Assembly: GCA_001443375.1 (NCBI GenBank)
Contig: LDXM01000012.1
Coordinates: 2,089-66,088 of the forward strand
Length of the DNA stretch: 64,000 nucleotides
Reading direction: 5' to 3'
Origin: Chloroflexi bacterium CSP1-4
GTDB lineage: Bacteria > Chloroflexota > Limnocylindria > Limnocylindrales > CSP1-4
Both the position numbers and the translations under genes were made by a program. Positions 1 through 64,000 of this stretch are shown piece by piece (position 1 is the first letter of the stretch; the number at the start of each line of letters is the position of its first letter). The notes beneath the pieces are model-generated. The model saw only the letters and a list, made by a program, of their open reading frames with translations. It was not told the origin of the DNA and made no database searches.

Positions 1-342
1 CGCGCCTTCGCCTCGGCGGCCAGCTCCGGGTCGCGCTCGACCGAGATGACGCTGGCACCCATCCGCGCCAGCACGGCCGCCTGGTAGCCGGAGCCGGTGC
101 CGATGTCCAGCACGCGCGGCGGCCCCTCCGGGTGCGCGGCAATCCACGCACCGAGCTCGAGCGACTCGCTCATGCGGGCGACCATGTACGGCTGCGAGAT
201 CGTCTGGCCGCCGCCGATCCCGAGCGCGCCGTCGGTGTAGGCCAGCTCCAGAAGGAACTCGTCGACGAACCGCTCGCGGGGAACCTCGGCCATCGCCGCC
301 AGGACCAGCGCGTCGGCCACGCCCCGCTGCCGAAGCTGGGTC
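1..342 (-). CDS. pcm: protein-L-isoaspartate O-methyltransferase; the C-terminus runs off the left window edge
   Basis: The reverse-strand translation begins [32 protein letters not shown]...[74 protein letters not shown]. This is the PIMT fold with the SAM-binding motif [10 protein letters not shown]. The ATG is at 342..340. The gene is absent from the ORF track because it has no in-window stop. Confidence 0.75.
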
Positions 343-434
343 TCGACCATGCGGGCGCGGAGACGTGCGAAGCGCTCCGCATCCCGCTCTCGCCGCACGT
401 CGCGCCTCCGGGATTCGCCGCCGTCAGACCCGAC

Positions 435-992
435 TCAGCTCGGGCTGGGCGTGGGGCTGGGGGAGGCGCTGGCGGGGCTGGCGCTCGGGGCGGCGGACGG
501 GGCCACCGTGGGCGCGGGGCTGGGCGACGGGCTGGCGGGGCTGGCGCTCGGGGCCACTGTGGGCGCGGGGCTCGGCGAGGGCAGCGGCGTCAGCACTCCG
601 CCCTGGCCGAGGAAGATGCCGAAGGCGAAGATGGCCACGAAGGTCAGGACGATGAGGCCGACCCACAACTTCGAGACGCGATCGTCGATGTAGGGCAGCT
701 CCTCGACGGTCGGCGCCGGGACTGCGCCGGGCTTTGCCGCGACCTCGGGTGCGGCGGGCCGCTTGGGCGCCATGGCGGCCGCCGCCTCTGCGGCCTCGAC
801 GAGCACGGCCTCCTTGCGCGCGGCCTCCTCCTGGGCCTCGGTCTCCTCGAACGCCTCGGGTTCGAGCGCCTCTGGCTCGGGCTCGGTCTCCTCGATGGCC
901 TCGCTCAGCGCCGCGGTCTCCGCGGCGGCCAGCTCCTCGGGGGTCGGCGCCTCGCCCGGTGTCTGCGGGTCCGGTCGCTGGGGGTCCGTCAT
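435..992 (-). CDS. hypothetical membrane protein with an acidic Glu/Ala-rich N-terminus, one TM helix and a Pro/Ser/Ala-rich repetitive C-terminus
   Basis: 185-aa ORF from the track. It has a hydrophobic segment LWVGLIVLTFVAIFAFGIFL followed by LPSPSPAPTVAPSASPAS repeats. A GAGG RBS lies upstream of the ATG at 992. Composition is high-GC coding-like. Confidence 0.5.
   Translation of the reverse strand: MTDPQRPDPQTPGEAPTPEELAAAETAALSEAIEETEPEPEALEPEAFEETEAQEEAARKEAVLVEAAEAAAAMAPKRPAAPEVAAKPGAVPAPTVEELPYIDDRVSKLWVGLIVLTFVAIFAFGIFLGQGGVLTPLPSPSPAPTVAPSASPASPSPSPAPTVAPSAAPSASPASASPSPTPSPS
468..581. repeat. imperfect tandem duplication inside the CDS, a 63-nt unit followed by a 51-nt copy that lacks 12 nt
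   Basis: gctggcggggctggcgctcgggg...ccac(c/t)gtgggcgcggggct(g/c)ggcga(c/g)gg occurs twice in tandem. It encodes the PSPAPTVAPSA peptide repeats. Confidence 0.6.
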
Positions 993-1102
993 CTACCTCG
1001 TCCGTCTCTGTTCGTTCGGGTCCGTCGCGGTCGGCCCGGTCGGGCGTCCGGCGGAAGGGGGAGTCGCCGTAGTATGCCGACCCGCTCGCCCGCGCGCACG
1101 GG

Positions 1103-3178
1103 TCACGAGTCCCTGATCGCCGGCAGCAGCCACGCCACGCCCCCGGCGGCGACGGTCACGAGGCCGAAGATCGTGATGACCACGCCGGCCGACAGCACCT
1201 CGGCCATCGCCCCCGAGACGGCCATGGCCAGCGTCAGCGAGCCGAAGACGAGGCTCGATCGGATGGCGACCACGCGGCCCATCATGCGCAGCGGCGTCAG
1301 CTCGGCGAAGAGCGTCTGGGTGGGGATGACGTAGACGAGGTTGGCCACGCCGTAGCCGACCGAGGCCGCGGACGCCAGGAGCAGGTTGCCCGTCGCGCCG
1401 AGGAGCGCGATCGAGGCGCCCATGACGACGATGCCGCCGACGATCAGGCGGCCCTTGCGGAAGTGCGCCCCGACCGCGCCCACGGCCAGGCCGCCGACGA
1501 GGTTTCCGACGCCGATGGCGGCCTCGATGAGCGTGTAGTTCTGCGGATAGGCGACGAGCGAGCCATCGAGGACGTCGCGGGCATAGACCACCGTCAGGGC
1601 GATCGTGGCGCCGATGGAGACCTGTGCCACGGCGCTCACGAGCGTGTTCTGGTAGAGCGACGGGACGCCACGCAGGAAGCGCCACCCGTCGCGCAGCTCC
1701 CCGAGGAAGCGCCGCACCGCGCCGCCGACAGCTGGGCCCGCCGCGCGCACGATGGGTGGGACCGAGATGCCCAGGATGAGCGCCGCGCTGACCACGTACG
1801 TGGCCGCATCGGCCCAGAAGGCGAGCCTGATGTCCGCGCCGAGGAAGGCCACGAAGAAGCCGGCCAGCGGGTAGCCGGCGATGTCGGCGATGGTCTCGCC
1901 GGTCCACGTCGCACTGTTGGCGGCGAGCAGGTCGTCCCGGCGCACGATGCGCGGCACCGTCGCCGCCTTGGCCGGCCGGAAGAACAGGCTGACCGTGGTC
2001 ACGGCGAAGACGAGCGGGAAGACCAGCCACACGTCCTGCGCCGCGGCGACCGGGATGAGCAGCACGATGGACGCGCGCAGCAGGTCGCTCACGACCATCG
2101 TCGTCTTGAGGTCCCAGCGGTCCACGAAGGTGCCCGCGATGGGCGAGATGAAGAGGTTCGGGAGGGCCGCGGTCAGGAAGACGAGACCGGTCGCGAGGGG
2201 CGAGTTCGTGATGCCCAGGACGAGGACGGCGAGAGCGACCTGGTGCAGGCGATCGCCGAAGAGGCTGATCGTCTGGCCGATCCAGAAGGCCGAGAAGCGG
2301 GCGTCGAGCGCCAGCCGGACGTACGGATGCCGTCCGATGCGCACGACGATCGGCGGCACCGCCGTCTGGGCGCCGAGGAGGGCCGGAGCCGTGGAAGCGA
2401 GATCGCCCCAGTAGGTCGTGGCCGGCATGGCGCCGGCGCTGGTGCCGCCCAGCAACGTCGGGCGGTCGAGGGCGATCGACTCGGCATAGGCCAGCGGCGG
2501 GGCCAGCCCCGTTTCGGGCGCGATGCCGGTCCTGGAGAGGGCCGCCGCGATGGGCCGCCGCAGCCGGATCGACCCGACCATGCCCGCCGCGGCCGGGTCC
2601 GTGATGTAGAGCGTGCCCTCGCCGGTGGGACGCGTGCCGCGCAGCATCGTGGCCAGCACGAACCAGCCCAGGCCGGCGCTGATGAACGCATCGCCGATGC
2701 TGGCCACGTTGGCGAGGATGGGCAGGGGCAGCGGGATGAGGTCGCCGAAGGGGCCGGCCATGCGCAGGAACTGCACGTCCAGCGCCTCCGGCAGGAGCAC
2801 GTGGAACGTGGGCACGAGGTCGTTCGTGGAGAACCCGGCCAGGGCCAGCGAGGGACCCCAGACGGGCATCCAACCGCCGTTGGCGACGACGGCCAGGGTG
2901 TTCGAGGCGACCCCGACGCAGACGACCAGCATGCCCGGCTGCGCTCGGTTGAGCCACAGCGCCGCGAGGAGCAGCCCGAAGGCACCTGCGTACAGCGGCA
3001 GGCGCAGCGTCTCGGCGAGCGTCACGCCGTCGCGGATGGCGATCTCCGTCCCGAAGCGGACGATGACCGCGAAGAACAGCCCGGCCGGCCAGCGCAGCCG
3101 TGCGTCGAGGAGGTTGCCGGGGCGGCCGCGCAGGACGAGCCCGAGCAGGAAGCCGAGGACGATGCCGCCGATCAGCAC
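1103..3178 (-). CDS. 691-aa fusion protein with an N-terminal DUF5317-like membrane domain (~200 aa) and a C-terminal MFS transporter (12-TM-like)
   Basis: The N-terminus MLIGGIVLGFLLGLVLRGRPGNLLD...VVANGGWMPVWGPSLA resembles the DUF5317 family. From about residue 285 the sequence RHPYVRLALDARFSAFWIGQTISLFGDRLHQVALAVLVL is a typical MFS N-terminus. Internal Met codons at 2581 and 2428 could instead start a separate MFS gene. Confidence 0.65.
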   Translation of the reverse strand: MLIGGIVLGFLLGLVLRGRPGNLLDARLRWPAGLFFAVIVRFGTEIAIRDGVTLAETLRLPLYAGAFGLLLAALWLNRAQPGMLVVCVGVASNTLAVVANGGWMPVWGPSLALAGFSTNDLVPTFHVLLPEALDVQFLRMAGPFGDLIPLPLPILANVASIGDAFISAGLGWFVLATMLRGTRPTGEGTLYITDPAAAGMVGSIRLRRPIAAALSRTGIAPETGLAPPLAYAESIALDRPTLLGGTSAGAMPATTYWGDLASTAPALLGAQTAVPPIVVRIGRHPYVRLALDARFSAFWIGQTISLFGDRLHQVALAVLVLGITNSPLATGLVFLTAALPNLFISPIAGTFVDRWDLKTTMVVSDLLRASIVLLIPVAAAQDVWLVFPLVFAVTTVSLFFRPAKAATVPRIVRRDDLLAANSATWTGETIADIAGYPLAGFFVAFLGADIRLAFWADAATYVVSAALILGISVPPIVRAAGPAVGGAVRRFLGELRDGWRFLRGVPSLYQNTLVSAVAQVSIGATIALTVVYARDVLDGSLVAYPQNYTLIEAAIGVGNLVGGLAVGAVGAHFRKGRLIVGGIVVMGASIALLGATGNLLLASAASVGYGVANLVYVIPTQTLFAELTPLRMMGRVVAIRSSLVFGSLTLAMAVSGAMAEVLSAGVVITIFGLVTVAAGGVAWLLPAIRDS

Positions 3179-3267
3179 CCCGTCAGACTAGCGGCCGCGA
3201 TGCCCGGTCGTGCCGCTCCTCGGCGTATGCCCCGCGGTCATCCGAAGTGCCGGATCTGAGCGTGGCT

Positions 3268-3295
3268 GCCTCGCGATCGAACCTCATCGCGAGGC
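3268..3295 (-). terminator. GC-rich hairpin downstream of the LLM oxidoreductase gene; a candidate intrinsic terminator with no clear U-tract
   Basis: gcctcgcgat-cgaacctc-atcgcgaggc gives a 10-bp perfect stem with an 8-nt loop. Confidence 0.3.
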
Positions 3296-3340
3296 GATCA
3301 CACTCGGTTTCGTGGCCCCGCATGACCGCCAGGCATGCCC

Positions 3341-4288
3341 CTACCCGGCCTCGACCATCGGCTTCACCTCGGTCACCAGCCGCTCGATCGACTCGATGTC
3401 GTAGGGCGCGGGGTGCTCGGAGATGAAGGCGCGGAAGCCGATGGTCAGGTAGCCGGCCATCGTCTCGGCGACCTGCTCCGGCGTGCCGACGAACCAGGTG
3501 ACGTCGTCGCTGACGTCCTCCATCGGCGTCCGGTTGGCGGCCATCTGCTCCCCCCAGGCGCGCCGCGCCGCCTCGGCGGTGTCGCGGATGACGATCTTGC
3601 AGTTCACCGTGCGCTCGATCGTCTCCGGGTCGCGCCCCACGTCCGCGCAGTGCCGCCGCAGCACGGCGTCCTTGTGGGTCAGCGTCTCCACGGTCCCGCC
3701 CGCGTTCCACTGGTCGCCGTACTTCGCCAGCGTGCGCAGCGTCTTCTTCTCGCCCGTGCCGCCGATCATGATCGGCACGTGCGCCTGGACGGGCCGCGGG
3801 TGGTGGACCAGCTGCTCGGTGTGGTACCGGGGCCCGTGGTGCGTGACCGTCTCGCCGTCGAGCAGGGCGCGGATGATGCCCACCGACTCGTCGAGCCAGT
3901 CGAGCCGCTGCCCGAAGCCGGAGCCGAAGTCGATGCCGTGGGCGCTGTGCTCCAGCTCCATCCAGGCGCCGCCGAGGCCGCAGATGGCGCGACCGCCGCT
4001 GATGTGGTCGACCGTGGCGATCGACTTGGCCACGAGGCCCGGATTGCGGAACGTGTTGGCGCTGACCATCAGCCCGATCGAGATGCGTTCGGTCATCGCC
4101 GCCCACGCGCCGAGCGTGGTGTAGGCCTCGAAGATCGGCTGGTAGGGGTCGCCGAAGATGGCGTAGAGATGGTCCCACGACCAAAGGCTGTCGTAGCCGA
4201 GCGCCTCGGCTCGGACGGCGATGTCGGCGTAGGCAGGCCAGTCGGTGGCCTGGGACCAGGGCAGCAGCCCGAGCTTTACGATGGTCAT
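3341..4288 (-). CDS. LLM-class (luciferase-like) F420-dependent oxidoreductase
   Basis: 315-aa protein. The N-terminus MTIVKLGLLPWSQATDWPAYADIAVRAEALGYDSLWSWDHL and GGAWMELEHSAHGIDFG are typical of the TIGR03560 luciferase-like monooxygenase family. Confidence 0.8.
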   Translation of the reverse strand: MTIVKLGLLPWSQATDWPAYADIAVRAEALGYDSLWSWDHLYAIFGDPYQPIFEAYTTLGAWAAMTERISIGLMVSANTFRNPGLVAKSIATVDHISGGRAICGLGGAWMELEHSAHGIDFGSGFGQRLDWLDESVGIIRALLDGETVTHHGPRYHTEQLVHHPRPVQAHVPIMIGGTGEKKTLRTLAKYGDQWNAGGTVETLTHKDAVLRRHCADVGRDPETIERTVNCKIVIRDTAEAARRAWGEQMAANRTPMEDVSDDVTWFVGTPEQVAETMAGYLTIGFRAFISEHPAPYDIESIERLVTEVKPMVEAG

Positions 4289-4371
4289 CGAGGGTCTCCG
4301 TGCGGAAGGGCGTCAGGGTTTCGCGGCGGCCACGATAGTCGCCGGGCGGGGGGCGACGGCAGGGCCGTCCG

Positions 4372-5349
4372 TCACGACGATCCCGCCGAGGTGAGCGCGA
4401 TCCTGGTGGCCAGCCGGCGCGCCTCGTCCGGATCGAGCTCACCTGCCCCGGGCACGAGCGCGTTGGCGGCCGCCGCACCGGCGCCCGCGAAGAAGGCGGG
4501 GCCGAGGCCGAGGCCCGCGGCGAGACCGGCGGCCATGCCGGCCAGGAAGGCGTCGCCCGATCCGACCGGATAGCGACCCCGCACCGGGGGCGGACCGAGC
4601 CGAAGCTCGAGCCCCGTCCCGACGAGGACGGAGCCGCTGCTGCCGGCGGTGACCACGGCGTTGCCGGCGCCCCGCTCCACGAGCGCCTGCGCCAGGTCGC
4701 GGATGCCAGCCCCGGGCCCACCGACTGAGTCGGCGCCGAGTGCCTCGGCCGCTTCGGTGGTGTTGACCTTGACCAGCCAGGGATGTTTGGCCAGGGCGGC
4801 CGCGAGGCCCGGCCCGTACGCGTCGACGAGCGTCCGGGCACCCCAAGCGTGAGCCGTGGCCACGACCCGCGCGAAGGCATCGTCGGGCGAGCCGGTGGGC
4901 AGGCCGCCGGAGATGGTGACGATCGTCCCGTCGCCGGTGGCGGCGGCATGGCTCGCGATCGTCTCATCCAGCAGCGCCAGCAGCGCATCCCAATCCCCCG
5001 CGCCCACGGCGGGGCTGGGCTCGTAGATCTCCGTCAGCTCGGCCGTCGCGCGATCAAGGATCGAGACACAGGTCCGGGTTTCGCCGTCGACCCAGGTGAA
5101 GCGGCCGCTCACGCCGATGCCGGTCAGCGCTTCTTGGACCCAACGGCCGGCGTGGCCGGCCAGGAAGCCGATGGCCGTCACCGGGGCGCCGAGCCGGTGC
5201 GCGGCCCGGGCCACGTTCAGTCCCTTGCCGCCGGGCAGCGTGGTCACGGCCACCGGCCGGTGGATCGCCCCGGCCCGCAGCGCCTCGACCTCCTCGAGGC
5301 GGTCGATGGCCGGCGCAGGGGCGACGCAGATCAGCCGGCCACCGCTCAC
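4372..5349 (-). CDS. hexose kinase of the 1-phosphofructokinase family (PfkB superfamily; LacC/FruK-like tagatose-6-P or fructose-1-P kinase)
   Basis: Translation from GTG 5349 is VSGGRLICVAPAPAIDRLEEVEALRAGAIHRPVAVTTLPGGKGLNVARAA...GSGDAFLAGMAAGL. The GTG overlaps the upstream stop as GTGA. The 5' part of track ORF 4372..5772 is an out-of-gene extension. Confidence 0.8.
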   Translation of the reverse strand: MSGGRLICVAPAPAIDRLEEVEALRAGAIHRPVAVTTLPGGKGLNVARAAHRLGAPVTAIGFLAGHAGRWVQEALTGIGVSGRFTWVDGETRTCVSILDRATAELTEIYEPSPAVGAGDWDALLALLDETIASHAAATGDGTIVTISGGLPTGSPDDAFARVVATAHAWGARTLVDAYGPGLAAALAKHPWLVKVNTTEAAEALGADSVGGPGAGIRDLAQALVERGAGNAVVTAGSSGSVLVGTGLELRLGPPPVRGRYPVGSGDAFLAGMAAGLAAGLGLGPAFFAGAGAAAANALVPGAGELDPDEARRLATRIALTSAGSS

Positions 5350-6308
5350 TCCGGCAGGTCTCGTCCGGCGGCGAGCAGGGCCGCGCGCGCCTCCTCGAGC
5401 GTGGGTTGCCCGTCGGTGCCGCCCGCGCGCCGCGTGGACAGGGCGCCACAGGCCACGGCCAGCTCGAGTGCATCCGCCAAGGGCCAGCCTTGCAGGTACC
5501 CGCACAGGAAGCCGGCGTCGAACGAGTCCCCGGCCCCCACCGCGTCGGCCACGGTCACCTGCAGCGCGGCGCTGGTGACTGAGGCGGAGCCGCGCACGGC
5601 GAGAGCGCCCCGGTCGGCCTGCTTGACCACGACGGTCATGCCCTCCGGCCCGACCCCTCGGATCGCCTGTGCCGCGGCCGCGACGTCGCTCGTGCCGCCG
5701 ATCGCCCGTGCCTCGGCCGTGTTGGGCAGGAAGACGTCCGTCAGCGCGAGGATGTCCTGCAGCCCCTGCCACTCCTCGGCGGGGTCCCAGCCCGGGTCGA
5801 GCGAGGTCGTGAGGCCCTCGGCGTGTGCTGCTGCGAAGAGCCCGGGCAGGCCGGGGCGCAGCCGGTCCTGGAGGAACCAGCTGCCGACGTGCAGGTGGCG
5901 CGCCCGCATGAGCAGGGCCCGGGGGACTTCCTCCGCGTGGAGCGACGCCATCGCTCCCGGGGCGGTCAGGATCGCCCGGTCGGCGCCGGTATCGAGGACC
6001 ACGGTCACACCGGTCGGCAGCTCCGGGTCGATGCGGCAGGCGCTCACGTCGATGCCGCGGGCGCGCATCTCGTCGAGCATGAAGCGCCCGAACAGGTCGT
6101 CCCCCACGACGCCCACGAAGGCGGTGCGCAGCCCCAGCCGCGTGGCGCCGCAGGCGGTGATGACCGACGAGCTGCCCACGGCCAGCCGGATGGCGCGCAC
6201 GTACCGCTCCGCCTGCCCGAAGCGTGGCTGCGCGTGGGCGCCGGCGACGATGATGTCCGGGTTGATCTCGCCCACCACGAGCAGCCCGAGGTCGACCGGC
6301 GGCCCCAC
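5346..6308 (-). CDS. PfkB-family carbohydrate kinase (ribokinase-like sugar kinase)
   Basis: The sequence contains GLLVVGEINPDIIV...DTGADRAILTAPGA...GAGDSFDAGFLCGYLQG, the ribokinase signature. The likely start is GTG 6308, 2 nt after the aldolase stop. An alternative ATG at 6377 would overlap the aldolase gene by 67 nt. Confidence 0.75.
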   Translation of the reverse strand: MGPPVDLGLLVVGEINPDIIVAGAHAQPRFGQAERYVRAIRLAVGSSSVITACGATRLGLRTAFVGVVGDDLFGRFMLDEMRARGIDVSACRIDPELPTGVTVVLDTGADRAILTAPGAMASLHAEEVPRALLMRARHLHVGSWFLQDRLRPGLPGLFAAAHAEGLTTSLDPGWDPAEEWQGLQDILALTDVFLPNTAEARAIGGTSDVAAAAQAIRGVGPEGMTVVVKQADRGALAVRGSASVTSAALQVTVADAVGAGDSFDAGFLCGYLQGWPLADALELAVACGALSTRRAGGTDGQPTLEEARAALLAAGRDLPE

Positions 6309-6310
6309 GC

Positions 6311-7279
6311 TCAGTACTCCCGGTACCAGCCGTCGCCCGGCGGCTTCATGGCGGCCAGCCGGCTGGCCGTCTCCCACGGTCGTCCCAGCGCGTCCACGCG
6401 GTCTGCGAGCGCGGCGAGGCGGCGGCGACCCTCGCCGGTGAGGAAGGCATCGCGCTCGGCCGGCGGCATCGTCGCGGCCTGGGCCCAGATGGCGCGTCCC
6501 GCGAGCACGCCGCTGGCGCCGGCGGCGCAGGCGACCTCGACCTGGTGCTCGAACGTCCGCTCGTCCACGCCGCCCGAGAGGAGCACCCAGGGCACGCTCG
6601 AGGCCGCGGTCAGCTCGTCACACGCCTCGCGCCAGCGCTCTTCGTCGGCCACGGCCGCGTCGTAGGGGAACTCGGCCTTGAGGATGTCGCCGCCGATGGC
6701 CGTCAGGCGCCGCGCCGTCTCGATCACGACGCGACGCCGCTCCTCGCCGGTCAGCTTCCCGCCGTCCGCGATCGAGTAGCCCAGCGGCTCCAGGAAGAGT
6801 GGCAGGTCGCTGGCGCGCGCCTCGTCGGCGACGTAGGCCACGAGCGCCTCCTGGGCGGGCGCGTTGACGGCCTGGGGGTGGTAGTAGACGAGCAGCTTGA
6901 CCGCCGACGCGCCCAGCCGCGCCGCCTGCTCCACGCTCCAGCCCTCCAGGAGGCGGCTCTGGCGCGCGGTGGACGGGCCGTCGTAGCCGGTCGCCTCGAC
7001 CGCCACGATGAGGCCCGCCGACGCAGGCAGCGACCCGTCGGCGATGCACTGCGCCGCGCCGATCTCGGGATCGAGCAGGACGCCGGTGGCGGCACCGGCG
7101 AGCGCCCGCACCACGGCGCGCTTGAACTCGACCATCTCCTCGAAGGTCACCGAGGCCGGATCCGCGAGCCGCAGCTCGCGGCGCAGGTTCTGGCGATGAT
7201 CCAGCGCGAGCACGGTGAACGTGCCCCGCGGGGAGGCGCACTGGCGGAGGCCGCGCAGCGTGCCGGGGCGGAACGTCAT
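6311..7279 (-). CDS. class I tagatose-1,6-bisphosphate aldolase-like protein (LacD/DhnA family)
   Basis: 322-aa protein with TFTVLALDHRQNLRREL...KLLVYYHPQA...LLSGGVDERTFEHQVEVACAAGASGVLAGRAIW. It is similar to LacD-type aldolases and is the first gene of the aldolase-kinase-kinase operon. Confidence 0.7.
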   Translation of the reverse strand: MTFRPGTLRGLRQCASPRGTFTVLALDHRQNLRRELRLADPASVTFEEMVEFKRAVVRALAGAATGVLLDPEIGAAQCIADGSLPASAGLIVAVEATGYDGPSTARQSRLLEGWSVEQAARLGASAVKLLVYYHPQAVNAPAQEALVAYVADEARASDLPLFLEPLGYSIADGGKLTGEERRRVVIETARRLTAIGGDILKAEFPYDAAVADEERWREACDELTAASSVPWVLLSGGVDERTFEHQVEVACAAGASGVLAGRAIWAQAATMPPAERDAFLTGEGRRRLAALADRVDALGRPWETASRLAAMKPPGDGWYREY

Positions 7280-7304
7280 GGCGGGATGGTATCATCCGCG
7301 GAGG

Positions 7305-7323
7305 TACGGACGTCCGTATGTCT
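7305..7323. promoter_or_regulatory. perfect 14-bp palindrome TACGGACGTCCGTA plus 5 nt, in the divergent promoter region between the aldolase operon and the GH4 gene; a candidate operator
   Basis: The palindrome was read directly in the sequence. The 15-mer GACGTCCGTATGTCT at 7309..7323 recurs as its reverse complement at 8648..8662. Confidence 0.55.
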
Positions 7324-7333
7324 GGAGGCGCTG

Positions 7334-8629
7334 ATGACCCGGATCGTGCTGATCGGCGCGGGCAGCGTCGAGTTCACGCGCAACCTCCTGGGCGACTTCC
7401 TCTCCTACCCGGAACTGCACGACGCGACGTTCGCCCTCCACGACATCGATGCCGACCGGCTCGCCACGGCCGAGCGCATGGCGCACTGGACCGCCGGCGC
7501 CCTGGGGGCGACCCCGCGCATCGAGGTCCATCTCGACCGCCGCGATGCCCTGCGCGGCGCCGACTTCGTCGTGGACACGATCCAGGTCGGCGGTGCCCGG
7601 GCGACGCAGATCGACTTCGGCGTGCCGGCGCGCCACGGCCTGCGCTACACGATCAACGACACCATCAACATCGGCGGCGTGATGCGCGGCCTGCGCACCA
7701 TCCCGGTCGTGCTCGACATCGTGCGCGACATGGAGGAGCTCTGCCCCGACGCCTGGTTCCTCAACTACACCAACCCCATGTCGATGCTCATCTGGGCCGT
7801 GGCCGAGCGGAGCGACATCCGCACGGTGGGGCTGTGCCACTCCGTCTACTGGACGGTGGACACGATCGGTCGCTACCTGGGCATCCCGCGCGAGGAGATC
7901 GAGCACGTCTCGGCGGGCGTCAACCACCTCGCCTTCCTGCTGCGACTGGAGCATCGCGGCCGCGACCTGTATCCGGACCTGCGCCGCTTCGTGGCCGACG
8001 ACCGGATCCCCCCGGACGACCTGGTGCGCGCGGAGCTGTTCCGGCGCCTGGGCTACTACCCCACCGAGTCCTCCGAGCACCACGCCGAGTACAACCCCTG
8101 GTTCATCCCCAAGGGGGACGCCGTGGAGCGCTTCAACATCCCCATCGGGGAGTACCTCTCGCGCGTGGCCGCGAACCTCGATGAGTACGCGGAGACGAAG
8201 CGCCGGCTCGACGCCGGCGAGCCGTTCGAGATCGAGCGCAGCGGCGAGTACGCCGCGGTCTTCGTCCATGCCCTCCTGACCGGCCAGACGGAACGGATCG
8301 TGGGCAACGTCATGAACCGCGGTTTCGTGGCCAACCTGGATCCGGACGCCTGCGTCGAGGTGCCCTGTCTCGTGGACGGCGGCGGGATCCATCCCCAGAC
8401 CGTGGGCCCCCTGCCGCCCCAGTGCGCCGCGTACATCCGGCCGGCCATCGACGCCCAGCGCCTGACCATCCGTGCGGCGCTCGACGAGGACCGCGACGCC
8501 GTCTACCACGCGGCCATGCAGGACCCGCAGATCCAGGCCCGCCTCTCCCTCGAGGAGACGTGGCGCCTGGTCGACGAGCTGATCGCGGCCGAAGGGGAGT
8601 GGCTGCCGGCGTGGCTCCGCCCCGGTTGA
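7334..8629 (+). CDS. glycoside hydrolase family 4 (NAD+/Mn2+-dependent alpha-glucosidase or alpha-galactosidase-like)
   Basis: The N-terminus MTRIVLIGAGSVEFTRNLLGDF is a Rossmann motif. CHSVYW, GVNHLAFLL and NPWFIPKGD are GH4 hallmarks. A GGAGG RBS lies 6 nt upstream of the ATG at 7334. The long track ORF 6545..8629 carries a 5' antisense extension. Confidence 0.85.
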   Translation: MTRIVLIGAGSVEFTRNLLGDFLSYPELHDATFALHDIDADRLATAERMAHWTAGALGATPRIEVHLDRRDALRGADFVVDTIQVGGARATQIDFGVPARHGLRYTINDTINIGGVMRGLRTIPVVLDIVRDMEELCPDAWFLNYTNPMSMLIWAVAERSDIRTVGLCHSVYWTVDTIGRYLGIPREEIEHVSAGVNHLAFLLRLEHRGRDLYPDLRRFVADDRIPPDDLVRAELFRRLGYYPTESSEHHAEYNPWFIPKGDAVERFNIPIGEYLSRVAANLDEYAETKRRLDAGEPFEIERSGEYAAVFVHALLTGQTERIVGNVMNRGFVANLDPDACVEVPCLVDGGGIHPQTVGPLPPQCAAYIRPAIDAQRLTIRAALDEDRDAVYHAAMQDPQIQARLSLEETWRLVDELIAAEGEWLPAWLRPG

Positions 8630-8647
8630 CAGGCAGGGCTAGGCTGG

Positions 8648-8662
8648 AGACATACGGACGTC
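8648..8662. promoter_or_regulatory. second copy of the 15-mer operator-like motif, between GH4 and the ABC transporter substrate-binding gene
   Basis: AGACATACGGACGTC is the reverse complement of 7309..7323. It shares the core TACGGACGTC. Confidence 0.5.
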
Positions 8663-8708
8663 TGGACAACCTCGGTCACTCACTGACCGGGGCCATGGAG
8701 GAGATGCG

Positions 8709-9992
8709 ATGACCCGGTCCACTGCACGCCTCGGAGCGCTCCGGCGGGTCGCCGGTATCGCGGCGCTCCCGGTGATCCTCGCCTTCGTCGCCGCAGGCTG
8801 CGGCCAGGCCGCGACGACCATCGAGTACTCGATCTGGGGCGACCCGGCCGAGCTGGCCAGCCAGCAGGCGATCGTGGACGCCTTCCACGAGGCCAACCCG
8901 TCGATCACGGTCAAGGTGACCGTCTCGGACTGGGACACCTACTGGGACAAGCTCCAGACGGGCCTGGCCGGCGGCGCAGCGCCGGACGTCTTCGCCATGG
9001 ACGGCCCGCTCTTCCCGGACTTCCAGTCCCGCGGCGTGCTGCTCGACCTGAAGTCGTACGTCGAGAAGGACAAGTACGACCTGACGCAGCTCGCCGACCA
9101 GGGCGTGAAGGACTTCACGACCGCCGACGGCGGCCAGTACGGCCTGCCCCGCGACCTGAACGTGATCGTCCTCTACTACAACAAGGCGATGTTCGACGAG
9201 GCGGGCGTGGCCTACCCGGACGACACCTGGGACTGGGCCAAGCTCGTCGAGGCCGCCCACAAGCTGACCCTCGACAAGGACGGCGACGGCACGACCGACC
9301 AGTGGGGCCTCTACACCGAGACCACGGACATGGAGAACTACTGGTCGTCGCTGGTCTGGCAGAACGGCGGCGACATCATCGCCCCCGACGGCAAGTCGAC
9401 GCTCCTCGGCAGCGAGGAGGCGGTCGGGGGCCTGCAGTTCCTGCAGGACCTGATCTGGAAGGAGAAGGTCGTTCCCGAGCCGGCCCTCTTCGCCGAGACG
9501 GGCGACGCCTTCGAGCAGGGCCAGGCGGCCATGGAGGCCAACGGCTCCTGGCTGGTCCCGACGCTCGAGGCCGCCGGCATCGAGCTGGGCATCGCGCCGC
9601 TGCCGCAGGGTCCGGCCGGCCGGGCGACCTCGGTCAATCCGACCGGCGCCGTCGTCTACAAGGACAGCAAGAACCCCGACGCGGCCTGGCTCTTCGTCAA
9701 GTACCTCGCCAGCCCCGCGGCGCAGGAGAAGCTCATGGCGCTGAAGGCGTCGCTGCCGGTCTCCAAGGAAGTGCTCGCCGGGCCGTACGCGGCATCGTTC
9801 GACGGCGCGCAGGTGTTCGCCGATTCGCTCGCCTATGCGCACCTCAAGCCATCGTTCCTGGGCTACAACGAGTTCACGGCGATCCTCCAGGAGGAGCTTG
9901 ATACCAACGTCTTCAACGAACCGAAGAAGACCGCGCGCGATGCCATCGACACGGTCCTGGCCGAGCTGAACGCCCTCCTGGCGGGTCAGTGA
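8709..9992 (+). CDS. ABC sugar transporter substrate-binding lipoprotein (family 1 extracellular solute-binding protein)
   Basis: The signal peptide has a lipobox (LAFVAAGCGQA). The protein is 427 aa. The motif YSIWGDPAE...WDTYWDKL is typical of carbohydrate-binding SBPs. Confidence 0.85.
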   Translation: MTRSTARLGALRRVAGIAALPVILAFVAAGCGQAATTIEYSIWGDPAELASQQAIVDAFHEANPSITVKVTVSDWDTYWDKLQTGLAGGAAPDVFAMDGPLFPDFQSRGVLLDLKSYVEKDKYDLTQLADQGVKDFTTADGGQYGLPRDLNVIVLYYNKAMFDEAGVAYPDDTWDWAKLVEAAHKLTLDKDGDGTTDQWGLYTETTDMENYWSSLVWQNGGDIIAPDGKSTLLGSEEAVGGLQFLQDLIWKEKVVPEPALFAETGDAFEQGQAAMEANGSWLVPTLEAAGIELGIAPLPQGPAGRATSVNPTGAVVYKDSKNPDAAWLFVKYLASPAAQEKLMALKASLPVSKEVLAGPYAASFDGAQVFADSLAYAHLKPSFLGYNEFTAILQEELDTNVFNEPKKTARDAIDTVLAELNALLAGQ

Positions 9993-10900
9993 CCGTCGGC
10001 CCCGCGAGGGCCCGGCGGCGCACCGGGCCGCTCGCATCGGAGGCCCGCTGGGCCTGGTTCTTCCTGGCCCCGACGATCCTCGGCCTGGTCCTGCTCTCGG
10101 CGGGACCGATCCTGGCCACGCTGGCCATCAGCCTCACGAGCTGGGACCTGCTCCAGGCCCCCCGGCTCGTGGGGCTACAGAACTTCGTCGACCTGCTGGG
10201 CGACGACCGCTTCCTGCACGCGCTGCGCAACACGGTCTTCTACACGGTGACCTCCGTGCCGCTCGGCCTGGCGCTCGCGCTCGGGCTCGCCCTGGCGCTC
10301 AACCGGACGATCCGGGGCATCGCCTGGATCCGCACGGCCTACTTCCTGCCCGTGGTCACCTCGACCGTGGCCATCTCCCTGGTGTGGGCCTGGATCTACA
10401 GCCCCGAGCAGGGCATCCTCAACCAGGTCCTCGGCCTCTTCGGCGTGCCCGCGCAGAGGTGGATCTCGGACCCGTTCTGGGCGATGCCGGCGATCGTGGT
10501 CATGGCCGTCTGGCAGGGCCTCGGGACGAACGTGATCATCTTCCTGGCCGGCCTGCAAGCGATCCCGGAGGAGTACTACGACGCCGCGCAGGTGGACGGC
10601 GCCGGCCGCTGGGGCCGCTTCCGCCACGTCACGCTGCCGATGCTCACCCCGAGCATCTTCTTCACCGGCATCCTGAGCCTGATCGGCAGCTTCCAGGTCT
10701 TCGATCAGGTCTACGTCCTGGCGCGTCCCGGCAGGCCCACCGAGGCCACGACCACGGTGGTCTACTTCATCTACGAGAACGGCTTCCGCAACTTCAAGAT
10801 GGGCTACGCGAGCGCGGCCTCGTGGGTCCTGTTCATGATCGTGGCGCTGCTCACCGCCCTCTACTTCCGCTCCCAATCGCGCTGGGTCCACTACGGCTGA
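9989..10900 (+). CDS. carbohydrate ABC transporter permease (MalF/UgpA-like)
   Basis: 303-aa protein with 6 TM segments and the EAA-like motif region IFLAGLQAIPEEYYDAAQVDGAGRWGRFRHVTLP. It overlaps the SBP gene by 4 nt. Confidence 0.85.
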   Translation: MTVGPARARRRTGPLASEARWAWFFLAPTILGLVLLSAGPILATLAISLTSWDLLQAPRLVGLQNFVDLLGDDRFLHALRNTVFYTVTSVPLGLALALGLALALNRTIRGIAWIRTAYFLPVVTSTVAISLVWAWIYSPEQGILNQVLGLFGVPAQRWISDPFWAMPAIVVMAVWQGLGTNVIIFLAGLQAIPEEYYDAAQVDGAGRWGRFRHVTLPMLTPSIFFTGILSLIGSFQVFDQVYVLARPGRPTEATTTVVYFIYENGFRNFKMGYASAASWVLFMIVALLTALYFRSQSRWVHYG

Positions 10901-10904
10901 GGCG

Positions 10905-11813
10905 ATGGACCAGGCATCCGCCCTAGCCACCCTCGCGCCCCGGCGCCGGCCCCGGCGGCGGCCCTGGGCCCGGATCGGCCGGCGCACGATCGTCTACGCG
11001 CTGCTCATCGCGGGCGGGCTGCTGATGATGGGGCCATTCCTGTGGATGATGGCCACCTCGCTCAAGACGCGCGCCGAGGTCTTCGGCTCGCCGCCGCTCT
11101 CGCTGCCGTCGGGCGCGCACTGGGAGAACTACGCGCGGATGTGGGATGCGCTCCCCTTCTCGACCTTCTTCTTCAACTCGGTGAAGCTGGCCCTGCTCAA
11201 TACGGCCGGCCAGCTCGTCAGCAGCTCGATGGCGGCGTTCGCCTTCGCCACCCTCCAGTTCCGCTTCAAGGGACCGCTCTTCGGGATCCTGCTGGCGACG
11301 CTGATCATCCCCTTCCAAGTCGTGCTGGTGCCGAACTTCATCCTCTACCGCATCCTGCCGCACCCGCTCTCGAGCAGTGGCAACTGGATCAACACGCATG
11401 AGCCGCTGTGGGTCGGGGCGTGGCTGGGCGGCGCCTTCGGCACGTTCCTGCTGCGCCAGTTCTTCCTTACCATCCCGAGGGAGCTGGCCGACGCCGCCCG
11501 GGTGGACGGCGCCAACCCCTTGCGGATCTTCTGGCACGTCTACCTCCCGCTGGCCCGGCCCGCCCTGGCGACGCTCGCGATCTTCACCTTCATGTGGACA
11601 TGGAACGACCTCATCGACCCGCTCATCTACCTGCGCGACACGGAGCTCCAGACGGTGACCGTGGGGCTCTCGCTGTTCAAGGGACAGTTCGTCGGGAAGT
11701 GGCCGGAGATGATGGCCGGGGCGCTGGTCAGCCTGCTGCCGATGATCGTGCTGTTCGTGATCGCACAGAAGCACTTCGTGCGCGGCATCACGCTGAGCGG
11801 CCTGAAGGGCTGA
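10905..11813 (+). CDS. carbohydrate ABC transporter permease (MalG/UgpE-like)
   Basis: 302-aa protein with TM segments and RELADAARVDGANPLRIFWHVYLPLARPAL, an EAA-type permease motif. Confidence 0.85.
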   Translation: MDQASALATLAPRRRPRRRPWARIGRRTIVYALLIAGGLLMMGPFLWMMATSLKTRAEVFGSPPLSLPSGAHWENYARMWDALPFSTFFFNSVKLALLNTAGQLVSSSMAAFAFATLQFRFKGPLFGILLATLIIPFQVVLVPNFILYRILPHPLSSSGNWINTHEPLWVGAWLGGAFGTFLLRQFFLTIPRELADAARVDGANPLRIFWHVYLPLARPALATLAIFTFMWTWNDLIDPLIYLRDTELQTVTVGLSLFKGQFVGKWPEMMAGALVSLLPMIVLFVIAQKHFVRGITLSGLKG

Positions 11814-11820
11814 GGTCAAG

Positions 11821-12549
11821 ATGATCGTCGACGGGGTCCCGCTCTACCGCCAGATCAAGGCCGACCTGCTCGAGCAGATCAAGAGCGGCCAGCTGGCGCC
11901 CGGGGAGCGCATCGAGTCGGAGCTCGAGCTGATGGCGCGCTACGGCGTGAGCCGGGCCACCGTGCGGCAGGCGCTCGGCCAGCTCGTGGCCGAGGGCTAC
12001 CTGGAGATCCGCCGCGGGCTCGGGACGTACGTCGCCACACCCAAGCTGGAGCAGGGGCTGGGCGGCTTCTACTCCTTCAGCCGCGAGATCGAGCGGCTGG
12101 GCATGCGACCGGGCACGCGCGTGCTCGGGGTCCGCCTGGAGCCGGCTACCCGGACGGTGGCGGCGGCCCTGGGGCTGCCCCTGGAGACGCCGGTCGTGGC
12201 GCTGCGACGCCTGCGCCTCGCCGACGACGAGCCGCTGGTGGCCGAGACGAGCTACCTGCCGGCGGCGCGCTTCCCCGGCCTCGCCGAGCGGGACTTCTCC
12301 CGTCGCCGTCTCTACGACACGCTGTTGGCCGACTACGGCGTTCGCCCCGCGCGTGCCCACGAGGTGTTCGAGCCGGTCCTGCTCACGACCGAGGAGGCGT
12401 CGCTGCTGGGCAAGCACCGCGGCGACCCGGCGCTGGTGGTCGAGCGCACGGCCTTCGACACCACGATGCAGCCGATCGAGTTCTGCCGCAGCGTCGTGCG
12501 CAGCGACCGCGTGCGTTACTTCGTCGACCTGGGCGAGGCGCAGGCATGA
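11821..12549 (+). CDS. GntR-family transcriptional regulator of the HutC/UTRA subfamily
   Basis: 242-aa protein. The N-terminal wHTH is LYRQIKADLLEQIKSGQLAPGERIESELELMARYGVSRATVRQALGQLVAEGYL. A UTRA effector-binding domain follows. Confidence 0.85.
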   Translation: MIVDGVPLYRQIKADLLEQIKSGQLAPGERIESELELMARYGVSRATVRQALGQLVAEGYLEIRRGLGTYVATPKLEQGLGGFYSFSREIERLGMRPGTRVLGVRLEPATRTVAAALGLPLETPVVALRRLRLADDEPLVAETSYLPAARFPGLAERDFSRRRLYDTLLADYGVRPARAHEVFEPVLLTTEEASLLGKHRGDPALVVERTAFDTTMQPIEFCRSVVRSDRVRYFVDLGEAQA

Positions 12550-13559
12550 TCGCAGACGCTCGAGCCAGCGTCACCTGGCGCGAGGCGGCGACGAGCGGGG
12601 AGGCGGTGGCGGCAGCCCTGGAGGCAAGCGCGGCCGCGCCCGGGCGGATCGTCGAGTCGCTCCTCTCGGCGGACCTCGTCGTGTTCAGCGGCGCCGGATC
12701 CTCCTACCACCTCGCCCAGGTGGTGGCCTGGACCTACCGCGCGGAGACCGGGCGGCCGGCGATCGCCGTGCCGCTCTCGGAGATCCTGCTGCGGCCGGCG
12801 GGGGTCTTCGGGGCCGGCCCGGAGCGTGCCGTGGCCGTCGTCATCTCGCGCTCGGGCGAGACCTCCGAGGCGGTCGCGGTGGCCGCTCAGCGACGGGCGG
12901 CCGGCGCCGTCACCATCGCCGTCACCTGCCGCGCGGAGAGCCCGCTCGCGTCCCTGGCCACCGAGCGCCTGGTCTCGCCGCTCGGTGACGAGCGTGCGAT
13001 CGTCATGACACGCTCGTTCACGAGCATGCTGGCGCTGCTGCTGGGCATCGTCGGGCGGGGCGCGGTGGGATCGGCGCTCGGCGCAGACCTGGCTCGCCTG
13101 CCGGATCGCTTCGACGCCCTCACTGGCCCGGAGGTCGAGCGGGCGTGGGCTCGGTCGGCCGAGATGTCCTGGTCGCGCATCGTCGTCCTGGGCGGCGGCG
13201 CCACCTTCGGCCTGGCGCACGAGGCCTGCCTGAAGGTGACCGAGACGAGCCAGCTGCCGGCTTCGGCGTATGAACCGCTCGAGTTCCGCCACGGTCCCAT
13301 CTCGGTGTGCGAACCCGGTGTCCTCGTGCTCGGCCTGCCCGGCGGACCGGGCGCTGCCGAGGAGCGCAGGGTCCTCGACGAGTGCGCCGACCTGGGCGCC
13401 TCGACGTGGTGGCTGGACCCGGCCCCGGACCTCTACCATGCCGCCCGACTGCCCCTGCTCCTGCCGCCCATCCAGGCGCTCGCGCTCGGCCTCGCCGCGG
13501 CCCGCGGCCGCGATCCCGACGCGCCCCGCCACCTCTCGCAGGTGGTCGTGCTGGAGTGA
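12546..13559 (+). CDS. SIS-domain sugar-phosphate isomerase/deaminase-like protein (AgaS/GlmS-C-like, double SIS)
   Basis: 337-aa protein. VVFSGAGSSYHLAQV and ISRSGETSEAVAVA are SIS motifs. A second SIS-like half contains VVLGGGATFGLAHEACLKVTETS. The start overlaps the gntR stop as ATGA. Confidence 0.8.
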   Translation: MIADARASVTWREAATSGEAVAAALEASAAAPGRIVESLLSADLVVFSGAGSSYHLAQVVAWTYRAETGRPAIAVPLSEILLRPAGVFGAGPERAVAVVISRSGETSEAVAVAAQRRAAGAVTIAVTCRAESPLASLATERLVSPLGDERAIVMTRSFTSMLALLLGIVGRGAVGSALGADLARLPDRFDALTGPEVERAWARSAEMSWSRIVVLGGGATFGLAHEACLKVTETSQLPASAYEPLEFRHGPISVCEPGVLVLGLPGGPGAAEERRVLDECADLGASTWWLDPAPDLYHAARLPLLLPPIQALALGLAAARGRDPDAPRHLSQVVVLE

Positions 13560-14626
13560 CCGCCGACGAGCTGCGCCTGGCCGACTTCCGGCCGCGCTCG
13601 CGGCTGCGGGTGGCCGCGCACGGGGTGCCCCGGCCGGCCGTACCGGCGATCGATGCCCACAACCACCTCGGTGCGGCGTTCGGCGGCGCCTGGGCCTCCC
13701 GCCCGCCGGACGAGCTGCTGCCGATCCTCGATGAAGCCGGCGTCGAAGCCATCGTCGACCTCGACGGGGGATGGGGCGAGGCGCTCGTGGCGGAGATCGA
13801 GCGCTGGCAGCGGCCGCATCCCGATCGCATCGCCGTCTTCGCCGGCCTCGACTACGAACGCTGGGCCGAGGACGAACGCTTCGGCGAGACCGAGGCCCGA
13901 CGACTCGAGGCGGCGGCCCTGGCGGGGGCTCGGGGCCTGAAGGTCTGGAAGGTGCTCGGGCTTCGGGCGCGCGACACGGTGGGTCGTCTCGTGGCCGTGG
14001 ACGACGCGCGGTTGGACCCGCTGTGGGCTGCGGCTGCTCGGCTGGCGCTGCCGGTCGTCATCCACGTCGCGGACCCGGTCGCCTTCTTCGAGTCCCTGGA
14101 CCCGACCAATGAGCGCTGGGAGGAGCTCCACGCCCACCCCGACTGGCACTTCTGGCCCACGCGGCCGCCGGGACGCCCCGATCTGCCCGGCTTCCCGCCC
14201 TTCGACGAACTGCTGGAGGGGTTGCGCCGGGTACTGCTGCGCCACCCGGTGACGACGTTCATCGGCGCGCACGTGGGTTGCGCCGCCGAGGACCTGGCCT
14301 GGGTGGGGGCGACGCTCGAGGCGTGCCCGAACTTCCACGTGGACATCGCGGCCCGCCTGGGCGAGCTGGGGCGGCAGCCGTACACCGCGCGGGCGTTCTT
14401 CGAGCGCTACGCCGACCGCGTCCTCTTCGGTGTGGACGTCGAGCCGGACCCGGAGGTCTACCGCCGCTACTACCGCTTCCTCGAGACCCGCGACGAGTCC
14501 TTCGATTACGACGCCGACGAGGTGCCCGGGCAGGGCCGCTGGCAGATCCACGGCATCGGGCTGCCCGAGGACGTGCTGCGCCGCGTCTACCGCGACAACG
14601 CCCGGCGGCTCATCTTCGAGCGGTAG
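13556..14626 (+). CDS. amidohydrolase-family (TIM-barrel metal-dependent hydrolase, amidohydrolase-2-like) protein
   Basis: The GTG at 13556 overlaps the SIS stop as GTGA. Translation VTADELRLADFRPRSRL...PAIDAHNHLG contains an HxH metal motif. The downstream sequence HVADPVAF...FIGAHVG is also family-typical. The track ORF starts earlier at 13307 with an Arg/Pro-rich, non-native extension. Confidence 0.75.
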   Translation: MTADELRLADFRPRSRLRVAAHGVPRPAVPAIDAHNHLGAAFGGAWASRPPDELLPILDEAGVEAIVDLDGGWGEALVAEIERWQRPHPDRIAVFAGLDYERWAEDERFGETEARRLEAAALAGARGLKVWKVLGLRARDTVGRLVAVDDARLDPLWAAAARLALPVVIHVADPVAFFESLDPTNERWEELHAHPDWHFWPTRPPGRPDLPGFPPFDELLEGLRRVLLRHPVTTFIGAHVGCAAEDLAWVGATLEACPNFHVDIAARLGELGRQPYTARAFFERYADRVLFGVDVEPDPEVYRRYYRFLETRDESFDYDADEVPGQGRWQIHGIGLPEDVLRRVYRDNARRLIFER

Positions 14627-15026
14627 CGGGCCGCCGCGCGCGGGGGATGACCAGGCGCAGCGCGGTGTGCGTCGGCGAGAACGCGACCACCTTGTTGTCG
14701 ACGAGTCCGGCGGCCTTCGCCGCGCCGATCACGTCCACATCCCGGATGGTCGCCGCCTTGCCCTTGCGCGAGACGACCCAGATGGCGCCGTTCGGCTTCA
14801 GCGCCCGCTCCAGTTCGCCGAGCGAGGCCAGCTCGGCGAGCGAGTCGGCGGCGAGGAAGATGAGGTCCGTCCCAGGCAGCGGCGCCCCATCGGTGATGTC
14901 CTGCGTGTGGGCCTCCAGCGCCGCCCGGAAGTCGGGGTCCGCGACGCCCATCACGGCCACGCGAGCACCCGGGAAGACGCCGAGCTTGTCGATGACCGGC
15001 TTGTCGTAGACGCGCTCCGGGCTCAC
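14610..15026 (-). CDS. DUF3052-domain protein
   Basis: Translation from the GTG at 15026 is [39 protein letters not shown]...IWVVSRKGKAATIRDVDVIGAAKAAGLVDNKVVAFSPTHTALRLV. The GTG overlaps the upstream cyclase stop as GTGA. The remainder of track ORF 14610..15758 is antisense junk. Confidence 0.6.
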   Translation of the reverse strand: MSPERVYDKPVIDKLGVFPGARVAVMGVADPDFRAALEAHTQDITDGAPLPGTDLIFLAADSLAELASLGELERALKPNGAIWVVSRKGKAATIRDVDVIGAAKAAGLVDNKVVAFSPTHTALRLVIPRARRPATARR

Positions 15027-18000
15027 GCGGACGGGACGCGGCTCGCGCTCGGGGCTGCGGCCGCGCGCGAGGTCGCTGACGCCCGCGGGCCACGTTCGAT
15101 GGCGCCCTCGAGGAGGGCCAGCATGGTCGGCGATCCCAGTTCCGCGATGAGCGCGCGGGCCTGGTCGGCCGCCACGCGCCCATACGGCTCGTCCACGCCG
15201 AGGAGCCCGACGGCAGCCGTGAGCATGAGCGCCCGGTCCACCCGGAAGCCCAGCTGGTCGAGGACCTCGATGGCCGACCGGAAGCCCGCCGCCCCGGCCG
15301 CCACGCGGCCCTCGAAGACGTCGATGGCGGCATCGAAGGCCGTCGTACTCACGTCGGCCACCCGGCCGCGAACGCCGACGGATCGCCAGCCCTCGCGAAC
15401 GACTCGCACGGCGGCCTCGTCGCCGGCCAGGAGCGCGTGGGTGCCGGCGACGATGTGTCCGGACATGGCCCAGGTCCCGCTCATCGTGGGCAGCGCCGCC
15501 ATGACGGTCCGGTAACCTGCGTCTGGGTCGCCGGACAGCGTCCGAAGAAGGCCCGCGTTGAAGGCGTGATAGAAGTGCGACTGCGGATCGCCTTCGGCGG
15601 GGAGCTGAGCCTCGATCTCGTTGCGCTGCCGGAAGGCGCCCTCGAGGTCGCCCTGATAGGCGGCGATGGCCATGCGCGTCTCGGCGAAACCCAAGCGATA
15701 TCCGAGCGGCACCTCGTCGCCGGCGAACACGTCGGCCTGCGCCAGGCACCACGCCCAATCGCCCAGGTCGTGGGTGGCGGTCCCCAGACTCACGGCCACG
15801 AGTTGGCGTTCCCAGTCGCGGAGCCCGACGCGGCGCGCCGTGACGAGCCCCTGGCGGGCCCCTTCCAAAGAGTCGGCGGGATCGTCGAGGTCGAGGAACA
15901 GGAGGTTGTTGCGGGCGCGCAGCTCGGCCTCGATCAGGCCGTGCGCCTCCGCGAAGCGGACGGCGCCGCGCATCAGCGCCAGCGCCTCCTGGAGGCGGCC
16001 CACGTCGGCCATCGCGCCGGCCTTCGTGTTGAGTGTCTCGGCGATGACCGGCGCCAGGCCGAGGCGCTCGGCCGCGATGAGCGCCTTCTCCGCCCAGGGC
16101 AGCACGTTTTCGGGCGGCTCCGCGCTCCGCCAGTGAGCGCGCGCGAGCTCCGAGGCCAGGCCGGCGAAGACGGCGTCATCGACCCCCTCGCCGGCCTCGA
16201 TCCGCGCCGCCGCTGCCTCGAGCGTCGCGAGACCCGCGGAAACCTCGCCCTCATGCAGGAGGATGGCGCCGAGACGCGTCGCGGCACGCACAGCGTCGGC
16301 GGTCAGTCCGGCTCCGCCATACCATGCGATGGCTTCACCCAGCGCGCTTTTGGCGGCCTCGAAGTGGCCTCCGAAATAGGCGGCATCGGCCAGCCGTTCC
16401 GTGACCGCCGCCTGCTCCGCCGCGTCGGTCGTGACGGTCAGCGTCTGGCGGTACAGCGCCGCCGCCTGGTCATGCGAGTGGAGCGCCAGGGCGCGCTCGG
16501 CGGCGGCACGGAGCGTGACCCGTGCCTGGGCGGCAACGGCCTCGCCCTCCGGACCGGCCGGGCTGGCCTCGTAGGCGGCGACGTAGTGGCTGGCCAGGAT
16601 GCCCGCCAGTTCGTCGTCGTCGAGGATCTCGTAGAAGCGTGCTGCGGCCAGGTGGCGGGCACGTCGCTCGCGACGACCGAGGGTCCCGTAGGCGACCTCC
16701 CGGATGACCGACTGGACGAAGCCGTACTGGCCGCGCTCGGGCGATCGGGGGTCGACATCGAGCTCGAGGATGTCGCGCCGGATGAGGCCGTGCAGCCGGC
16801 TCTCGAGCGCCGCTTCGGCCTCTCCGGAGATGCCCGACAAGCCGGCCAGCGTGAAGGTCTTGCCCAGGATCGAGGCGTCCTGGAGCAGGCCGCGGTCGGC
16901 CGCGGGGAGCGCATCGAGGCGGGCCGCGATGAGCGCCTGCAGGTTGGCCGGGATCTCCAGGCGATCGAGGGAACCGGTAGCCCGGAAACCACCCTCGGTC
17001 GCCTCGAGGCGCCCGCTGTCGAGGAGCATGCGGAAGGTCTCCACCGCGTAGAGCGGGACGCCGTCGGCCTGCTCGACGATGCGCCGGACCACGCTGGCAT
17101 CCAGCCCCGCCGCCATCCCTTCGACCAGCTGGATCATGGTCCCGTCGGCCAGGGGCTCCAGGTGGATGGCGGTGAAGTGGTGCTGCCCCGCGCCCCACGT
17201 CGGGCGGCGGTCGATGAGTTCCGGTCGTGCCAGGCTGACGATGAAGATGGGACGCCCGCGCGACCATTCGAGGATCGACTCGATGAAGTCGAGCAGGCCG
17301 GCATCAGCCCAATGGAGGTCCTCGAAGACCATCATCACCGGACCGCGGTCGGCGACCCGCTCGAAGAACGTCCGCCAGGCGGCGAAGAGCTCCTCCCGCT
17401 GGCCCGGCGGCGCCTCCTCGAGGCCGAGCAGGGCCAGGATGCGCGGCGCGATCCAGTGCCGTTCGTCGTCGTCGGCCACGTACTCGGCAAGCGTCGCGGC
17501 CACCTTTGCCCGGGTGGTCGCCTCGTCGTCGCCCTCGGCCAGCCCGGCCCGCCGGCGAACCATCTCCCCGAGCGCCCAGAACGTCACGCCATCCCCATAG
17601 GACGGCGACCGGCCCTGGTGCCAGAAGACGTCCTGCGCCAGGCCGTCGAGGTACTTCTCCAGCTCCCAGGCCAGTCGGCTCTTGCCGATGCCCGCGATGC
17701 CCACCAGCGAGACCAGCCGCGCTCGTCGCTCCCGCGCCGTGGCGTGATAGAGATCCTTGAGGAGCTGCAACTCGTGGTCGCGACCGACGAAGGGCGGCTC
17801 GATGCCGGTCGTGCGACCCATGCCCTTGCGTCCGGCCACGACGCGCACCGCCCGCCAGGCCGCCACGGGCAGGGCCTTGCCCTTGACCGTCTGATCGCCG
17901 GCCGGCTCGAAGGTGATGGCGTCACTGGCAGCGAGGAGGGTCGCCTCGCCGACCAGGACCTCGCCCGCCGCGGCGGCCGACTGCAATCGTGACGCGGTGT

Positions 18001-18571
18001 TGACGAGGTCTCCGGCGACCATCCCTTCGCCCTGCGCCCCGACCGTGACCGCCGCTTCGCCGGTCAGGACGCCCACCCGCAGCTGCAGCCCGCCGACCGA
18101 GCCGACCTGGAGCGATGGGCCCGCCTCCACCAGGTCGAGGCCGGCCCGCACCGCCCGCTCGGCGTCGTCCTCGTTGGCGATGGGCGCGCCCCAGATGGCC
18201 ATCACGGCATCGCCGATGAATTTCTCGACCGTGCCGCCGTAGCGGCCGATGATTTCGCGCGCGACGTCGAAATAGCGCGAGAGGTACTCGCGAACGTCCT
18301 CTGGGTCGCGATCCTCGGAGGCGGCCGTGAACCCCACCAGGTCGGCGAAGAGGACGGACACCAGGCGGCGCTCCGCCTCCGGGGCCGTCGCGGCGACCCC
18401 CGGGGCGGGCGCCTCCCCCACCGACATCGGCGTTCCGCACTCGCCGCAGAAGCGATCGGCCGGCGGGTTCTCGTGGCCGCACTTCGGGCAAACGGCGGCA
18501 AGGCGCGTGCCGCACTGGCCGCAGAACTTGCGGCCCGGCTCGTTCTCGTGTCCGCAGGTCGTACAGCGCAT
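15023..18571 (-). CDS. multidomain signalling ATPase with an N-terminal double zinc-ribbon, a class III adenylate/guanylate cyclase domain, an AAA (AAA_16/STAND-like) NTPase and C-terminal TPR-like repeats
   Basis: 1182-aa protein. [46 protein letters not shown] is the DZR domain. [15 protein letters not shown]...[11 protein letters not shown] is the CYTH-independent class III cyclase core. [10 protein letters not shown] is the Walker A motif and [11 protein letters not shown] is the Walker B motif. Confidence 0.85.
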
Positions 18572-18606
18572 CCGCGGAGCGTAGCCGAAGGCGCGCCACG
18601 AGGGTA

Positions 18607-20712
<2,106 letters not shown>

Positions 20713-20737
20713 CTGGGTTGGCGGGTATCATGCCGAC

Positions 20738-21007
20738 GTGAAGATCACCCTGGACCTCGCCGATGCCGAGCTCTACCGCGCCATCAAGGTGGAGGCGGCG
20801 CGAAGTGACCTGACCGTGCGCGAGATCGTCGAGGCCGCGCTCCGGGACTGGCTCGAGCGCCGCGAGGACGAGGAGGACCGCCAGGCGGCCGCGGACGCAC
20901 TCGCGGAGTACGAACGCGACGGGGGCGTGGCGGTCGAGGAGTTCCTGAGCCGTGCGGCCGCCGAGCTGCGCGGGACGTACGGCGACGAGCCCGGTCAGGG
21001 GGCGTGA
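20738..21007 (+). CDS. type II antitoxin with a ribbon-helix-helix fold (CopG/Phd-like)
   Basis: The GTG at 20738 gives VKITLDLADAELYRAIKVEAARSDLTVREIVEAALRDWLERREDEEDRQAAADALAEYERDGGVAVEEFL. The stop overlaps the toxin start as GTGA. The track ORF is extended upstream to 20648. Confidence 0.6.
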   Translation: MKITLDLADAELYRAIKVEAARSDLTVREIVEAALRDWLERREDEEDRQAAADALAEYERDGGVAVEEFLSRAAAELRGTYGDEPGQGA

Positions 21008-21288
21008 CCAGGGAGCCGCCTCGCCACCGCGTGGAGATCGCCCCGGCGGCCCAGCGCGAGTTCAGCCGTCTGCGGCCCGACGATGCCGCCCGTCTTCGAG
21101 GCCCCATCCTCGCCCTGGCCCTGGATCCCCGTCCGCCGGGGGCGGCGACGCTCGTTGGGTCGGACTTCTGGCGTGTGCGGCTCGGGGATCTGCGGCTCGT
21201 CTACCTGATCGACGACGAGCGACGGCTCGTCGTGATCCTGCGCGTCGCCCGTCGCAGCGAGCGGACCTACCGGCGCCTGCGCGGCTAG
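21004..21288 (+). CDS. type II toxin of the RelE/ParE family
   Basis: 94-aa protein with HRVEIAPAAQREFSRL...DFWRVRLGDLRLVYLIDDERRLVVILRVARRSERTYR, a typical ParE/RelE fold signature. Confidence 0.75.
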   Translation: MTREPPRHRVEIAPAAQREFSRLRPDDAARLRGPILALALDPRPPGAATLVGSDFWRVRLGDLRLVYLIDDERRLVVILRVARRSERTYRRLRG

Positions 21289-21309
21289 CGGTGGCGCCTC
21301 ACGCGCGGC

Positions 21310-21708
21310 TCACGTCGGGCGGCCGTCCCAGATCGGGTCGACGATTCGGCCGATGATGTAGCCCGCCCCGGTGATGGCGAGGGCGACGATCACGGGGTCC
21401 ACGAGGACCACGAGGTCGATCTCGGGCGGCTCGAGGCCGTAGCCGAGGAGGCCGGCGCCGATCACCCCGACCCAGAGCGCAAGCAACCCCACGAGCCCAC
21501 GTCCGAAGGCGCCGCCGACGCCGCCGATGACGAAGCCGGCTGCGAGGACCGCGAACGTGTGGGCCAGCTCCCCATCAACGTTCGCCACCAGGGCGTCCGC
21601 GGCCCACGAGCCGCCCAGCCCGGCGCCGCAAGCCAACAGCGTACCGAGAATCAGGCCGCGGCTGACGACGACGGTCGAGGTTGCGGTCACGCCTTTGAGG
21701 GTAGCCAC
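21310..21708 (-). CDS. small integral membrane protein of the GlsB/YeaQ/YmgE (transglycosylase-associated) type, with duplicated Gly-zipper TM pairs
   Basis: 132-aa protein with four hydrophobic Gly-rich segments (GAGLGGSWAADALV...VLAAGFVIGGVGGAFGRGLVGLLALWVGVIGAGLLGYGL). Confidence 0.5.
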   Translation of the reverse strand: MATLKGVTATSTVVVSRGLILGTLLACGAGLGGSWAADALVANVDGELAHTFAVLAAGFVIGGVGGAFGRGLVGLLALWVGVIGAGLLGYGLEPPEIDLVVLVDPVIVALAITGAGYIIGRIVDPIWDGRPT

Positions 21709-21752
21709 CCGGCGCGTCGGCGGGAAGGGGTCGCCGCCGCTACATTCCCCGC

Positions 21753-22451
21753 GTGACGACGGACGACCTCGCCGCGCTGCCGCTGCCGGGCGCCCTGCTC
21801 TTCGATCTCGACGGTACCCTCGTCGATACTGTCGGGCGGCGCGTCGAGGGCTGGCAGGCGGCCTTCGCGGAGATCGGCATCGCCGCGGACCGCGACCGGA
21901 TCGCGGCTCTCATCGGGTCCGACGGCAAGCGCCTCGCCCGCGAGGTGAGCCGGGCCGCTGGGCACCGGCTGGCGGAGGACGTGATCGCACGCGTCGACCG
22001 GAGGGCCGGTGCCCTCTTCAGCGCGCTCAACCACGACCCCCACCCGCTGCCCGGCGCGGCCGAGCTGCTCCAGGCGCTGCTCGACGGGCCGTTGCCGTTC
22101 GCGATCGCGACCTCGAGCCTGGGCGCCCAGGTGATGGCCTCGGTGGACGCCCTGCGCCTGCCGCACCGACCGCCGATCGTGGACGGCGAGCACGTCGAGC
22201 ACGCCAAGCCCGCGCCGGACCTGCTGTTGCTCGCCGCGGAGCGAATGGGCACGCCGCCGGAGCGCTGCTGGTACGTGGGCGACGCGGTCTGGGACTTCCT
22301 CGCCTGCCGCGCCGTCGGCATGACGGGCGTGGCCGTGCCGACGGGCGCCGCGGGCGCGGACGAGCTGCTGGCCGCCGGCGCCGACGTCGCGCTCGACTCC
22401 CTGGATGAGCTGGCGGCCGAGCTGCGGCGCAGGGGCCTTCTGGCTGGTTAG
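21753..22451 (+). CDS. HAD-family hydrolase (HAD-IA, phosphatase-like)
   Basis: LLFDLDGTLVDT is HAD motif I. IATSS is motif II. K...YVGDAVWD is motif III/IV. Confidence 0.8.
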   Translation: MTTDDLAALPLPGALLFDLDGTLVDTVGRRVEGWQAAFAEIGIAADRDRIAALIGSDGKRLAREVSRAAGHRLAEDVIARVDRRAGALFSALNHDPHPLPGAAELLQALLDGPLPFAIATSSLGAQVMASVDALRLPHRPPIVDGEHVEHAKPAPDLLLLAAERMGTPPERCWYVGDAVWDFLACRAVGMTGVAVPTGAAGADELLAAGADVALDSLDELAAELRRRGLLAG

Positions 22452-22549
22452 GCCACGTTCCCGCTGGCGAAGGGCAGCACGAGGGGCCACGCCGGCGCCA
22501 TCCCCCGCAACGGCGCGTCGGGCGGCGTATCGACCAACCAGAAAGTCAG

Positions 22550-22573
22550 GAAGCCGGCCCGAAGGCCGGCTTC
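22550..22573 (-). terminator. bidirectional intrinsic-terminator-like hairpin between the convergent HAD and S8 peptidase genes
   Basis: ggaagccggcc-cgaa-ggccggcttcc is a perfect 10-bp GC stem with a 4-nt loop. A T-rich stretch follows on the minus strand (ctgactTTCTggTTgg). Confidence 0.5.
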
Positions 22574-22655
22574 CCGGGTAGGTAGGTCGACGCGAGGCGG
22601 CTGGGTCAGTCGTCAGGCCCGATGACGTCGAGGCTCCAGCCCTGCTGCGGGCCCA

Positions 22656-24083
22656 TCAGTTCCAGCTCCCCGTAGACCAGCTGTTGCCCGACCAGCTGTT
22701 GCCCGACCAGGAGTTGCCGTTCCAAGTGCCGCCCGACCAGGAGTTGCCGTTCCAAGTGCCGCCGGACCAGCTGTTGCCGGCCGCCTCGGCGGTCGCCATT
22801 GCAGCCGAATCGAAGGCCTGACCGAAGATGTCCTGTTCGCCGGAGAGCACGACGCCGTCGCGGGTGAGGTGCTCTGAGCCACGCGAGAGCTCGAGCGAAC
22901 CGGTGCCGGTCGAGGCTTTGGGAAGGGCGCCCTTCTTCGTGTACGGTGTAAGCGCCAGCATCTTCGCGAGGTCGATCTCCCCTTGGCCCTGGGCGCGCTG
23001 CGAGCAGCCCCCGCAGGGGAGGACGTGCGCGCTGCTACGGAACAGGTACTTCAGCGTCAGCGGGTCGATCGAAGGGTACCGCTGGATGGCGAGTGCCGCC
23101 GCGCCTGCCACGATCGCCGCCGCCTGGCTCGTACCGCTTCCGCGGAAGAAGCGCGTGTCGATCCGCCCTCCCGGATAGGTCGCGTCGATGTACGAGTTGG
23201 GGACTTGCAGGCCCTGGAGGTGCGACCCGGGGGCGACGACGTCGACGTACCGTGAGGGACTCCCGGTGGAGGAGAATGCCGCGACGACGTCGTCGGCAAG
23301 TCCGGCCGTCCCCATCGAGTCCGAGGCGCCGACTGCGAGGATGTTGGGGTCGTACGCCGGGTTGGTCAGCGAGCCCGTCCTCGCCACGTAGCCCTCGTTG
23401 CCGGTGGCCGCGACGACGAAGATTCCGGCGTTCCACGCCTGCTCGACCGCGAAGGCGAGCGGATCGGCGACGTAGGACTGGCTCGAGTCCGTCCCGTAGG
23501 ACAGGTTGAGCACCCGGATGTTCATGCCGTTGTCGTTCTTGTGCTGGACCACCCAGTCGATCGCCGCGATCATCTGGGAGACGTCGGTTCCGCCGTCGGC
23601 GACGCCGACCTTGAGGCTGACGATCCGCGCGTCGGGGGCCACGCCGAGGAAGTCGGCCATGTCGGTCGCATAGGTCCCGGGTTGGGCGTTGCTACCCCGG
23701 CCGGCGATGATGCCGGCCATGAATGTCCCGTGCCCGTTCGTGTCGAGGTTCGTGAGGTTCGACGCCTGGGACTCGAGTGAGAGGTCCGGGCCGTAGATGA
23801 TCTTGCCGGCGGTAGCGAGGCCCTCGACCGGGCTGACGCCCGTGTCGATGAGCGCGACGTCGACGCCCGCGCCCGTGTAGCCGGCGGCCCACCAGGCCGT
23901 CGCGCCGGTGTACGCCGTCGTGTTGTACATCGAGTTCATGTCGCTCGCAGGGTCGTAGGGATCTGCGGCGTGCGCGGGTGCCGGCACAAGGAGGGCCGAG
24001 CCCAAGAACGCGACGGACATGACTGTCGCGAGCCGGCGCGTCGCACCGGTGAAGTCGAGGCTCCAGCCGAACGAGATGGTCAT
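22656..24083 (-). CDS. secreted S8-family subtilisin-like serine peptidase with a C-terminal Gly/Ser/Trp/Asn-rich repeat tail
   Basis: A signal peptide precedes the catalytic triad motifs VALIDTGV (Asp), HGTFMAGIIAG (His) and GTSQAAAIVAG (Ser). The C-terminus is SWSGGTWNGNSWSGGTWNGNSWSGNSWSGNSWSTGSWN. Confidence 0.85.
   Translation of the reverse strand: MTISFGWSLDFTGATRRLATVMSVAFLGSALLVPAPAHAADPYDPASDMNSMYNTTAYTGATAWWAAGYTGAGVDVALIDTGVSPVEGLATAGKIIYGPDLSLESQASNLTNLDTNGHGTFMAGIIAGRGSNAQPGTYATDMADFLGVAPDARIVSLKVGVADGGTDVSQMIAAIDWVVQHKNDNGMNIRVLNLSYGTDSSQSYVADPLAFAVEQAWNAGIFVVAATGNEGYVARTGSLTNPAYDPNILAVGASDSMGTAGLADDVVAAFSSTGSPSRYVDVVAPGSHLQGLQVPNSYIDATYPGGRIDTRFFRGSGTSQAAAIVAGAAALAIQRYPSIDPLTLKYLFRSSAHVLPCGGCSQRAQGQGEIDLAKMLALTPYTKKGALPKASTGTGSLELSRGSEHLTRDGVVLSGEQDIFGQAFDSAAMATAEAAGNSWSGGTWNGNSWSGGTWNGNSWSGNSWSGNSWSTGSWN
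22676..22790. repeat. tandem DNA repeats (30-nt unit x2 and 15-nt unit x2) encoding the GNSWSGGTWN peptide repeats
   Basis: gagttgccgttccaagtgccgcccgaccag is repeated at 22711..22740 and 22741..22770. ctgttgcccgaccag is repeated at 22681..22710. Confidence 0.7.
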
Positions 24084-24480
24084 CTCGTCACCGTCCGGCC
24101 AGCTGGCGGACGGGACCTGCTGCTCCGCGCCCGGTCACAGACGGCGATGAGCCCGGCGCGACAGCACGTGGGAAAGGGGAGCCTGCACGTACCGCGGGCG
24201 GCCGATCCTGCCACATCAAACCCACTCCCTTCGAGTGCGGTGCTGATGCGGTTCCTGGCAGCCGGGCGGTCCTTGGCGTTGAGCCCGAGGATCCCTGGCT
24301 TTGCGTCCCCGCCTCTCGACGGGTTTGCCGTACTTCAGACCGATCACGCGGGCGACGGTCGTCGTCGCCTCATGTGACCCAGAGGCTAGGGCCGGGCGTG
24401 CGGGCGGCCAGCCCGACGATGGTACCGGTCGGTGCACCGGTGCACAGCCCATTCGGCGGGGGCGCCAGGCTGTTGCCGGG

Positions 24481-27018
24481 TCAGGCAGCTCCTGCGGTGA
24501 GGCCGTCCTCGCCCGAGGTGCGGCGACCGTGCGGGAACCGTGCCTCGAGGTCGCTCGCGGGCATCGGCCGGGCGAGCAGGAACCCCTGCGCCCGTCGGCA
24601 GCCGAGCTCCTGGAGCCTCTGGAGCTGCGCCTCCTCCTCGACCCCCTCCGCGACCACGTCGAGGCCGAGGGTGTTGGCCATGGCGATGATGGCGGCAGCC
24701 AGGCCCCAGCCGTGCGGCCGATCGGCAGCGATGTCGACGAACTCGCGGGCGATCTTGAGCCCGTCGACCGGGAACCGTTGGAGGTAGCCCAGGGATGAGT
24801 AGCCCGTCCCGAAGTCGTCGATCATCAGATGAACGCCCAGCTTCCTAAGCGCTTGGAGCTTGTCGCTGGACTCCCGGGCGTTGGGGATGAGGCCGGACTC
24901 GGTCACCTCAAGGGCCAACCGACCCGGTGCGATCCCGCTCGCCTCCAGGAGCAGCCTGATGTCGTCGACGAAGTCGGCCTGCTCGAGCTGCCTCGGCGAC
25001 ACGTTCACGCTCAGCCACCAGGACCGGAACGGCTCCCCGAGTTCCTGCCAGGCATCCAGCTGCTCGAGTGACGCCCGGAGCACCCAGCGTCCGACATCCA
25101 GGATCAGGTTCGACTGCTCCGCGAGGCCGATGAACTCGAGCGGTTCGAGCAGGCCTCGGTGCGGGTCGTTCCAGCGCACCAGAGCCTCTGCGCCGACGAT
25201 CTGCTCCGTCTCCAGGTCGAACACCGGCTGGAAATGAAGGACGAGCTGATCATCGACGACGGCTCGCTTGAGCTTCGCCGACATGTCGCGTCGCTGCGAG
25301 AGAGCGGCCGCCATGTTGGGCTCGAACAGCACGACACGGCCCTTGCCGCTCGCCTTCGCGACGTACATCGCGACGTCGGCGTTCAGCATCAGCTCATCGG
25401 CCGAGGCGCGGCCTCGCCGACCGGCGGCGATCCCGAGGCTCGCGTGGACCGAGACGATCGACGTATCGAGGACGAACGGCTCGTCGATAGCGGCCATGAG
25501 CCGTTCGGCCGTTCGACGTGCGCCGACGAGGTCAGCACGATCCTCGAGCAGAACGGCGAACTCGTCGCCGCCGAGCCGGGCAGCGACGTCTTCTGCCCGC
25601 ACGCTCGCCGTGATCCGCTGACCGACCGCGCGCAGCAACGCGTCTCCGACCGGGTGCCCCATCGTATCGTTGACGAGCTTGAAGTCGTCGAGGTCGAGGA
25701 ACAGCACGACGGGGACCAGCTCCGCTGGACCGCTCGCCGCCAACCGTTCGCTGACCGCCTGTCCGAACAGCGCACGGTTGGCCAGTCCGGTCAGCGGGTC
25801 GTGGTTCGCCTGGTGGTGCAGCTCCTCCTTCAGCTCGGCAAGCCGATGGAGCGACTGCTCCAGCTGTCCGTTCTCGAGGGAGATCGCAATGTGGCTGGCG
25901 AGCGTCTCGAACAGGCGAAGGTCGGATGCGTCGAACGTGCTGATATCGCTCAGGCGGTTCGCGACTACGAGCGTCCCGATCAGCCGGTTCTCGCCGACGA
26001 GCGGGGCCACCATGGCGTTCCGGAACCGTGGCGCGGACGCCGGGTCCGCGACCGTCACGAGGAGTGACCGGCGTTCATCCATCGCCCGGAGGAGGAGCGG
26101 GTCGTCGACGGTTGTCCCCACGGGCACCATCGACCCCCCCTCGGCGTCGCTTCGGCTGGTCGTTCTCAGGAGCTCGTCGCCTTCGCGCGCCGGGAGCAGC
26201 GTGAGTTCCGCGACATCGGCCCTGAACATCGTCCGGGCATGCTGGAGGAGCTCCGCCACCGCGCGCTCCACCTGGGGGCTGCGCTGGAGGATGCGCGTCG
26301 ACTCGTGCAGCATCTCCAGCCCCTCGGTCTGCTGGCGCTGCCCGACATACGCACGATAGGAGACGAAGGCGACGCCGACCGGGACGGCGAGAAGGATCGA
26401 GGCAATCGGCTCGTACTGAAGGATGACGATGGCGAGCAGGGCGAGGCTCGCGTTCGCGAGCGCGATGAACAGGCCCGTGCGCAGCATCTCCGGGATCCGG
26501 TGGAGCTGGGCCTTGCCCTCGGCGAGTGAGATCGCGGTCGCGATCGCGGACACGCTGACCACGTTCTCCGCAGTCGTCGCGAGGTACGCGGCCCCCCACT
26601 CGAGCGGACCGAAGCCGGTGCGTCCCGCGGCGAGGACGTGGATGATTCCGATGGCCACCACCGAGCCGAACAGGAACTGGGCGAGGTTGAACGCCAGCTT
26701 CACGGACCGCTGGCGGCGCACGAACGCGAGTGCGAAGCCGCCGCCGAGCATCCGCGCGATGATGAACGACATCGGTTCGAGGAAGAAGAGGCCGAAGAGG
26801 ATCGGGATCTCGGCCATCGAGAACGAGTGCGCGCTGCGTCCGATGTGCAGGTGAACGACCCTGGCTTCGACGATGAAGAAGGCCAGCGCTACCAGGGGCC
26901 AGGGGACCGGAAACGGGAGCGAGCGTGGGGCGCCCCGAGGCAGCTCGAGGACCGAGATAACGAGCGCGCTCACGACAAGCACGATCGTCAGGATCCCGAC
27001 GCGCTGGGTTCCCGTCAT
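24481..27018 (-). CDS. membrane sensor diguanylate cyclase/phosphodiesterase (N-terminal multi-TM domain, GAF, GGDEF, EAL)
   Basis: VPVVLFLDLDDFKLVNDTMGHPVGDALL...RLGGDEFAVL is the GGDEF domain. QPVFDLETEQIVGAEALVRW...EVTESGL...IDDFGTGYSSL is the EAL domain. The start was placed at Met-56 (27018) where the TM domain begins. The track ORF extends to 27183 with an Arg-rich N-tail. Confidence 0.75.
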   Translation of the reverse strand: MTGTQRVGILTIVLVVSALVISVLELPRGAPRSLPFPVPWPLVALAFFIVEARVVHLHIGRSAHSFSMAEIPILFGLFFLEPMSFIIARMLGGGFALAFVRRQRSVKLAFNLAQFLFGSVVAIGIIHVLAAGRTGFGPLEWGAAYLATTAENVVSVSAIATAISLAEGKAQLHRIPEMLRTGLFIALANASLALLAIVILQYEPIASILLAVPVGVAFVSYRAYVGQRQQTEGLEMLHESTRILQRSPQVERAVAELLQHARTMFRADVAELTLLPAREGDELLRTTSRSDAEGGSMVPVGTTVDDPLLLRAMDERRSLLVTVADPASAPRFRNAMVAPLVGENRLIGTLVVANRLSDISTFDASDLRLFETLASHIAISLENGQLEQSLHRLAELKEELHHQANHDPLTGLANRALFGQAVSERLAASGPAELVPVVLFLDLDDFKLVNDTMGHPVGDALLRAVGQRITASVRAEDVAARLGGDEFAVLLEDRADLVGARRTAERLMAAIDEPFVLDTSIVSVHASLGIAAGRRGRASADELMLNADVAMYVAKASGKGRVVLFEPNMAAALSQRRDMSAKLKRAVVDDQLVLHFQPVFDLETEQIVGAEALVRWNDPHRGLLEPLEFIGLAEQSNLILDVGRWVLRASLEQLDAWQELGEPFRSWWLSVNVSPRQLEQADFVDDIRLLLEASGIAPGRLALEVTESGLIPNARESSDKLQALRKLGVHLMIDDFGTGYSSLGYLQRFPVDGLKIAREFVDIAADRPHGWGLAAAIIAMANTLGLDVVAEGVEEEAQLQRLQELGCRRAQGFLLARPMPASDLEARFPHGRRTSGEDGLTAGAA

Positions 27019-27375
27019 GCCGCGGATGAGACCGCGGACGCCGATCGTGGCGATCCGCGGCTGGGCTCGCGGGACATTCACGTCGGGGTGCGCTCCCTCG
27101 TTCAGATTCGGATGCCGACGGAAGCCCCGATGCGGCAACACCCCGGCGGCCTGACGGTACGGGCCACCCCGGCGCGGGGCCATGACCCGAACGGCGGACG
27201 CTGCCGGTACCTGGGTACCGGCTCCCGCGCGATCTCGGCACGCCGCGCACCAGCCATTCGGGAACAGCCAACGCGTCGTCGGTGCCGCCGGCGTGACGAA
27301 CGGGAGCGTTGAGTCCTGCCCACTCGAACCTGCCCCGGCATCGGTCAGTCGGCGCCCGTGCCGGCGCCGGCCGCC

Positions 27376-28113
27376 TCAGGCAGGACCTTGGAGCTCGATC
27401 CGGATGCGCTTGTTGATCCGGCCCTTGCTCTCGTAGCCGGTGACGCGAATCTGGCCGACCTCGCGTGTGTTGGCGACATGGGTCCCGCCGTCGGCCTGGA
27501 GGTCGAGGCCGACGATCTCGATGGTCCGGATCTCCTCGATCCCCGGCGGCAGGAGGTTGATCTTGGTCCGGATGAGGTCGGGGATGGCGAAGGCCTCGTC
27601 GCGCGGCAGGATCTTCACGCGCACCTCGCGCTCGGCCGCCAGCTCGGCGTTCACCCTGGCCTCGATCTCGCCCACGAGCTCGCCGGACATCGTCTCGAAC
27701 TCGAAGTCCATGCGCCCGGCGCCGGGCTCCATGTTGCCCCCGGTGACGAGCGCCCTGTAGTCGCGCCAGACCACGCCGCACAGCGTGTGCAGCGCGGTGT
27801 GGGTGCGCATCAAAAGGTGGCGGCGCTCCCAGTCGATGGTGGCCGTGACCGCGTCGCCCACCGCCGGTCCCTCGACCGCGTCGAGGAGGTGGACGATCCC
27901 CCCGCCCGACTTGCGGGCGCCGAGGACGGTCCAGGTCGTCCCGTCCGCCCGGACGATCGTGCCGCTGTCCGCGGGCTGGCCGCCGCCGCCGGGGTAGAAG
28001 ACGGTCCGGTCCAGCGTGACGAGCGTGCGCCCATCGTCGCCGGTCTCGACCGCGGTGACGGCGGCCTCGACGGATCGGGCGTAGGCATCCCGGTAGCAGA
28101 CCGCGTCGGTCAC
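27376..28113 (-). CDS. alanyl-tRNA editing protein AlaX-M-like (misacylated tRNA(Ala) deacylase, second additional domain of AlaRS)
   Basis: HTALHTLCGVVW...GGTHV zinc-binding motifs are present. The GTG at 28113 overlaps the upstream stop as GTGA. The track ORF extends to 28167. Confidence 0.7.
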   Translation of the reverse strand: MTDAVCYRDAYARSVEAAVTAVETGDDGRTLVTLDRTVFYPGGGGQPADSGTIVRADGTTWTVLGARKSGGGIVHLLDAVEGPAVGDAVTATIDWERRHLLMRTHTALHTLCGVVWRDYRALVTGGNMEPGAGRMDFEFETMSGELVGEIEARVNAELAAEREVRVKILPRDEAFAIPDLIRTKINLLPPGIEEIRTIEIVGLDLQADGGTHVANTREVGQIRVTGYESKGRINKRIRIELQGPA

Positions 28114-28562
28114 GGTACGATCGTGAAGGTGCCCTTCATCACGGAGTAGTGGCCGGGGAGGGTGCACCCGAAGGCCAGCGGGCCGTCAGCGTCGAAGGTG
28201 TACGTGAACTCCTTCGTGCCGCTCGAGAACGGCAACACGCCGGCCATGTGCTCGTGCCCGCCGCCCTTCAGCTCCTCGTCCGTCGCGACGTGGAAGTCGT
28301 GGTCGTAGCCGGCCGTGTTCTTGATGCGGAAGGTGTACGTCTCGCCCTTCTTCACCGTGATCGACGCGACCTGCTGGCCAGCCTGCTCGATCTTGAGGGC
28401 GCCGGTCAGCTCCAGCTCGATGACCTCGCCCGGGATGGGCGTACCGGTCACGGGGGTAGGCGTGGCCGCCGTCGCGCCACCGCAGGCGGCAAGAAGGGCA
28501 ACGACGGCGATCGCGACGATGACGGTGAGGGCGCGCCGGGGGCGCGGTCTGCGTGTGTACAT
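28110..28562 (-). CDS. blue (type 1) copper protein lipoprotein with a cupredoxin fold
   Basis: The signal peptide MYTRRPRPRRALTVIVAIAVVALLAACGG has a lipobox. The copper ligand pattern is H(DFHV)...C(TLPGH)...H...M (YDHDFHV...FGCTLPGHYSVMKG). The likely start is Met at 28562. The ORF extends to 28646. Confidence 0.65.
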   Translation of the reverse strand: MYTRRPRPRRALTVIVAIAVVALLAACGGATAATPTPVTGTPIPGEVIELELTGALKIEQAGQQVASITVKKGETYTFRIKNTAGYDHDFHVATDEELKGGGHEHMAGVLPFSSGTKEFTYTFDADGPLAFGCTLPGHYSVMKGTFTIVP

Positions 28563-28673
28563 GCGGATAGTGTCGCGCACGGCGACCATGTCCGCCCTTG
28601 TTGCCGATCGTTCAGCACGCAGCGCGCTGGCGAGCAGGGCGCGCACCGGCCCGCGTGTCCTGGCTGCTGCCTC

Positions 28674-31600
28674 CTATCGACCCGCCCTCGGCGCCACGCC
28701 GGGTACGAGCCCCAGCCGGATGGCCACGCTGGTCGCCTCGACGCGGCCCGACACGCCGAGCTTGGCCAGGATGTTGCGCACGTGCACGGCCACGGTTCGC
28801 TCGCTGATGAAGAGCCGCTCGGCGATCTCGCGGTTGGTGCGCCCCTCGGCGATGATCGCCAGCACCTCGTACTCGCGCGGGCTGAGGTTGAAGGGGTCGC
28901 GCGGCGGCGGCGGCTCGATGGGCAGCAGGCGCTCGCTGATGGCACGCCCGGTGGCGCTCGTGGGGAAGGCCACGAGCGGCGCGCCAGCATCGCTCCACGC
29001 GTCGGCCGCCGGCAGCCCGGCCAGGGCCTCGACGATCGTCGTCGGCGCCGTCTCCTCCGCGGACAGCTCGACTGGCCAGCGCCCGGTGGCGTCGAGGCTG
29101 AGCTGCGTCGCGTCGGCGGCCTCGGGCGCCCAGAAGGAGAACGCCGGACCGGCCACGGCGTCGGAGGGACGCCCGGGTCCGACCGCCACGATGGCGGGCC
29201 GCACCCGAGCCTCGGTTCCGGCCTCGGGCAGGGAGATCCGCCCCCGTTGCGCCAGCCGCGCCAGCTCGCGTAGGAGCGGACGTGCGGGCAGCGCCGCCGC
29301 CAGCTCCCAGGCCGCGCGCAGCGCATCCTTGGCCCGCGGCCGCTGGTCACGCGCCTGGAGGGCGGCGGCGGCCTCCCACCAGCGCGCCCTGGCGGCCGAG
29401 TACGGGACGTGCAGCTCGAGCCAGCCCTCGGCGACGGCGGCCCAGTCGGCGGGGTCCGCGCGGCCGCGTAGCCGGGAGTGGTGCGCGCGAGCGGTCGCGA
29501 CGTGGAGCCGGGCCTCCCGCGTCGAACCGAGCCCGGCCGGCATGACGTCGCCGCCCGTCCGACGCTCGGCCTCGGCCACGACCGACGCGGCAAGCTCGCC
29601 GGCCGCAGCCACGGCGCCCATGTCGCGCCGCGAGCGAGCGGCGTCGGCGACGGCGGCACAGACCTCGGCCGTGGTCGAGGCGGCCAGCGCGACCTGGCGG
29701 CGGTCGTCCGTCTGGAGGACGCGCTCCCAGCCACGCCGCGCGACGCGCTCGGCGTCCGCGATGTCGTCGCGCCAGAGTGCGAAGCTGACGGCGTTGCGCT
29801 GCACCGTCGCCGACCACTGGCCCTCGGGGACGGCCTCGAGCTGGAGGAGGATCTGGCCCACCAGGCGGCTCGCCTCCTCGTCGCCACGGGACTCGACGAG
29901 GACGGCGCCCAGCGCCAGCAGCGGGCTCCAGGCGAGGCGGCTCGGGCTCCACTCGAGAGCCGCCCGGCATTCCGCCTCGGACTCTGCCCAGCGTCCGAGC
30001 TTGAACAGGATGTCGGCGGCGTTGCCGCGCAGGAAGGCGCCGTAGGCCGCCTCTTGGCCCCACCGGCGCGCCTCCGCGATGCCTTCCTGGACGACGGCCA
30101 GGGCGGCTTCGCCACGCGCGTCGAGCTCCAGCAGGTGGGTGCGGTTGGCGTACGTCCGCATGAGGTCATCGAGCCGCCCCGCCCGACGGGCGATCGCTGC
30201 CGCATCCTCGAGGACGGCCAGCGCACGGTCGATCTCGCCGCCGTAACCAAGGTCGACGCCCAGCGTGCACGTCGCGTGGCCCAGCTCCGCGTCGGCGGTC
30301 TCCCCGGCGCCGGCGGCCGTGGACCGCGCCTGCTCCGCCAGGGCGGCGCTCTCGGGGAAGCGGCCGTCGAGCATGAGCAGCTGGGCGAGCGACCCCAGGG
30401 CGCGTGCCCGCTCGGGCGTCGGCTCGTCGGGGATGAGCTGGGCCGCCGTCTCGAGCGCGTGCTGCGCGCCCACGTGGTCGCCGGCCGCGGAACGGTACTG
30501 GCCGAGGCGCAGGTACAGCAGCCCCACCTCGACCTGGAGGTCGCGGCGGGCGTGATCGCCGCGTCGCGCGGCGTCGGCCACGGCCGACGCGCCGGCCAGC
30601 TCGGTGATCGCCTGCTGGGCGAGGCCGGCGGCGCGGCTGGCGTTGTCGTCGGCGAATGCGGCATCGGCGGCTCGGGCGAGCAGCTCCGGCGTGGAGATGG
30701 CCAGCGCGGGGACACGCGGCTCGCGCGCGTCCACGAGCTCCAGGGCCCGCTGGTAGTGCAGGAGCGTCGTGCCGCCGGGGTCGAGCCGCTCCGCCGCGGT
30801 CCCGGCCGCAAGGTGTGCGTTCCGGGCGGCGGCGAAGCGCATCGCCGCCTCCAGGTGCCACGCCTGTTCGGCCGGCGCACCGGCAAGAGTCCGGGCGAGC
30901 GCATCGTGGACGGGCTGGCGTTCGGCCGGCAACCCGAGCGCCTCGATCGCCTCCGCGTGACGTTCGTGGAGGATGGCCATGGTGCGCTGTTCGTCCCGCG
31001 AGGTGGACTCGGTCGCCAGACCGCAGGCGATGGCCTCGGCGAGCGATGCCTTGGACAACCGGCCGTCCGGCAGGTCGACCGCGAGGATCGTATCCACCGG
31101 CAACGGGCGTCGCGCGGCGGCGAGCAGGCGCAGGCAGCGCGCGGCGCCCACGCTGAGGGTAGCCAGACGGGCCCGCACGATGTCGTCGAAGGGGTCGGAG
31201 AGCCGGATCCCCTCGTGGACCTGGGCGGCGACGAGCTGCTCGGCGATGAGCGGGTTGCCGCCGCTGCCCTCGACCACGGCAGCCACGAAGGCACCGGACG
31301 GCCGCTCGCCGAGCAACGCCTCGAGCAAGCGCACGATCTCGTGCCGCTCCAGCGGCCCGACGTTCAGGCGCTCCACGCTGCCATCCGTCTCGATCGCTGT
31401 GGCCAGGCCGCTCATCGGGTGGCGGCGGTGGATCTCGTCGGGGCGGTAGGCCAGGACCAGGCAGACAGGGAGGCCGCGCCCGATGCGGAGCACGGTCTCG
31501 ACGAAACGCCGCGTGCCGGGATCGGCCCAGTGGAGGTCCTCGAGGGCGAGCAGCACGACGCCTTGCCCGGCCAGCCGCTCGAGGGTGCCCAGGATCCCCT

Positions 31601-32006
31601 CGGCGAGGCGGCTGGCCTGCTGGTCGGGGGACGAGCGCAGCGGCGCTTCCGGTACGACGCCGAGGCTCTCGAGGCGCTCGGCCAGCCCGGGCAGGAGCGC
31701 GGCGACCTCCGTGCCGGCCGGTCCCACGACGGCCGCCAGGCGTTCATCGGGCAGCCGCGCCAGGACGGGCTCGAGCGCCGCCGCGAGCGGCGCGTAGGGC
31801 ACGCCGCCGAGGGGCTCGTGGGCGGTACCGCGGGCGACGATCACGTCGGGCAGGTCCGCCAGGCGGACCTCCAGCTCGGTCACGAGGCGCGAGATGCCGA
31901 TGCCGGTCGGTCCGGTGAGCGCGAGGCGGCCCGGGCGGCGATCGGCCGCCCGTTCGAGACCGGCGGCGAGGCGTGCGAGCTCCCGATCCCTGCCGACGAA
32001 GGCCAT
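28674..32006 (-). CDS. LAL-family (large ATP-binding LuxR) transcriptional regulator with an N-terminal AAA/STAND NTPase, TPR-like middle region and C-terminal LuxR HTH
   Basis: The real start is Met-211 of the track ORF (MAFVGRDRELARLAAGL...LTGPTGIGISRLV, Walker A). VVLLALEDLHWAD is the Walker B motif. The C-terminus LSPREYEVLAIIAEGRTNREIAERLFISERTVAVHVRNILAKLGV is the LuxR HTH. The 5' 210 codons of the track ORF overlap the divergent methyltransferase gene. Confidence 0.85.
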   Translation of the reverse strand: MAFVGRDRELARLAAGLERAADRRPGRLALTGPTGIGISRLVTELEVRLADLPDVIVARGTAHEPLGGVPYAPLAAALEPVLARLPDERLAAVVGPAGTEVAALLPGLAERLESLGVVPEAPLRSSPDQQASRLAEGILGTLERLAGQGVVLLALEDLHWADPGTRRFVETVLRIGRGLPVCLVLAYRPDEIHRRHPMSGLATAIETDGSVERLNVGPLERHEIVRLLEALLGERPSGAFVAAVVEGSGGNPLIAEQLVAAQVHEGIRLSDPFDDIVRARLATLSVGAARCLRLLAAARRPLPVDTILAVDLPDGRLSKASLAEAIACGLATESTSRDEQRTMAILHERHAEAIEALGLPAERQPVHDALARTLAGAPAEQAWHLEAAMRFAAARNAHLAAGTAAERLDPGGTTLLHYQRALELVDAREPRVPALAISTPELLARAADAAFADDNASRAAGLAQQAITELAGASAVADAARRGDHARRDLQVEVGLLYLRLGQYRSAAGDHVGAQHALETAAQLIPDEPTPERARALGSLAQLLMLDGRFPESAALAEQARSTAAGAGETADAELGHATCTLGVDLGYGGEIDRALAVLEDAAAIARRAGRLDDLMRTYANRTHLLELDARGEAALAVVQEGIAEARRWGQEAAYGAFLRGNAADILFKLGRWAESEAECRAALEWSPSRLAWSPLLALGAVLVESRGDEEASRLVGQILLQLEAVPEGQWSATVQRNAVSFALWRDDIADAERVARRGWERVLQTDDRRQVALAASTTAEVCAAVADAARSRRDMGAVAAAGELAASVVAEAERRTGGDVMPAGLGSTREARLHVATARAHHSRLRGRADPADWAAVAEGWLELHVPYSAARARWWEAAAALQARDQRPRAKDALRAAWELAAALPARPLLRELARLAQRGRISLPEAGTEARVRPAIVAVGPGRPSDAVAGPAFSFWAPEAADATQLSLDATGRWPVELSAEETAPTTIVEALAGLPAADAWSDAGAPLVAFPTSATGRAISERLLPIEPPPPRDPFNLSPREYEVLAIIAEGRTNREIAERLFISERTVAVHVRNILAKLGVSGRVEATSVAIRLGLVPGVAPRAGR

Positions 32007-32033
32007 CGGCACAGGATACGCGTCCGAAGCCGG

Positions 32034-32984
32034 ATGCTGCGGGCCCACGCCAGGCGCCTGGGCGATACTGCGCCCGTGTCCGACCCTAGGCCCGCGATCC
32101 ACCCGAGCAACCGCCTCAACGAGCTGGGCGGTGAAGCCTGGCTCTACTTCACGAAATCGCTCTGGACGACGGCCTACCCGTCCGAGCTGGGCCACGCGGC
32201 GCGCAAGGCGCACGGCGCCAACAAGCCGCCGCGGCTGATGGCCCGCCTGATCGAGTTCTTCACGGTCGGCGGCGAACTCGTGCTCGACCCGTTCGCCGGC
32301 GTGGGCGGGACACTGCTGGGTGCCGCCATCTGCCGAACGCCCCGCAGGGCCCTGGGCTTCGAGCTCGAGCCGCGCTGGGCACAGGTCTACGACGAGGTGG
32401 TGCGCGCGGCGCTCGACGAGCGCGGCGGCCTTGGCCCCGAGCTGGCCGACCTCGGGCCCTCCGACCCCGGCGGCCCGCGCCGTTTCGACCCCTCGGGTTG
32501 CCGGCTGGAGGTCGGCGACGCGGTCGGGCTCCTGGCGGCGCTGCCCGAAACGTCGGTCGACTTCGTGGCCACCGATCCGCCCTACAACCCTCAGCTGAAG
32601 CTGACCATGGCCGGTGGCCCGCTGGCCGAGACGCACGCCAACCGGCGCACCGACTACGCGATGGTCACCGACTCACCGGCCGACCTCGCCAACAGCTCCA
32701 CGTACGAGGAGTACCTGGAGCGGATGGGCGCCGTCTTCGCCGAGCTTCGGCGCGTCCTGCGGCCCCGGCGGTACGCGACGATCATCGTCCGCGACGCCTA
32801 CCAGGACGGCCGCTACCGCTTTACCGGGGCGGACCTGGCCGCGCGTGCCGAGGCCGTGGGCCTCGTGCCGAAGGGCGACCTGGTCTGGTATCAGGCCGGC
32901 ACGCGGCTGCGCCCGTACGGCTATCCGCACGGTTTCGTGCCCAACATCGTGCACCAGCACATCCTCGTCGTGCGCGCCGGCTGA
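32034..32984 (+). CDS. DNA methyltransferase (N6-adenine/N4-cytosine, DNA methylase N-4/N-6 domain), apparently orphan
   Basis: Translation from the ATG at 32034 is MLRAHARRL...LYFTKSLWTTAYPSELGHAARKAHGANKPPRLMARLIEFFTVGGELVLDPFAGVGGT (motif I FxGxG). The later sequence VDFVATDPPYN is motif IV (DPPY). No restriction endonuclease gene is adjacent. Confidence 0.75.
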   Translation: MLRAHARRLGDTAPVSDPRPAIHPSNRLNELGGEAWLYFTKSLWTTAYPSELGHAARKAHGANKPPRLMARLIEFFTVGGELVLDPFAGVGGTLLGAAICRTPRRALGFELEPRWAQVYDEVVRAALDERGGLGPELADLGPSDPGGPRRFDPSGCRLEVGDAVGLLAALPETSVDFVATDPPYNPQLKLTMAGGPLAETHANRRTDYAMVTDSPADLANSSTYEEYLERMGAVFAELRRVLRPRRYATIIVRDAYQDGRYRFTGADLAARAEAVGLVPKGDLVWYQAGTRLRPYGYPHGFVPNIVHQHILVVRAG

Positions 32985-33011
32985 CGGCGACGGGCGAGCG
33001 CCGGGCTCTGG

Positions 33012-34382
33012 TTAGTGGATGCCCCGCTCACGCAGGAAGCGGGCGGCGAGGCCCTCACCGCCCAGGATCGGCTCCGGCTCGAAGATCCGGCGCAGCTGGA
33101 GTTCCCCGAAAGCCGTCCGCACGTCGTCGTCGATGTCCTCGGCGCCGGGGGCGAAGCTCGTCGGGTCCGGAGCGACGAGGTCGCCCAGCGTCATCTTGTG
33201 GACCCAGCCGACCTGGCCCAGCGGCGTGCGCACCTGCCAGTAGAGGCCGGAGCGCTCCAGCAGCTCGACCTCGTCGTCCTCATCGAGGCGCCCGATCTCG
33301 GCGCCACGGAGTTCGTCCGGCGCGTCGGTCAGGCGGACCATGCGGTAACGGATCCTGCGCCGCTCGAGATCGTCGCCAGGCGCCACGAAGGCCCGATCGA
33401 AGGTGAGCCGCTCCGAATGGAGCGGGGCGAGGCTGGTGCCGGGATCGGACCTGCGGGCCGCGGCGAGGGAGGGGCGGCGCCAGCGGGGCAGGGCCATCTC
33501 CTGGCTCGCGGCGTCGAAGCCTGTTGCCGGCCGGGTATGGTCGTTGCTCGACCGATCCGCGTCGCGCCGCTCCCGTAGGTCCTCGTCCTCTTCGCGGCGG
33601 CGCCGCTTGAACGTGAAGAGGGCCATGGCCACGGCCGCTGAGCCTGCCGCGGAGATGGCCGCGCTGCGGGAGGCGAGAAGCAACCACTCTTCGCTGCCGA
33701 AGCCGGGCAGGCGCGCGGCCAGGAGGGCGATCCCTTGCACCGGCGGTCCTTCGCCTCCGGGCGCGTCACCCGGTCCGAGGACGGACGTCGAGACATCGCC
33801 GACGGGCGCCTCAGGGAGTCCACCGTCCATACCAGGACCACCCTGCGTCTGGCCTCCGCCGGAGATGCCGTTGGAATCGGGTGCGATGACGCCGGCGACA
33901 AAGCCGCCGCCCACATCGGGGGTGGCCGTGGTGGCGGGCGTGGGGGCCGGGGTCGGCGCGGGCGTCGGTGCGGGGGCCACGGCGATCGTGCCGCCGGACA
34001 GCTCGACCGTCCGATCCTTGCCGTCGGTGGCCGCGAACGAGTAGGTATGGCTGCCGGCGTCCAGCTGCACGATGGTGCGATAGCGGGTGCCGTCGCGGAA
34101 GTTGGTGTCGGAGGCGTCCACCTGCGCCATGTCGACGGCCACGCCGTCGATGAGCACGCGGACCCAGGCCGGCTGCACGTCGTCCTTGCTGAGGTAGGTG
34201 ACGGAGAACGTGAAGGGGTCGCCGGCCGTGCCCGCCCCGGGCGAGGCCTGTCCGCCGGACAGACTCAGGGGCCCGGAAGCCCATGCCGACGCGGTGGCCG
34301 AGAGGCAGAGGAGCAGGACGAGCGGGAGGATCACGAGAAGCGCCCGCACGCGCTGGCCCCGGATGATTCCGTAGACGTTCAA
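33012..34382 (-). CDS. hypothetical bitopic membrane protein with a signal peptide, extracellular domain, Pro/Thr-rich linker, TM helix and cytoplasmic charged segment plus C-terminal domain
   Basis: 456-aa protein. The N-terminal signal is MNVYGIIRGQRVRALLVILPLVLLLCLSATASAWA. The linker is APTPAPTPAPTPATTATP. The TM is AAISAAGSAAVAMALFTF, followed by KRRRREEDEDLRERRD. Confidence 0.55.
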   Translation of the reverse strand: MNVYGIIRGQRVRALLVILPLVLLLCLSATASAWASGPLSLSGGQASPGAGTAGDPFTFSVTYLSKDDVQPAWVRVLIDGVAVDMAQVDASDTNFRDGTRYRTIVQLDAGSHTYSFAATDGKDRTVELSGGTIAVAPAPTPAPTPAPTPATTATPDVGGGFVAGVIAPDSNGISGGGQTQGGPGMDGGLPEAPVGDVSTSVLGPGDAPGGEGPPVQGIALLAARLPGFGSEEWLLLASRSAAISAAGSAAVAMALFTFKRRRREEDEDLRERRDADRSSNDHTRPATGFDAASQEMALPRWRRPSLAAARRSDPGTSLAPLHSERLTFDRAFVAPGDDLERRRIRYRMVRLTDAPDELRGAEIGRLDEDDEVELLERSGLYWQVRTPLGQVGWVHKMTLGDLVAPDPTSFAPGAEDIDDDVRTAFGELQLRRIFEPEPILGGEGLAARFLRERGIH

Positions 34383-34519
34383 AGAGATGATCCTCCGGTC
34401 CTGGGCCTATGGCCCGGAAGTGACCCGAGGATGCGCCCCTGCCGGAGCGCGGGCAATGGTACGAGGGTCCCCCCGACGATGGCCCGCGTGTCGCCATCCG
34501 GCGACGGGGGCATGACCCG

Positions 34520-35320
34520 ATGGCGCCATGGCACTCGGGGGGCGCGCGCGAGCATGATGCGCGCATGCAGGTGATCCGAGCGGCAGGTCCGCAGCGGCGA
34601 CGCGCCGCCGCCTCGGTCGTGGCGGGTCTCGTGGCCGGCCTCATCCTGCTCGCCATCGGCGCCGTCATCGTCTGGTCCATCTTCACCTCAAACCTGCTCG
34701 ACGGGCTCGACCGGGTGGGCAGCTCCGCCCTCGAACAGCAGCTGCTGGGCACGCTGGCCTGGGGGCTGGCCTTCCTCGTGCCTGGCTCGTTCGCCGTGCT
34801 GGGGCTCCTGAGCATCGTGCGGGCGGCGGATGGGCGGCCACGGAGCCGCCGCTTGCGCCCGGCGGCGTCGCTGCAGGCCGCCCTGTCCGATGACTACATC
34901 GTGGCCGAAGACGTGCGTCTGCCCGATGGGCGCCTCGTGCCCGAGATCGTGATCGGGCCGCACGGGCTGACCGTCATCGAGGAGCTTCCGCCGGCTGCTG
35001 TCAGTCGCCCCGGCAGCCACGGCTGGGAGGTGCGCGGTGCGGGTGGCCGGTGGCTCAACATCGAGAACCCGCTCGACCGCGCCGCCCGAGACGGCGAGCG
35101 GGTGCGCCGATGGCTTGGTAGTCACATGGAGGACTTCGTGCCCCGCATCAGCGTGGCCGTCGTGGCCGACGATCGGCGCGTGGCGCGCACGGCCGAGGTG
35201 GCCGTGCTGCGTCCCGAGGAGCTGCCCGGCTTCTTGGCGGCCCAGCCGGCCCTGCGCCAGATGTCGCCCGATCGCCGCGGGCGCATCGAGGCGCTGCTCC
35301 GGGAGCTGCTGGTCGCCTGA
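34520..35320 (+). CDS. NERD (nuclease-related domain)-like membrane protein with two N-terminal TM helices
   Basis: The TM segments are VVAGLVAGLILLAIGAVIVWSIF and LAWGLAFLVPGSFAVLGLLSIV. YIVAEDVRLPDGRLVPEIVIGPHGLTVIEEL resembles the NERD core. The start may be Met-16 (34565). Confidence 0.55.
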   Translation: MAPWHSGGAREHDARMQVIRAAGPQRRRAAASVVAGLVAGLILLAIGAVIVWSIFTSNLLDGLDRVGSSALEQQLLGTLAWGLAFLVPGSFAVLGLLSIVRAADGRPRSRRLRPAASLQAALSDDYIVAEDVRLPDGRLVPEIVIGPHGLTVIEELPPAAVSRPGSHGWEVRGAGGRWLNIENPLDRAARDGERVRRWLGSHMEDFVPRISVAVVADDRRVARTAEVAVLRPEELPGFLAAQPALRQMSPDRRGRIEALLRELLVA

Positions 35321-35334
35321 CGCCCTGCGGGGTG

Positions 35335-36339
35335 TTACTTCGGCTGCTGCTCCTGCAGGTTCGTCAGCAGTCCCTTGAGGTCGAAGAGGAACTGCTGTCC
35401 GCCCGGTACGACCACCACCTGCAGCTTGTCGGTGAGCTTCTGGATGTAGGTGTAGATGAGCACCGGGTCCGTCAGCGACTCGGCCAGCTGCCGGTTCGCC
35501 TCCGCCTGGCCGTTCGCCCGCTCGACCGTGGCGGTGGCCTCGCCCTTGGCCGTGACGACGTTGGCGTCGGCGGCGCCCTGCGCCTCGGCCACCCGTTGCT
35601 GGGCCTGGATCTGCTTCTGGGCCAGGATCTCGCGCTCGGTCTCGACCTGCTGCTGCGCCACCTGCTTCTGCTCGATGGCCGCCCCGTACTCGGGGCTGAA
35701 GGCGATGTTCGAGATGTAGATGTCGTCCACGATGAGGTGGTAGCGGGCGAGATTGTCGCCCAGCGCCTGCTTCGCCCGCGAGCGGATCTCGTCGCGTTTG
35801 CCCAGGATCTCGCCGATGGCGTAGGTGGGCACGACCTCCTTGATGAAGTCGTTGAAGGCCGGGTCGATGACCTTCTCTGCGAAATCGGGACCCACAAGCC
35901 GATACAGGTCGAAGGCCTGTGCCGGGTCGATGTGGTAGTTCATGTTCCCCGTCAGCTTGACGATCTGGTACTCCTTCGACGCCGCGTCGATCTCCTGGAA
36001 GGGGTGCGGCTGGACGCGCACGTCGATCAGCACGACCTGCTCCGCGATCGGTGTGACCACCTGGAGACCGGCCGGCAGCGTCCGCTCCTCGACGCGCCCG
36101 AAGTTGGTGACCACGCCGACGTGGCCGGCGGGGATCACGACCACGAAGGTCGTGACGAGAGCGATGAACATGGCCACCGCGCCGCCGATGACGAAGAGCC
36201 GCCATGCCGCGGCGAAGGGGGCCGTCTCGACGTCTCGCCCGCGGGCCGTGGCCGTGATGTGCTGCGCCCGGCCGACCACGAACGCCGAGATGCCGATGGC
36301 GACGAGAGCGCCGCCGATGATGAAGAGGATCGTAGACAT
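35335..36339 (-). CDS. SPFH/Band 7 (prohibitin/stomatin-like, HflK/C-type) membrane protein
   Basis: 334-aa protein with an N-terminal TM, PAGHVGVVTNFGRVEERTLPAGLQVVTPIAEQV (SPFH core) and a Gln/Ala-rich coiled-coil C-terminus. Confidence 0.85.
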   Translation of the reverse strand: MSTILFIIGGALVAIGISAFVVGRAQHITATARGRDVETAPFAAAWRLFVIGGAVAMFIALVTTFVVVIPAGHVGVVTNFGRVEERTLPAGLQVVTPIAEQVVLIDVRVQPHPFQEIDAASKEYQIVKLTGNMNYHIDPAQAFDLYRLVGPDFAEKVIDPAFNDFIKEVVPTYAIGEILGKRDEIRSRAKQALGDNLARYHLIVDDIYISNIAFSPEYGAAIEQKQVAQQQVETEREILAQKQIQAQQRVAEAQGAADANVVTAKGEATATVERANGQAEANRQLAESLTDPVLIYTYIQKLTDKLQVVVVPGGQQFLFDLKGLLTNLQEQQPK

Positions 36340-36454
36340 CTTGCGTTGACTCCCCTGACGAGCGGCCCGATCGGGCCAAGCCTACATCTGCGGCTGACGC
36401 GCGGGACGCCCGACCGTCACGGGCACGACACGCGCCTCCCCTATCCTGTCGGTC

Positions 36455-37645
36455 ATGCAGAGTGCCACGCTGGCGCGGCCGATCCTCGCCGCCACCGGTC
36501 TCGCCCACGAGGTCGCGGGCGCCTTCGGGGATATCGGCGTCTTCCTGCCCCTCGCGCTGGGGCTGATCGCGGTCAACGGCATGGACCCGACCCTCGTCTT
36601 CGGCCTCGCCGGTGCCTACTACCTGCTCACGGGCCGCTTCTACCGGCTGCCGCTGCCGGTCCAGCCGTTCAAGGCTGTCTCGGCCATCGCCATCGCCGGC
36701 GGGCTCTCGGCGGGCACCGTGCAGGGCGCCGCGCTGGGCATGAGCGTCGGGCTGCTGCTCCTGTCCCTGGGCCGCGCGCCGGCGATCATCGACCGCCTCT
36801 TCGCGCCGCCGGTCGTGCGCGGCATCCAGCTCGGGCTGGGCATCATCCTGCTGCAGGGCGGCCTGCAGCTCGTGGTGCGCGACCAGCGGCTGCCCGCCGG
36901 AGCAGGAACGATCGGCGCGGGTGCCCTCCTCCTGGCGGGCGTCATGGCGGTGGCGCTCGTGCAGGCGCGGGGCCGCGTTCCCGCCATCCTCGTGGCCGGC
37001 GTGGTGGGCCTCATCTGGGGGGCGCTGACGCTGCCCGCTGCCCTGCCACCGGTCTCATTGGGGCCGGTGCTGGCCCTGCCGGTTCTGCCCACCGCCGCCG
37101 AGCTGGGCACTGCCCTCGCCGTCCTCGTCCTGCCGCAGCTGCCGCTGACGCTGGGCAACTCGGTCGTCTCGACCGCGGCCGTCGCGCAGGAGTACTTCGG
37201 GGAGCGGGCCGTCCGGGTGACCCCGCGGACGCTGCTGCGCGACATGGGCCTGGCGAACCTCGCGGCGGGCCTGGGCGGCGGCATCCCCATGTGCCACGGG
37301 GCCGGCGGCCTGACCGCCCATGTGCGCTTCGGCGCCCGCACGGCCACTGCGGCCTACGTGGCCGGCGTCTTCTACCTCGTCCTCGCGGTCGGCCTCGGCG
37401 CGGCCGCGCCGGCCTTCCTGGCGCTCTTCCCGATGGCGATGCTGGGCGTCCTGGTGGGCTACGTGGGCTGGCAGCACCTGCTGCTGGTGCGGCGGCTCAG
37501 CGCGCCGGCCGACCTCGCCGTCGCGGGGCTGATCGGGGCCGTGACGCTCGTCGCGGGATCGCTCGCCCTTGGCTTCGGCGTCGGGCTTGCCGTCTACTGG
37601 GGCCGCCGGCTGGCGATCGCGCGCATCTCCAGGAAGCCCACGTAG
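36455..37645 (+). CDS. putative molybdate/sulfate transporter (MOT1/SulP-related MFS_MOT1-like permease)
   Basis: 396-aa polytopic protein with the motif GGIPMCHGAGGLTAHVRFGA, which is characteristic of the MOT1-type family. Confidence 0.6.
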   Translation: MQSATLARPILAATGLAHEVAGAFGDIGVFLPLALGLIAVNGMDPTLVFGLAGAYYLLTGRFYRLPLPVQPFKAVSAIAIAGGLSAGTVQGAALGMSVGLLLLSLGRAPAIIDRLFAPPVVRGIQLGLGIILLQGGLQLVVRDQRLPAGAGTIGAGALLLAGVMAVALVQARGRVPAILVAGVVGLIWGALTLPAALPPVSLGPVLALPVLPTAAELGTALAVLVLPQLPLTLGNSVVSTAAVAQEYFGERAVRVTPRTLLRDMGLANLAAGLGGGIPMCHGAGGLTAHVRFGARTATAAYVAGVFYLVLAVGLGAAAPAFLALFPMAMLGVLVGYVGWQHLLLVRRLSAPADLAVAGLIGAVTLVAGSLALGFGVGLAVYWGRRLAIARISRKPT

Positions 37646-37667
37646 CGCCCCGCGGCCAGGCCGCTGC

Positions 37668-38186
37668 TCAGGCCGAGGCCCCGCCCATGCGGATCGTCTC
37701 GCGCGCGCCGGGGAAGTAGGCGCCAAGCTCGATGTCGGCCTCGTAGGTTTCGATCGCGTAGCGGTTCACCCAGGCGAAGTCATGCTCGACCTCACCCAGG
37801 GCGGGAGCGCCCACGAGCGAGATGGCGACCCGCCCGAGCAACACGAAGGGTCCGCCGGGCCGGGTCAGCGAGCGTCCCGGGTCGAAGCCGGGCAGGGTCG
37901 GCATCTCGGCCACGACGTGGTACGGGCCGACCTCCAGCACCAGTTCGTGCCAGGCGGCATGGACCGGTGTCGGCGTGTCCGGGGGAGCGACGACGAGGAG
38001 CAGGTCGTCGATCTCCACGACCGCACGTGCCTGGGATTCCGACGCACTCCCGTCGAGGGGCTGCAGGGCGGCGCGCTCGACGGCGAGGCTGTCCATCGTC
38101 TCGAGCAGGTCGCCCAGCCGGTCCCGCGCGACCAGACGCGCCTGCAGCACCCCCGCCGCGGTATACGCCTCGAAGTCGGTGGCCAT
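37668..38186 (-). CDS. hypothetical protein
   Basis: 172-aa ORF with native-like composition (MATDFEAYTAAGVLQARLVARDRL...). The competing + ORF 37569..38729 is Arg/Gly/His-rich junk. Confidence 0.45.
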   Translation of the reverse strand: MATDFEAYTAAGVLQARLVARDRLGDLLETMDSLAVERAALQPLDGSASESQARAVVEIDDLLLVVAPPDTPTPVHAAWHELVLEVGPYHVVAEMPTLPGFDPGRSLTRPGGPFVLLGRVAISLVGAPALGEVEHDFAWVNRYAIETYEADIELGAYFPGARETIRMGGASA

Positions 38187-38312
38187 GCCCTTCCCTCATG
38201 GAGGTCCGTTGAGGGTGCCACGCCGGAGGCCTGTGGCCTAGACCCGTCCGTACCGCGGGTGCCGAGCGTTTCGTACCGCAACGCGGTGCGAGGATGCGCC
38301 GCGTTCGCCCCG

Positions 38313-38693
38313 CTAACGCGCCGCGACGACCTCGATCTCGCAGCGCGCCCCGAGGGCGAGGCGAGACACGCCCACCGTCGCGCGCGTGGGCGGATCGACG
38401 GGGAAGAACTCACGGTACGCCTCGTTGTAGGCGGCGAACTCGTCCATGTCGGTCAGGTAGACCGTCGCCTTCACGACGTCGCCGAAGTCGAGGCCGGCGA
38501 GGCGGAGCTTGGCGCCGACGTTCTCGAGCATCTGGCGCACCTCGGCCCCGATCCCGCCGGGCACGACCGCGCCGGTGGCCGGGTCGTCGCCCACCTGGCC
38601 GGCGACGAAGACGAAGCCGTTCGCCTCCACGAGCTGCGAGAACGGGTAGCGGCCCTCGGGCAGGCCGGCGGGTCGGAGGACGGTCTTGGGCAT
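38313..38693 (-). CDS. RidA/YjgF/TdcF-family reactive intermediate deaminase
   Basis: 126-aa protein with YPFSQLVEANGFVFVAGQVG...VVKATVYLTDMDEFAAYNEAYREFFP...PTRATVGVSRLALGARCEIEVVA. Confidence 0.85.
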   Translation of the reverse strand: MPKTVLRPAGLPEGRYPFSQLVEANGFVFVAGQVGDDPATGAVVPGGIGAEVRQMLENVGAKLRLAGLDFGDVVKATVYLTDMDEFAAYNEAYREFFPVDPPTRATVGVSRLALGARCEIEVVAAR

Positions 38694-38723
38694 GGCGCGA
38701 CTCCCGGTGTGGCTCGGCTTGAC

Positions 38724-38799
38724 TGGTAGGGGAGCCTGGATTCGAACCAGGGACCGGCGGTGTATAAGACCGCTGCTCTAACCGCTGAGCTACTCCCCC
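38724..38799 (-). tRNA. tRNA with anticodon UAU as read (nominally tRNA-Ile(UAU)); 76 nt including the encoded CCA
   Basis: The reverse complement folds as a cloverleaf: GGGGGAG-TA-GCTC-AGCGGTTA-GAGC-A-GCGGT-CTTATAC-ACCGC-CGGTC-CCTGG-TTCGAAT-CCAGG-CTCCCCT-A-CCA. The stems are 7/4/5/5 bp, the T-loop is TTCGAAT, U33 is present, A37 is present, and A73 is the discriminator. Confidence 0.8.
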
Positions 38800-38811
38800 G
38801 ACGCGATGCTA

Positions 38812-39228
38812 CTACTCGTGCGAGCCGAGGAGTCGCGCGGCGATGGAGCGCAGCCCGCCCTGGCTCGAGGAACGCAGGGTCTCGTGGGCTGCGGCCTCCT
38901 GGGCAGACCGGGCGCGGCTCGCTTCGGCGAGCAGGCGCTGCTCTTCCGCGGTCCGGAACGCCTCGAGGGGCAGGTCGTCGGGGTCGAAGGGGCGCTCCGT
39001 CGGCGGCGCCGCCCGTGGCGGGCGCGCATAGGCGGGAGCGCCCAGCAACCGGGGCATGGCGAAGTGCGCGGCGCCCCCGCCATCCGCCGGGACGGACGGA
39101 GCGTGGGACGAGGGGCCGGAACCGTTGCTCGACGTCGCCTGATGCGGCAGGTGTCCGTCGGGGTCGTCCGACGCACGGGCGGTCGCTTGGGCGACGCCTG
39201 CCTCGCCGGTTGGCCGCGGGCTCAACAC
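38812..39228 (-). CDS. hypothetical protein
   Basis: The GTG at 39228 has a GGAG RBS upstream (ggagtcaacGTG). The C-terminal two-thirds (HFAMPRLLGAPAYARPP...EAFRTAEEQRLLAEASRARSAQEAAAHETLRSSSQGGLRSIAARLLGSHE) looks native. The N-terminal extension of track ORF 38812..39462 looks non-coding. Confidence 0.4.
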   Translation of the reverse strand: MLSPRPTGEAGVAQATARASDDPDGHLPHQATSSNGSGPSSHAPSVPADGGGAAHFAMPRLLGAPAYARPPRAAPPTERPFDPDDLPLEAFRTAEEQRLLAEASRARSAQEAAAHETLRSSSQGGLRSIAARLLGSHE

Positions 39229-39352
39229 GTTGACTCCACGATGCTTGCCAGTCGATCGACGGCCACAGGATAAGACCGAAAGTACTGCCTCGCCACTCCA
39301 CGTGGCGCCTCGGCGCCAAGAACCGGTGACCGCCGACACCGCCGCGCCTCGT

Positions 39353-39727
39353 TCAGAGCAGCGGCCGCACCACCTGGAAGGCGACGACGAGGACGATGTA
39401 GACGACGGGGAAGGCGGCGAACATGCCGAGCATGGCGGCCCACGGCGAGCGACGCCGCTCACCCGAGGCCCCGCTCGGCAGCGGCGCCCAGAGGTACGTG
39501 AGCAGGCCCCCGGCAGCGACGACCCCCACGACGTAGAGCGCGAAGGCGCCCAGGCCCGCTCCGCCCGATGCGAGATCCCAGCCCAGGAGCACGATCCCGC
39601 CCACCACCGCTACGACGACGTCGGCGACGACGGCGCGCACGATGGGCGGCGGCGCGTTGCGCGCCTGTCGCCAGCGAACCTCCAGCTCCGAGCGCTCGCG
39701 GGCGTCGGTCGGATCGATGGGCGACAC
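39353..39727 (-). CDS. small membrane protein with two or three TM helices
   Basis: 124-aa protein MSPIDPTDARERSELEVRWRQARNAPPPIVRAVVADVVVAVVGGIVLLGW...LYVVGVVAAGGLLTYLW...FAAFPVVYIVLVVAF. Confidence 0.5.
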   Translation of the reverse strand: MSPIDPTDARERSELEVRWRQARNAPPPIVRAVVADVVVAVVGGIVLLGWDLASGGAGLGAFALYVVGVVAAGGLLTYLWAPLPSGASGERRRSPWAAMLGMFAAFPVVYIVLVVAFQVVRPLL

Positions 39728-39730
39728 CCG

Positions 39731-40984
39731 TCAGGCGCCAGGCGCCGCGTCGGACGGCAGCATCACGAGCGCGGGCCGGCGGGGGAGGGTGGCCGGCGTG
39801 TGGCGCGCCAGCTCGGCGACCGCTTCGGCGAAGCGCTCCAGCTCGTCCTCGGAGTTGAAGAAGCCGACCGAGATGCGCAGCGCGTCCACGGCGGCGACCG
39901 TGCGCGTGATGGCGAAGACACGCCGCGATAGCTCCTCGCGCAGCTCCAGCGGCGTCCAGCCCTGGACGCGGAACGAGACCAGGGTGGCCATCCGCTCCTG
40001 CGGCGTCACCAGCGTCACTCCGGGGACGGCCGCCAGGCGAGCGGCGGTGGCGCGGGCGATGCGACCCGCCCGCTCGAACGCCCACGCCAGGCCCACGTGC
40101 ATCTCCAGCCAGCCCACCGAGCGCGCCAGCCCGACCGTCGAAGGCTTGTGGTAGTTCGTGGCCTCGAAGCGACGTGCATCGGGCCAGCGGTCCCCGCGGG
40201 CATGCGCGTCGAGCGTCGCGAAGCTGAGCCAGCCGGCCGTGACCGGGAGCGCCTCCGCAACGGCTCGCGGCGACGCCCACAGCGCGCCCGTCCCCTCCGG
40301 CCCCAGCAGCCACTTCTGGCCGGGGAAGGCGATGAAGTCGGCGCCGATGGCCTCCGCGTCCACGAGGATCGCCCCCGCCGACTGGGCCGCGTCGACCGCG
40401 TACCAGACGCCGCGCTCGCGGGCGATGCGGCCGATCTCGACCACCGGCAGCACGGCGCCCGTCGTCCACAGCACGTGGGAGAGGGAGACCAGGCGCGTGC
40501 GCGGGGTCATGGCCGCGGCGATCCGTTCCTGGATGAGGGCCGGGTCACCGCCGCCCTCCACGTCCACGATGTCAAGGGCGACGCCGGCGCGGTCGCGGAC
40601 GGCGACCAGAGGCCCCAGCAGGCCGGGGTGCTCGGCGTTCGTCGTCAGGGCCCGGTCGCCCGGTCGCCAGTCGACGCCCCACGTGGCGATGTTCATGCCG
40701 TCGGTCGTGGAGTGGGTCAGCGCGATCGACTCCGGGCCGGCAGAGAGGAGCGCGGCGAGCACACCGCGGCACTCGTCCATGCGCTCGAGGAAGGCATCCC
40801 AGCCGGCCGGGTCGGCGCGCCCCACCCGCTCCTCCCAGTCCTCCAGCTCGCGCATGGCCCTGACGGTGGCGGCGGGCAGCGGACCCGACGTGCCGGTGTT
40901 GAGGTAGATGCCCGCCCCGGTCGCCGGGAGCGCCGCGCGGATCGCGGCGAGCTTCTCCGGATCGGGCTGGAGGGGGGCGACCAT
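39731..40984 (-). CDS. class V aminotransferase-fold PLP-dependent enzyme (cysteine desulfurase/SufS-CsdA-like)
   Basis: The real start is Met-34 (40984): MVAPLQPDPEKLAAIRAALPATGAGIYLNTGTSGPLP. The sequence ...AVDAAQSAGAILVD...FPGQKWLLGPEGTGALW contains the PLP-lysine region. Confidence 0.8.
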   Translation of the reverse strand: MVAPLQPDPEKLAAIRAALPATGAGIYLNTGTSGPLPAATVRAMRELEDWEERVGRADPAGWDAFLERMDECRGVLAALLSAGPESIALTHSTTDGMNIATWGVDWRPGDRALTTNAEHPGLLGPLVAVRDRAGVALDIVDVEGGGDPALIQERIAAAMTPRTRLVSLSHVLWTTGAVLPVVEIGRIARERGVWYAVDAAQSAGAILVDAEAIGADFIAFPGQKWLLGPEGTGALWASPRAVAEALPVTAGWLSFATLDAHARGDRWPDARRFEATNYHKPSTVGLARSVGWLEMHVGLAWAFERAGRIARATAARLAAVPGVTLVTPQERMATLVSFRVQGWTPLELREELSRRVFAITRTVAAVDALRISVGFFNSEDELERFAEAVAELARHTPATLPRRPALVMLPSDAAPGA

Positions 40985-41006
40985 GGGGCGGCTATGATAG
41001 CCCGCG

Positions 41007-41849
41007 ATGCCCGCGACCTTCGCCCGTCCGGAATTGCTGGCGAGCCCCGACTGGCTGGCCGAGCACCTCTCGCGACCGGGCATCCGGGTCGTGGATTGCC
41101 GCTACCGGGTGGACGGGACGGGCCGCCAGGTCCACGCCGCGGGCCACATCCCCGGCGCCGTCCACCTCGACTGGGCGCACGAGCTCATCGACGCCGACGA
41201 CCCGCTCCCCTTCCAGCTCGCCGGCCCCGACGAGTTCGCGGCCGCGATGTCCCGGGCGGGCGTCGGCGATGGAGCCACGGCCATCCTCTACGACGACACC
41301 GCATCGCTCTATGCCAGCCGCGTCTGGTGGAGCCTGCGCTGCTACGGCTTCGAGGGCGTGCGCGTCCTCGACGGCGGCTGGGCTGCCTGGGTGGCCAGCG
41401 GGCGGCCGACCTCGACCGCCGCGCCCGGGCCCGAACCGGCTGTCTTCACCCCCCGCAGCGCCTCGAGCCTGCGTCTATCGACGCCCGACGTCCGCGCCCT
41501 CCTCGGTTCGCCGGACGTCGAGCTCGTGGACACGCGCGGCCCGGCCGAGTACCGGGGCCAGGAGGGCAACGCGAAGCGCCTCGGCCACATCCCTGGCGCG
41601 GTGAACGTGCCGGCGGCGCTGCTGACGGTGCCGGGCAGCCAGGTCTTCGAAACGCCCGAGCGATTGTCCAGACTCTACGTCGAGGCCGGCGTCCAGCGCG
41701 GGCGGCGCGTCGTCCTCTACGACGGCGCGGGTATCGGTGCGGCGAAGGCGGCCTTCGTTCTGGCGCTGCTGGGATACGAGGATGTCGCCCTCTACGACTC
41801 CGGCTGGGCCGACTGGGGCAGCCGGCTCGACCTGCCGGTCGCTCGCTAG
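41007..41849 (+). CDS. rhodanese-domain sulfurtransferase (thiosulfate/3-mercaptopyruvate sulfurtransferase, SseA-like, tandem rhodanese)
   Basis: 280-aa protein with LVSPDWLAEHLSRPGIRVVDCRY...GHIPGAV (domain 1) and the catalytic Cys loop region in domain 2 (...YDGAGIGAAKAAFVL). Confidence 0.85.
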   Translation: MPATFARPELLASPDWLAEHLSRPGIRVVDCRYRVDGTGRQVHAAGHIPGAVHLDWAHELIDADDPLPFQLAGPDEFAAAMSRAGVGDGATAILYDDTASLYASRVWWSLRCYGFEGVRVLDGGWAAWVASGRPTSTAAPGPEPAVFTPRSASSLRLSTPDVRALLGSPDVELVDTRGPAEYRGQEGNAKRLGHIPGAVNVPAALLTVPGSQVFETPERLSRLYVEAGVQRGRRVVLYDGAGIGAAKAAFVLALLGYEDVALYDSGWADWGSRLDLPVAR

Positions 41850-42436
41850 GACTCGCCTGCCCCGGTTCCGCGCTCGGCGTCGGCCCCTTCCCCGATCGTC
41901 ACGCCCGCCCAGACGTCGGTCTCTCGGTAGGGCGCCAGCACCTGCGCGCGCGAGTGGTTGACGGCCAGGAAGGGCGCCTGCGTGCGCGCCTCGCCGAGGC
42001 TGTCCGACCAGTACGTGGCGTCGGTCACGGGCAGGAAGCGACCGGCCAGGTCGCTGAGCGCGTGATGCAGGTTGCGTTCGGGCAGGAGGTGGATGCGCCC
42101 CACGATCTTGAAGGGGGGCACGCTCACCAGCGCGCGTTCTGGCACCTTCATCGTGCGCAGCTCGGGGGTCGCCTCGACCGCCACCTCCGCCACGGCGAAC
42201 AGGATCGTGGCCAGGTTGACCTGAGCGTAGTCGGCGCGCTCGATCGTCGCTCGGGCGCCGAAGTCCTCGAGGATGACCTCCTCGAGGACCACGAAGGACG
42301 CATCCGTCGCGTTCAGGACGTCGGTCAGTCGCCGCTGGCGCGTGCGCAGCATGCCGCGCACTACGTGGCTGTCCGTGAACAGCGTGACGTGTGACGAGGA
42401 CTCGACGCCGTACTGGTCCAACATGCCGGTTAGCAT
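41846..42436 (-). CDS. hypothetical protein
   Basis: 196-aa ORF with native-like composition. It overlaps the rhodanese stop by 4 nt. Confidence 0.45.
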   Translation of the reverse strand: MLTGMLDQYGVESSSHVTLFTDSHVVRGMLRTRQRRLTDVLNATDASFVVLEEVILEDFGARATIERADYAQVNLATILFAVAEVAVEATPELRTMKVPERALVSVPPFKIVGRIHLLPERNLHHALSDLAGRFLPVTDATYWSDSLGEARTQAPFLAVNHSRAQVLAPYRETDVWAGVTIGEGADAERGTGAGES

Positions 42437-42515
42437 ACCCGCGGCGCGACGCCCCGGGGAGAGCGTGCGGCCCCCATTTCAGCTCGTCGTGGACGGCGCG
42501 CACCGCAAAACGCCG

Positions 42516-44207
42516 TCAGCCCGCGCCGGCCTCGAGCCGGTAGCTGACGCCGGCCTGCAGCTGCTCGTGCATCCTCTCCACGGTGGCGAGGCGGTCGATC
42601 TCGGAGGGCGGCTTGTCGGGCCGCAGCCGGACGATGCGCGGGAAGCGCAGCGCGAACCCGGACCCGTGGCGGCTCGAGCGCATGATCACGTCGAAGGCGA
42701 CCTCGACCACGACCGTCGGCTCCACCACCCGGTAGCGCCCGAAGCGCTCCAGCGTGTGTGCCTCGAACCAGCGCGTCATCTCCGCCAGCTCCGCGTCGGT
42801 CAGGCCGCTGTAGGCCTTGCCGATGGTGGCCAGCGGCTTCGTCGCATCGGCGCGGTCGTCGAGGACGGCGAACGTGTAGTCGGACAGCACGCCGTGGCGC
42901 TTGCCGTGGCCGACCTCCACGCCGACCACGACGCAGTCGAGCGTGGCCAGCGGCCGCTTCAGCTTCAGCCAGCCGTAGCCGCGGCGACCGGGCGAATAGC
43001 CGCTCTCCGGGTCCTTGACCATCAGACCCTCGTTGCCGCGCTGCCGGGCGGCCGCGAAATGGCGCTCCAGCACCGCCCCGTCCGCGGCAGTCAGGAGGTT
43101 GGAGACGCCGAAGCCCGGGGTCCGAGCCAACCCGAGAGCGTCGAGCCGCGCACGGCGCTCGCGCAGCGGCAGTCGAAGCAGGGGCTCCACCGGCGCGCCG
43201 TCGCCGGGACCCAGCGCGAGCGCATCGAAGGCGACGAAGATGCAGGGCACCTCCGCGATGAGGGCCGCCGGCGGCTTCTTGCGCCCGAGGCGCGCCTGGA
43301 GCTGCTGGAAGGGCAGCGCCGTGCCCCCCTTCCAGGCCAGCAGCTCGCCGTCGAGGAGGCCGTCCCAGCTCAGCTGGACGGCCGCCGCGACCACCTCGGG
43401 GAACTGGCCGCTCACGTCATGGAGGTCGCGGCTGTAGAGGCGCGCCTCCCCATCGCGCCGGTGGAGCTGGGCCCGGATCCCGTCGTACTTGTCCTCCACC
43501 CAGACGGGCGAGCCCAGGCGCATCAGAACCTCGGCGGCATCCGCGGCCGGCGAGGCGAGCATGGACTTCAGCGGCCGGAAAAGCGTCAGCTCGGCCGCGT
43601 CCAGCCGGTCGTCGCGGGCCAGCTCGGCGGACTGCCCGAGGTCCCCGGTGAGCATGCCCGCCCACTTCACGGCCTCGACGTCGCGCCCGAAGGCGGCGGC
43701 GATGGCCGTCTCCAGGTGCCCCTCGCGCAGGCCGATGCGCATCTCGCCGGAGAGCGTCTTGACCACGTACTTGGCGGTGAGCGGATCGCAGCGCCAGAGC
43801 AGCGTGCGGAAGATCCGCGTCTTCTCCGCCGCGCCCCGCGTCGTCGCGATCTCGGAGAGCGCGGCATCCACATCGGTCAGCGCCGGCAGCTCGCCGGAGG
43901 GGCGTCGGCCGCTCGCCGCGAGGACGTCGTGTACGGCCTGCCCCAGGTCCGACGATCGGTCGTACGCTCGCCCGAGGGCGCCGTCCTCGGCGTCGGCATC
44001 GGCCTCCGCGGCGGCCGCGATGGCGGCCCAGCCCAGGCCCGTGGTGCGCGGGTCGCGCTCGGGGAAGGGGCGGCCGGAGAGATAGGTGACGGCCAGCGGC
44101 AGCTCGGCCGGGGTGAGGGTCCGGAGGTACGCGGCGAGGATGGCGACCTTCTCCGAGGTGCGGCTCGTGGCCGCCACGCGCTCGGCCGTCTCGCTCCAAC
44201 GGCGCAT
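42516..44207 (-). CDS. ATP-dependent DNA ligase (LigB/LigC-type, eukaryotic ligase I-like)
   Basis: Start at Met-25 (44207). The adenylation motif I is VEDKYDGIRAQLH (KxDG). The OB-fold domain contains ...EGLMVKDPESGYSPGRRGYGWLKLK. The protein is 563 aa. Confidence 0.85.
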   Translation of the reverse strand: MRRWSETAERVAATSRTSEKVAILAAYLRTLTPAELPLAVTYLSGRPFPERDPRTTGLGWAAIAAAAEADADAEDGALGRAYDRSSDLGQAVHDVLAASGRRPSGELPALTDVDAALSEIATTRGAAEKTRIFRTLLWRCDPLTAKYVVKTLSGEMRIGLREGHLETAIAAAFGRDVEAVKWAGMLTGDLGQSAELARDDRLDAAELTLFRPLKSMLASPAADAAEVLMRLGSPVWVEDKYDGIRAQLHRRDGEARLYSRDLHDVSGQFPEVVAAAVQLSWDGLLDGELLAWKGGTALPFQQLQARLGRKKPPAALIAEVPCIFVAFDALALGPGDGAPVEPLLRLPLRERRARLDALGLARTPGFGVSNLLTAADGAVLERHFAAARQRGNEGLMVKDPESGYSPGRRGYGWLKLKRPLATLDCVVVGVEVGHGKRHGVLSDYTFAVLDDRADATKPLATIGKAYSGLTDAELAEMTRWFEAHTLERFGRYRVVEPTVVVEVAFDVIMRSSRHGSGFALRFPRIVRLRPDKPPSEIDRLATVERMHEQLQAGVSYRLEAGAG

Positions 44208-44235
44208 CCGGGCGATGGTATAGCATCGCCTTCCG

Positions 44236-44856
44236 ATGGCCTCCGAGCTCGCCCGCGACCGCTGGCATCCGCCGGTCATCGAAGGCCGGCTGGTGACGTT
44301 GCGCCGGCATGTGCCCGAGAATCTTGCCGCGGTCGTGCGCTGGTACCGCGACCCCGAGCTGGCGCGGCTCTCGCGCTACCAGACGCGGCCGATGCCCTTC
44401 GAAGAGATCGAGCACTTCTTCCGCACGCGACTGCTGGCCGCCGACGCCTTCGCCTACGCCATCCACCAGCGGCCGAGCGGCCGGCTCGTGGGCCTCACGA
44501 CCTTCTCCAACCTCGATCCGGACAACGGCACGGCGCTCTTCCACATCACCATCGGTGAGCCGGACTCCCAGGACCGCGGCCTGGGCACGGAGGCGACCGA
44601 GCTGATGATCGGCCACGCCTTTGACGTGCTCGGCCTGCACCGCATCGGGCTCAGCGTCTTTGCCTTCAACAGCCGCGCCATCCGCGCCTACGAGAAGGCC
44701 GGCTTCCGCGTGGAAGGGCGGCTGCGCGAGGCGATCTGGCGCGACGGCCGCCACTGGGACGAGGTGCAGATGGGCATCCTCGCCGACGAGTGGCGGGCGG
44801 GGCGTGTCGGTGCGGTGGCCGCGCCGGCCGTCGGCGAGGCGGAGCTCGTGCCGTGA
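44236..44856 (+). CDS. GNAT-family N-acetyltransferase (RimJ/RimL-like)
   Basis: 206-aa protein with ...IGEPDSQDRGLGTEATELMIGHAFDVLGLHRIGLSVFAFNSRAIRAYEKAGF (acetyl-CoA binding motif A). Confidence 0.8.
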   Translation: MASELARDRWHPPVIEGRLVTLRRHVPENLAAVVRWYRDPELARLSRYQTRPMPFEEIEHFFRTRLLAADAFAYAIHQRPSGRLVGLTTFSNLDPDNGTALFHITIGEPDSQDRGLGTEATELMIGHAFDVLGLHRIGLSVFAFNSRAIRAYEKAGFRVEGRLREAIWRDGRHWDEVQMGILADEWRAGRVGAVAAPAVGEAELVP

Positions 44857-45131
44857 GCCAGGGCAGGGATCCCGCCGCCGCCGCTCGCGCCGAGTTCCGC
44901 GCCATCCTGGCCGAGAAGGGCCACGCGGTGGAGAACGCCCGCCGGGCCGTGGACCGGCTGGAGGCGGGCTTCGCCGACGGTTCGCTGCACCGGACGCCGT
45001 TCATCGACCAGGCCATCCGCGACCTGATGGCCGCGCTCGACCAGGAGGCGGGCCAGAAGCTCGGCGGCAAGAGCGCAGAGGCCTCGCGCTTCATCCTGCG
45101 CGCCATCGACCGCGCCCTCGAGGAGGCGTAG
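44853..45131 (+). CDS. hypothetical small protein (92 aa)
   Basis: The GTG at 44853 overlaps the GNAT stop as GTGA. Translation is VSQGRDPAAAARAEFRAILAEKGHAVENARRAVDRLEAGFADGSLHRTPFIDQAIRDLMAALDQEAGQKLGGKSAEASRFILRAIDRALEEA. Confidence 0.4.
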   Translation: MSQGRDPAAAARAEFRAILAEKGHAVENARRAVDRLEAGFADGSLHRTPFIDQAIRDLMAALDQEAGQKLGGKSAEASRFILRAIDRALEEA

Positions 45132-45469
45132 CCGGGCGATCTCCGGTTCTGGCGAACTCGGCCCTCGTTCTAAGTTCGTGCCACGCGGAGGGAACGCGCG
45201 CAGTGGCCGCCCGAGCGTCGTTGTCGGCCACCCCGACCTTAGAACGTGTCCCCCAGGGGGGTTCCGGTCGAGAAGGGCCGAATGCCCAGCGCCAAGGGCC
45301 GAAGGCCCGGCGCCTTGTGTCCTGCCAAGCCTGGTTCCCGACCATAGACCGAGGTTGGCGCGTCACATCCTCGTCATCTCCGGATCCCGGCGCCTGCGTA
45401 GACTTGGCGCAGACACCCGACGCGCGCCGAGCGCGGCGGCCGGCACCCGCGAAAGGACCCCAGACCCCG

Positions 45470-46072
45470 ATGTTGGACCGACTCATGGGCGGCACCAAGC
45501 TCTCCGACGAGCAGAAGCGCCGCGTCCCGCCCGGCCAGTACGTGACCGAGAAGTTCCCCGTCCTCCACTACGGCTCCGTGCCGCACGCCGACCTTGCAAG
45601 GTGGGATTTCAAGGTCTTCGGTGACGTGGCGAGCCCCTTCACGTTCCGCTGGGACGAGTTCAAGCTCATGCCGCGCAAGCGGGTCCACACGGACATCCAC
45701 TGCGTCACGCGCTGGACCAAGCTCGACACCGACTTCGAGGGCGTCCCGATCCAGCACATCCTCGAGCTGGCGCAGCTGAAGCCGACGGCGAAGTTCGTGG
45801 TCGCCCACTGCGAGCAGGGCTACACCACGAACCTGCCGCTCGAGGTGCTCGACGACGACGACGTCCTGCTGGCCGACTCGTTCGACGGCAAGCCGCTGGA
45901 GGCCGAGCACGGCTGGCCGGTGCGCCTCTTCGTGCCCAAGCGCTACTTCTGGAAGAGCGCCAAGTGGGTCCGCGGCCTCGAGTTCATCGCCCAGGATCGC
46001 CTCGGCTTCTGGGAGCGCTACGGCTACCACAACAGCGCCGACCCCTGGCGGGAAGAGCGCTTCTCCGAGTAG
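45470..46072 (+). CDS. molybdopterin-dependent oxidoreductase of the sulfite oxidase family (YedY/MsrP-like Mo-binding domain only, 200 aa)
   Basis: ATG at 45470 with a GAAAGGA RBS. The motifs are VPPGQYVTEKFPVLHYGSVP...WDEFKLMPRKRVHTDIHCVTRWTKLDTDFEGVPI...HGWPVRLFVP. The track ORF is extended 5' to 44621. Confidence 0.75.
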   Translation: MLDRLMGGTKLSDEQKRRVPPGQYVTEKFPVLHYGSVPHADLARWDFKVFGDVASPFTFRWDEFKLMPRKRVHTDIHCVTRWTKLDTDFEGVPIQHILELAQLKPTAKFVVAHCEQGYTTNLPLEVLDDDDVLLADSFDGKPLEAEHGWPVRLFVPKRYFWKSAKWVRGLEFIAQDRLGFWERYGYHNSADPWREERFSE

Positions 46073-46421
46073 CGCTGCGGTAGCGGTCGAGGTGGCGGAT
46101 CGCGGCCCCGTGGCAGCTCCACCCGGGGCGTAAGGTGGATCTGCGCCGCAGGTTCCACTTCAAGTGAACAGGAACCCGACGCTCACGGAGCAGCGGCCGG
46201 CGGTCCCCGTCGGTGGAGGATGGGCGACGGATCCTGCGAGCGTGAGTCGGCGGGCCAGACGGTCGAATGAGGCGCGGAACCGGGCAGGCGGACGGCCCCC
46301 TGGTGGCGGTGGCGGCGTCAGGCAGCCGCGCTGTTCACTTGAAGCTGAAAGCGAGGTCGCCGGTGGGGCGTAGCGGCGTTGCTCGCCGACCGGCCCGCGG
46401 ACCGGGACCGCGCCTCGCGTC

Positions 46422-47225
46422 CTAGTTCCGCCGCGACTCCGCGCCACGGGCGTCGACGACGAGCGGCTTCAGATGCCGGTCGAGGAGGCGGATCTCGCGG
46501 CTCAGGAGGTCGTCGAGACGGCGCAGCCGCGCCTCGGTGTCCATGGCCTCGAGGAGACCCTGGCGCGCCGGCAGCTCCACGTGGACCAGCCCGGCCAGCA
46601 CGTACGAGAGGGCGGTCGGGTCTTCGGGGGTGACGAGGCGGCGAGCGGCGGCCATGAGCAGCTCACGGCGGTCGGCATCGGTGCCGGCCGTGACATCCTC
46701 GTGCTCTGGGCGGCCCGCAGCCCCCGAGCCTTCGGAGCGTTCGGCGTCGGGCTCGTCATCGACGATGACCTCGATCTCGATCTCGGGGCCGTCGTCGTCA
46801 TCGAGCGCCGGCTGGAGCAGCTCGAGGTAGCGCAGGAAGCGCTGACTCACCCGCTCGGACAGTCCGCGCGCGGTCAGCGCATCGCCGATCGGTTCGTCGA
46901 GGTAGCGCACGTCGGCCGTGAGGTAGGGCTCGGGCCCGTTCTCCACGTCAGCGATGCGGAACCGGCGGCCGCCCACGGTCATCAGATCGTAGCGGCCATC
47001 CGGGTAGCGCCCGGCCTCGCGGATGAGCGCGGTCGTGCCCACCCGGGCGATGCGGCCGTCGAGCGGCCCCACCTCGCGGCCCTGCCGGATGAGCACCACG
47101 CCGAACGGCTCCCCGAGGTCGATGCAGCGCCCGACCATCACGCGGTAGCGCTCCTCGAAGACATGAAGCGGAAGCGCGACGCCGGGGCAGAGGACCGTGT
47201 GGAGCGGGAAGAGCGGCAGGTCCAT
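46422..47225 (-). CDS. LON N-terminal (substrate-binding, PUA-like) domain protein
   Basis: 267-aa protein beginning MDLPLFPLHTVLCPGVALPLHVFEERYRVMV...FGVVLI. Confidence 0.75.
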   Translation of the reverse strand: MDLPLFPLHTVLCPGVALPLHVFEERYRVMVGRCIDLGEPFGVVLIRQGREVGPLDGRIARVGTTALIREAGRYPDGRYDLMTVGGRRFRIADVENGPEPYLTADVRYLDEPIGDALTARGLSERVSQRFLRYLELLQPALDDDDGPEIEIEVIVDDEPDAERSEGSGAAGRPEHEDVTAGTDADRRELLMAAARRLVTPEDPTALSYVLAGLVHVELPARQGLLEAMDTEARLRRLDDLLSREIRLLDRHLKPLVVDARGAESRRN

Positions 47226-47319
47226 CGCTGTGCGTCAGTGTAGGGAATCGAAGAGCCGCCGGAGCGACTCCGACGGCTCGACGTGCGGCGGGCCCGGCGC
47301 AGGGCCGACCACCACGGGA

Positions 47320-47742
47320 TCAGTGGCTGCAGCCACCGGGGCTGCCGGCCGAGTCGGCGGTGCGGAAGCTGCTGCCGCAACCGCAGGCCGATACGGCGTT
47401 CGGGTTGTTGACCGTGAAGCCGGCGCCCATGAGCGTGTCCACGTAGTCGATCTCGGAGCCGGTGAGGTACTGCGTGCTCGCGGCGTCGACGTAGACCTTC
47501 ACGCCGTTGTTCTCGACCGAGACGTCCTCGGAGGTCGGCTGATCCTCGAGCATCATCCCGTAGCGGAAGCCGGAGCAGCCGCCGCTGTAGACGTAGACGC
47601 GCAGCCCGATGTTCGGGTTCGCCTCCGCCGCGGTCAGCTCACGGAGCTTGCCAGCGGCCGCGTCCGTGATGCGGACGAGCGTCTCGGCGGAGGGCGTGGG
47701 GGCCGGCGCCGTGGGAAGCGGCTGGGGCTCGGTGTTCAACAT
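47320..47742 (-). CDS. HesB/IscA-family iron-sulfur cluster insertion (A-type carrier) protein
   Basis: Start at the Met at 47742 with a GGGAGGAG RBS. Motifs are LRVYVYSGGCSGFRYGM...FTVNNPNAVSACGCGSSF. The track ORF is extended to 48060. Confidence 0.8.
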   Translation of the reverse strand: MLNTEPQPLPTAPAPTPSAETLVRITDAAAGKLRELTAAEANPNIGLRVYVYSGGCSGFRYGMMLEDQPTSEDVSVENNGVKVYVDAASTQYLTGSEIDYVDTLMGAGFTVNNPNAVSACGCGSSFRTADSAGSPGGCSH

Positions 47743-47805
47743 CGGGTTCGGACTCCTCCCGGAGCGGGTGCTGGCTGTTCGGGCGCCGATCGCGCGGTCC
47801 CGCGC

Positions 47806-47833
47806 ATCGTACGCATCTCGATGAATTCTGACA
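47806..47833 (-). promoter_or_regulatory. sigma-A-like promoter TTGTCA-16-TACGAT for the iscA-like gene
   Basis: The -35 and -10 hexamers were read on the minus strand about 60 nt upstream of the start codon. Confidence 0.35.
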
Positions 47834-48194
47834 AGGGCGCCACGAAAACCCATCGCTCGATGGTCCGGGGCCACCCCACGACCGCGGACCGCGCGGGTCT
47901 GCCGGTCCTCCCGTCGCTTCCATTCGGGCGAGGCATGGCTGCTGAGCCAGGGTGGCATGGACGGTTCGCGGCTCGGTCTCGCGGGCTCACGGCACGGTCC
48001 CGCGTGCGGGCTGGGCTCCCGGCCATGCTTGGTGAGCATGGATCCGGCTCCGGCGGGCATCGCGAGCCTCTACGCCGGCCGCGTGCGCAAGTCCCGCGTG
48101 CGCAGCTATGTCCCCCAGGCATGGGATGACCCCGGGTTTGCCGGCGAAGGCATTGGCCACGGCCACCGGCGAAGGCACGCCCCACGCGAGCCTC

Positions 48195-49898
48195 TCAGAA
48201 GAGCCCCACCACGTTGCCTTCGGCGTCGATGTCCACGCCCTCGCCGGCCGGGCGCGAGGGGAGGCCGGGCATCGTGCGCATGTCGCCGCAGTAGGCGGTC
48301 ACGAAACCGGCCCCGGCGAAGAGGCGCGCTTCTCGCACCGGCACCCGGAAGCCGCTCGGGCGGCCCTTGCGCGCGGGATCGTGGCTCAGGGAGAGGTGGG
48401 TCTTGGCCATGCAGATGGGCAGGTGGCCATAGCCGATGCCCTCGATGCGCTCCAGCTGCTCGAGCACGCCGGCCCCGAAGTCGACGCCGTCGGCGCCGTA
48501 GATCCGCGTGGCGATGGTCTCGATCTTCTCGCTCAGCGGCGCATCGTCGGGGTAGAGGAAGCGGAAGTCGGGCGCGCCCTCCTGTGCCGCCGCCCAGACG
48601 GCCCGGGCCAGATCCTCGGCCCCGGCGCCGCCGTCGGTGAAGTGTGTGGCCGTGACGGCGTCGCGTGCCCCTGCCGCCAGGGAGACCTCGCGCACCGCGG
48701 CCACCTCCGACGCGGCATCGGTGGGGAAGCTGTTGATGGCCACGACCACAGGCACACCGTACGCGCGCACGTTCTCGATCTGCTTGGCCAGGTTCGCGGC
48801 TCCGCGGCGCACGGCCTCCGCGTCCTCGGCCTCCAGCGCCGGGTCGAGCGGCTTGCCGGCCACGATCCGCCCCACGCCACCGTGCATCTTCAGGGCGCGG
48901 ATGGTGGCCACGATGACGGCCGCCGAAGGTCGGATGCCGCCCAGCCGGCACTTGATGTCGAAGAACTTCTGGGCGCCCATGTCGGCGCCGAAGCCGGCCT
49001 CCGTGCAGACCGCGTCCACAAGCTTCAGCGCGACCCGATCGGCCAGCACGGATGAGTTGCCGTGGGCGATGTTGGCGAAGGGCCCGGCATGGACGAAGGC
49101 GGGTCCGCCCTCGAGGGTCTGGAGCAGGTTCGGCTTGATCGCGTCGCGCAGCAGGACGGTCATCGCGCCGGCCACCTTGAGATCGTCGAGCGTCACAGGA
49201 CGGTCGTCCGTCGTTCGCGCCACGACGATCCGCCCGAGCCGAGCGCGCAGATCGTGGATGTCGGTGGCCAGGGCGAGGATGGCCATCACCTCCGACGCGA
49301 CCGTGATCTGCCACTCGGTCTCGCGCTGCACGCCGTCCTCGGCCGTGCCCAGCCCGATGATCGCGTGGCGCAGCGCGCGGTCGCTGATGTCCACGACGTG
49401 TGGCCAGGTGATCGTCTGCGGGTCGATGCCCATGACGTTGCCGTGGTGGAGGTGGTTGTCGAGGAAGGCGCTGGCGAGGTTGTGCGCGGCGCCCACGGCG
49501 TGGTTGTCGCCGGTGAGGTGGAGGTTGAAGTCCTCCATGGGCACGATCTGACTGTAGCCGCCGCCCGCCGCGCCGCCCTTGATGCCGAAGACCGGCCCCA
49601 GCGACGGCTGGCGGACGGCCACCGCGGTGCGCACGCCGAGCCGGTTCAGGCCCTGCGCGAGCCCGATCGTGGTGGTCGTCTTGCCCTCGCCGAGCGGCGT
49701 CGGCGTGATGGCCGTGACGACGATCTCCTTGCCGTCCGGCCGGTCCGCCAGGCGCCGCAGGACCTCCAGCCGCACCTTCGCCTTATAGGGGCCGTAGAGC
49801 TCCAGCTCCTCGGGCAGCAGGCCCAGCTCCGCACCGAGCTCGGCGATCGGGCGAAGCGGGGCCGCCTGGGCGATCTGGAGGCTGCTGGCCATGGCCAT
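48195..49898 (-). CDS. fhs: formate--tetrahydrofolate ligase
   Basis: 567-aa protein with TPTPLGEGKTTTTIGL...the P-loop, and FTHS family-wide identity. Confidence 0.9.
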   Translation of the reverse strand: MAMASSLQIAQAAPLRPIAELGAELGLLPEELELYGPYKAKVRLEVLRRLADRPDGKEIVVTAITPTPLGEGKTTTTIGLAQGLNRLGVRTAVAVRQPSLGPVFGIKGGAAGGGYSQIVPMEDFNLHLTGDNHAVGAAHNLASAFLDNHLHHGNVMGIDPQTITWPHVVDISDRALRHAIIGLGTAEDGVQRETEWQITVASEVMAILALATDIHDLRARLGRIVVARTTDDRPVTLDDLKVAGAMTVLLRDAIKPNLLQTLEGGPAFVHAGPFANIAHGNSSVLADRVALKLVDAVCTEAGFGADMGAQKFFDIKCRLGGIRPSAAVIVATIRALKMHGGVGRIVAGKPLDPALEAEDAEAVRRGAANLAKQIENVRAYGVPVVVAINSFPTDAASEVAAVREVSLAAGARDAVTATHFTDGGAGAEDLARAVWAAAQEGAPDFRFLYPDDAPLSEKIETIATRIYGADGVDFGAGVLEQLERIEGIGYGHLPICMAKTHLSLSHDPARKGRPSGFRVPVREARLFAGAGFVTAYCGDMRTMPGLPSRPAGEGVDIDAEGNVVGLF

Positions 49899-49937
49899 CG
49901 GTGGTAGGGCTCCCTCGATCTTCGGGCTGCGGGTGGG

Positions 49938-50858
49938 TCAGGTGGTCGAGCCGGCAGGGTGCCGGGTGGGCGCGCGGCGCAGGCGCCGGTCGGGCGGGCC
50001 CTCGACCTGGTCGCGGGCGGCGCGCAGGAGGTGCTGGAGCAGGATCGCGTTGGTGATCGGGCCGACACCCCCCGGCACGGGCGAGATGGCCGAGACGACC
50101 GCCGACGCGCTGGCCATGTCCACGTCGCCGACGATGCCCTCGGCCACCATATTGATGCCCACGTCCACGACCACGGCCCCCGGCTTGAGCATCGTGCCGG
50201 TGATCAGGCCGGGGCGGCCGGCGGCCACGACGACGATGTCCGCGGCGCGCGTATGGGCGCCCAGGTCGACCGTGCGCGAGTGGCAGACGGTGACCGTGCA
50301 ATGCTCGCGCAGGAGCAACAGAGCGGCCGGCTTGCCCACGACGTTGCTGCGCCCGACGACCACGGCGTGCCGCCCCTCCAGCGCGATGCCAGAGCGCTTC
50401 AGGATCTCCACCGCCGCCTGCGCCGTGGCGGGCAGGAAACCCTCGTAGCCGAGCGCCAGCAGCCCGAAATTCCGCGGGTGGAGGCCGTCGATGTCCTTGG
50501 CCGGATCGATGGCGTCGATGACGACGCTCAGCGGGATCCGTTTGGGCAGCGGCATCTGGACGATGATCCCGCTCACGAGCGGATCGGCGTTCAGCAGCTC
50601 GATCTCGCGGCGCAGGTGCGCGGCCGTCTCGCCGGCGGGCAGGTGCACCAGGCGCCCCACCGCACCCGCATTGCGGCAGGACCGGAGGATCTGCTGGAGG
50701 TAGACGGCCGACGGCGCGTCCCGGCCCACGAAGACGACGGCCAGCGTCGGCGTGAAGCCGTGGCGGCGTCGGAAGGCCGCCATCTCGACTTTCAGGCGGG
50801 CCCGCATCTCGGTCGCGATGGGCGCCCCGAGCAGGAGTCTCGGGCCGGACGCGGTCAC
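49938..50858 (-). CDS. folD: bifunctional methylenetetrahydrofolate dehydrogenase/methenyltetrahydrofolate cyclohydrolase
   Basis: Motifs VVFVGRDAPSAVYL...GIIVQMPLP...AVVVGRSNVVGKP...PVPGGVGPIT. Confidence 0.9.
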   Translation of the reverse strand: MTASGPRLLLGAPIATEMRARLKVEMAAFRRRHGFTPTLAVVFVGRDAPSAVYLQQILRSCRNAGAVGRLVHLPAGETAAHLRREIELLNADPLVSGIIVQMPLPKRIPLSVVIDAIDPAKDIDGLHPRNFGLLALGYEGFLPATAQAAVEILKRSGIALEGRHAVVVGRSNVVGKPAALLLLREHCTVTVCHSRTVDLGAHTRAADIVVVAAGRPGLITGTMLKPGAVVVDVGINMVAEGIVGDVDMASASAVVSAISPVPGGVGPITNAILLQHLLRAARDQVEGPPDRRLRRAPTRHPAGSTT

Positions 50859-51517
50859 GCCTCTTCCGGGTCCCGCAGCTTGCCCCGACCCACGCGCTCG
50901 CGCACCTGGGAAGCGAGGTCCTCGATGAGCTCGAGGTGCCCGGTCAGCTCCCTCATCGTGGCGCCCTCGAACGGCGGGTCACCGACCGACGGCAGGTTCA
51001 CGAGGATGTTCGCGGCCGCCCCGCGGGCCGCGGCTTCGACGAGCAGCGTCCCGACCGTCAGGTCGCTCGACGCGTTGAGGTTGCTCCTGCCGGCCAGCGC
51101 CTCCAGCTCCGCGGCCACCAGCCGGCACGCCCGGATGATCTCGAGCGGGATCTCCGTGGCGTGGCGAGCCGCTGAGTGGAGCGCAGCCCCGCGCGCGGCG
51201 ATCTCGTCGGGCGCCTCCCTGGGAAGCTTCAACGCGGCGGAGAACGCGTCGTAGGCTCGAGCGTCGTCGTCGGCCAGGACGAGAAGGCGGCGGCGCGCGT
51301 CGGCGGCGACCGCGAGGGCCCGCGCCAGCGTCTTCTCGTAGGCCGCGTACTTCGGGCGCCCCTGGGACAGGCCGGCGACCATTGCCAGCAGGCTCGCGGC
51401 CAGGCTGCCCGCGACGGCCGCGGCACTCCCTCCGCCCGGAGTCGGGTCGGACGACGCGAGGCGCACGGTGAAGGCCTCGAGCGAGAGCCCTGCCACGTCC
51501 GATGGCGTATCGGTCAC
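50855..51517 (-). CDS. cyclodeaminase/cyclohydrolase-family protein (formiminotransferase-cyclodeaminase C-domain-like; methenyl-THF cyclohydrolase FchA-like)
   Basis: 220-aa protein. TPGGGSAAAVAGSLAASLLAMV is typical of the FTCD_C family. It overlaps folD by 4 nt. Confidence 0.75.
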   Translation of the reverse strand: MTDTPSDVAGLSLEAFTVRLASSDPTPGGGSAAAVAGSLAASLLAMVAGLSQGRPKYAAYEKTLARALAVAADARRRLLVLADDDARAYDAFSAALKLPREAPDEIAARGAALHSAARHATEIPLEIIRACRLVAAELEALAGRSNLNASSDLTVGTLLVEAAARGAAANILVNLPSVGDPPFEGATMRELTGHLELIEDLASQVRERVGRGKLRDPEEA

Positions 51518-51544
51518 GGGCGCGATTGTCGCACGCGCCGGGGA

Positions 51545-52195
51545 TCAGTCGAGGCGGCGGATGACGCCGATCAGCTTCCCCTGGATGCGCACGTCCTCGT
51601 AGACCATCGCCTCGTAGCGCGAGTTCGCCGGCTGGAGGCGGACCTTGCCGTTCTCCTTGAAGAAACGCTTGAGCGTGACGGCGTTCTCCTCGACCTGGGC
51701 GACCACGATGTCGCCGTTGCGGGCCGTCTGCTGGGGCCGGATGACGACGAAGTCGCCGTCCTGGATGTGGGCGTCGATCATCGAGTCGCCGCGCACCTTG
51801 AGCACGTAGGCATCCCCGGCCGGGGCGAGGATCTCCGGCACCGAGAGCGTCTCGCTGGCGTCCTGGTAGGCCTCGATCGGGCCGCCGGCGGCGATCTCGC
51901 CGACGATGGGCAGAACATGGCTCTGCTGCGGTGGCACCTGCGGCAGGAGTTCGCTGGAGAGGCCCGACTGCAGCGCGGCATGCGGCGTCAGGCGGATGGC
52001 GCGCGAACGCGTGGCGCCCCGCTCGAGATAACCATCACGCTCGAGCGCCTCGAGGTGGTGGTGCACCGCCGAGGTCGAGGCGAGGCCGACGGCCTGCGCG
52101 ATCTCCCGGACGGAGGGCGGGTAGCCCCGTGCCCGGAGCGTGGCGGCGATGTGGTCGATGATGCGCTGCTTGCGGGTGGCGTCGTGTCTCGTCAC
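51545..52195 (-). CDS. lexA: LexA repressor
   Basis: N-terminal wHTH LTRKQRIIDHIAATLRARGYPPSVREIAQAVGL. The S24 peptidase motifs are ...VRGDSMIDAHI (catalytic Ser)...KRF, with the cleavage region VPIVGEIAAG. Confidence 0.9.
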   Translation of the reverse strand: MTRHDATRKQRIIDHIAATLRARGYPPSVREIAQAVGLASTSAVHHHLEALERDGYLERGATRSRAIRLTPHAALQSGLSSELLPQVPPQQSHVLPIVGEIAAGGPIEAYQDASETLSVPEILAPAGDAYVLKVRGDSMIDAHIQDGDFVVIRPQQTARNGDIVVAQVEENAVTLKRFFKENGKVRLQPANSRYEAMVYEDVRIQGKLIGVIRRLD

Positions 52196-52217
52196 GCGGC
52201 GCCTCCTTTCCTCGAGA

Positions 52218-52231
52218 GCACGGTACCGAAC
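52218..52231. promoter_or_regulatory. LexA operator (Cheo-type SOS box) CGAACGTCTGTTCG between lexA and the divergent DUF1232 gene
   Basis: The sequence matches the Gram-positive/actinobacterial consensus CGAAC-N4-GTTCG exactly. It lies about 23 nt upstream of the lexA ATG (coordinates +/-1). Confidence 0.7.
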
Positions 52232-52257
52232 GTCTGTTCGATTGTCAAGCCCCGGGG

Positions 52258-52797
52258 ATGGCGCGGGAGTCGGCGCCCGATATACTCCACGCTCCGATGC
52301 CCCGCTCTCGTCGTGCCGGCCCCGCCCGTGGCCTGTTCCGGACCCTCAACTACCTCGCCTTCGTGCCGCTCGCGTCGCGCGCGCCGATGTACGGTCGGCT
52401 GCTCTGGTCGCTCCTGCGCGACGAGCGGATCCCGACCGCCCGGAAGGCGATCCTCGGCCTAGCGGCCGGGTACCTGGCGTCGCCGATCGACCTCGTGCCG
52501 GACTTCGTGCCGGTGCTGGGGGCGCTCGACGACCTGGCCGTCGCCGTCCTGGCCATCGACCTCTTCCTGGAGAGCGTGCCCGACGCGCTGCTCGAGGAGA
52601 AGCTCGTGGAGCTGGGCATGGACCGGTCGGCGCTGGAACGCGACATGAGCCAGGTGCGGCGCCTCGTGCCGCGCCCGGTGCGCCGGCTGGTCCGGCGGTT
52701 GCCCGATCTCGTCGATGGTGTCGGAACCCTCGTCCAGCGCAGCGGCGTGGAGCGCCGGCTGCGCACATGGATCCTGAAGGAGGAACGCTCCGCGTGA
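52258..52797 (+). CDS. DUF1232 (YkvA-like) membrane protein
   Basis: PIDLVPDFVPVLGALDDLAVAVLAI is the DUF1232 signature. The start may be Met at 52258 or 52297. Confidence 0.7.
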   Translation: MARESAPDILHAPMPRSRRAGPARGLFRTLNYLAFVPLASRAPMYGRLLWSLLRDERIPTARKAILGLAAGYLASPIDLVPDFVPVLGALDDLAVAVLAIDLFLESVPDALLEEKLVELGMDRSALERDMSQVRRLVPRPVRRLVRRLPDLVDGVGTLVQRSGVERRLRTWILKEERSA

Positions 52798-53240
52798 AGG
52801 TCATCCTGACCAACGACGTGGCCAAGCTCGGCAAGAGCGGCGAGCTCAAGGAAGTCGCCGACGGCTACGCCCGCAACTACCTCATCCCGAACAAGTTCGC
52901 CGTGCCCGCGGCGGGCGGCGCCTACCGTGCCTGGCAGCACGACATCGCCAGCCGCGAGGACAAGCGCAAGCGGGAGCGCGAGGAGGCCGACATCTACGCG
53001 ACGCGCATCGCCAGCACGACCCTCACGATGGGCGTGAAGGTGGGTGAGGGCGGCAAGCTCTACGGCTCGATCACGGCCAAGGACATCGCCGACGCGCTCG
53101 GCCGCCGCGGCATCGTCGTCGACCGCCACAAGGTCGATCTCGATGAGCCGCTCAAGACCCTGGGCACCTACAAGGTCGCGGTCAAGGTCTACGCCGGCAT
53201 GACGCCGGAGGTCACGGTCGTCGTCGAGCCGAAGGGCTAG
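52794..53240 (+). CDS. rplI: 50S ribosomal protein L9
   Basis: The GTG at 52794 overlaps the upstream stop as GTGA. A GGAGGAA RBS is present. Translation is VKVILTNDVAKLGKSGELKEVADGYARNYLIPNKFAV... Confidence 0.9.
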   Translation: MKVILTNDVAKLGKSGELKEVADGYARNYLIPNKFAVPAAGGAYRAWQHDIASREDKRKREREEADIYATRIASTTLTMGVKVGEGGKLYGSITAKDIADALGRRGIVVDRHKVDLDEPLKTLGTYKVAVKVYAGMTPEVTVVVEPKG

Positions 53241-53357
53241 GCCCGCCCCGGCGCTGAGGGCTCCGCCCGGGCGCGACCCCGGCGCTTCACCGAGGGCCCC
53301 CTCCGGGCCGTCGCCGGCGTCGCCGGCGTCGCCGGCCGCGGTCATACACTCCCCTGA

Positions 53358-54602
53358 GTGAAAGCCACGCCGCGTCCGGCACTCAGTTTCGCGGAACTCT
53401 ACCGCCGGCTGCCCACGCCGCGATCGGCTGACGATCTCGAGCTGGGCGGGCTGCTCGGGCTCAGCCTGTTCCTGCTCATCGTCCTCTCGGGGCGCGACCT
53501 CGACCTCCTGCCCAGCCCCGTTCGACTGGCGCTCGTGCTGAGCTGGCCGATCGTCGTCTACGCCTTCGTGGTCAGCGGTCGGGCATCGATCCCGGTCGCC
53601 TACATCGTCCTCGGGGCGATCGGTCTGCGCCTGAACGAGCTCCAGGGCTATGGCGGCTCCGACGTCCTGGACTCCGTGTTCGAGGCGATCGGCGTGCTGC
53701 TGGCCGGCAGCTCCCCGTACGGCCACTCGTACACCATGACCCAGCCACCCGGCTCGCCGATGCCCTACCCGCCGGCGACGCTGCTCCTGCACCTGCCGGG
53801 CCACCTCCTCGCCGGCAAGGACGGCGTCTTCTACAACGAGGCGGCCACGGCAGGCGTGGTCATCGCCGCCCTCGTCGCGCTCGCGGCGCGGGTCTCGTGG
53901 ACGCTGGGTCTGCCCGCCCTGGCTGCCTACGCCGCCCTCGGCAACCTCGTCTACACCTCGGCCGACGGCAGCAACGACACGAGCACCGGGGCCATGCTCC
54001 TGCTCGCCGTGCTGGCCGTGGCCTGGGCCTGGGACGGCGGCTGGGACGGGCAGCGCGTGCGCATCGCCGGGCTCGCCGCGGCGCTGGCGCTGGCGACGAA
54101 GCAGTCGAGCCTCTTCGTCGTCGTGCTCCTCGCCATCGCCGTGTGGCAGATGGCCGGGCGTCGGAGCGCGGCCCTGTATGTCGGCGCGGCCGGTGTCCTC
54201 CTGCTGGCGTTCTCGATCCCCTTCCTGCTCCTGGGTCCGGTCGAGTACGTGCGCAGCCTGACCGCCTTCGCGGGCGTGCACGAGGACATCTATGGCTGGA
54301 CCATCTGGGCCTTCGCACAGGGGATGGGCTGGCCGGTCCTCGACGTGCCGGAGGCGCGGCTCGTGAACATCGTGCTCACGCTCGGGGCCCTGCTCGCGGT
54401 CACGCGCTACCGCCTCTCGAGCATCGCCCTGGCCACGGCCTTCGGCGTGCTGGTCACGCTCGTCCTCTTCCTGACCGCGCGCTGGATGAGCTTCGCCTAC
54501 TTCGCCATGGTCACCCCGATCATCCTGGTCTTGCCGCTCCTCGCCGCGTGGGCGGCCCGCGGACCGACGACACCAGTGGAGCCGAAGTCGGAGGTCGCCT
54601 GA
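53358..54602 (+). CDS. polytopic membrane protein, putatively a GT87/DUF2029-like glycosyltransferase
   Basis: 414-aa protein with about 10 TM segments and no cytoplasmic catalytic domain. The family assignment is tentative. Confidence 0.55.
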   Translation: MKATPRPALSFAELYRRLPTPRSADDLELGGLLGLSLFLLIVLSGRDLDLLPSPVRLALVLSWPIVVYAFVVSGRASIPVAYIVLGAIGLRLNELQGYGGSDVLDSVFEAIGVLLAGSSPYGHSYTMTQPPGSPMPYPPATLLLHLPGHLLAGKDGVFYNEAATAGVVIAALVALAARVSWTLGLPALAAYAALGNLVYTSADGSNDTSTGAMLLLAVLAVAWAWDGGWDGQRVRIAGLAAALALATKQSSLFVVVLLAIAVWQMAGRRSAALYVGAAGVLLLAFSIPFLLLGPVEYVRSLTAFAGVHEDIYGWTIWAFAQGMGWPVLDVPEARLVNIVLTLGALLAVTRYRLSSIALATAFGVLVTLVLFLTARWMSFAYFAMVTPIILVLPLLAAWAARGPTTPVEPKSEVA

Positions 54603-55855
54603 TGGCCGGCCCCACGATCCTGCACGTCGATCTCGACGCCTTCTTCGCGGCGGTCGAGCAGCGCGACAGACCCGAGCTGCGCGGCAGGCCCGTGATCGTG
54701 GGCGGCGGGGGACCGAACGACCGCGGCGTGGTGAGCGCCGCCTCCTATGAGGCCCGTGCCTTCGGCGTCCACTCGGCGATGCCGCTGCGCACGGCCGGCG
54801 CGCTCTGCCCGCGGGGCGTCTTCCTGCCCGTGGACGGCGCGAAGTACCAGCGTGTGAGCCGGCAGGTGATGGCCATCCTGCGTCGCTTCACGCCGCGCGT
54901 GGAGCCCGTCTCCATCGACGAGGCCTTCCTCGACGTGGCCGGCTCGGAGGCGCTCTTCGGGGACGGCGAGACCATCGCCCGCGCCATCAAGGACGCCATC
55001 CGCTCCGAGCTGGAGCTGACGGCCTCGGTGGGCGTGGCCGGCACGAAGCTGGTGGCCAAGATCGCCTCGGACCTGCGCAAGCCAGACGGCCTGGTGGTCG
55101 TGCCCCTCGGCGAGGAAGCGGCCTTCCTGGCGCCCCTGCCCATGGCGCGGCTGTGGGGCGTCGGGCCGCAGACACGCCTGGCGCTGGCCGACTACGAGGT
55201 GCGCACCATCGGCGACCTGGCCGCCCTGCCCGCCGACGTCCTCGTGCGCCGTCTGGGACAGCACGGCGCCGAGCTGGCGGCCCGGGCGCGGGGCATCGAC
55301 CCCTCACCGGTCTCCGACGGCGCCGACCCGAAGTCGGTCAGCCACGAGCACACCTTCACCGTCGACACGCACGACCCCGACGAGATCGAGCGCACTCTCC
55401 TGGCCCTGGCCGAGGGAGTGGGCGGCCGGCTGCGCGCCTCGGGCCTGCGGGCGGCGACGATCTCGGTCAAGGTGCGCGACGAGCACTTCGAGACGCGCAC
55501 TCGCCAGCGCACGCTCGAGGAGCCGACCGACCAGACCGAGACGATCTGGCGCACCGCCCTCGAGCTGGCCCGGCCCGAGGTCCGCGGACGGACGATCCGC
55601 CTGCTCGGCGTGGGCGCCTCGCACTTCGGGGAGCGCCAGCAGCTGGGCCTCTTCGAGACGGGCGATGAGCGGCGGCGGCGGGTCACGGAGGCGGCCGACG
55701 AGATCCGTCGGCGGTTCGGGTCACGCGCCATCACCCGCGCGCGACTCCTCGGCAGCCGCGTGGCCGAGCCCTTCGAGCGCGACCCCATGACCGCGCCCGA
55801 CGCCCGTCGCGTGGGCCGGGTGCGCCGGGATCCGGGCGCCGATGGATCCGCTTGA
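54602..55855 (+). CDS. dinB: DNA polymerase IV (Y-family translesion polymerase)
   Basis: ILHVDLDAFFAAVEQRDRPELRGRPVIVGG...SIDEAFLDV...is followed by the little-finger domain. The start overlaps the upstream stop (TGATG; +/-1 nt). Confidence 0.9.
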   Translation: MAGPTILHVDLDAFFAAVEQRDRPELRGRPVIVGGGGPNDRGVVSAASYEARAFGVHSAMPLRTAGALCPRGVFLPVDGAKYQRVSRQVMAILRRFTPRVEPVSIDEAFLDVAGSEALFGDGETIARAIKDAIRSELELTASVGVAGTKLVAKIASDLRKPDGLVVVPLGEEAAFLAPLPMARLWGVGPQTRLALADYEVRTIGDLAALPADVLVRRLGQHGAELAARARGIDPSPVSDGADPKSVSHEHTFTVDTHDPDEIERTLLALAEGVGGRLRASGLRAATISVKVRDEHFETRTRQRTLEEPTDQTETIWRTALELARPEVRGRTIRLLGVGASHFGERQQLGLFETGDERRRRVTEAADEIRRRFGSRAITRARLLGSRVAEPFERDPMTAPDARRVGRVRRDPGADGSA

Positions 55856-55881
55856 CATCGTACATCCGTTCGATTTAGGAT
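55852..55881 (+). promoter_or_regulatory. sigma-A-like promoter TTGACA-18-TAGGAT immediately after the dinB stop
   Basis: Read directly in the sequence. The predicted TSS is about 55888, overlapping the SOS box. Confidence 0.4.
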
Positions 55882-55892
55882 GCACCCCATAC

Positions 55893-55906
55893 CGAACAGA
55901 CGTTCT
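55893..55906. promoter_or_regulatory. second LexA operator-like site CGAACAGACGTTCT at the predicted TSS of the 93-aa gene
   Basis: 13 of 14 positions match CGAAC-N4-GTTCG. It lies 35 nt upstream of the ATG at 55941. Confidence 0.55.
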
Positions 55907-55940
55907 CCCGCTACGCCCCCGGAAAGGAGCCGTGGCCGAT

Positions 55941-56222
55941 ATGGCGATGGTGCGCATCAGCCCACTGGAAGTCCACGTCCGCACCGACTGGTTCGACGGC
56001 CGGCCGCGGAGCATCCGCATCGCCCAGGCGACCGTCCCGGTCGTGGCCGTCGAGGCCGTCCGCGAGGAGTCGGCAGCCTACCCGGCCGCGACCGGGCCGC
56101 GGACCCTGTTCCGTGTCCTCACCCCCGCGGCCCGATACGCCCTCACCTACGAGCATGGGCGTCGGCGCTGGTTCGTCGAGGCGCTGGACCCCGACGTCAG
56201 CGCTCGGCCCGCGGCGGCCTGA
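55941..56222 (+). CDS. hypothetical 93-aa protein, predicted SOS-regulated
   Basis: A strong GGAAAGGAG RBS lies 11 nt upstream of the ATG. Translation is MAMVRISPLEVHVRTDWFDGRPRSIRIAQATVPVVAVEAVREESAAYPAATGPRTLFRVLTPAARYALTYEHGRRRWFVEALDPDVSARPAAA. The track ORF starts earlier at 55842. Confidence 0.55.
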   Translation: MAMVRISPLEVHVRTDWFDGRPRSIRIAQATVPVVAVEAVREESAAYPAATGPRTLFRVLTPAARYALTYEHGRRRWFVEALDPDVSARPAAA

Positions 56223-56355
56223 TCGTCCACAGGCCGTCCACAGCCCCCGGTATGCATCGTCCGCCTTGGGGATACATCTGGTGGACAGGTCTCTTTCGGC
56301 GGGGCCGCACCCGGCCGCACCATTGAGGCGTCCCTGAACCCGCCCTGGAGTCGCC

Positions 56356-57714
56356 GTGTCCCTCGACCGCCTTCCGCCGCAGTCCATCGAGGCCGAGCAG
56401 TCGGTCCTCGGCGCCCTGCTCATCGACAAGGACGCCGTCATCGAGGTCGCCGAGTTCCTGCGCGCGGACGACTTCTACCGTGGCCACCACGGCACGATCT
56501 ACGCCGCGGTCCTCGACCTCTACGAGCGGCGCGAGCCGGTGGACCTCGTCACCGTGTCGGAGGTCCTGGAGCGGAACGGCCACCTCGACGCGGTGGGCGG
56601 CTCAGCCTACCTGACCAGCCTCATCAACCTCACGCCGACGGCCGTGAACGCCGTCCACTACGGACGGATCGTCGAGCGCAAGGCGGTGCTGCGCAACCTC
56701 ATCGCCGCCGCGGGGCGCATCGCCGGCATCGGCTACGAGGAGACCGCGGACGTCTCGGCGGCCGTGGACCGTGCCGAGCAGGAGCTGTTCGCGGTCAGCC
56801 AGAAGCGCATCGAGGCTGGCTTCAGCCCGCTCAAGGCCCTGCTCCACTCCGCCTATGACCGGCTGGACTACCTGCACCAGCACAAGGGCGAGATCAGCGG
56901 CGTCAAGACCGGCTTCAAGGATCTGGACACGCTCACGACCGGCCTCCAGCGGTCGGACCTCATCGTCCTCGCGGCGCGACCCTCGATCGGCAAGACGAGC
57001 CTCGCGCTCAACATCGCCGAGCACGCCGCCGTCCGCGAGGGCAAGACAGTGGGCATCTTTTCGCTCGAGATGAGCAAGGAGCAGCTGGTCCTGCGCCTGC
57101 TCAGCTCGGTGGCCAACATCGACTCGCAGCGGCTGCGCACCGGTTTCCTCGAGGAGATGGACTTCACGCGCCTCGCGCCTGCCATGAACAACCTGGCCGA
57201 GGCGCCCATCTACATCGACGACACCCCGAACATCAGCACCATGGAGCTGCGCACGAAGGCCCGGCGCCTGCAGGCGGAGGCCGGCCTGGACATGCTCGTG
57301 GTGGACTATCTCCAGCTCATGCAGTCGACCATCCAGTCGCGCGACGCCAACCGCGTGCAGGAGGTCTCGGAGATCACGCGCGGCCTGAAGAGCCTCGCCC
57401 GGGAGCTGCAGGTGCCGGTCGTGGCGCTCTCGCAGCTCTCGCGCCAGGCGGAGATGCGCGAGTCGAAGGAGCCGCGCCTCTCGGACCTGCGCGAGTCGGG
57501 CTCGATCGAGCAGGACGCCGATCTGGTCATCTTCCTGTGGCGCGAGAAGGATCACGGGACGGAGGAAGCCGACGCCGACGGCGAGGTCGTCAAGCTCAGG
57601 CTGGCCAAGCACCGCAACGGGCCCACGGGCGAGCTGGCGCTCTGGTTCAAGAAGCGCCAGACCCGCTTCATCAGCTACGCGGACTCGGAGCGCTTCGCCG
57701 AGGAATACGCCTAG
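56356..57714 (+). CDS. dnaB: replicative DNA helicase
   Basis: 452-aa protein with the N-terminal domain EAEQSVLGALL, the Walker A motif ARPSIGKTSLALNIA and the RecA-like motifs. There is no intein. Confidence 0.9.
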   Translation: MSLDRLPPQSIEAEQSVLGALLIDKDAVIEVAEFLRADDFYRGHHGTIYAAVLDLYERREPVDLVTVSEVLERNGHLDAVGGSAYLTSLINLTPTAVNAVHYGRIVERKAVLRNLIAAAGRIAGIGYEETADVSAAVDRAEQELFAVSQKRIEAGFSPLKALLHSAYDRLDYLHQHKGEISGVKTGFKDLDTLTTGLQRSDLIVLAARPSIGKTSLALNIAEHAAVREGKTVGIFSLEMSKEQLVLRLLSSVANIDSQRLRTGFLEEMDFTRLAPAMNNLAEAPIYIDDTPNISTMELRTKARRLQAEAGLDMLVVDYLQLMQSTIQSRDANRVQEVSEITRGLKSLARELQVPVVALSQLSRQAEMRESKEPRLSDLRESGSIEQDADLVIFLWREKDHGTEEADADGEVVKLRLAKHRNGPTGELALWFKKRQTRFISYADSERFAEEYA

Positions 57715-58616
57715 CTCTGCTCGTCGGGCAGCAGCGGCCGCAGCGAGATCGTGTACGGCGCGCGGTCCGGCCCGAAGACGCCGACCGCGAACAGGCCGCC
57801 CTGCGGCGCGTCGGAGAGCGCCATCGCCTGGTCGGGGGTCAGGACGGCGACCCGGACGCCGAACTCGCCCTGGGCCACGAAGTCGTCCAGCGTCAGGTCT
57901 CTCCACGGCCAGTCGAGGCCCTCGCCGATCTGGGCACCCTCGTTGAGGATGGCCCGATACGCTGTCGGCTCGTAGAGGCCGGCATCGGTGGCGTTGCCGC
58001 GCCTGACCTGGGTCCGGAAGTCCGCCAGCAGCTCGTAGAGGCGGGCCATCTTCGCCAGCTGGGGCGCGTCCGGGTCGGTCGGGTCGTCGGCGATGCCGAG
58101 GGCCTGGACGCTGACCGTCTTCGCCACCGCATCCGTGACGATGGTGAAGACCGTGTCCGGCGCGTCCATGACGCGGTTGTTGAGGTACTGCTCGCGTGCG
58201 GCCTCCAGGCCGCCCGCGCTGAGCGCAAAGGCGAGCAGCGCATCGACCTGCTCCGCGTTCATCTTCGCGACCCCGAGCGGCGGCGGTCCGGCCGCCAGCC
58301 CGGCGTTCGGATCTGCGGGCAGCTCGTAGATGGCCGTGCCGTCGCCGTAGAGGCTGAACTGCGGCGTCCGAGTGACGAGGAAGGTGGGGGGCACGAACCC
58401 GCCGGCCTGCTCGACCCGCAGGATCAGGGTGTGCGGGTCGGTCGAATGGCCGATGGCCTGTGAGGCTGCCGGCGTCGCGCTTGCGCCGGGGCTGGGCGAG
58501 CCGCTCGGACCCGGAGTCCCGCTTCCGCCGGAAGTGCACCCGGCCAGGGCGATCACCAGGAGGAGGGGCAGGGCGAGATGGGCAGTGCGGGCAGAGCCCC
58601 GCGGTCGGGTCAGCAT
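57711..58616 (-). CDS. hypothetical lipoprotein
   Basis: Start at Met-187 of the track ORF (58616): MLTRPRGSARTAHLALPLLLVIALAGCTSGG (lipobox), followed by a Ser/Pro/Gly linker. The upstream 186 codons of ORF 57711..59174 overlap the divergent zinc-ribbon gene and look non-native. Confidence 0.6.
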   Translation of the reverse strand: MLTRPRGSARTAHLALPLLLVIALAGCTSGGSGTPGPSGSPSPGASATPAASQAIGHSTDPHTLILRVEQAGGFVPPTFLVTRTPQFSLYGDGTAIYELPADPNAGLAAGPPPLGVAKMNAEQVDALLAFALSAGGLEAAREQYLNNRVMDAPDTVFTIVTDAVAKTVSVQALGIADDPTDPDAPQLAKMARLYELLADFRTQVRRGNATDAGLYEPTAYRAILNEGAQIGEGLDWPWRDLTLDDFVAQGEFGVRVAVLTPDQAMALSDAPQGGLFAVGVFGPDRAPYTISLRPLLPDEQS

Positions 58617-58713
58617 GGAGCGCAGGACGGCAGGCCGCGCAGTCCGGTTCCCGTCACGCTCGACATACTTCGACATCCGCGGCGAATAGTGCCACCCAGG
58701 GGCGCGAATCGTA

Positions 58714-58742
58714 TTGCACGGCACTTCGCGGCACGGTATGGT
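58714..58742 (+). promoter_or_regulatory. sigma-A-like promoter TTGCAC-17-TATGGT upstream of the zinc-ribbon gene
   Basis: Read directly in the lower-GC 190-bp divergent intergenic region. Confidence 0.4.
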
Positions 58743-58808
58743 CGCCCGGTCCAACACGGCCCGGGCGGCAGGGAGGGGCCGCGCCACCTTGAGGGAGTGG
58801 GAGCAGGG

Positions 58809-59111
58809 GTGTACACGGATCGGACGCTGGCCTGCCGCGATTGCGGCGACGCCTTCGTGTTCTCGGCCGGGGAGCAGGCCTTCTTCGCCAGCAAGGGGCT
58901 CGTCAACGACCCGCAGCGCTGTCCCAGCTGCCGGGCCATGGCGAAGCAGGCTCGCATCAGTGGCGGCGGGCCGCGCGAGTACCACGCGGCCATCTGCGCC
59001 CGGTGCAGCGGCCAGGCCATGGTGCCCTTCGCGCCGCGCAACGATCGGCCTGTCTACTGCAGCACCTGTTTCGACGTCGTGCGCATGGGAGCAGCCGGCG
59101 CCACCGTCTGA
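58809..59111 (+). CDS. zinc-ribbon protein with four CxxC motifs
   Basis: GTG start with a GGGAG RBS. Translation is VYTDRTLACRDCGDAF...QRCPSCRA...ICARCSGQ...YCSTCF. Confidence 0.65.
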   Translation: MYTDRTLACRDCGDAFVFSAGEQAFFASKGLVNDPQRCPSCRAMAKQARISGGGPREYHAAICARCSGQAMVPFAPRNDRPVYCSTCFDVVRMGAAGATV

Positions 59112-59139
59112 AGCGAAGCTCCCCGGGGAGGCTCGCACC

Positions 59140-59343
59140 ATGGGCGTCATCATCATCCGCGAGATGGTCGGCACGAGCCCGCGCTCGTGGAGCGATGCGG
59201 CCCGTCAGGCCGTGGCCACCGCCGCGAAGACCGTCCGCAACATCCGCAGTGTCGAGGTCGTGAAGTCCTCGGCGGAGGTACGCGACGGCGAGATCGTCGA
59301 GTACCGCGTCGACCTGAAGATCGCCTTCGAGTACGAGGAGTAG
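59140..59343 (+). CDS. dodecin-family flavin-binding protein
   Basis: 67-aa MGVIIIREMVGTSPRSWSDAARQAVATAAKTVRNIRSVEVVKSSAEVRDGEIVEYRVDLKIAFEYEE, which resembles dodecins (IEVVGTSP...). A GGGGAGG RBS is present. Confidence 0.8.
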   Translation: MGVIIIREMVGTSPRSWSDAARQAVATAAKTVRNIRSVEVVKSSAEVRDGEIVEYRVDLKIAFEYEE

Positions 59344-59776
59344 GTCCGACTCACAGCCGGCGCCCATGCGTCGGTTGCTCACGAGGCGTTCAACCGGACG
59401 AAGGCGCGGCCGCGTGCCGGGGCTGGAGGGCACCACCGCGGGGTTCCTTCGCCGTCCTGCACGCCGCGTGTTCAACATGGCGGAGGAACCTCGAGGTCTG
59501 GCCGCGCGGTGACGGGCCGTTCGCCGGTTTGAACGCGGCCTGCACACGGACCTTCTCGAAGGTCCGATGATCGCGCTGCGGGCCGCAGCGGCTGCTCCTG
59601 CCCGTGGACCAGCAGGGCATCGACTACTTCGACCTCGGGCCCCTCATGCCCGGCCGATACGTGGTGGCGGTCGGCAGCCTGGCGCAGACCTCGGGTCCAG
59701 CGCCACCGGCGTCTCCGGCCTACGCCTGGGCGTCATCCATCGCCGCCCTGATCGTCATGGCCGGCGCCGGGTCGCC

Positions 59777-60385
59777 CTAGATCTGATCCCGCCCCAGACG
59801 CGCCCGCAGGTGCGCCTTCACGTCCGGCCACTCGTCGTCGGTGATGCTGTACCAGGCGGAGTCGCGGCGCTCCCCGCCGCGCACGAGCATGTGCTTGCGG
59901 AAGACGACCTCGAACGTCGCCCCGATGCCCAGGAGTGCGGCCCGTGAGGCTTCGTTCTGCGCATCGGTCTTGAACTCGACCCGCCGGCAGCCGAGCGCCT
60001 CGAAGGCGTGCGTGAGCATGAGCAGCTTCGCCTCCGTGTTCACCGCGCTGTGCTGCCAGGCCGGCGCGATCCACGTCCAGCCGATCTCCAGGCGGGCGTG
60101 CTCGAGGGCGATGGCCAGGTAGCGCGTGCTGCCCACCACCAGGCCGGAGGCGCGCTCCACCGTCACGAACGGGAACTCCGTGCCGGCATCCCGGGCCCGC
60201 AGGGCCGCGTCGACCAGGCCCCGCAGGTCGTCGGGCGTGCGGACCACGAAGGGCATCCACGTCCAGATGGCGGGCTCAAGGCCGACCGTCACGAGACCCG
60301 GCAAGTGCTCGAGCGTCATCGGCTCGAGCCGTACGTGGTCACCCTCGAGCACGATGGGCTCGACGCGGCTGGGGCCCTGGGTCAT
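59777..60385 (-). CDS. GNAT-family N-acetyltransferase
   Basis: 202-aa protein with ...IGWTWIAPAWQHSAVNTEAKLLMLTHAFEALGCRRVEFKTDAQNEASRAALLGIGATFE. Confidence 0.8.
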   Translation of the reverse strand: MTQGPSRVEPIVLEGDHVRLEPMTLEHLPGLVTVGLEPAIWTWMPFVVRTPDDLRGLVDAALRARDAGTEFPFVTVERASGLVVGSTRYLAIALEHARLEIGWTWIAPAWQHSAVNTEAKLLMLTHAFEALGCRRVEFKTDAQNEASRAALLGIGATFEVVFRKHMLVRGGERRDSAWYSITDDEWPDVKAHLRARLGRDQI

Positions 60386-60429
60386 CGGCGGAGTCTACGG
60401 GCTGCGGCGATCCGAGTGCTCGCCCGAGC

Positions 60430-61128
60430 CTATGCTGTCGACCCCTCGGCGCCGCCGCCTGTCGCCCGGTCATAGACGACGACCCGCCAGAAGAACGTCG
60501 CCCGTTCCGACCTCGGCCGGAGACCCTCGGCGGCGACGAGCTGATCGATCCGCGAGTTCGTGTGGGCGTACGCGCGGTAGGCCCGGCGCCGGATCTGCGA
60601 CCCGAGGTTCAAGATCCGGATGGCCACCCGGACGAGCCACCGATCGCGGGGCAGGACGAGTCCGTGCACCCTCCGCGCCCGAGCGGCGGACGATCCGACC
60701 AGGGCGTCCGCGTCGGGGTAGCAGCAGACCACGCGGTCGAGCGTGACGATGTCTGCAGCGTCGATCTCCGTGGCCCGCCGGACGAAGTCACCGTGCACGA
60801 ACTCGATCCGCTCGAGCAGGTTCGCCTGGCGCGCCTCCTGCCGCGCGACGTCGAGGTAGGCCGCCGACGCGTCGACGAGGACGGCGTGGCCGGCACCTGC
60901 CCGGAGAAGCTCGCTGTCGATGACCCCGATCCCGCCGCCGACGTCGAGGACGGTCGAGCCCCCGACGCGGTACGGCCGGATCATGTCGAGGAGCATGCGG
61001 GTCGTTCGATCCGGGCCTTTCCGGCGGTAGCGATCGCGGTCGTGTTCGGCGGTCGAAGATCGAGGCGAAGTCGTCGCAGCCTCAGGCATCCATGACCGGA
61101 AGCCTACACGCGTGGCCGCCTGCTCCAC
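60430..61128 (-). CDS. class I SAM-dependent methyltransferase
   Basis: VLDVGGGIGVIDSELL (motif I) ...ADIVTLDRVVCCYPD. Confidence 0.75.
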   Translation of the reverse strand: MEQAATRVGFRSWMPEAATTSPRSSTAEHDRDRYRRKGPDRTTRMLLDMIRPYRVGGSTVLDVGGGIGVIDSELLRAGAGHAVLVDASAAYLDVARQEARQANLLERIEFVHGDFVRRATEIDAADIVTLDRVVCCYPDADALVGSSAARARRVHGLVLPRDRWLVRVAIRILNLGSQIRRRAYRAYAHTNSRIDQLVAAEGLRPRSERATFFWRVVVYDRATGGGAEGSTA

Positions 61129-61182
61129 GGGGGCCGTCGCGCAGCTAAGCGGCGGTGAAGTCCCAGTCGCGACACTCGCGTC

Positions 61183-64000
61183 ATGTTCGATCGTCCGCCC
61201 ACCTACCGCCTGCCCGACGACGCCTCGCCCTCGGGGCGCGCAACTGCCCTCTCCGCCCCGCCTCGTGCGCCACGCGTTGACCAGTCGGCTGAACCGTCCC
61301 TATCCTTCGCCTCACGTCCGGCGGATGTGGCGTTCGCGCCTCTGACTCGGGACGCGACGATCGTGCGCCCGGACGAGCCGATCCCCGTCGGCCCGGGTCG
61401 CCCGCAGCCCGCCTACCTCTTCGAGGACGTGGACCCGCCCGCCGACTTCGAACCGATCTCCCGCGCGAAGATCACCCCGGCGCCGGTGCGCCCGGAGACG
61501 CTCCACCGCGGGCGCCTGCTGGACTGGCTGTCTCGTCACGTCCGCCGGCGCCTGTCGTTCGTCGTGGCCGATGCCGGCTACGGCAAGACGACCCTGCTGG
61601 CCGACTTCACCCAGCGGGGCAACGTGCGCTGCCTCTGGTTCAAGCTCGACCACACCGATGGCGACTGGGTCACCTTCATCAACTACCTCATCGCCGCCTA
61701 CCGCGAGGCCGTCCCCGACTTCGGGCGCGTGACGCTGCCGCTCCTCGCCAATATCGCGGCCGCCAACCCGACGCGCGAGGTGGTGCTGGGCACCTTCATG
61801 AGCGAGCTGGGGCGGCTGACCGAGGAGCCGATGCTGCTCATCCTGGACGACTACCACCTCGTGGACGAGTCGTCGGACGTGCAGCTGATCATGAGCCGGC
61901 TCCTGCGCGATGCGCCGCCGACCCTGAGCTACGTACTCCTGACGCGCCGGAAGCCGGAGCTGCCCATCGGCCGGCTCAGCGCGATGGGCGAGGTCTCCGA
62001 GCTCGAGACGGGGGACCTGCGTTTCACCCGCGAGGAGACCGGCCGGCTCTTCGCCGAGGGTTACGGCCAGCCGCTCGAGGACGACGTCCTCGACGAGGTC
62101 GAGCGGCGCACGGAGGGTTGGGCGGCCAGCCTCCAGTTGCTGCGTTCGACCCTCCGCGGGCGGTCCAACGTGGAGGTTCGGGCGTTCGTCCGGCAGCTGT
62201 CCGGCGCGACCGAGCCCGTCTACGACTTCCTGGCGCAGGAGGTGCTGCGCGAAGCGACGCCGGGGATGAGGCGATTCCTCGTCGGGACATCGTTGCTCGA
62301 GCGCATCGTGCCACCTCACACCGTCGCGCTCTTCGCGGCCGATGAGCCACCGCCCTCGGAGGAGGCGCTGCGCGAGCGGATCACCGAGGCATATGACGTC
62401 GGCCTCCTTGGCCGGCGCGGCGAGTCGAGTCACGGTTTCCGCTACCACCCGCTGCTGCGCGAGTTCCTCCTGCGCCAGCTGACGCAGGAGGCCTCGCCGG
62501 ATGAGATCCGCGAGATGCACCTGCGGGTCGCCCTCGCCGCCGAACGCGACGCCTGGCTCACCTCGTGCCGCCACTACATCGCCGCCGGTGCGCTCGCCGA
62601 CGCCGCTCGCGTCCTCGTGCGCTCCGTGCTCGTCGCCCTCGGCACCGGGTCCTGGGGCGCCGCCGCCGAGATCGTCGCCCAGCTCGAGGGCCACACCACC
62701 GAGCCCGACATCGAGGTCATCCTGGCCCTCCAGGAGATCGAGGAAGGCCGCCTCCCCGAAGCCCTCGACCGCCTCGAGGCCATCGACCTCGACACCGTCG
62801 GCCCCACCACCCGCGCCCTCGTGCGCCATGGGCTGTACCGGGCGAATTGGTGGGCGCGCAACCCCGAAGATGCCTCCGAGATGCTGCGCGAGCTCAGATC
62901 CGATCCGGAAACTCCCCCTGTCCTCCGAGACGTTGCGGAGTCGCACCTACTTCTCTTTGGTGACGACACCGTTTCGCTCGAGGGGGCATACCGCGTCTTG
63001 GCTCGGGCCGCCGCTTCGCAAGCGGCCGCTGAGCTGCACTTCTTCGCCGGGATCACTTATCACAACGCAGCAGCCGTGGCCCGGGCTCGGGCCGACTACC
63101 GCGAGGCCATCAGTTGCGGGAACTCAGCGCTCATGCACCTTGGAGAGGCCGGATCGGCGCCGCTAGGCATCCATGCGACGCAGGCGATTCTAGCGTCGTG
63201 CTACGCAGAGCTGGGCTATCGGCAGGAGGCCGGCGAGTCAGCGGCCCTCGCCTTAGGCAAGGGCGCCACCGACGCGGACGCTTTCGCTGAGCTGGCCTAC
63301 TACCTCGCCGCGATCGGCGACGTCGGTGCCGCCGAAGACGCGTGTCGCCGAGCAGCGGAACTGATCAGGCTCGGTCCAACCGAACAGCTACAGCAAACGA
63401 ACCTCGCGTTGGCCGTCTCGAGGACGGCGCTATCGGCGGGGCTGCCGACGCGGGTTGAAGCCCACCTGGGCGCCGGCACCCCACAGCCGACCGGTATCGC
63501 CGCGAAGACGGTGGCGTTCTACCTGAGATCGACGGCGGCCATGGCCATGGACGAGCACGAGGTCGCGGCAGCCCTGGCATTCGAAGGGCTGCGACTCTCC
63601 CGTGCGGAGGGCTCGCGACACTGGGAGGCACGACTGGCGCTCGTCCTTGCTGCAGCCAAGTTCGACACACGAGAGCTTCTGTCCGCAGTGCATGACGCGA
63701 GTCGAGTTGGGCAACTGGTCCTCGTTGAGAACGCTGATGCGATTGCGGGAGTGTTGCAGCTGCTCAGTCCGGTTCCGGATGACTTAGTAGCGTCTGTCTC
63801 CACCTACGGCGCTGCGTGGCTCCCAGCACTGAGACGACGCATGGATCACGGGTTCTCGCCAGCTGGTCTAGCTTGCGCCCGCCTACTCGATCAGTACGGA
63901 GCTCGCGAAGACGTCTCCCGTCTGCGTGCCTACGAGCGCACGTACCTGAAGGGGACCCGGGCGGTCGGGCTTGGTCGAGCACTGGCTCGGCGGACCGCTC
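61183..64000 (+). CDS. MalT/LuxR-like STAND/AAA ATPase (N-terminal P-loop NTPase followed by long helical TPR-like repeats); partial, continues past the window end
   Basis: The gene is not in the ORF track because it has no in-window stop. Manual translation of frame +1 from the ATG at 61183 gives MFDRPPTYRLPDD...RPETLHRGRLLDWLSRHVRRRLSFVVADAGYGKTTLLADF (Walker A) ...MLLILDDYHLVD (Walker B) ...TEGWAASLQLL..., with high GC3 throughout. The first ~95 codons are Pro-rich, and alternative GTG starts at 61327 and 61363 are possible. It is antisense to the junk track ORF 61312..62946. Confidence 0.7.
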   Translation, partial: MFDRPPTYRLPDDASPSGRATALSAPPRAPRVDQSAEPSLSFASRPADVAFAPLTRDATIVRPDEPIPVGPGRPQPAYLFEDVDPPADFEPISRAKITPAPVRPETLHRGRLLDWLSRHVRRRLSFVVADAGYGKTTLLADFTQRGNVRCLWFKLDHTDGDWVTFINYLIAAYREAVPDFGRVTLPLLANIAAANPTREVVLGTFMSELGRLTEEPMLLILDDYHLVDESSDVQLIMSRLLRDAPPTLSYVLLTRRKPELPIGRLSAMGEVSELETGDLRFTREETGRLFAEGYGQPLEDDVLDEVERRTEGWAASLQLLRSTLRGRSNVEVRAFVRQLSGATEPVYDFLAQEVLREATPGMRRFLVGTSLLERIVPPHTVALFAADEPPPSEEALRERITEAYDVGLLGRRGESSHGFRYHPLLREFLLRQLTQEASPDEIREMHLRVALAAERDAWLTSCRHYIAAGALADAARVLVRSVLVALGTGSWGAAAEIVAQLEGHTTEPDIEVILALQEIEEGRLPEALDRLEAIDLDTVGPTTRALVRHGLYRANWWARNPEDASEMLRELRSDPETPPVLRDVAESHLLLFGDDTVSLEGAYRVLARAAASQAAAELHFFAGITYHNAAAVARARADYREAISCGNSALMHLGEAGSAPLGIHATQAILASCYAELGYRQEAGESAALALGKGATDADAFAELAYYLAAIGDVGAAEDACRRAAELIRLGPTEQLQQTNLALAVSRTALSAGLPTRVEAHLGAGTPQPTGIAAKTVAFYLRSTAAMAMDEHEVAAALAFEGLRLSRAEGSRHWEARLALVLAAAKFDTRELLSAVHDASRVGQLVLVENADAIAGVLQLLSPVPDDLVASVSTYGAAWLPALRRRMDHGFSPAGLACARLLDQYGAREDVSRLRAYERTYLKGTRAVGLGRALARRTA

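Follow-up and report, generated by a model that had tools for sequence, protein, structure and literature searches.

Positions 4372-14626 of the 64-kb stretch of DNA analysed here (the window) hold a genuine ten-gene, repressor-controlled sugar-utilisation cluster of an uncultured Chloroflexota host (Candidatus Limnocylindria). The cluster reads as a variant of the Aga/tagatose-6-P pathway, and we see about an even chance that it serves the cytoplasmic catabolism, by way of tagatose-6-P, of an imported oligosaccharide or glycoside of an alpha-linked aminosugar with galacto configuration.

Third-position GC framing together with Pfam and NCBIfam scans placed ten genes (Table 1) within exactly the boundaries of a preliminary description of this DNA, which counted eleven genes, its own list also holding ten, and assumed a high-GC Gram-positive context where the host belongs to the Chloroflexota. 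Gene calling by JGI on metagenome contigs of ~100% identity independently yields the same ten products, with lengths of 325, 320, 322, 431, 427, 303, 302, 242, 337 and 356 aa. Two PfkB kinases (K1 and K2) and a LacD-type aldolase are encoded on the minus strand, and the remaining seven genes, from the GH4 glycosidase to the PF04909 amidohydrolase, on the plus strand. At four junctions the neighbouring genes share 4 nt (K1/K2, where K1 starts with GTG over the K2 stop, binding protein/permease 1, GntR/SIS and SIS/amidohydrolase), and three junctions have gaps of 2-7 nt (K2/aldolase, permease 1/permease 2 and permease 2/GntR). A 79-bp gap lies ahead of the binding-protein gene, and the divergent intergenic region measures 54 bp. 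The flanking genes are unrelated, so that the cluster boundaries are sharp.

Table 1. Features of the cluster and its flanks (positions in the window)
Feature	Position	Strand	Evidence or remark
F420-type LLM oxidoreductase, flank	3341-4288
K1, PfkB kinase, 1-PFK/'hexose kinase' group	4372..5349	-	Pfam PfkB 127 bits
K2, ribokinase/IolC-like PfkB kinase	5346..6308	-	Pfam PfkB 168 bits
Class I DeoC/LacD-type aldolase	6311..7279	-	NF009498 256.7 bits, cut-off 184
TATCAT, possible -10 for GH4 operon	7289..7294	+	read from sequence
Operator 1	7303..7326	.	GGTACGGACGTCCGTATGTCTGGA, in 54-bp divergent region
GH4 NAD+/Mn2+-dependent glycosidase, MelA-type subfamily	7334..8629	+	Glyco_hydro_4 194, Glyco_hydro_4C 183 bits
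Operator 2, half-site conserved	8648..8662	+	second exact AGACATACGGACGTC, upstream of binding-protein gene
Extracellular solute-binding protein, CUT1-type sugar ABC importer	8709..9992	+	SBP_bac_1 154 bits
ABC permease 1, UgpA/MalF-like	9989..10900	+	BPD_transp_1 64 bits
ABC permease 2, UgpE/MalG-like	10905..11813	+	BPD_transp_1 59 bits
HutC-subfamily GntR repressor	11821..12549	+	UTRA 147 bits, GntR 70 bits (Pfam)
Double-SIS, GlmS-isomerase-domain-like protein	12546..13559	+	Pfam/NCBIfam, motifs
PF04909 amidohydrolase-2 family	13556..14626	+	Amidohydro_2 64 bits
DUF3052-like ORF and adenylate cyclase/AAA_16, flank	14610-18571

Operator 1 contains the perfect 14-bp palindrome TACGGACGTCCGTA. 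Among 28 GntR-type orthologous loci, 22-24 keep the palindrome of the 24-bp operator, GGACATACGGACGTCCGTATGTCC, upstream of their GH4 gene. The exact 15-mer AGACATACGGACGTC, found within Operator 1 at 7309-7323 on the minus strand, occurs twice in the window, both times in intergenic regions of the cluster; Operator 2 is present too in a close relative (L007). TATCAT is only tentatively taken as the -10 element of the GH4 operon, since a scan with the strict sigma-70 consensus gave no promoter match; in orthologous loci, TAnnnT elements resembling it closely precede the operator. Without inducer, the HutC-type regulator would occupy the palindromic operator, which overlaps the divergent promoter region, and the second site before the binding-protein gene.

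The preliminary description had staked its reading on co-conservation in relatives; the genes are strongly co-conserved, and the layout recurs in dozens of Chloroflexota MAGs. Our comparison set comprised 83 loci with the PF04909 gene, many of them truncated by contig ends; 70-74 of these have permeases, 63 the binding protein, 52 the SIS protein, 49 GH4 and 40 GntR. K2 and the aldolase form the most constant pair (47 and 44 loci), K1 is missing from many (present in 32), and in Thermomicrobiales the amidohydrolase is accompanied by ABC genes only; the last two points count against the aminosugar reading. A recurrent family of ~255 aa, a DeoR regulator where scanned (L037, L100), occurs in 16 of the 83 loci, and any further gene family in nine or fewer; in a second architecture DeoR stands in place of GntR. 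Three closely related loci have a PIG-L deacetylase adjoining K2, besides the amidohydrolase.

The double-SIS protein retains the GlmS-isomerase-type phosphate loop and Glu/Lys/Glu/His catalytic motifs (SRSGETSE at 101-108; E226, K230 and E233 in HEACLKVTE; H249 in EFRHGP), with Gln at what we take to be the position of GlmS Lys603. It was described before as AgaS-like, but by score it is no member of the AgaS family (75 bits, cut-off 529); it lies far below the cut-offs of NagB-II (96.5 bits) and GlmD (83) too, and below those of GlmS (85) and FrlB (37.5). These scores and the Gln count against the aminosugar reading. PDB matches include the GlcN6P deaminase 1j5x (91 bits) and the AgaS-like 3c3j (62 bits). 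AgaS is the GalN-6-P deaminase of E. coli (PMC3668189), and we propose that the double-SIS protein acts as a GalN-6-P deaminase/isomerase yielding tagatose-6-P. In the second architecture a different GlmS-C-like SIS (29% identity), next to the DeoR regulator, replaces that of the window, and in loci where GH4 and the amidohydrolase are fused a NagB/AgaI-like PF01182 protein holds the SIS position; these swaps point to deamination of an aminosugar-6-P. In one related locus (L097), ABC genes and a pair of GH4 genes occur together with an AgaR-like DeoR regulator, a SIS protein and two kinases, of the 1-PFK and ROK types.

The aldolase exceeds the cut-off of NF009498, the NCBIfam tagatose-1,6-bisphosphate aldolase subfamily, in agreement with its earlier description as LacD-like, and stays far below that of the LacD equivalog (94 bits, cut-off 432). 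The Schiff-base Lys of LacD (DVLKVE) has its aligned counterpart in K201 (DILKAEF), and the Glu of YLEIL in E164 (FLEPL); PDB matches are the DUF2090 protein 8tnf (140 bits), LacD (114) and YihT (91). We propose that it is a tagatose-1,6-bisphosphate aldolase. K1, the putative tagatose-6-P 1-kinase, reaches 215.7 bits against TIGR03168 (cut-off 216.4) and 102-112 bits against LacC equivalogs (cut-offs 410-469); its top PDB match is the tagatose-6-P kinase 2awd (125 bits), but its profile scores for 1-phosphofructokinase lie slightly above those for LacC, which counts against the tagatose-6-P reading. K2, the candidate 6-kinase of the free sugar (galactosamine), has ribokinase and YdjH as top PDB matches and is below cut-off in NCBIfam throughout (IolC_N 137, ribokinase 113, TagKinase 112.5 bits). 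Here too gene swaps are informative: a GatZ/KbaZ-like protein replaces K1 and the aldolase in L001 (554 bits), which shares the LLM flank, and in L065 (525 bits), where it accompanies K2, and this points to tagatose-6-P. L076 has a match 55% identical to that GatZ (by tblastn only).

GH4 scores 570.5 bits over its full length against the 'alpha-galactosidase' model NF011657 (cut-off 486), carries the motifs GAGS (8-11), NYTNPM (144-149), GLCHS (166-170) and GVNH (195-198), and has no signal peptide. We propose that it is an exo-alpha-galactosaminidase/galactosidase, although by profile score it is a plain MelA-type alpha-galactosidase, which counts against an aminosugar substrate, and we know of no GH4 enzyme acting on aminosugars. 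Of the ABC importer described earlier, the binding protein and the two permeases were recovered, but the ten genes of 4372-14626 include no ATPase gene. In the PDB, the binding protein comes closest to the oligosaccharide-binding proteins Lmo0181 (154 bits) and AbnE (138 bits).

The amidohydrolase likewise proved to be one, but of PF04909 and not of the NagA/AgaA (Amidohydro_1) family. It has neither an NCBIfam match nor a PDB sequence match, and a fold search with a moderate-quality model (pLDDT 73.8) returned only remote relatives (TM about 0.5, 16% identity). Across Chloroflexota it is 68-75% identical, and its invariant HxH (H35, H37), H170, H239 and D294 would fit a metal site. In other lineages it is fused to GH4 in a single protein of 799-827 aa (P0246 and L090-L093), and relatives with signal peptides are fused to CBM9, GH172 or GDSL domains. 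These secreted relatives indicate that the family acts on unphosphorylated glycans and, together with the GH4 fusions, link the enzyme to GH4 and not to the phosphosugar steps. That it is a de-N-acetylase acting with GH4 is our weakest inference.

An ordinary cluster for alpha-galactosides of the melibiose, raffinose or galactinol type, in which GH4 would release galactose, K2 would form galactose-6-P and the SIS protein, as an aldose-ketose isomerase, tagatose-6-P for K1 and the aldolase, would suit the GH4 score, the weak top NCBIfam match of the binding protein to a galacto-oligosaccharide binder and, equally well, the lower pathway. We consider it unlikely, because it leaves the universally linked PF04909 enzyme without a role and does not account for the NagB/AgaI-like deaminase of the fusion loci, nor for the AgaR-like regulators and Sph3-family neighbours of related loci; moreover, to our knowledge, the characterised GlmS-C-type double-SIS enzymes all handle a C2/C1 amine and no galactose 6-kinase is known in the family of K2. 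Slightly less probable is a gluco-configured substrate (alpha-GlcN/GlcNAc oligomers or GlcN-inositol-type glycosides), cleaved, phosphorylated and deaminated by a NagB-II/GlmD-like SIS to fructose-6-P, then converted to FBP and cleaved. The top matches of the SIS protein are indeed GlcN-6-P deaminases, K1 scores higher with 1-PFK and PfkB models than with LacC, and LacD-type aldolases also cleave FBP; however, fructose-6-P would need no dedicated kinase and aldolase, their replacement by GatZ/KbaZ-like proteins favours tagatose-6-P, and GH4 belongs to the galactosidase-type subfamily (175 bits for AglA-type glucosidase, cut-off 650).

The aminosugar core might also be right and the PF04909 enzyme be no deacetylase, acting instead on another acyl or ester substituent, on a lactone or oxidised end, or in a hydration or isomerisation coupled to the 3-keto chemistry of GH4. 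The known chemistry of the family comprises decarboxylases, hydratases and lactonases, with no deacetylase that we know of, and the fold matches agree; the GDSL esterase, GH172 and CBM9 fusions would fit a general glycan-decoration enzyme, and the lineage with PIG-L has a deacetylase besides the amidohydrolase. Yet de-N-acetylation is the sole step of a GalNAc/GalN route for which the cluster offers no other candidate, genes of the NagA/AgaA type do not recur among the 83 loci, and PIG-L, confined to its three loci, may be unrelated, so that we hold this variant to be improbable. An Amadori/fructosamine (Frl-like) or a sulfoquinovose (sulfo-EMP-like) pathway, each with GntR, ABC and PfkB components plus either a deglycase of the SIS type or an aldolase of the YihT type, is disfavoured and very unlikely. 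Our cluster and the frlBONMD set have GntR/HutC, ABC transport, SIS and PfkB in common, but FrlB and FrlD models give only 37.5 and 78 bits, and neither a glycosidase nor a second kinase nor an aldolase fits into the Frl route. The aldolase does match YihT/SFP aldolases (91 bits), but LacD and DUF2090 proteins outscore them, and genes for a sulfoquinovose isomerase, a sulfolactaldehyde reductase/dehydrogenase and a sulfonate exporter are absent from the cluster. Neither pathway accounts for the NagB-like and GatZ-like swaps.

Co-conservation, the operator, the SIS motifs, the NF009498 match and the swaps support the pathway logic of the preliminary description, the substrate being read from context. 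In the aminosugar pathway that we infer, from substrate to specificities and step order, an oligosaccharide would enter through the CUT1-type importer, energised by an ATPase encoded elsewhere. The PF04909 enzyme, whose reaction is above all conjectural, and GH4 would act jointly on the unphosphorylated sugar, the former most likely stripping N-acetyl groups and the latter freeing the terminal alpha-linked residue as galactosamine by NAD+/Mn2+-dependent oxidation-elimination. K2 would convert this to GalN-6-P, the SIS protein would deaminate and isomerise it to tagatose-6-P and ammonium, K1 would form tagatose-1,6-bisphosphate, and the aldolase would cleave the latter to DHAP and glyceraldehyde-3-P.

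In one fusion locus (L091), a pair of Spherulin4 (Sph3/GH135-family) proteins is encoded, of which one has an fn3 domain. Two points count against this link to a polymer: it is confined to one lineage, in which the fused proteins share only 45-50% identity with those of the window, and no endo-acting polymer hydrolase was found in the Chloroflexota loci or the window. Sph3, the founding member of that family, cleaves alpha-1,4-GalNAc polymers. Pel consists of an alpha-1,4 GalN-GalNAc repeat (PMC9135694). From this context, the likeliest substrates of the cluster would be alpha-1,4-GalN/GalNAc fragments derived from exopolysaccharides of the Pel or galactosaminogalactan type.

Because the window has a GC content of about 72%, genes were placed by third-position GC, and their families were assigned by Pfam and NCBIfam profile scans. 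The sugar cluster proposed in the preliminary description at 4372-14626 is real, and gene framing together with the profile scans places its boundaries exactly there; it contains ten genes rather than the eleven first counted. JGI gene calls on metagenome contigs about 100% identical to the window give the same ten products. Adjacent genes overlap by 4 nt at four junctions and are 2-7 nt apart at three, the wider gaps being 79 bp 5' of the binding-protein gene and a 54-bp divergent region. Genes on both flanks are unrelated to the sugar cluster.

Features of the window; the last column gives occurrence among 83 related loci chosen by the presence of a PF04909 gene, many of which end at contig ends
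Feature	Position	Strand	Basis or context	Loci of 83
DUF5317 + MFS_3/MFS_1 transporter fusion, 691 aa	1103-3178	-		
K1, PfkB kinase, 1-PFK/hexose-kinase group	4372-5349	-	profile scan	32
K2, ribokinase/IolC-like PfkB kinase	5346-6308	-	profile scan	47
ALD, DeoC/LacD-type class I aldolase	6311-7279	-	profile scan	44
AGACATACGGACGTC, copy 1	7309-7323	-	directly 5' of GH4 ribosome-binding site	
GH4 glycosidase	7334-8629	+	profile scan	49
AGACATACGGACGTC, copy 2	8648-8662	+	5' of binding-protein gene	
SBP, SBP_bac_1 binding protein	8709-9992	+	profile scan	63
P1 and P2, ABC permeases	9989-10900 and 10905-11813	+	profile scan	70-74
GntR + UTRA (HutC-type) regulator	11821-12549	+	profile scan	40
SIS, double-SIS protein	12546-13559	+	profile scan	52
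AH2, Amidohydro_2 (PF04909)	13556-14626	+	profile scan	
DUF3052-like small ORF	14610-15026	-		
Double zinc ribbon, adenylate/guanylate cyclase and AAA_16 domain protein, 1182 aa	15023-18571	-		
c-di-GMP-I riboswitch aptamer	24254-24339	-	63.4 bits, gathering score 35	
tRNA-Ile, anticodon TAT	38724-38799	-	ARAGORN; Rfam tRNA, 71 bits	

The table also lists features outside the cluster. The DUF3052-like ORF precedes the cyclase gene, and at its 3' side it shares 17 nt with the end of the amidohydrolase gene, stop codon included; the same arrangement is found in three related loci (L004-L006). A tRNA-Ile with a UAU anticodon is uncommon in bacteria, where AUA is usually read by a lysidine-modified CAU tRNA.

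The preliminary description took the host for a high-GC Gram-positive. Among genomes, a Candidatus Limnocylindria MAG matches the window best: eight of the ten genes are 92-97% identical at the amino-acid level, and the binding protein and the two permeases about 75-78%. Relatives of the amidohydrolase AH2 occur in at least 572 species genomes of GTDB, and nearly all of the best 80 are MAGs of Chloroflexota (Limnocylindrales, Chloroflexia, Thermomicrobiales, Anaerolineae and Caldilineae). These matches place the host in Chloroflexota, and an actinobacterial origin was rejected. The neighbourhood survey called for earlier found the cluster genes to be co-conserved across the 83 PF04909 loci. 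A fourth recurrent family of about 255 aa, present in 16 of these, is a DeoR regulator in the two loci where it was scanned (L037 and L100), and no further gene family occurs in more than nine. Two main architectures were found: GH4-SBP-P1-P2-GntR-SIS-AH2, with ALD-K2-K1 either upstream and divergent or downstream, and K1-K2-ALD divergent from DeoR-SIS'-GH4-SBP-P1-P2-AH2. The best conserved protein of the set is AH2 (68-75% identity, against 53-62% for SIS and 42-51% for K1).

The binding protein and two MalF/MalG-type permeases of a putative CUT1 importer are present, and profile scans of the ten genes found no ATPase gene within the cluster. We presume that the ATPase is encoded elsewhere and shared among transporters, as is common for the CUT1 type; in one related locus (L100) a MalK-like ATPase gene lies 3' of the permeases.

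The aldolase exceeds the cut-off of the tagatose-1,6-bisphosphate aldolase subfamily (NF009498, 256.7 vs 184 bits), and in alignment with LacD its K201 matches the Schiff-base Lys and its E164 the catalytic Glu; it is LacD-like to this extent, but falls below the strict LacD equivalog cut-off (TIGR01232, 94 vs 432 bits). Its closest structural relative is the DUF2090 protein 8tnf (PDB), for which our literature search found no paper; the DUF2090 literature ties the family only to inositol catabolism, through an IolJ-like aldolase. K1 is borderline for the 1-PFK hexose-kinase subfamily (TIGR03168, 215.7 vs 216.4 bits) and scores 102-112 bits against LacC models with cut-offs of 410-469, its best PDB match being a tagatose-6-P kinase (LacC) structure, 2awd. 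K2 is a generic ribokinase-family kinase by its NCBIfam and PDB matches. Locus L001 has the LLM flank, K2 and the entire plus-strand operon in common with the window, with a GatZ/KbaZ-like protein in place of K1 and the aldolase; K2 is likewise paired with GatZ in locus L065, and a 55%-identical match to this GatZ was found in a third locus, L076, by tblastn only. Because K1 with the aldolase and the GatZ-like replacement would both act on tagatose-6-P, the exchange identifies this compound as the predicted central intermediate of the pathway.

A second exchange bears on the preceding step. The protein SIS, described at first as AgaS-like, has the double-SIS fold of the GlmS isomerase type, with PF01380 matches over two stretches, a phosphate loop SRSGETSE (101-108), the E..K..E motif HEACLKVTE (225-233) and EFRHGP (246-251) with the ring-opening His, but it is not a member of the AgaS family (TIGR02815, 75 bits, cut-off 529.2) and falls short of the cut-offs for the GlcN-6-P deaminases NagB-II (96.5 vs 430 bits) and GlmD (82.9 vs 580 bits) and for the fructoselysine-6-P deglycase FrlB (37.5 vs 430 bits). 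It is about equally distant from NagB-II, GlmS, GlmD and AgaS (75-96 bits) and much further from FrlB. A Gln occupies the position equivalent to GlmS Lys603. At best, these comparisons suggest that SIS functions like AgaS. Across related loci the SIS position is occupied in three ways, by the type found in the window, by a different GlmS-C-like SIS (29% identity) accompanied by a DeoR regulator, and, in loci with a GH4-AH2 fusion, by a NagB/AgaI-like PF01182 protein; the predicted activity common to all three is aminosugar-6-P deamination. Another locus, L097, encodes an AgaR-like DeoR regulator, a SIS, a 1-PFK kinase, a ROK kinase, ABC genes and two GH4 genes. The non-orthologous pairs AgaS/AgaI and NagB1/NagB2 are known (PMC5583593), and AgaS has been shown genetically to be the GalN-6-P deaminase of E. 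coli (PMC3668189).

The NAD-dependent GH4 glycosidase was correctly recognized from the start: both GH4 domains are full length (PF02056, 194 bits; PF11975, 183 bits), the NAD/Mn2+ motifs GAGS, NYTNPM, GLCHS and GVNH are present, and there is no signal peptide. Over residues 1-428 the protein exceeds the cut-off for MelA-type alpha-galactosidases (NF011657/PRK15076, 570.5 vs 486 bits). To our knowledge, no exo-alpha-galactosaminidase specificity has been described in GH4. Since GH4 homologues 44% or less identical to this one never have AH2 nearby, the linkage to AH2 is specific to one GH4 subclade.

AH2 is a PF04909 protein (64 bits, gathering threshold 26.4) in which the metal-ligand residues H35 and H37 (HxH), H170, H239 and D294 are invariant. 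PF04909 was its sole match; it matched neither PF01979 nor the models of NagA/AgaA (Amidohydro_1, CE9), and NCBIfam and PDB sequence searches returned nothing. With its AlphaFold model (pLDDT 73.8), Foldseek found only remote PF04909 decarboxylases and hydratases (TM about 0.5), and the sequence and fold searches do not discriminate between functions. In P0246 and L090-L093 GH4 and AH2 form a single polypeptide of 799-827 aa; downstream of the fusion gene lie genes for permeases, a binding protein, ROK regulators and a PfkB kinase, and the NagB-like gene of the SIS exchange. Other relatives, 45-50% identical to AH2, carry signal peptides or membrane anchors and are fused to CBM9, DUF2961/GH172 or GDSL-esterase domains; because of these export signals and fusions, the AH2 family probably acts on unphosphorylated glycans, with no need of a nucleotide cofactor. 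Secreted PF04909-CBM9 proteins of about 600 aa form a large conserved family in Pirellulales, Phycisphaerae and Sedimentisphaerales (P0245, P0258, P0391-P0509 from Planctomycetota, and L087-L089, again 45-50% identical to AH2), and no recurrent neighbours of their genes were seen in Planctomycetota.

The amidohydrolase had been put forward as a possible deacetylase. It is not of the NagA/AgaA kind, and we know of no deacetylase in PF04909; we retain a de-N-acetylase role, which has a little under an even chance and is the weakest step of our model, because the route needs that activity and the cluster has no other candidate. Two further observations count against it: in Thermomicrobiales AH2 is accompanied by ABC genes alone, and in one lineage a PIG-L deacetylase gene lies nearby. 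In that lineage (L053, L055, L056, L059, L061, L063, L069 and L071; for example L063, 4058-5113 and 3324-4022) an adenosine-deaminase-like gene (TIGR01430, 209 bits, cut-off 216.6) separates K2 from a different ABC transporter, after which comes the PF04909 gene; three of the eight loci also encode the BshB1-like PIG-L protein in this region, and there is no GH4 gene. We did not count the adenosine-deaminase-like and PIG-L genes as pathway members, since only closely related loci have them and their presence is probably a coincidence.

The regulator has a GntR helix-turn-helix (70 bits) and a UTRA domain (147 bits), as in HutC. Inside the divergent region lies the perfect palindrome TACGGACGTCCGTA, and the exact 15-mer AGACATACGGACGTC has only two copies in the 64-kb window, the chance expectation of one given 15-mer being about 1e-4 in 128 kb (both strands; our calculation). 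Among 28 GntR-type orthologous loci, 22-24 keep the full 24-bp palindrome GGACATACGGACGTCCGTATGTCC 5' of GH4, mostly right after a TAnnnT element. The palindrome looks like a HutC-type repressor operator spanning a divergent promoter, and binding of the repressor is predicted; as the palindrome pattern fits such an operator, it argues for joint control of both transcription units. A scan of this 72% GC sequence for consensus sigma-70 promoters and terminators gave nothing useful.

Together, we infer the substrate and all enzyme specificities as follows. An alpha-linked, galacto-configured aminosugar oligosaccharide would be imported and turned into free galactosamine in the cytoplasm by AH2 and GH4; K2 would phosphorylate galactosamine to GalN-6-P, SIS would convert this to tagatose-6-P and ammonium, and K1 and the aldolase would carry tagatose-6-P to triose phosphates, with both transcription units governed by the HutC-type repressor. 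We give this overall model, catabolism of such oligosaccharides via tagatose-6-P, an even chance of being correct. That the same pathway operates with AH2 catalysing some other reaction seems unlikely. A plain alpha-galactoside operon, in which neutral galactose would be converted to tagatose-6-P, is improbable to a similar degree, as it leaves AH2 without explanation and is at odds with the NagB-like exchange at the SIS position. The GatZ exchange and the GH4 subfamily assignment are in turn at odds with a gluco-configured version ending in fructose-6-P, which we consider rather improbable. Frl-type and sulfoquinovose-type (sulfo-EMP) pathways were rejected, since profile scores are against them and required genes are missing; even taken together they are very improbable.

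The most plausible natural substrates of the galactosamine route would be alpha-1,4-GalN/GalNAc fragments of Pel or galactosaminogalactan. At the end of the fusion locus L091 are two genes of the Spherulin4 family, one with an fn3 domain; the enzyme on which this family was founded, Sph3 (GH135), cuts galactosaminogalactan within its alpha-1,4-GalNAc stretches. In a search of the window and all fetched loci, Spherulin4/GH135 homologues were found in L091 only. Locus L065 (Anaerolineales) encodes, between GH4 and K2, a secreted right-handed beta-helix protein of 522 aa (Beta_helix/DUF1565, 11838-13406), which may serve this locus as the enzyme that cleaves the polymer; the same search found homologues of it in L065 only. 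Pel and fungal galactosaminogalactan are major cationic polysaccharides of biofilm matrices, and we know of no bacterial catabolic pathway described for either. Pel is a GalN-GalNAc repeat (PMC9135694), and endo-galactosaminidases producing alpha-1,4-GalN/GalNAc fragments are known (PMC12054363).

From GalN-6-P on, the proposed chemistry is that of the Aga/Gam system of E. coli and its non-PTS Shewanella variant (AgaK, AgaA, AgaS, tagatose-6-P kinase, AgaY/KbaY-KbaZ), where a double-SIS deaminase/isomerase also yields tagatose-6-P for phosphorylation and aldol cleavage; the GatZ/KbaZ-like proteins of sister loci are a further likeness. The cluster differs in having an ABC transporter in place of a PTS, in a PfkB-type kinase, a SIS outside the AgaS family, a class I LacD-type aldolase instead of class II AgaY, a PF04909 enzyme in place of the AgaA/NagA (Amidohydro_1) deacetylase, and its Chloroflexota host; the GH4 glycosidase at its front, also foreign to Aga/Gam, suggests a glycoside rather than a monosaccharide as substrate. 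With Gram-positive LacABCD it shares a LacC-like PfkB kinase and a LacD-like class I aldolase with its catalytic residues kept, both far below the equivalog cut-offs, but it lacks the LacAB galactose-6-P isomerase, PTS and phospho-beta-galactosidase.

MelA-type operons with CUT1 importers, such as melREDCA of B. subtilis, have a GH4 of the same NCBIfam subfamily beside a binding protein and two permeases; they have no SIS, PF04909, PfkB or aldolase genes, and their galactose enters the Leloir pathway. The archaeal chitin pathway of Thermococcus employs an oligosaccharide deacetylase, an exo-glucosaminidase, a sugar kinase and the SIS deaminase GlmD. Its order of steps resembles the proposed route, in that an N-acetylated oligomer is imported, deacetylated at the oligosaccharide level and cleaved, and the free aminosugar is phosphorylated and then deaminated by a GlmS-C-like SIS, but its substrates are beta-linked and gluco-configured, its product is fructose-6-P, and its deacetylase and glycosidase are of PIG-L and GH35-like type. 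In Agrobacterium tumefaciens, a tagatose kinase and a GatZ-like tagatose-6-P 4-epimerase reportedly form a route (Wichelecki et al. 2015). L001 and L065 similarly pair a ribokinase-family kinase, the K2 orthologue, with a stand-alone GatZ/KbaZ-like protein, whereas the window has K1 and the aldolase; the A. tumefaciens route is fed by polyol dehydrogenases, the cluster by GH4, SIS and the amidohydrolase.

The lower pathway chemistry is already known; what is new is the front end (ABC importer, GH4, PF04909 enzyme and PfkB kinase), along with the host phylum and the pairing of regulator and operator. Our literature searches turned up no paper on such a set of genes, on a galactosaminidase in GH4 or on a carbohydrate deacetylase in PF04909. 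A wider proposal, tentative and on balance doubtful, is that AH2 founds a family of de-N-acetylases or of enzymes that remove other glycan decorations, which would rank as a new carbohydrate-esterase family, and that it is paired with a subclade of GH4 exo-alpha-galactosaminidases; together they would feed very abundant uncultured Chloroflexota of soil and freshwater on Pel and galactosaminogalactan. The operator/repressor pair is directly suited to in vitro inducer screening. If the model is wrong, what remains is a sugar operon that is clearly delimited and conserved in many loci, with one enzyme without an assigned role. If it is true, alpha-linked galactosamine glycans, among them Pel and fungal galactosaminogalactan, would have their first complete catabolic route, leading from uptake down to triose phosphates. 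The model would predict a new GH4 specificity and give a large subfamily of PF04909 without a characterized member (475 clusters at 50% identity, E<1e-30) a function that can be tested. Candidatus Limnocylindria and related Chloroflexota, abundant but uncultured, would gain a concrete, regulated carbohydrate pathway.

Follow-up and report, generated by a model that had tools for sequence, protein, structure and literature searches.

A conserved 22-bp palindrome at two promoter regions of a Limnocylindria sugar cluster, a probable operator of the locally encoded HutC/GntR regulator

A stretch of 64,000 nucleotides of Candidatus Limnocylindria (Chloroflexota) DNA with 72% G+C, referred to here as the window, contains a gene cluster that appears to serve amino-sugar-type utilisation. 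The original prediction recognized in this sugar island a perfect palindrome, TACGGACGTCCGTA, and a 15-mer, GACGTCCGTATGTCT, present in two intergenic regions, and interpreted them as the binding site of a repressor encoded nearby. The question is whether these sequences are operators and which protein would read them. The reading favored here, with a probability of roughly 0.8, is that both sites are operators of an autoregulated HutC/GntR repressor encoded at 11821-12549. The relevant features of the window are listed below.

4372-7279, minus strand: divergent unit of three sugar-phosphate genes
4372-5349, minus strand: 1-PFK/LacC-like hexose-phosphate kinase, divergent unit
5346-6308, minus strand: PfkB sugar kinase, divergent unit
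6311-7279, minus strand: class I tagatose-1,6-bisphosphate aldolase, divergent unit
7286-7291, minus strand: TACCAT, candidate -10 of a leaderless aldolase transcript, read from the sequence
7290-7295, plus strand: TATCAT, -10-like hexamer in the GH4 direction, 5 nt upstream of site 1
7301-7322, unstranded: site 1, GAGGTACGGACGTCCGTATGTC, in the divergent aldolase/GH4 spacer, 32.8 bits
7334-8629, plus strand: GH4 glycoside hydrolase (Pfam GH4 N- and C-terminal domains), first gene downstream of site 1
8626-8631, plus strand: TTGACA, overlapping the GH4 stop codon, conserved in site-2-type spacers
8640-8645, plus strand: TAGGCT, -10-like hexamer, 3 nt upstream of site 2
8649-8670, unstranded: site 2, GACATACGGACGTCTGGACAAC, in the GH4/solute-binding-protein (SBP) spacer, 24.8 bits
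8709-11813, plus strand: ABC importer downstream of site 2 (SBP 8709-9992, permeases 9989-10900 and 10905-11813)
11821-12549, plus strand: HutC-subfamily GntR regulator, the proposed repressor, 242 aa, assigned from Pfam domains
12546-13559, plus strand: double-SIS aminosugar-phosphate deaminase/isomerase-like gene, translationally coupled to the regulator gene
13556 (probable GTG start) to 14626, plus strand: Amidohydro_2 gene, translationally coupled to the regulator gene

The sequences and positions reported in the original prediction were confirmed, while the boundaries of the element had to be revised. The perfect palindrome is located at 7305-7318, in the divergent gap of 54 bp that separates the GH4 start (7334) from the aldolase start on the minus strand (7279). 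The 15-mer is found at 7309-7323 on the plus strand and at 8648-8662 on the minus strand, and these are its only exact copies in the 64 kb. The second copy is intergenic as claimed, lying in the 79-bp gap from the GH4 stop at 8629 to the SBP start at 8709. The real unit is an even 22-bp palindrome at 7301-7322 and 8649-8670 with the consensus GAC-R-T-M-CGGACGTCCG-K-A-Y-GTC, that is, the half-site GACRTMCGGAC. The shared 15-mer corresponds to one arm and the core of this palindrome, plus one extra flanking base. Site 1 departs from the consensus only once, with G for C at position 3. The left arm of site 2 is perfect, and its right arm shows three departures. In the related locus L033, the palindrome is perfect over 22 bp (GACATACGGACGTCCGTATGTC).

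By themselves, the 14-mer and the 15-mer are not beyond chance, and the proposal that their coincidence is strong evidence was not supported by the window statistics. The window contains 13 perfect palindromes of 14 bp, where composition-matched simulations give 15.7 on average. It also contains 190 repeated 15-mers, representing about 106 pairs of places; the simulated mean is 62. Mismatch-tolerant searches of the window revealed nothing above shuffles. Neither the palindrome count nor the 15-mer count exceeds background, and statistics from the window only were therefore dropped as evidence. What is beyond chance is the presence of both copies within the two short spacers flanking one gene, as well as the scores of the sites with a matrix built from other genomes only; it is the comparative data that make the finding solid. 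With this matrix, sites 1 and 2 score 32.8 and 24.8 bits, while 20 simulated windows reach at most 14.2 bits. The next best match in the window, at 2310 inside an MFS gene, scores 10.3 bits, below this simulated maximum, and was rejected as noise.

The comparison loci were retrieved through the regulator protein alone, at 62-73% identity. The exact 10-bp core CGGACGTCCG is present upstream of GH4 in 31 of the 32 regulator-anchored loci with that region available. Pairwise identity at the 12 outer positions of the palindrome is 0.79, versus 0.34 for the distal flanks; the palindrome is kept together with the regulator in about 40 genomes, and the flanks are randomised. Such a promoter position combined with cross-genome conservation is what is sought in a HutC-type operator. 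In rearranged loci, the site is found directly upstream of gntR: in L034 (79 bp), L030 (171 bp), L032, and the metagenome contig L073. No palindrome matches were found in the loci of paralogous regulators (L044-L058).

Specificity scans covered 20-kb neighbourhoods and metagenome fragments. Across loci and window, 1.07 Mb in total with orthologous loci making up about 0.8 Mb, all matches of at least 12 bits are either at this cluster or upstream of a further gene for a transporter or a GH114 enzyme. Site numbers are only 1-3 per 20-kb neighbourhood, all at the same promoters, and two in the 64-kb window. Of the 79 strict-consensus matches in the metagenome scan, 69 lie at most 400 bp from cluster genes or a secreted GH114 enzyme gene, and 29 of 30 non-consensus matches are not within 400 bp of cluster genes. 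Most of the consensus sites away from cluster genes are at most 70 nt from a contig end, and one off-cluster consensus site lies ahead of an ORF weakly resembling a xylose-isomerase-like TIM barrel. The original prediction had named frequent occurrence inside genes across the genome as an argument against itself. This was not observed: neither the palindrome in coding sequence nor dispersed-repeat behaviour was seen in the loci, the window, and the metagenome scan.

Site 2 is a lineage-specific, weaker copy, which corrects the original prediction. Sites of this type were found in 9 of 64 distinct SBP-upstream regions, and the GH4/SBP spacer at the position of site 2 is absent in other loci. 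In most relatives, the SBP gene starts within approximately 20 nt of the GH4 stop and encodes a long unaligned lipoprotein-type N-terminus. Thus, the apparent 200-270-bp GH4/SBP spacer in these relatives, considered as the seat of a hidden element, is an alignment artefact.

The sites are found in a characteristic promoter context. In 80 of 82 distinct GH4-upstream regions, a TAnnnT -10-like hexamer precedes the palindrome by 0-5 nt, compared with 0-1 of 82 at shifted control anchor positions, and TT[GC]nnn is found 16-19 nt further upstream in 73 of those 80. The palindrome therefore covers the predicted transcription start. In the window, TATCAT represents this hexamer at site 1, and no -35-like hexamer was found for the site 1 promoter. 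On the opposite strand, TACCAT sits 6 nt upstream of the aldolase ATG, where there is no Shine-Dalgarno sequence; other divergent loci with longer spacers have a Shine-Dalgarno sequence instead. This layout suggests a leaderless aldolase promoter with site 1 over its -35 region. At site 2, TAGGCT followed by the palindrome reproduces the arrangement of site 1 in other genomes. The upstream TTGACA was considered as the -35 element of site 2. It is disfavoured by its distance of 7-10 nt to TAnnnT (8 nt in this window), which is not canonical promoter spacing, and by its variable distance of 15-21 nt to the palindrome. A simple scan of 7100-8900 for canonical promoters and terminators found nothing, and the predicted promoters are therefore drawn from cross-genome conservation.

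The protein encoded at 11821-12549 belongs to the GntR family, HutC subfamily, by its domain make-up, as originally claimed. It consists of a GntR-type wHTH domain (PF00392, E-value 1.2e-19, residues 8-71) and a UTRA effector domain of the chorismate-lyase fold (PF07702, E-value 3.3e-43, residues 93-232). The closest solved structures are NagR/YvoA (E-value 2e-43, 38% identity, residues 6-233) and then DasR (E-value 6e-37), and the regulator aligns end to end with both. Five residues, R45, G66, R130, R132, and Y165, do not vary among 40 orthologs. The equivalents of the guanine-reading Arg48 and the wing Gly69 of NagR, as well as those of its phosphate-binding Arg133, Arg135, and Tyr167, are all invariant in these orthologs. 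At the position equivalent to Arg38 of NagR, Leu, Val, Pro, Gln, or Ile is observed, never Arg. Covariation between the regulator and the operator variants was uninformative, since neither the recognition helix nor the operator core varies and no pattern is visible at residue 35. The GTnTAnAC core is absent from both sites, as read from their sequence. This core, GT-N-TA-N-AC, is said to have been described by Rigali et al. in 2002 as typical, while not defining, for the HutC subfamily. HutC regulators recognize diverse motifs, and thus the absence of this core is compatible with HutC membership.

NagR (YvoA) from Bacillus subtilis (PDB 2wv0 and 4wwc; PMC4333415) is the same kind of wHTH-plus-UTRA repressor of the HutC subfamily. 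It controls an amino-sugar catabolic operon including its own gene through palindrome-like sites over promoters, and is released by GlcN-6-P and GlcNAc-6-P (PMC4333415). The target genes and the presumed sugar differ here, and the operator is unrelated to dre, being longer, at 22 bp, with the invariant CGGACGTCCG at its centre. In the dre half-site, two consecutive guanines are read by Arg38 and Arg48, in addition to a G contacted by the wing (PMC4333415). The half-site GACRTMCGGAC does not match this pattern, and the Arg38 equivalent is never Arg; the palindrome is therefore not classified as a dre site. DasR from Streptomyces coelicolor (PDB 4zs8; PMC4918961), the second-best solved match, is a HutC repressor of the uptake of amino sugars and chitin-derived sugars, including ABC importers, in a high-G+C host. 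In contrast to the site distribution observed here (1-3 per neighbourhood, one pathway), DasR is global with many sites, and its motif is different.

HutC-subfamily sites have been reported as even palindromes with a search range of 14-24 bp (PMC4694137), and the 22-bp even palindrome falls within this range. AgaR1 and AgaR2 of Streptococcus suis and Lactobacillales (PMC4694137) and AgaR of S. pneumoniae (PMC5018945) are HutC repressors of galactosamine/N-acetylgalactosamine catabolism. Their targets include an AgaS-type deaminase/isomerase, tagatose-6-P kinase, and tagatose-bisphosphate aldolase, and their sites are even palindromes of 18-20 bp, predicted comparatively and confirmed by EMSA (PMC4694137, PMC5018945). 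The AgaR motifs have an AT-rich centre and the systems rely on PTS uptake in Firmicutes, whereas uptake here is of the ABC type. AgaR of Escherichia coli belongs to another protein family than HutC. It is a DeoR-family repressor of the aga cluster (agaZ, agaS) that binds palindromes and autoregulates (summarised in PMC4694137), and it is relevant here only as a model for another reader of the motif, considered below.

The reading of the palindrome as the operator of the local HutC/GntR repressor agrees with every computational test available. A repressor dimer would bind the 22-bp even palindrome. At site 1, a few bases past the GH4 -10 and over the transcription start, the bound repressor would block RNA polymerase. 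The divergent aldolase-kinase-kinase unit, which is probably leaderless, is also about 20 nt away from site 1, and therefore one site could shut both directions. Site 2 is weaker and has a -10-like element of its own ahead of the transporter-regulator-SIS-amidohydrolase genes; it would provide a second repressible entry point and autoregulation. Since the regulator gene is inside the operon that it would control, it would be autoregulated. The effector is probably a sugar phosphate formed in the pathway, with amino-sugar phosphates such as galactosamine-6-phosphate the likeliest candidates. It would bind the UTRA domain and free the repressor. Both the binding of the repressor to the sites and the direction of control are predictions from sequence. 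The control proposed would be of an ordinary, textbook kind, with a local repressor acting on a promoter palindrome.

The palindrome could be a genuine operator read by another transcription factor, with the local HutC protein acting on another target; this is unlikely. The factor would be a DeoR-type sugar-phosphate repressor, as for the E. coli aga genes, or a regulator encoded elsewhere. On the metagenome contig L082, two near-consensus palindromes flank aldolase-pfkB-pfkB, one of them is followed immediately by a DeoR-family gene, and a HutC gene is missing from this 9-kb fragment; another protein may therefore read the motif. However, L082 is only a short piece of DNA from a less closely related organism (64% G+C), and the HutC gene of this organism may be located outside the contig. 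The HutC gene is also the only regulator in the conserved 10-gene cluster, the site directly precedes it in the four independently rearranged loci, and an even palindrome of such length is expected of HutC proteins (PMC4694137).

An action at the RNA level, by a 5'-UTR hairpin that controls the GH4 and transporter messages through their translation, stability, or termination, is very improbable. As the site is preceded by the predicted transcription start and followed by the start codon, it would be mostly transcribed, and a perfect inverted repeat can fold. The variable positions, however, are mostly mismatched and do not covary in the manner of an RNA stem: in 24 of 39 sites, positions 6/17 cannot pair, and positions 4/19 show an A-C mismatch in 17 of 39. 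Sequence is kept rather than pairing, the invariant centre leaves no loop, and divergent spacers use one site for both strands. An Rfam search of the palindrome region gave no match at E-values up to 1, and the scan of 7100-8900 included no terminator-like feature. It is hardly credible that the sites are chance matches or a dispersed repeat (REP/MITE or simple (GGACGTCC)n) with no regulatory role. The window has many palindromes and shared 15-mers of this size, and pure (GGACGTCC)n runs occur in unrelated metagenome contigs, upstream of unrelated genes such as NUDIX and GreA. This explanation is contradicted by the position conserved in about 40 genomes between randomised flanks, by the presence of only one or two copies per 20-kb locus, always at the same promoters, and by the matrix scores far above those of simulated windows.

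With the HutC/GntR repressor as the preferred reader, the sites define a set of genes whose substrate can be considered. The GH4 gene belongs to the NCBIfam PRK15076 alpha-galactosidase subfamily (570 bits), the gene order of the ABC importer is conserved, and the aldolase and two kinase genes are at the 3' end of the same operon in most relatives. It is conceivable, as a tentative assignment, that this is a regulon through which alpha-1,4-linked galactosamine polymers are scavenged, for instance fungal galactosaminogalactan or Pel-type exopolysaccharide from bacteria, with a repressor sensing galactosamine-6-phosphate. The secreted GH114 endo-galactosaminidase would cut the polymer, the ABC system would import oligomers, GH4 would act as an exo-alpha-galactosaminidase, and the PfkB kinase, the AgaS-like SIS protein, the tagatose-6-P kinase, and the class I aldolase would finish the pathway. 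To our knowledge, exo-alpha-galactosaminidase activity has not been described for GH4. No described GH4/GH114 galactosamine operon or Limnocylindria HutC regulon was found in the literature, nor, as far as could be found, a characterised transcription factor from this uncultured, abundant Chloroflexota class. The analysis provides a defined candidate regulator-operator pair with a motif matrix, promoter layout, and regulon members for an uncultured class of soil and freshwater. The predicted regulon membership links GH4, an AgaS-like enzyme, tagatose-phosphate enzymes, and secreted GH114 into a testable pathway for cationic galactosamine exopolysaccharides in these environments.

A control mutant conceived for the core replaces CGGACGTCCG with CGTACGTACG. 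Three to four GACGTC-like hexamers are also seen at 8-bp spacing, and these might accommodate two repressor dimers in overlapping registers.

The sugar gene cluster of the window carries two predicted operators of the locally encoded HutC/GntR repressor, an assignment supported by comparative evidence. The genes and sites are listed below.

Genes and predicted operators of the cluster
4372-5349, leftward from site 1: 1-PFK/LacC-like kinase
5346-6308, leftward from site 1: PfkB sugar kinase
6311-7279, leftward from site 1: class I tagatose-1,6-bisphosphate aldolase
7301-7322: site 1, GAGGTACGGACGTCCGTATGTC, one departure from the consensus
7334-8629, rightward from site 1: GH4 hydrolase
8649-8670: site 2, GACATACGGACGTCTGGACAAC, left arm perfect, three departures in the right arm
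8709-11813, rightward: solute-binding protein (SBP) and two ABC permeases
11821-12549, rightward: GntR/HutC regulator with a UTRA domain
12546-13559, rightward: double-SIS aminosugar-phosphate deaminase/isomerase-like protein
about 13556-14626, rightward: Amidohydro_2 protein

Start and stop codons overlap or nearly overlap at most junctions. Directly downstream of the cluster and convergent with it is the gene for a 1182-aa protein (15023-18571, minus strand) with double zinc-ribbon, adenylate/guanylate cyclase and AAA_16 domains. An imperfect tandem repeat (471-582; period 21 x 4, or alternatively 51 x 1.9) sits in a 185-aa ORF (435-992, minus strand) without a Pfam match.

The original prediction was built on a 14-bp palindrome, TACGGACGTCCGTA, and a 15-mer, GACGTCCGTATGTCT. 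Both are present where they were claimed, the former at 7305-7318 and the latter at 7309-7323 (plus strand) and 8648-8662 (minus strand), with no further exact copy of the 15-mer in the 64-kb window. The first copy falls between the divergent starts of aldolase (7279) and GH4 (7334), in a spacer of 54 bp, and the second between the GH4 stop (8629) and the SBP start (8709), in a spacer of 79 bp. The statistical argument attached to them fails. Perfect 14-bp palindromes number 13 in this 72% G+C window, fewer than the 15.7 that simulation gives on average; a 15-mer is shared by about 106 pairs of places, and mismatch-tolerant searches of the window revealed no excess over shuffles. The pair stands out through its location and the evidence from other genomes.

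Relatives were retrieved with the regulator protein alone as a query, one genome per species. The search yielded a 98% identical metagenome-assembled genome of Candidatus Limnocylindria (Chloroflexota), about 42 more Limnocylindria/Chloroflexota loci at 62-73% identity, and distant paralogs from Streptomyces and others. The ten-gene cluster is conserved. In some loci the aldolase-kinase-kinase block closes a single operon at its 3' end; in others it is inverted upstream, as in the window.

In these loci the full unit is a 22-bp even palindrome, GAC-R-T-M-CGGACGTCCG-K-A-Y-GTC, of which the originally proposed 14-mer and 15-mer are parts. With a scoring matrix built from other genomes only, the window excluded, sites 1 and 2 scored 32.8 and 24.8 bits, while the next best window position reached 10.3 and the maximum over 20 simulated windows was 14.2. 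Among the 32 regulator-anchored loci with the GH4 upstream region present, 31 have the exact 10-bp core upstream of GH4 and the other differs from it at one base. Mean pairwise identity is 0.79 at the 12 outer positions versus 0.34 in the distal flanks, the latter being near random at this composition. A second, weaker palindrome (20-30 bits) shifted by exactly 8 bp follows many site-1 operators (e.g., L038:5373-5402, L032:9616-9645 and L039:1594-1623 among the comparison loci), so that GACGTC-like hexamers recur every 8 bp, three to four in all; this may reflect a second binding register.

A palindrome of this kind could also be read as an RNA hairpin. Pairing at the variable positions is mostly absent: 24 of 39 sites have non-complementary bases at positions 6/17, and 17 of 39 have A opposite C at positions 4/19. 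The half-sites fall into three types, GACGTACGGAC, GACATCCGGAC and GACATACGGAC, which occur in free combination, and an Rfam search gave no match. These observations rule against the hairpin.

The promoter context is consistent with the operator reading. Of 82 distinct sequences upstream of GH4, 80 have a TAnnnT hexamer that ends 0-5 nt ahead of the palindrome (0-1 of 82 at four control offsets), and 73 of those 80 have a TT[GC]nnn hexamer 16-19 nt further upstream; the median distance from the palindrome end to the GH4 start codon is 33 nt. Therefore, the palindrome spans the predicted transcription start, a classic position for a repressor. At site 1 of the window, TATCAT lies five nucleotides upstream, with no -35-like hexamer, and a simple promoter scan found nothing there. 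On the minus strand, TACCAT is found 6 nt ahead of the aldolase ATG, which lacks a Shine-Dalgarno sequence. Within this stretch (7277-7295) the two hexamers overlap back to back; L090 and L173 show comparable compression, with a spacer of 60 bp, and where the spacer is longer a Shine-Dalgarno sequence is present. The arrangement suggests that the aldolase message is leaderless; the -35 region of its promoter would then fall within site 1, and a single site could govern transcription both ways.

The GH4/SBP site is limited to loci with a true spacer and occurs in 9 of 64 distinct SBP-upstream regions (window, L001, L002, L090, L103, L117, L119, L130 and L070). In most relatives there is no room for it, because no more than about 20 nt separate the GH4 stop from the SBP start. 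An apparent 200-270-bp gap in L003-L043 is really the unaligned SBP N-terminus, whose signal is of lipoprotein type and contains a conserved A-A-C-G-G. Site 2 is thus, from its distribution, a predicted lineage-specific second promoter-operator module. TAnnnT or a similar hexamer is just upstream of each of the nine sites, and a right-arm C-to-T change is common to the window, L001, L002 and L090. These four, L103 and L117 also have a perfect or near-perfect TTGACA 7-10 nt upstream of TAnnnT (8626-8645 in the window, where TTGACA overlaps the GH4 stop codon), a distance too short for a standard sigma-70 promoter.

The palindrome tracks the regulator gene rather than GH4. In the rearranged loci L034, L030, L032 and L073 (a metagenome contig), the promoter-palindrome module is directly upstream of the regulator gene (79 bp in L034, 171 bp in L030), and L030 and L034 have extra copies ahead of other sugar transporters. 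All matches of at least 12 bits in the 1.07 Mb of loci and window belong to this cluster or a few extra promoters, and none was found at the paralogous HutC loci (L044-L058). A scan of metagenome contigs for GACNTNCGGACGTCCGNANGTC gave at least 122 sites in at least 120 stretches; as the specified positions match by construction, these were used for context only and left out of the conservation measure. Among the matches listed, R, M, K and Y occupy the four free positions in 79 sites, 69 of them within 400 bp of a cluster-gene homolog and the other ten mostly at contig ends; 29 of 30 sites with other bases there are unrelated, as are most of 13 pure (GGACGTCC)n runs. Unrelated loci, including the regions ahead of NUDIX and GreA genes, also carry pure GACGTCCGGACGTCCGGACGTC, equal to (GGACGTCC)n (L061, L087, L122, L144, L153, L161 and others), and this form by itself is not diagnostic of the operator.

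A caveat to the HutC assignment comes from L082, a 64% G+C metagenome contig. Two near-consensus palindromes (1615-1636 and 4903-4924) flank its aldolase-pfkB-pfkB block, one upstream of a beta-lactamase-fold gene and the other upstream of a DeoR-family regulator gene with an SBP_bac_5 ABC transporter behind it; the fragment lacks a HutC gene. At L157:1598-1619 a near-consensus palindrome, GACGTCCGGACGTCCGAATGTC, precedes by about 100-140 bp a HutC-type regulator gene whose product is only 30% identical to that of the window, and may reflect a distant relative sharing the motif, or chance.

The solved structures closest to the regulator are NagR/YvoA (E 2e-43), then DasR. In NagR, Arg38 and Arg48 recognise two guanines, Gly69 anchors the wing, and the effector phosphate is bound by Thr90, Arg133, Arg135 and residues 165-167 (PMC4333415). 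In 40 regulator orthologs, the equivalents of Arg48, Gly69, Arg133, Arg135 and Tyr167 are invariant, whereas that of Thr90 is always Ser and that of Arg38 is never Arg. This pattern fits a HutC repressor with a predicted phosphorylated sugar effector and an operator unlike that of NagR. HutC-subfamily sites are even palindromes, searched at 14-24 bp, and HutC-type AgaR regulators govern galactosamine catabolism (PMC4694137).

The palindrome is also found ahead of a GH114 gene in L026 (15754-15775) and in the metagenome contigs L069, L071, L126 and L139, with TAnnnT upstream; the GH114 gene itself follows the last kinase gene. The window has no GH114 gene. GH114 is the endo-alpha-1,4-galactosaminidase family, with galactosaminogalactan- and Pel-type polymers as substrates (PMC12054363). 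The N-terminus of the L026 protein resembles a signal peptide. GH114, in combination with the AgaS-like SIS enzyme, a tagatose-6-P-type kinase and an aldolase for tagatose bisphosphate, suggests a regulon for uptake and catabolism of galactosamine oligosaccharides, in which GH4 would act as an intracellular exo-glycosidase. The GH114 link points to galactosamine-polymer catabolism, and possibly to a new GH4 specificity.

Follow-up and report, generated by a model that had tools for sequence, protein, structure and literature searches.

The window, by which we mean the whole stretch of 64,000 nucleotides of Chloroflexi bacterium CSP1-4 DNA analysed here (contig LDXM01000012.1), has a G+C content of about 72% and contains a single tRNA gene, which ARAGORN calls on the minus strand as tRNA-Ile with the anticodon TAT. 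The gene is 76 nt long and its minus-strand sequence is GGGGGAGUAGCUCAGCGGUUAGAGCAGCGGUCUUAUACACCGCCGGUCCCUGGUUCGAAUCCAGGCUCCCCUACCA. Positions 38727-38799 match the tRNA family of Rfam (RF00005) at 71.3 bits (gathering score 29, E = 1.3e-13), and the cloverleaf, with its conserved D and T loops, is the minimum-free-energy fold of the molecule. The acceptor stem has 7 bp, the first of which is a G1.U72 wobble pair; the D loop is 8 nt, the anticodon stem GCGGU/ACCGC encloses the loop CUUAUAC, the variable loop is 5 nt and the T loop is UUCGAAU. The discriminator base A73 and the CCA end are both encoded in the gene. A sequence-only reading of this DNA had placed a tRNA with the anticodon UAU at this position and described a canonical cloverleaf with the anticodon loop C-U-UAU-A-C. 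The tRNA is borne out by ARAGORN and Rfam, which give the same structure, and by ARAGORN for the anticodon; the fold calculation returns the same cloverleaf, and the loop is as described. The strand, which that reading had not given, is minus.

The gene neighbourhood

The tRNA gene is situated among protein-coding genes on the same strand (Table 1), 12 nt past an ORF of 138 residues and 30 nt ahead of a gene of the RidA family. The lyase gene upstream, which is the conserved syntenic anchor of the locus, encodes an enzyme whose best match in the PDB is 1ELQ (E = 2.4e-44) and in which the SufS catalytic-Cys loop is absent. The two small ORFs between the lyase gene and the tRNA have no match in Pfam or NCBIfam and are found in only some relatives, and the RidA gene adjoins the tRNA only in the closest relatives; in many relatives the tRNA lies 47-90 nt past the lyase gene. 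A block consisting of DNA ligase, DUF6812, rhodanese, lyase and tRNA is kept throughout the syntenic loci described below. A sulfur-relay link, in which the lyase and the rhodanese would supply sulfur for thiolation of U34, was considered and is regarded as no more than a remote possibility, no PP-loop thiouridylase being present. Since the block also holds an unrelated DNA ligase and DUF6812, and the adjacency of RidA is confined to close relatives, the arrangement points to general conservation of gene order.

Table 1. Features at the tRNA locus, in window positions
Feature	Position	Strand	Evidence
RidA/L-PSP gene	38313..38693	-	Pfam Ribonuc_L-PSP; NCBIfam TIGR00004, 110 bits, above cut-off
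tRNA-Ile(UAU) gene, CCA encoded	38724..38799	-	ARAGORN, Rfam RF00005, minimum-free-energy fold, covariation of 35 variants
Acceptor stem 3' strand CUCCCCU (tRNA positions 66-72), with A73 (38727) and CCA (38724-38726)	38724..38734	-	Sequence, variants
Anticodon loop C32 U33 U34 A35 U36 A37 C38	38762..38768	-	Sequence
Anticodon UAU	38764-38766	-	Sequence
Acceptor stem 5' strand GGGGGAG (tRNA positions 1-7)	38793..38799	-	Invariant in 35 variants
Small ORF, 138 aa	38812-39228	-	Called as a gene in metagenome assemblies
Small ORF, 124 aa	39353-39727	-	Called as a gene in metagenome assemblies
Class-V PLP enzyme, C-DES-like (L-cysteine/cystine C-S lyase)	39731..40984	-	Pfam Aminotran_5; PDB 1ELQ

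A scan for sigma-70-like promoters and for terminators around the tRNA gene found nothing. Because no promoter-like site was found beside the gene, the tRNA would probably be transcribed jointly with its same-strand neighbours and then trimmed to the encoded CCA end. The content of the window is chromosomal, including DnaB, LexA, FolD, formate-tetrahydrofolate ligase, an ATP-dependent DNA ligase, ABC transporters and signalling proteins, and Pfam scans detected no integrase or phage genes in it. The window also contains a c-di-GMP-I riboswitch ahead of a subtilase gene.

Authenticity, distribution and conservation of the UAU anticodon

The sequence-only reading had allowed for an assembly error, C to T, as the source of the anticodon. 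In this alternative T34 would have arisen through faulty assembly or sequencing, or through a private mutation, in a normal CAT gene for tRNA-Ile2 or elongator tRNA-Met; a single C-to-T change would suffice, and the D arm (positions 8-27) is identical at 19 of 20 positions to that of the E. coli tRNA-Ile2 genes ileX and ileY. The same locus is available from other samples, as a RidA protein identical to that of the window is encoded on contigs of many metagenomes. Ten of these contigs were taken (ENA assemblies ERZ272547xx-548xx and JGI samples 3300025119 and 3300025325). Their identity to the window is 99.6-99.8% and they also vary among themselves; tRNA-Ile(TAT) is found at the same place in all ten of these independent assemblies of the same species. 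C34 occurs in none of the ten and in none of about 90 related loci. That ten independent and mutually differing assemblies all read TAT excludes an assembly error or private mutation, and TAT is also what is found in 20 species genomes and in 57 of the 57 tRNAs recovered by a synteny search that was blind to the anticodon, in which no CAT appeared at this position. The chance that T34 is an error is thus negligible, and the anticodon TAT is encoded in the gene itself. C34 is the mark of the lysidine-dependent tRNA-Ile2(CAU), and every copy examined has T34 instead.

A collection with one genome per prokaryotic species was scanned with the pattern GGTCTTATACACC-N10-GGTTCRANTCC, which matched 93 stretches. 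The matches divide into about 70 from low-GC DPANN archaea and 20 from high-GC genomes (67-74%). The latter are titled Candidatus Limnocylindria, Limnocylindrales, 'uncultured Chloroflexia' or Chloroflexota bacterium, with one labelled Gaiellaceae, and in these 20 species genomes the tRNA is 89-100% identical to that of the window. One of the carriers is a complete chromosome of 3.68 Mb (OY970306.1), others include the large contigs CAVUWY010000002.1 (2.85 Mb) and CAWBMK010000001.1 (1.91 Mb), and the closest is JBGPMJ010000028.1 ('Candidatus Limnocylindria bacterium'), which has 94% nucleotide identity to the window over 5.4 kb. In the other carriers the flanks align at only 65-75% while the tRNA is nearly constant. 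The pattern fixed the anticodon arm, and the invariance of the arm in these first 20 genomes is therefore partly imposed by the pattern itself.

Since a relative bearing CAT could not be found with a pattern of this kind, the locus was also approached by synteny from the neighbouring gene. Orthologues of the class-V PLP enzyme from the 20 genomes (51-62% identical) were aligned, and the alignment was searched against metagenome contigs. From these contigs 80 loci were kept, with 52-100% amino-acid identity to the lyase and a GC content of 66-74% throughout. In a profile search with the lyase, the proteins found bear NCBI names of Candidatus Limnocylindrales or of Chloroflexota bacteria. A tRNA is present in 57 of the 80 loci, and ARAGORN calls all 57 as tRNA-Ile(TAT). 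In 56 of these it follows the lyase gene on the same strand at a distance of 47-2741 nt, and the remaining locus (L300) has it inverted, 3.3 kb away. Where 1.5 kb or more of downstream sequence is available, the tRNA is present in 44 of 46 loci; in the other two (L242 and L298) ARAGORN found no trace of it within 3-4 kb despite the synteny. The tRNA-Ile(UAU) is hence conserved across Candidatus Limnocylindria, an uncultured lineage of Chloroflexota from soil and freshwater with about 66-74% G+C. What is new here is a class-level, free-living, high-GC lineage that carries a known but rare decoder, and not a new mechanism.

Window, genomes and metagenome loci together gave 35 distinct full-length variants of the tRNA. 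Mapped onto the cloverleaf, these variants make standard pairs in 98.5% of cells. Changes on both sides are seen in nine pairs; the anticodon stem contributes all five of its pairs, the T stem three and the D stem one. Covariation scores 0.319 versus 0.084 in shuffled alignments, none of 500 shuffles reaches 0.319, and controls in which the partners were slid by 1-3 columns stay at or below 0.082. RNAalifold independently predicts the same cloverleaf. The loop sequence C32-U33-U34-A35-U36-A37 is invariant in all 35 variants and position 38 is C or U, never A. The acceptor stem GGGGGAG/CUCCCC(U/C) varies only at the 1-72 pair, which is G.U in 32 variants and G-C in three, and is otherwise constant. 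The turnover of the other stems by compensation, together with the fixed loop and acceptor stem, shows purifying selection on the molecule as a tRNA, with UAU as the conserved state. A pyrimidine at position 38 (Y38) and the invariant acceptor stem with G1.U72 are the signature of the Limnocylindria tRNA.

The same anticodon is also found outside the lineage. TAT-anticodon tRNAs are abundant in viral contigs generally, with at least 120 matches to tRNA-Ile(TAT) in the scan, and the acceptor stem of the window tRNA recurs in a tRNA on two related phage contigs; both facts would speak for a recently acquired mobile or phage-derived gene in place of a core gene of the lineage. However, the gene holds a fixed position in the block of ligase, DUF6812, rhodanese, lyase and tRNA in relatives whose proteins are only 52-63% identical, and no integrase or phage genes lie nearby. 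The viral tRNAs that were sampled are dissimilar, and their contigs have a GC content of 24-54%. The two phage copies that are similar reside in ATA-rich phage DNA of 53-54% GC, which fits transfer from host to phage. A phage or mobile origin is accordingly considered highly unlikely. The two phage contigs encode MazG and a lytic-transglycosylase-like gene, their tRNA-Ile(UAU) has U38, and they use ATA at 6.7-9.3 per 1000 codons, which fits a phage supplementing a scarce host tRNA.

About 70 DPANN archaeal genomes were found by the pattern scan to carry tRNA-Ile(UAU), and these have the 13-nt anticodon arm GGUCUUAUACACC in common with the window tRNA. The archaeal genes differ from those of Limnocylindria in that they have other acceptor stems, do not encode CCA and belong to low-GC genomes. 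Since the shared arm was imposed by the search pattern and is not conserved within Limnocylindria, it is no evidence of a common origin with archaea. The tRNA-Ile(UAU) of Nanoarchaeum equitans and Korarchaeum cryptofilum is an instance of the same solution in prokaryotes without the C34-modifying enzyme (PMC3919564, PMC6000648).

AUA codons and the identity of the tRNA

The AUA codon, whose usage the sequence-only reading had proposed to check, is extremely rare. Among the 17,321 codons of the 47 window ORFs that are confidently coding (third-position GC of 0.84 or more), 2 are ATA, 6 ATT and 694 ATC, which puts ATA at 0.12 per 1000. Orthologues of the window proteins from 100 related loci have 79 ATA in 120,566 codons (0.66 per 1000), and its use climbs as GC falls, from 0.14 per 1000 at 72-76% GC to 1.6 per 1000 at 65-69%. 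The meaning of the codon was assessed from 77 ATA codons in diverged orthologues, by taking the fraction of window-protein residues that stand opposite each codon (Table 2). The profile of ATA is like those of ATT and ATC and unlike those of ATG, CTG, GTC or ACC. It follows that AUA is a rare but real isoleucine codon for which a decoder is needed, and on this comparative evidence AUA appears to be read as isoleucine in the lineage.

Table 2. Fraction of window-protein residues opposite each codon in diverged orthologues
Codon	I	V	L	M
ATA	0.32	0.23	0.21	0.03
ATT	0.34	0.28	0.19	0.02
ATC	0.35	0.29	0.20	0.03
ATG	0.05	0.04	0.20	0.44

The assignment of the tRNA to isoleucine is based on its anticodon, on A73 and on this codon-substitution test. 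The global identity of the window tRNA to 17 E. coli tRNAs (44-56 of 76 positions) does not discriminate between isotypes. The tRNA body was also tried as a guide to the isotype and rejected, as its best match is tRNA-Gln, through chance similarity of the stems, and only the D arm somewhat resembles tRNA-Ile2. Among the isoleucine-identity positions A73, A35 and U36 are present, while position 38 is C or U across the variants; A38 is reported to be an identity element for the E. coli IleRS (Nureki 1994). With a pyrimidine in place of the A38 of E. coli, recognition by IleRS must differ from the E. coli model.

These features also bear on the alternative that the UAU tRNA is not an isoleucine tRNA, being charged with another amino acid, or that AUA is reassigned or unassigned in the lineage. 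The isotype name given by ARAGORN comes from the anticodon alone, C38 or U38 replaces A38, the acceptor stem with G1.U72 is unusual, and AUA is nearly missing from the window. However, the profile of the 77 ATA codons is indistinguishable from those of ATT and ATC and does not resemble those of ATG, CTG, GTC or ACC, and A73 is compatible with isoleucine identity. We therefore regard a tRNA of another identity as very improbable.

Decoding of AUA and the lysidine system

We propose, with a probability of roughly 0.88, that the locus is a functional, single-copy, chromosomal and vertically inherited tRNA gene whose UAU product decodes the very rare AUA codon as isoleucine without lysidine. The tRNA would be charged with isoleucine by an IleRS of the lineage that accepts the UAU anticodon, and AUA would be read by direct pairing of U34 with A. 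A U34 that is either unmodified or specially modified would, together with the ribosome, prevent misreading of AUG, as it does in Mycoplasma mobile and in a Bacillus subtilis suppressor. In a tRNA with A37 beside U36, t6A is expected at position 37, and A37 would probably be t6A here as in other ANN-reading tRNAs. The gene would have been passed on vertically at its fixed chromosomal position downstream of the C-DES-like lyase gene.

TilS acts on C34. The window tRNA has U34 and so cannot be a substrate of TilS, and no copy of it has C34; the earlier proposal of an AUA decoder that does not require lysidine is in this way supported, and holds for this tRNA. It is a separate matter whether the lysidine system has been lost from the lineage. 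No tilS, ileS or CAU-type tRNA lies within the 64-kb window (Pfam scans of its 47 genes and ARAGORN), and the same Pfam scans detected no TilS, IleRS, Hpt or FtsH. With E. coli TilS as the query, phmmer gave no match in six-frame translations of the window or the fetched loci, which cover a few per cent of a genome, and the fetched loci likewise contain no CAU-type tRNA-Ile2. When E. coli TilS was searched against a collection of 5.8 billion proteins, the best 120 matches listed were all enterobacterial, and tblastn against a plasmid collection returned no TilS from Chloroflexota.

The two readings of this situation have to be weighed on the distribution of the gene. In one, tRNA-Ile(UAU) is a redundant second AUA decoder and the genome keeps tilS and a CAU-type tRNA-Ile2, with the lysidine system still in use. 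There is precedent for bacteria with both systems (PMC3575796), nearly all bacteria have tilS, and the sequence examined amounts to 64 kb of the genome and short related loci. On the other side, the position and the anticodon of the gene are unchanged in 44 of 46 sufficiently long syntenic loci, at which the neighbouring protein is 52-63% identical, and the upkeep of two systems over such divergence, for a codon used at 0.1-1.6 per 1000, would be unexpected. A redundant decoder is a serious contender, to which we give a little less than an even chance. In the other reading, tRNA-Ile(UAU) would be the sole AUA decoder of the lineage, with tilS and tRNA-Ile2(CAU) lost, perhaps in the whole class Limnocylindria. 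That almost every locus keeps the TAT gene, although the codon is so rare and the divergence so wide, would argue against redundancy. We put the loss of the lysidine system at even odds or slightly better, and its loss from the whole class at slightly less than even.

The sequence-only reading held that genuine tRNA-Ile genes with a UAU anticodon are rare in bacteria and the literature agrees (PMC3575796, PMC3919564), a 2026 preprint likewise speaking of 'rare cases' (bioRxiv 10.64898/2026.02.03.703510). Taniguchi et al. (2013) listed nine species in three clades (Mycoplasma, Bifidobacterium and Neorickettsia) that have a TAT gene and no tilS, and a few species with both (PMC3575796). The UAU tRNAs of M. 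mobile and of the B. subtilis suppressor, the two that have been studied by experiment in bacteria, have an unmodified U34 and read AUA strongly and AUG weakly on their own ribosomes. Such tRNAs are charged either by an IleRS whose counterpart of E. coli Trp905 is Arg or Lys or by one of the eukaryote type (PMC3575796, PMC3919564).

The tRNA-Ile2(UAU) of M. mobile is similar to that of Limnocylindria in that TAT is encoded in the gene, the tRNA is dedicated to AUA, A37 is present and no lysidine is needed (PMC3575796). Unlike Limnocylindria, M. mobile is an AT-rich parasite with a reduced genome and frequent AUA codons. It has been shown to be without tilS and to leave U34 unmodified, and adaptation of both its IleRS (Arg865) and its ribosome has been demonstrated (PMC3575796). 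Limnocylindria, by comparison, are free-living and of about 70% GC, and make almost no use of AUA. In Bifidobacterium and Neorickettsia the TAT tRNA-Ile is likewise conserved within the lineage, and Bifidobacterium is also a high-GC terrabacterium; these bacteria have no tilS and possess IleRS2-type (eukaryote-type) enzymes (PMC3575796). Their tRNA bodies are unrelated to that of Limnocylindria as far as the exact-pattern scan shows. A TAT gene coexists with tilS in Lactobacillus casei, L. plantarum, Cyanothece PCC 7424 and Ferrimonas balearica (PMC3575796), which are scattered species, whereas the Limnocylindria gene is fixed at a conserved locus across a class-level clade. In the tilS-deletion suppressor of B. 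subtilis, the G34U form of tRNA-Ile1 (Kohrer et al. 2014), an unmodified UAU reads AUA well and AUG weakly, and the tRNA is charged by an IleRS with Arg at the key position (PMC3919564). That tRNA is a laboratory mutant of the GAU isoacceptor, whereas the Limnocylindria gene is natural and old, and its D arm is perhaps more similar to that of the E. coli CAU-type tRNA-Ile2. Full-text literature searches returned nothing that links Limnocylindria with anticodons, and nothing on the loss of tilS in Chloroflexota.

To read AUA but not AUG is a classic problem of the genetic code, for which almost all bacteria use lysidine; the few bacterial species known to do otherwise are mostly parasites or symbionts whose genomes are reduced. 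Here the U34 solution is fixed throughout a deep, high-GC lineage of Chloroflexota that is abundant in the environment, which widens the known distribution of this decoder, and annotation pipelines should not treat the TAT anticodon in these genomes as an error. The 35 natural variants show which positions of the tRNA are constrained, namely the anticodon loop, Y38 and the whole acceptor stem. With a public complete chromosome of a carrier (OY970306.1), the question of tilS loss is directly answerable. If the loss is true, Limnocylindria, whose genomes measure roughly 3-4 Mb at about 70% GC, would be the first example of a large, free-living bacterial lineage that does without lysidine. It would represent a natural codon capture, in which GC pressure nearly removed AUA, the lysidine system was lost and a U34 tRNA recaptured the codon. 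In that case Y38 and the invariant acceptor stem with its G1.U72 pair would be the marks of a recognition system that has co-evolved, through IleRS or a factor that controls U34, and that prevents misreading of AUG.

Gene block around the tRNA

In the window, tRNA-Ile(UAU) lies in a block with genes for an ATP-dependent DNA ligase, a DUF6812 protein, a rhodanese and a C-DES-like cystine lyase. The block is kept from ligase to tRNA in relatives (L234-L313) with proteins that share only 52-63% identity. The rhodanese resembles 3-mercaptopyruvate sulfurtransferase and is transcribed divergently from the lyase gene. The lyase is without the catalytic-cysteine loop of SufS and its best match is Synechocystis C-DES (1ELQ). 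RidA, which would clear 2-aminoacrylate, a product of the lyase, adjoins the block only in close relatives. No evidence for a functional link between the block genes and tRNA-Ile(UAU) was found in the window or in L234-L313.

Features of the window and of two phage contigs
Feature	Location	Strand	Remarks
Conserved block	window 38313-44279		
S8 subtilase gene	window 22656-24083	-	flanks riboswitch
c-di-GMP-I riboswitch	window 24254-24339	-	Rfam RF01051, 63.4 bits
GAF-GGDEF-EAL signalling gene	window 24481-27183	-	flanks riboswitch
SH3_3-domain protein gene	window 33012-34382	-	counterpart in same-species assemblies L001-L007 around 14312-15800
AlaX-like editing protein and ParE toxin genes (coordinates listed jointly)	27376-28167; 20648-21288	-; +	AlaX-like protein free-standing, C-terminal part of tRNA-synt_2c plus tRNA_SAD
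tRNA-Ile(UAU)	L314 (IMGVR_UViG_3300002835_000958) 5073-5148	+	phage contig
tRNA-Ile(UAU)	L315 (IMGVR_UViG_3300008262_004700) 7653-7728	-	phage contig

Other genes of the window

Because the c-di-GMP-I riboswitch precedes the S8 subtilase gene by ∼170 nt and directly follows the GAF-GGDEF-EAL gene, the arrangement suggests that a secreted protease may be under c-di-GMP control. Strains that elsewhere share 99.6-99.8% identity differ in the length of the SH3_3 protein (456, 480, 492 or 496 residues), and a 41-nt overlap detected by BLAST within its gene (33934-33974) suggests that these differences reflect a varying copy number of an internal repeat. An ORF of 119 amino acids overlaps the start of the ParE toxin gene and may encode its antitoxin.

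The UAU anticodon in archaea and apparently mislabelled sequences

A tRNA-Ile(UAU) gene whose anticodon arm reads GGUCUUAUACACC is present in approximately 70 species genomes of DPANN archaea (low-GC loci within L131-L223). The carriers are Iainarchaeota/Diapherotrites, for example Candidatus Iainarchaeum andersonii (L141), Micrarchaeota and unclassified archaeal MAGs; Candidatus Forterrea (L204) is a further example. In a survey of 167 genomes, Nanoarchaeum and Korarchaeum had been the sole carriers of the UAU anticodon (PMC6000648). Two loci labelled Chloroflexota (L137 and L181) look mis-binned, since their GC is low and their tRNAs are of archaeal type. Wrong taxonomic labels or contaminated bins are the apparent explanation for two further sequences, the contig L144 (CAVVDE010000010.1), entitled 'uncultured Gaiellaceae bacterium', and the protein P0125, whose source is named 'Candidatus Saccharimonadia': both match the Limnocylindria type in tRNA and lyase, by synteny or by sequence.

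Phage-borne tRNA-Ile

The general tRNA-Ile(TAT) pattern gave at least 120 matches in IMG/VR (L011-L130), and the anticodon is therefore common in phage genomes; among the matches listed, 100 have A at position 38 and 20 have C, on contigs of 24% to 54% GC. The phage contigs L314 and L315 are related to each other (84-95% identical; GC 53-54%) and carry MazG and a DPBB lytic-transglycosylase-like gene. Their tRNA-Ile(UAU) has the Limnocylindria-type acceptor stem GGGGGAG/CUCCCCU, together with A73, CCA and U38, and ATA occurs in their ORFs at 6.7-9.3 per 1000 codons, ∼10-70 times the host-lineage rate. This fits a phage tRNA that would be host-derived and would supplement a scarce decoder.

Follow-up and report, generated by a model that had tools for sequence, protein, structure and literature searches.

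Conserved inverted arms bound a short non-coding element between convergent genes and recur at unrelated loci in high-GC contigs

The window analyzed here is a stretch of 64 kb, and the element under study lies in it between two convergent genes that carry a molybdopterin-oxidoreductase domain and a LON substrate-binding domain. The original prediction placed it in a 350-bp gap free of credible open reading frames. Both points held: the gap measures 349 nt from stop codon to stop codon, and its two small ORFs gave no Pfam match. GC content by codon position is flat across the gap, unlike in the flanking genes, where GC3 is 0.9–1.0, so we regard the gap as non-coding. The features of the locus are the following.

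Molybdopterin-oxidoreductase-domain gene (Pfam): ends at 46072, plus strand
Host gap: 46073–46421, no strand, 349 nt between the stop codons of the convergent genes
Quasi-palindrome around the left arm: 46151–46176, no strand, 26 bp, 20 of 26 positions symmetric
Element: 46153–46349, no strand, ~197 bp, non-coding, bounded by two 19-bp inverted arms
Left arm TTCCACTTCAAGTGAACAG: 46153–46171, no strand, containing the perfect 14-nt core at 46158–46171
Interior: 46172–46330, no strand, 159 nt, GC-rich, non-coding
Right arm CTGTTCACTTGAAGCTGAA: 46331–46349, no strand, reverse complement of the left arm with two mismatches at the outer NN positions
LON substrate-binding-domain gene (Pfam): 46422–47225, minus strand

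Reading the sequence placed the core CTTCAAGTGAACAG at 46158–46171 and its exact reverse complement CTGTTCACTTGAAG at 46331–46344. The predicted 14-bp perfect inverted repeat is therefore real, with its right arm two positions away from the 46329–46342 first given, and 159 nt rather than about 157 nt separate the arms. The repeat reaches outward to 19 nt, with all 14 positions of the core and 17 of the 19 overall paired. Within the left-arm core lies the quasi-palindrome TTCA-AG-TGAA (46159–46168). The GGTTCC...GGAACC hairpin in which the left arm was said to be embedded is also present at 46151–46176, as GGTTCC (46151–46156), ACTTCAAGTGAACA and GGAACC (46171–46176), laid out as GGTTCC-AC-TTCA-AG-TGAA-CA-GGAACC. 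This outer symmetry of the 26-bp site is missing from the right arm and partial in the related elements described below. Compared with the REPIN/REP pattern, the arms are inverted, and only in the window copy does the left arm form a palindrome.

Three perfect 14-nt inverted repeats at a distance of 20–400 nt were observed in this 72%-GC window, where dinucleotide shuffles gave an expectation of 0.87. The repeat at 46158/46331 is rich in AT (8 of its 14 bases). The remaining two, at 12209/12532 and 43184/43454 with spacings of 256–309 nt, are rich in GC and about as many as chance would give. The arm core TTCANNTGAA occurs twice in the 64 kb, once in each arm, against 0.07 expected, and none of 100 shuffles contained two matches. 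Beyond the two arms, no further arm copy with up to two mismatches was found in the whole window, nor was a second copy of the element. Weak arm-like matches at 11259 and 11583, inside a gene that looks permease-like by eye, were set aside as being at chance level. The inverted repeat is genuine and above chance, since the same arm pair reappears at similar spacing on other contigs.

Homologues of the LON-domain protein carry the names Candidatus Limnocylindrales or Chloroflexota. Ten metagenome contigs from different samples encode an identical LON-domain protein and are 99.6–99.8% identical to the window over 20.8 kb, and the sequence and orientation of the gap are the same in all of them. 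None of 219 polymorphic sites falls in the gap where about 3.7 were expected, which is weak evidence because the density of variation is uneven. Relatives with less similar LON-domain proteins had the following gaps.

L091: LON protein 94% identical, flanking genes 94% identical in DNA; unrelated ~290-nt gap (4799–5089), with homology ending at both stop codons
L314: LON protein 96% identical; L091-type gap of ~290 nt (1277–1565), 92.6% identical to that of L091
L315: LON protein 84% identical; short contig, in which the first ~50 nt of the gap match the window type
L092: LON protein 77% identical; gap containing a 152-aa ORF
L316–L318: LON protein 74% identical; 13-nt gap

Judged from these contigs, the gap is a hypervariable site of insertion and deletion among relatives. 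The element is missing from the gap of close relatives and does not accompany the flanking genes as a conserved partner. A search of genome contigs with the LON-domain protein gave, among the matches listed, a best identity of 53%, too distant for non-coding comparison. Two further repeats were seen in these gaps. A direct repeat of ~26 nt (46084–46110 and 46477–46504; 24 of 26 positions with one indel, or 19 of 21 in the repeat search) brackets the entire gap of the window; its first copy lies 12 nt past the oxidoreductase stop codon and its second within the coding sequence of the LON-domain gene, toward the 3′ end, and no insertion or duplication model that we tried explains its origin. The ~290-nt gap of L091 and L314 has a 17-nt direct repeat of its own, CCCGCGCCGGTCGCGG, with copies 187 nt apart, a distance like that between the arms of the window element.

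Metagenome contigs were then searched for TTCNNCTTCAAGTGAACAG, the 17 bases specified in the arm; contigs of the source population itself were not among the returns. The scan yielded 101 stretches, most of them chance matches in low-GC or coding DNA, and 16 were high-GC. Exact matches were found in the high-GC contigs L268/L299, L288, L312, L241, L310, L280 and L278. At four independent high-GC loci (L268 = L299/L288, L241, L310 and L280), a second, inverted arm with 3–5 mismatches stands 155–172 nt away. About 0.4 sites with up to three mismatches would be expected across the 756 kb of high-GC DNA examined. The dimensions and neighbors of the copies are as follows.

Window: arms 178 nt apart (start to start), element 197 nt
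L268 (= L299) and L288: arms 166–167 nt apart, element 185–186 nt; neighbors in L268/L312 are tRNA-Arg, tRNA-Ser and an aro-operon leader
L241: arms ~172 nt apart, element ~189 nt; neighbors are ResB and a PucR-like regulator
L310: arms 169 nt apart, element 188 nt; neighbors are cytosine deaminase and an APH-aminotransferase gene
L280: arms 155 nt apart, element 174 nt; neighbor is panC
L278: left arm and 57 nt, then an IS256-family insertion running off the contig; neighbor is ctaG

None of the related loci carries LON or molybdopterin-oxidoreductase genes. L310 and L278 are Limnocylindrales-like or Chloroflexota-like by the names of their best protein matches. Most copies have (G)ATC directly inside the left arm, outside the search pattern. 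Contig L312, ~87% identical to L288 in the stretches they share, keeps the left arm and 22 nt as a lone arm; the 400 bp that it is missing relative to L288 comprise the remainder of the interior, the right arm and 260 nt beyond. Apart from the close pair L268/L288, the interiors of the copies have no similarity to one another in either orientation, and no k-mer is common to them. By sequence comparison, then, this is a family of 174–197 bp elements at unrelated intergenic sites in high-GC contigs, in which conservation is confined to the arms and their spacing.

The family is small. The whole metagenome scan gave about six independent loci, and ~180 kb of high-GC DNA from Chloroflexota-like relatives, which had not been selected for the arm, contained no additional arms. 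Viral-contig searches with the arm 14-mer and 19-mer returned only single low-GC chance matches; a plasmid search with a 30-nt arm returned one marginal Natrinema match with no second arm; and a literature search for the arm motif returned only primer coincidences.

One other feature was seen next to the lone arm. At ~850–1000 of L312 (~1893–2050 of the L299 reverse complement), a promoter-like TTGACA-N17-TACCGT is followed by a Tyr/Phe-rich ORF of 12 codons (MKRYFYFRSPAR in L312, MQRYFYFRRPAR in L299) and then by a GC hairpin with a T-run, upstream of genes for DAHP synthase and EPSP synthase. From its sequence layout, this region looks like an aromatic-amino-acid leader-peptide attenuator of a Chloroflexota-like genome.

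The close pair L268 and L288 allowed the element to be compared with its flanks. Over 5.86 kb they share 99.35% identity, and 35 of their 38 differences fall in 5476–5722, which is the element (5526–5710) plus ~50 nt on its left. The left arm is identical in the two contigs, and the right arm differs at its innermost base alone (5692). The interior has ~26 differences and has diverged ~300-fold faster than the flanks. This patch could reflect exchange with a diverged copy, recombinational import or repeat instability. A diversity-generating retroelement, which acts by adenine-specific variation, was rejected as its source: substitutions of mixed type were seen, and no reverse transcriptase is encoded nearby.

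Two more repeats were seen near this copy. Directly to the right of the element, at ~7140–7300 of L288 (~5745–5856 of L268), a second inverted-repeat module is formed by CTGTGCACCC and GGGTGCACAG, ~130 nt apart, and a 30-nt patch inside it is the only difference between L268 and L299. In addition, 47 nt from the 3′ portion of the tRNA-Arg gene recur 4 kb away in L268 (1191–1237 and 5259–5305), and the two copies bracket genes for an adenylate-cyclase/AAA ATPase protein and a hydrolase. Going by its position and sequence, this 47-nt pair looks like the attachment sites of an integrated island.

A purely local origin would be another account of the inverted repeat: template switching at a quasi-palindrome in a junk spacer, with no dedicated machinery and no function. 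The gap is hypervariable and holds other weak repeats, a lone perfect 14-nt inverted repeat is not rare in the window, and the differences between L268 and L288 cluster within a repeat-bounded region, all of which speaks for such an origin. However, the AT-rich sequence of 17–19 nt and its spacing are shared by five unrelated loci from different organisms, and because of this recurrence of the arm pair we consider a local inverted duplication very improbable.

The size of the element and its potential closing stem had also led to the proposal of a 6S-like or other structured small RNA; a 3′ UTR hairpin of the convergent genes, closed by the arms, is a variant of the same idea. The arms are able to pair as a stem of 14–17 bp, the length of ~185 nt is 6S-like, and at four of five loci the NN positions agree between the arms, with three different dinucleotides. 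Whole elements also fold better than shuffles (z −1.3 to −4.8). That excess, however, comes from the arms: the interiors across copies have no excess structure (z +1.5 to −2.4), and the window interior alone gave z values of +1.28 and +1.47. For 46140–46360, neither strand had a minimum free energy better than that of its dinucleotide shuffles (z −0.28 and −0.99).

Other tests for an RNA gave a similar picture. A covariance scan of 45950–46550 returned no Rfam family even at E ≤ 10, and scans of six related loci returned no match to the element at the gathering score. Over the whole window, Rfam found only a tRNA (38727–38799, minus strand) and a c-di-GMP-I riboswitch aptamer (24254–24339, minus strand; 63.4 bits against a gathering score of 35), both outside the element. 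A tRNA/tmRNA search of the gap found nothing, and neither a sigma-70-like promoter nor an intrinsic terminator was found there. When the arms alone were aligned, two pairs (the NN positions) varied on both sides, but the covariation score was not above that of shuffles (198/500), and four of six copies have C as the middle base of CTTCAAG on both sides, which would put a C·C mismatch in mid-stem. Folded as single-stranded DNA, the gap has a minimum-free-energy structure that does not pair the arms over long range.

The resemblance to 6S RNA (RF00013) stops at the length of ~185 nt and the possible long closing stem. The element has no covariance-model match, its minimum-free-energy structure is multibranched rather than a long interrupted hairpin with a central bubble, and it is not conserved in very close relatives, being missing where the LON proteins are 94% and 96% identical. 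The proposal of a structured RNA found no support in Rfam matches, fold stability, covariation or conservation, and we regard it as improbable. Because unrelated sites in other genomes carry the arm pair too, an insertion-type DNA element seems a better description than a conserved RNA.

The other suggestion made at the outset, a miniature inverted-repeat transposable element (MITE), fared better but was only partly borne out. Bacterial MITEs, examples of which are the Correia elements of Neisseria, RUP and the Tn3-derived TIMEs, are like the present element in being non-coding, ~100–300 bp long and bounded by inverted repeats of 14–30 bp, and in lying between genes in any orientation to them, with presence and absence differing between related strains. 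At 197 bp the element has no coding capacity, its terminal inverted repeats (14 of 14 perfect, 17 of 19 when extended) recur elsewhere at the bounds of similar-sized elements in unrelated loci, with arms at five other loci in all, and its host gap is hypervariable. Against membership, no consistent target-site duplication is visible outside the arms of any complete copy (five in number: window, L268, L241, L310 and L280). Interiors are unrelated, there is no second copy in the window, and copy number is apparently low. No autonomous transposon with matching ends was found, and no high-GC match of the scan had arms 0.5–3 kb apart. Mobility itself is something that we infer, as is the recognition of the arms by a protein.

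Filled and empty sites were compared as well. The element is missing in L091, L314 and L316, but there the whole gap differs; the 400-bp absence in L312 does not end at the arms; and an orthologous empty site for the L310 copy, sought through cytosine-deaminase homologues, was not obtained because synteny is not kept.

Two insertion sequences lie close to copies of the arm, and the arm was considered as an end of each. In L278, the IS256-family element (129–~1490) was rejected as the owner of the arm: 13 complete copies in different contexts end in GGAGTGTCCCCCCGAGTGGTGGGAATTGAGCG. With 57 nt between it and the arm, it has been inserted within the L278 element and is not the parent of that element. 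This IS256-family element is very abundant (~1.44 kb; L320–L332, likewise with ends GGAGTGTCCCCCCGAGTGGTGGGAATTGAGCG). Its transposase has thousands of relatives at 85–93% identity, some of them named Ca. Limnocylindrales, and many contigs consist of the element alone. The IS481-like insertion in L299 (1265–2443; HTH and rve transposase, 1179 bp, apparent duplication TGCGAT) is missing from the otherwise collinear L288; it is a separate insertion with other termini and was rejected as well. A role as a dif or origin site was dropped, as there is no GC-skew switch. To our knowledge, the arm fits none of the following well: parS, dif, the operators of LexA, Rex, ArsR or SmtB, attC, and the ends of IS3, IS481 or Tn3.

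REPINs, the inverted REP doublets mobilized by RAYT, offer a second comparison. They too have two short inverted arms around a less conserved spacer, make no target-site duplication, lie outside genes (also between convergent ones) and occur as lone arms. They differ in usually being ~100 nt long, in having tens to hundreds of copies per genome and in going with a RAYT gene; moreover, of the arms of the window copy only the left one is a good hairpin.

The main alternative, and a serious one although we think it unlikely, is that the arms are binding sites for a host protein, either crossover sites at which a trans-acting recombinase inverts or excises a segment of ~160 bp, or a looped pair of quasi-palindromic operators. 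Conservation is limited to the arms and their spacing, with interiors that vary, and the AT-rich motif, low in copy number, is retained exactly in different organisms. A core of the dimer type, TTCA-NN-TGAA, is present in each arm, and the window left arm is a 26-bp quasi-palindrome with a 2-bp center. The arms of L268 and L288 are near-identical, with one innermost difference in the right arm, as against ~26 differences in the interior, and the lone arm of L312 persists between tRNA genes and the TTGACA-N17-TACCGT that looks promoter-like by eye.

Several observations count against such sites. A single orientation was seen: none of 11 assemblies of the locus has the element inverted, and L268, L288 and L299 run collinear with one another. 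A tblastn search of the window and the element loci detected no serine or tyrosine recombinase, a weak test owing to its seed sequences, and Pfam found no recombinase within ±10 kb of the element. The interior has no promoter-like site, and with a gene 3′ end on either side, the window copy offers a promoter switch or operator no obvious target. The neighboring genes share no common function, and spacings of 155–178 nt are out of helical phase.

The recombinase version of this alternative can be made more specific. The arms could be sites of a trans-acting recombinase conserved in Limnocylindria-like Chloroflexota, with the ~160-bp segments as invertible or exchangeable cassettes. In Bacteroides, one invertase, Mpi, serves many invertible promoter segments that have their inverted repeats in common. 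Such segments (B. fragilis Mpi, fimS, Hin/hix) resemble the present copies: inverted repeats of ~19–26 bp, with dyad symmetry around a short core, flank ~160–220 bp of unrelated DNA at several loci. Inverted repeats do flank a segment here, but the element is seen in one orientation, lies between two 3′ ends, and neither a recombinase nor an internal promoter was found. A cassette system of this kind would explain the conserved arms and spacing, the persisting lone arms and the ~300-fold faster interior divergence between L268 and L288, and would amount to a dispersed DNA-switch family analogous to that of Mpi. We know of no dispersed DNA-switch family in Chloroflexota, and we judge this version quite unlikely.

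We tentatively prefer to explain the locus by a non-autonomous inverted-repeat element of low copy number that resembles MITEs or REPINs and whose arms a trans-acting protein recognizes. MITEs are the nearest known kind, but a strict definition excludes the element on three counts: target-site duplication, interiors common to the copies, and an autonomous partner. For these reasons we describe it as a low-copy non-autonomous element with arms that are probably protein recognition sites. The arms would be recognized by a DNA enzyme supplied in trans, a transposase or recombinase, and the interior would be passenger DNA, able to drift or be exchanged. The element would play no specific role for the genes beside it. 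The whole would be a foldback-type (inverted-repeat) non-autonomous element in a fast-changing gap of a Limnocylindria-like Chloroflexota.

We favor such an element because the arm pair recurs in unrelated gene contexts, because the element is present or absent at this locus among relatives, and because in L268 and L288 its history is separate from that of its flanks. The neighborhoods are also insertion-prone, with the IS256-family element in L278 and the IS481-like element beside the L299 copy, and the DNA is non-coding and gives no RNA signal. The mobile-element reading is weakened by the few copies and by the failure to find a clean empty site. The fairly tight arm spacing (155–178 nt) also hints against it, as a decaying transposon would not need such a constraint.

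Small repeat elements as such are ordinary. The combination of conserved arms and spacing, free interiors and low copy number is not, in that no known family explains the pattern fully. For annotation, the locus should not be labeled as 6S-like or as another structured RNA. Limnocylindria are an abundant, uncultured lineage of soil and freshwater. If the element is mobile, it would give a first look at miniature inverted-repeat elements in this lineage and would identify a hot spot at which the genome changes between conserved genes. Should the arms prove to be sites for a recombinase or a regulator, they would represent a new dispersed DNA switch or regulon motif.
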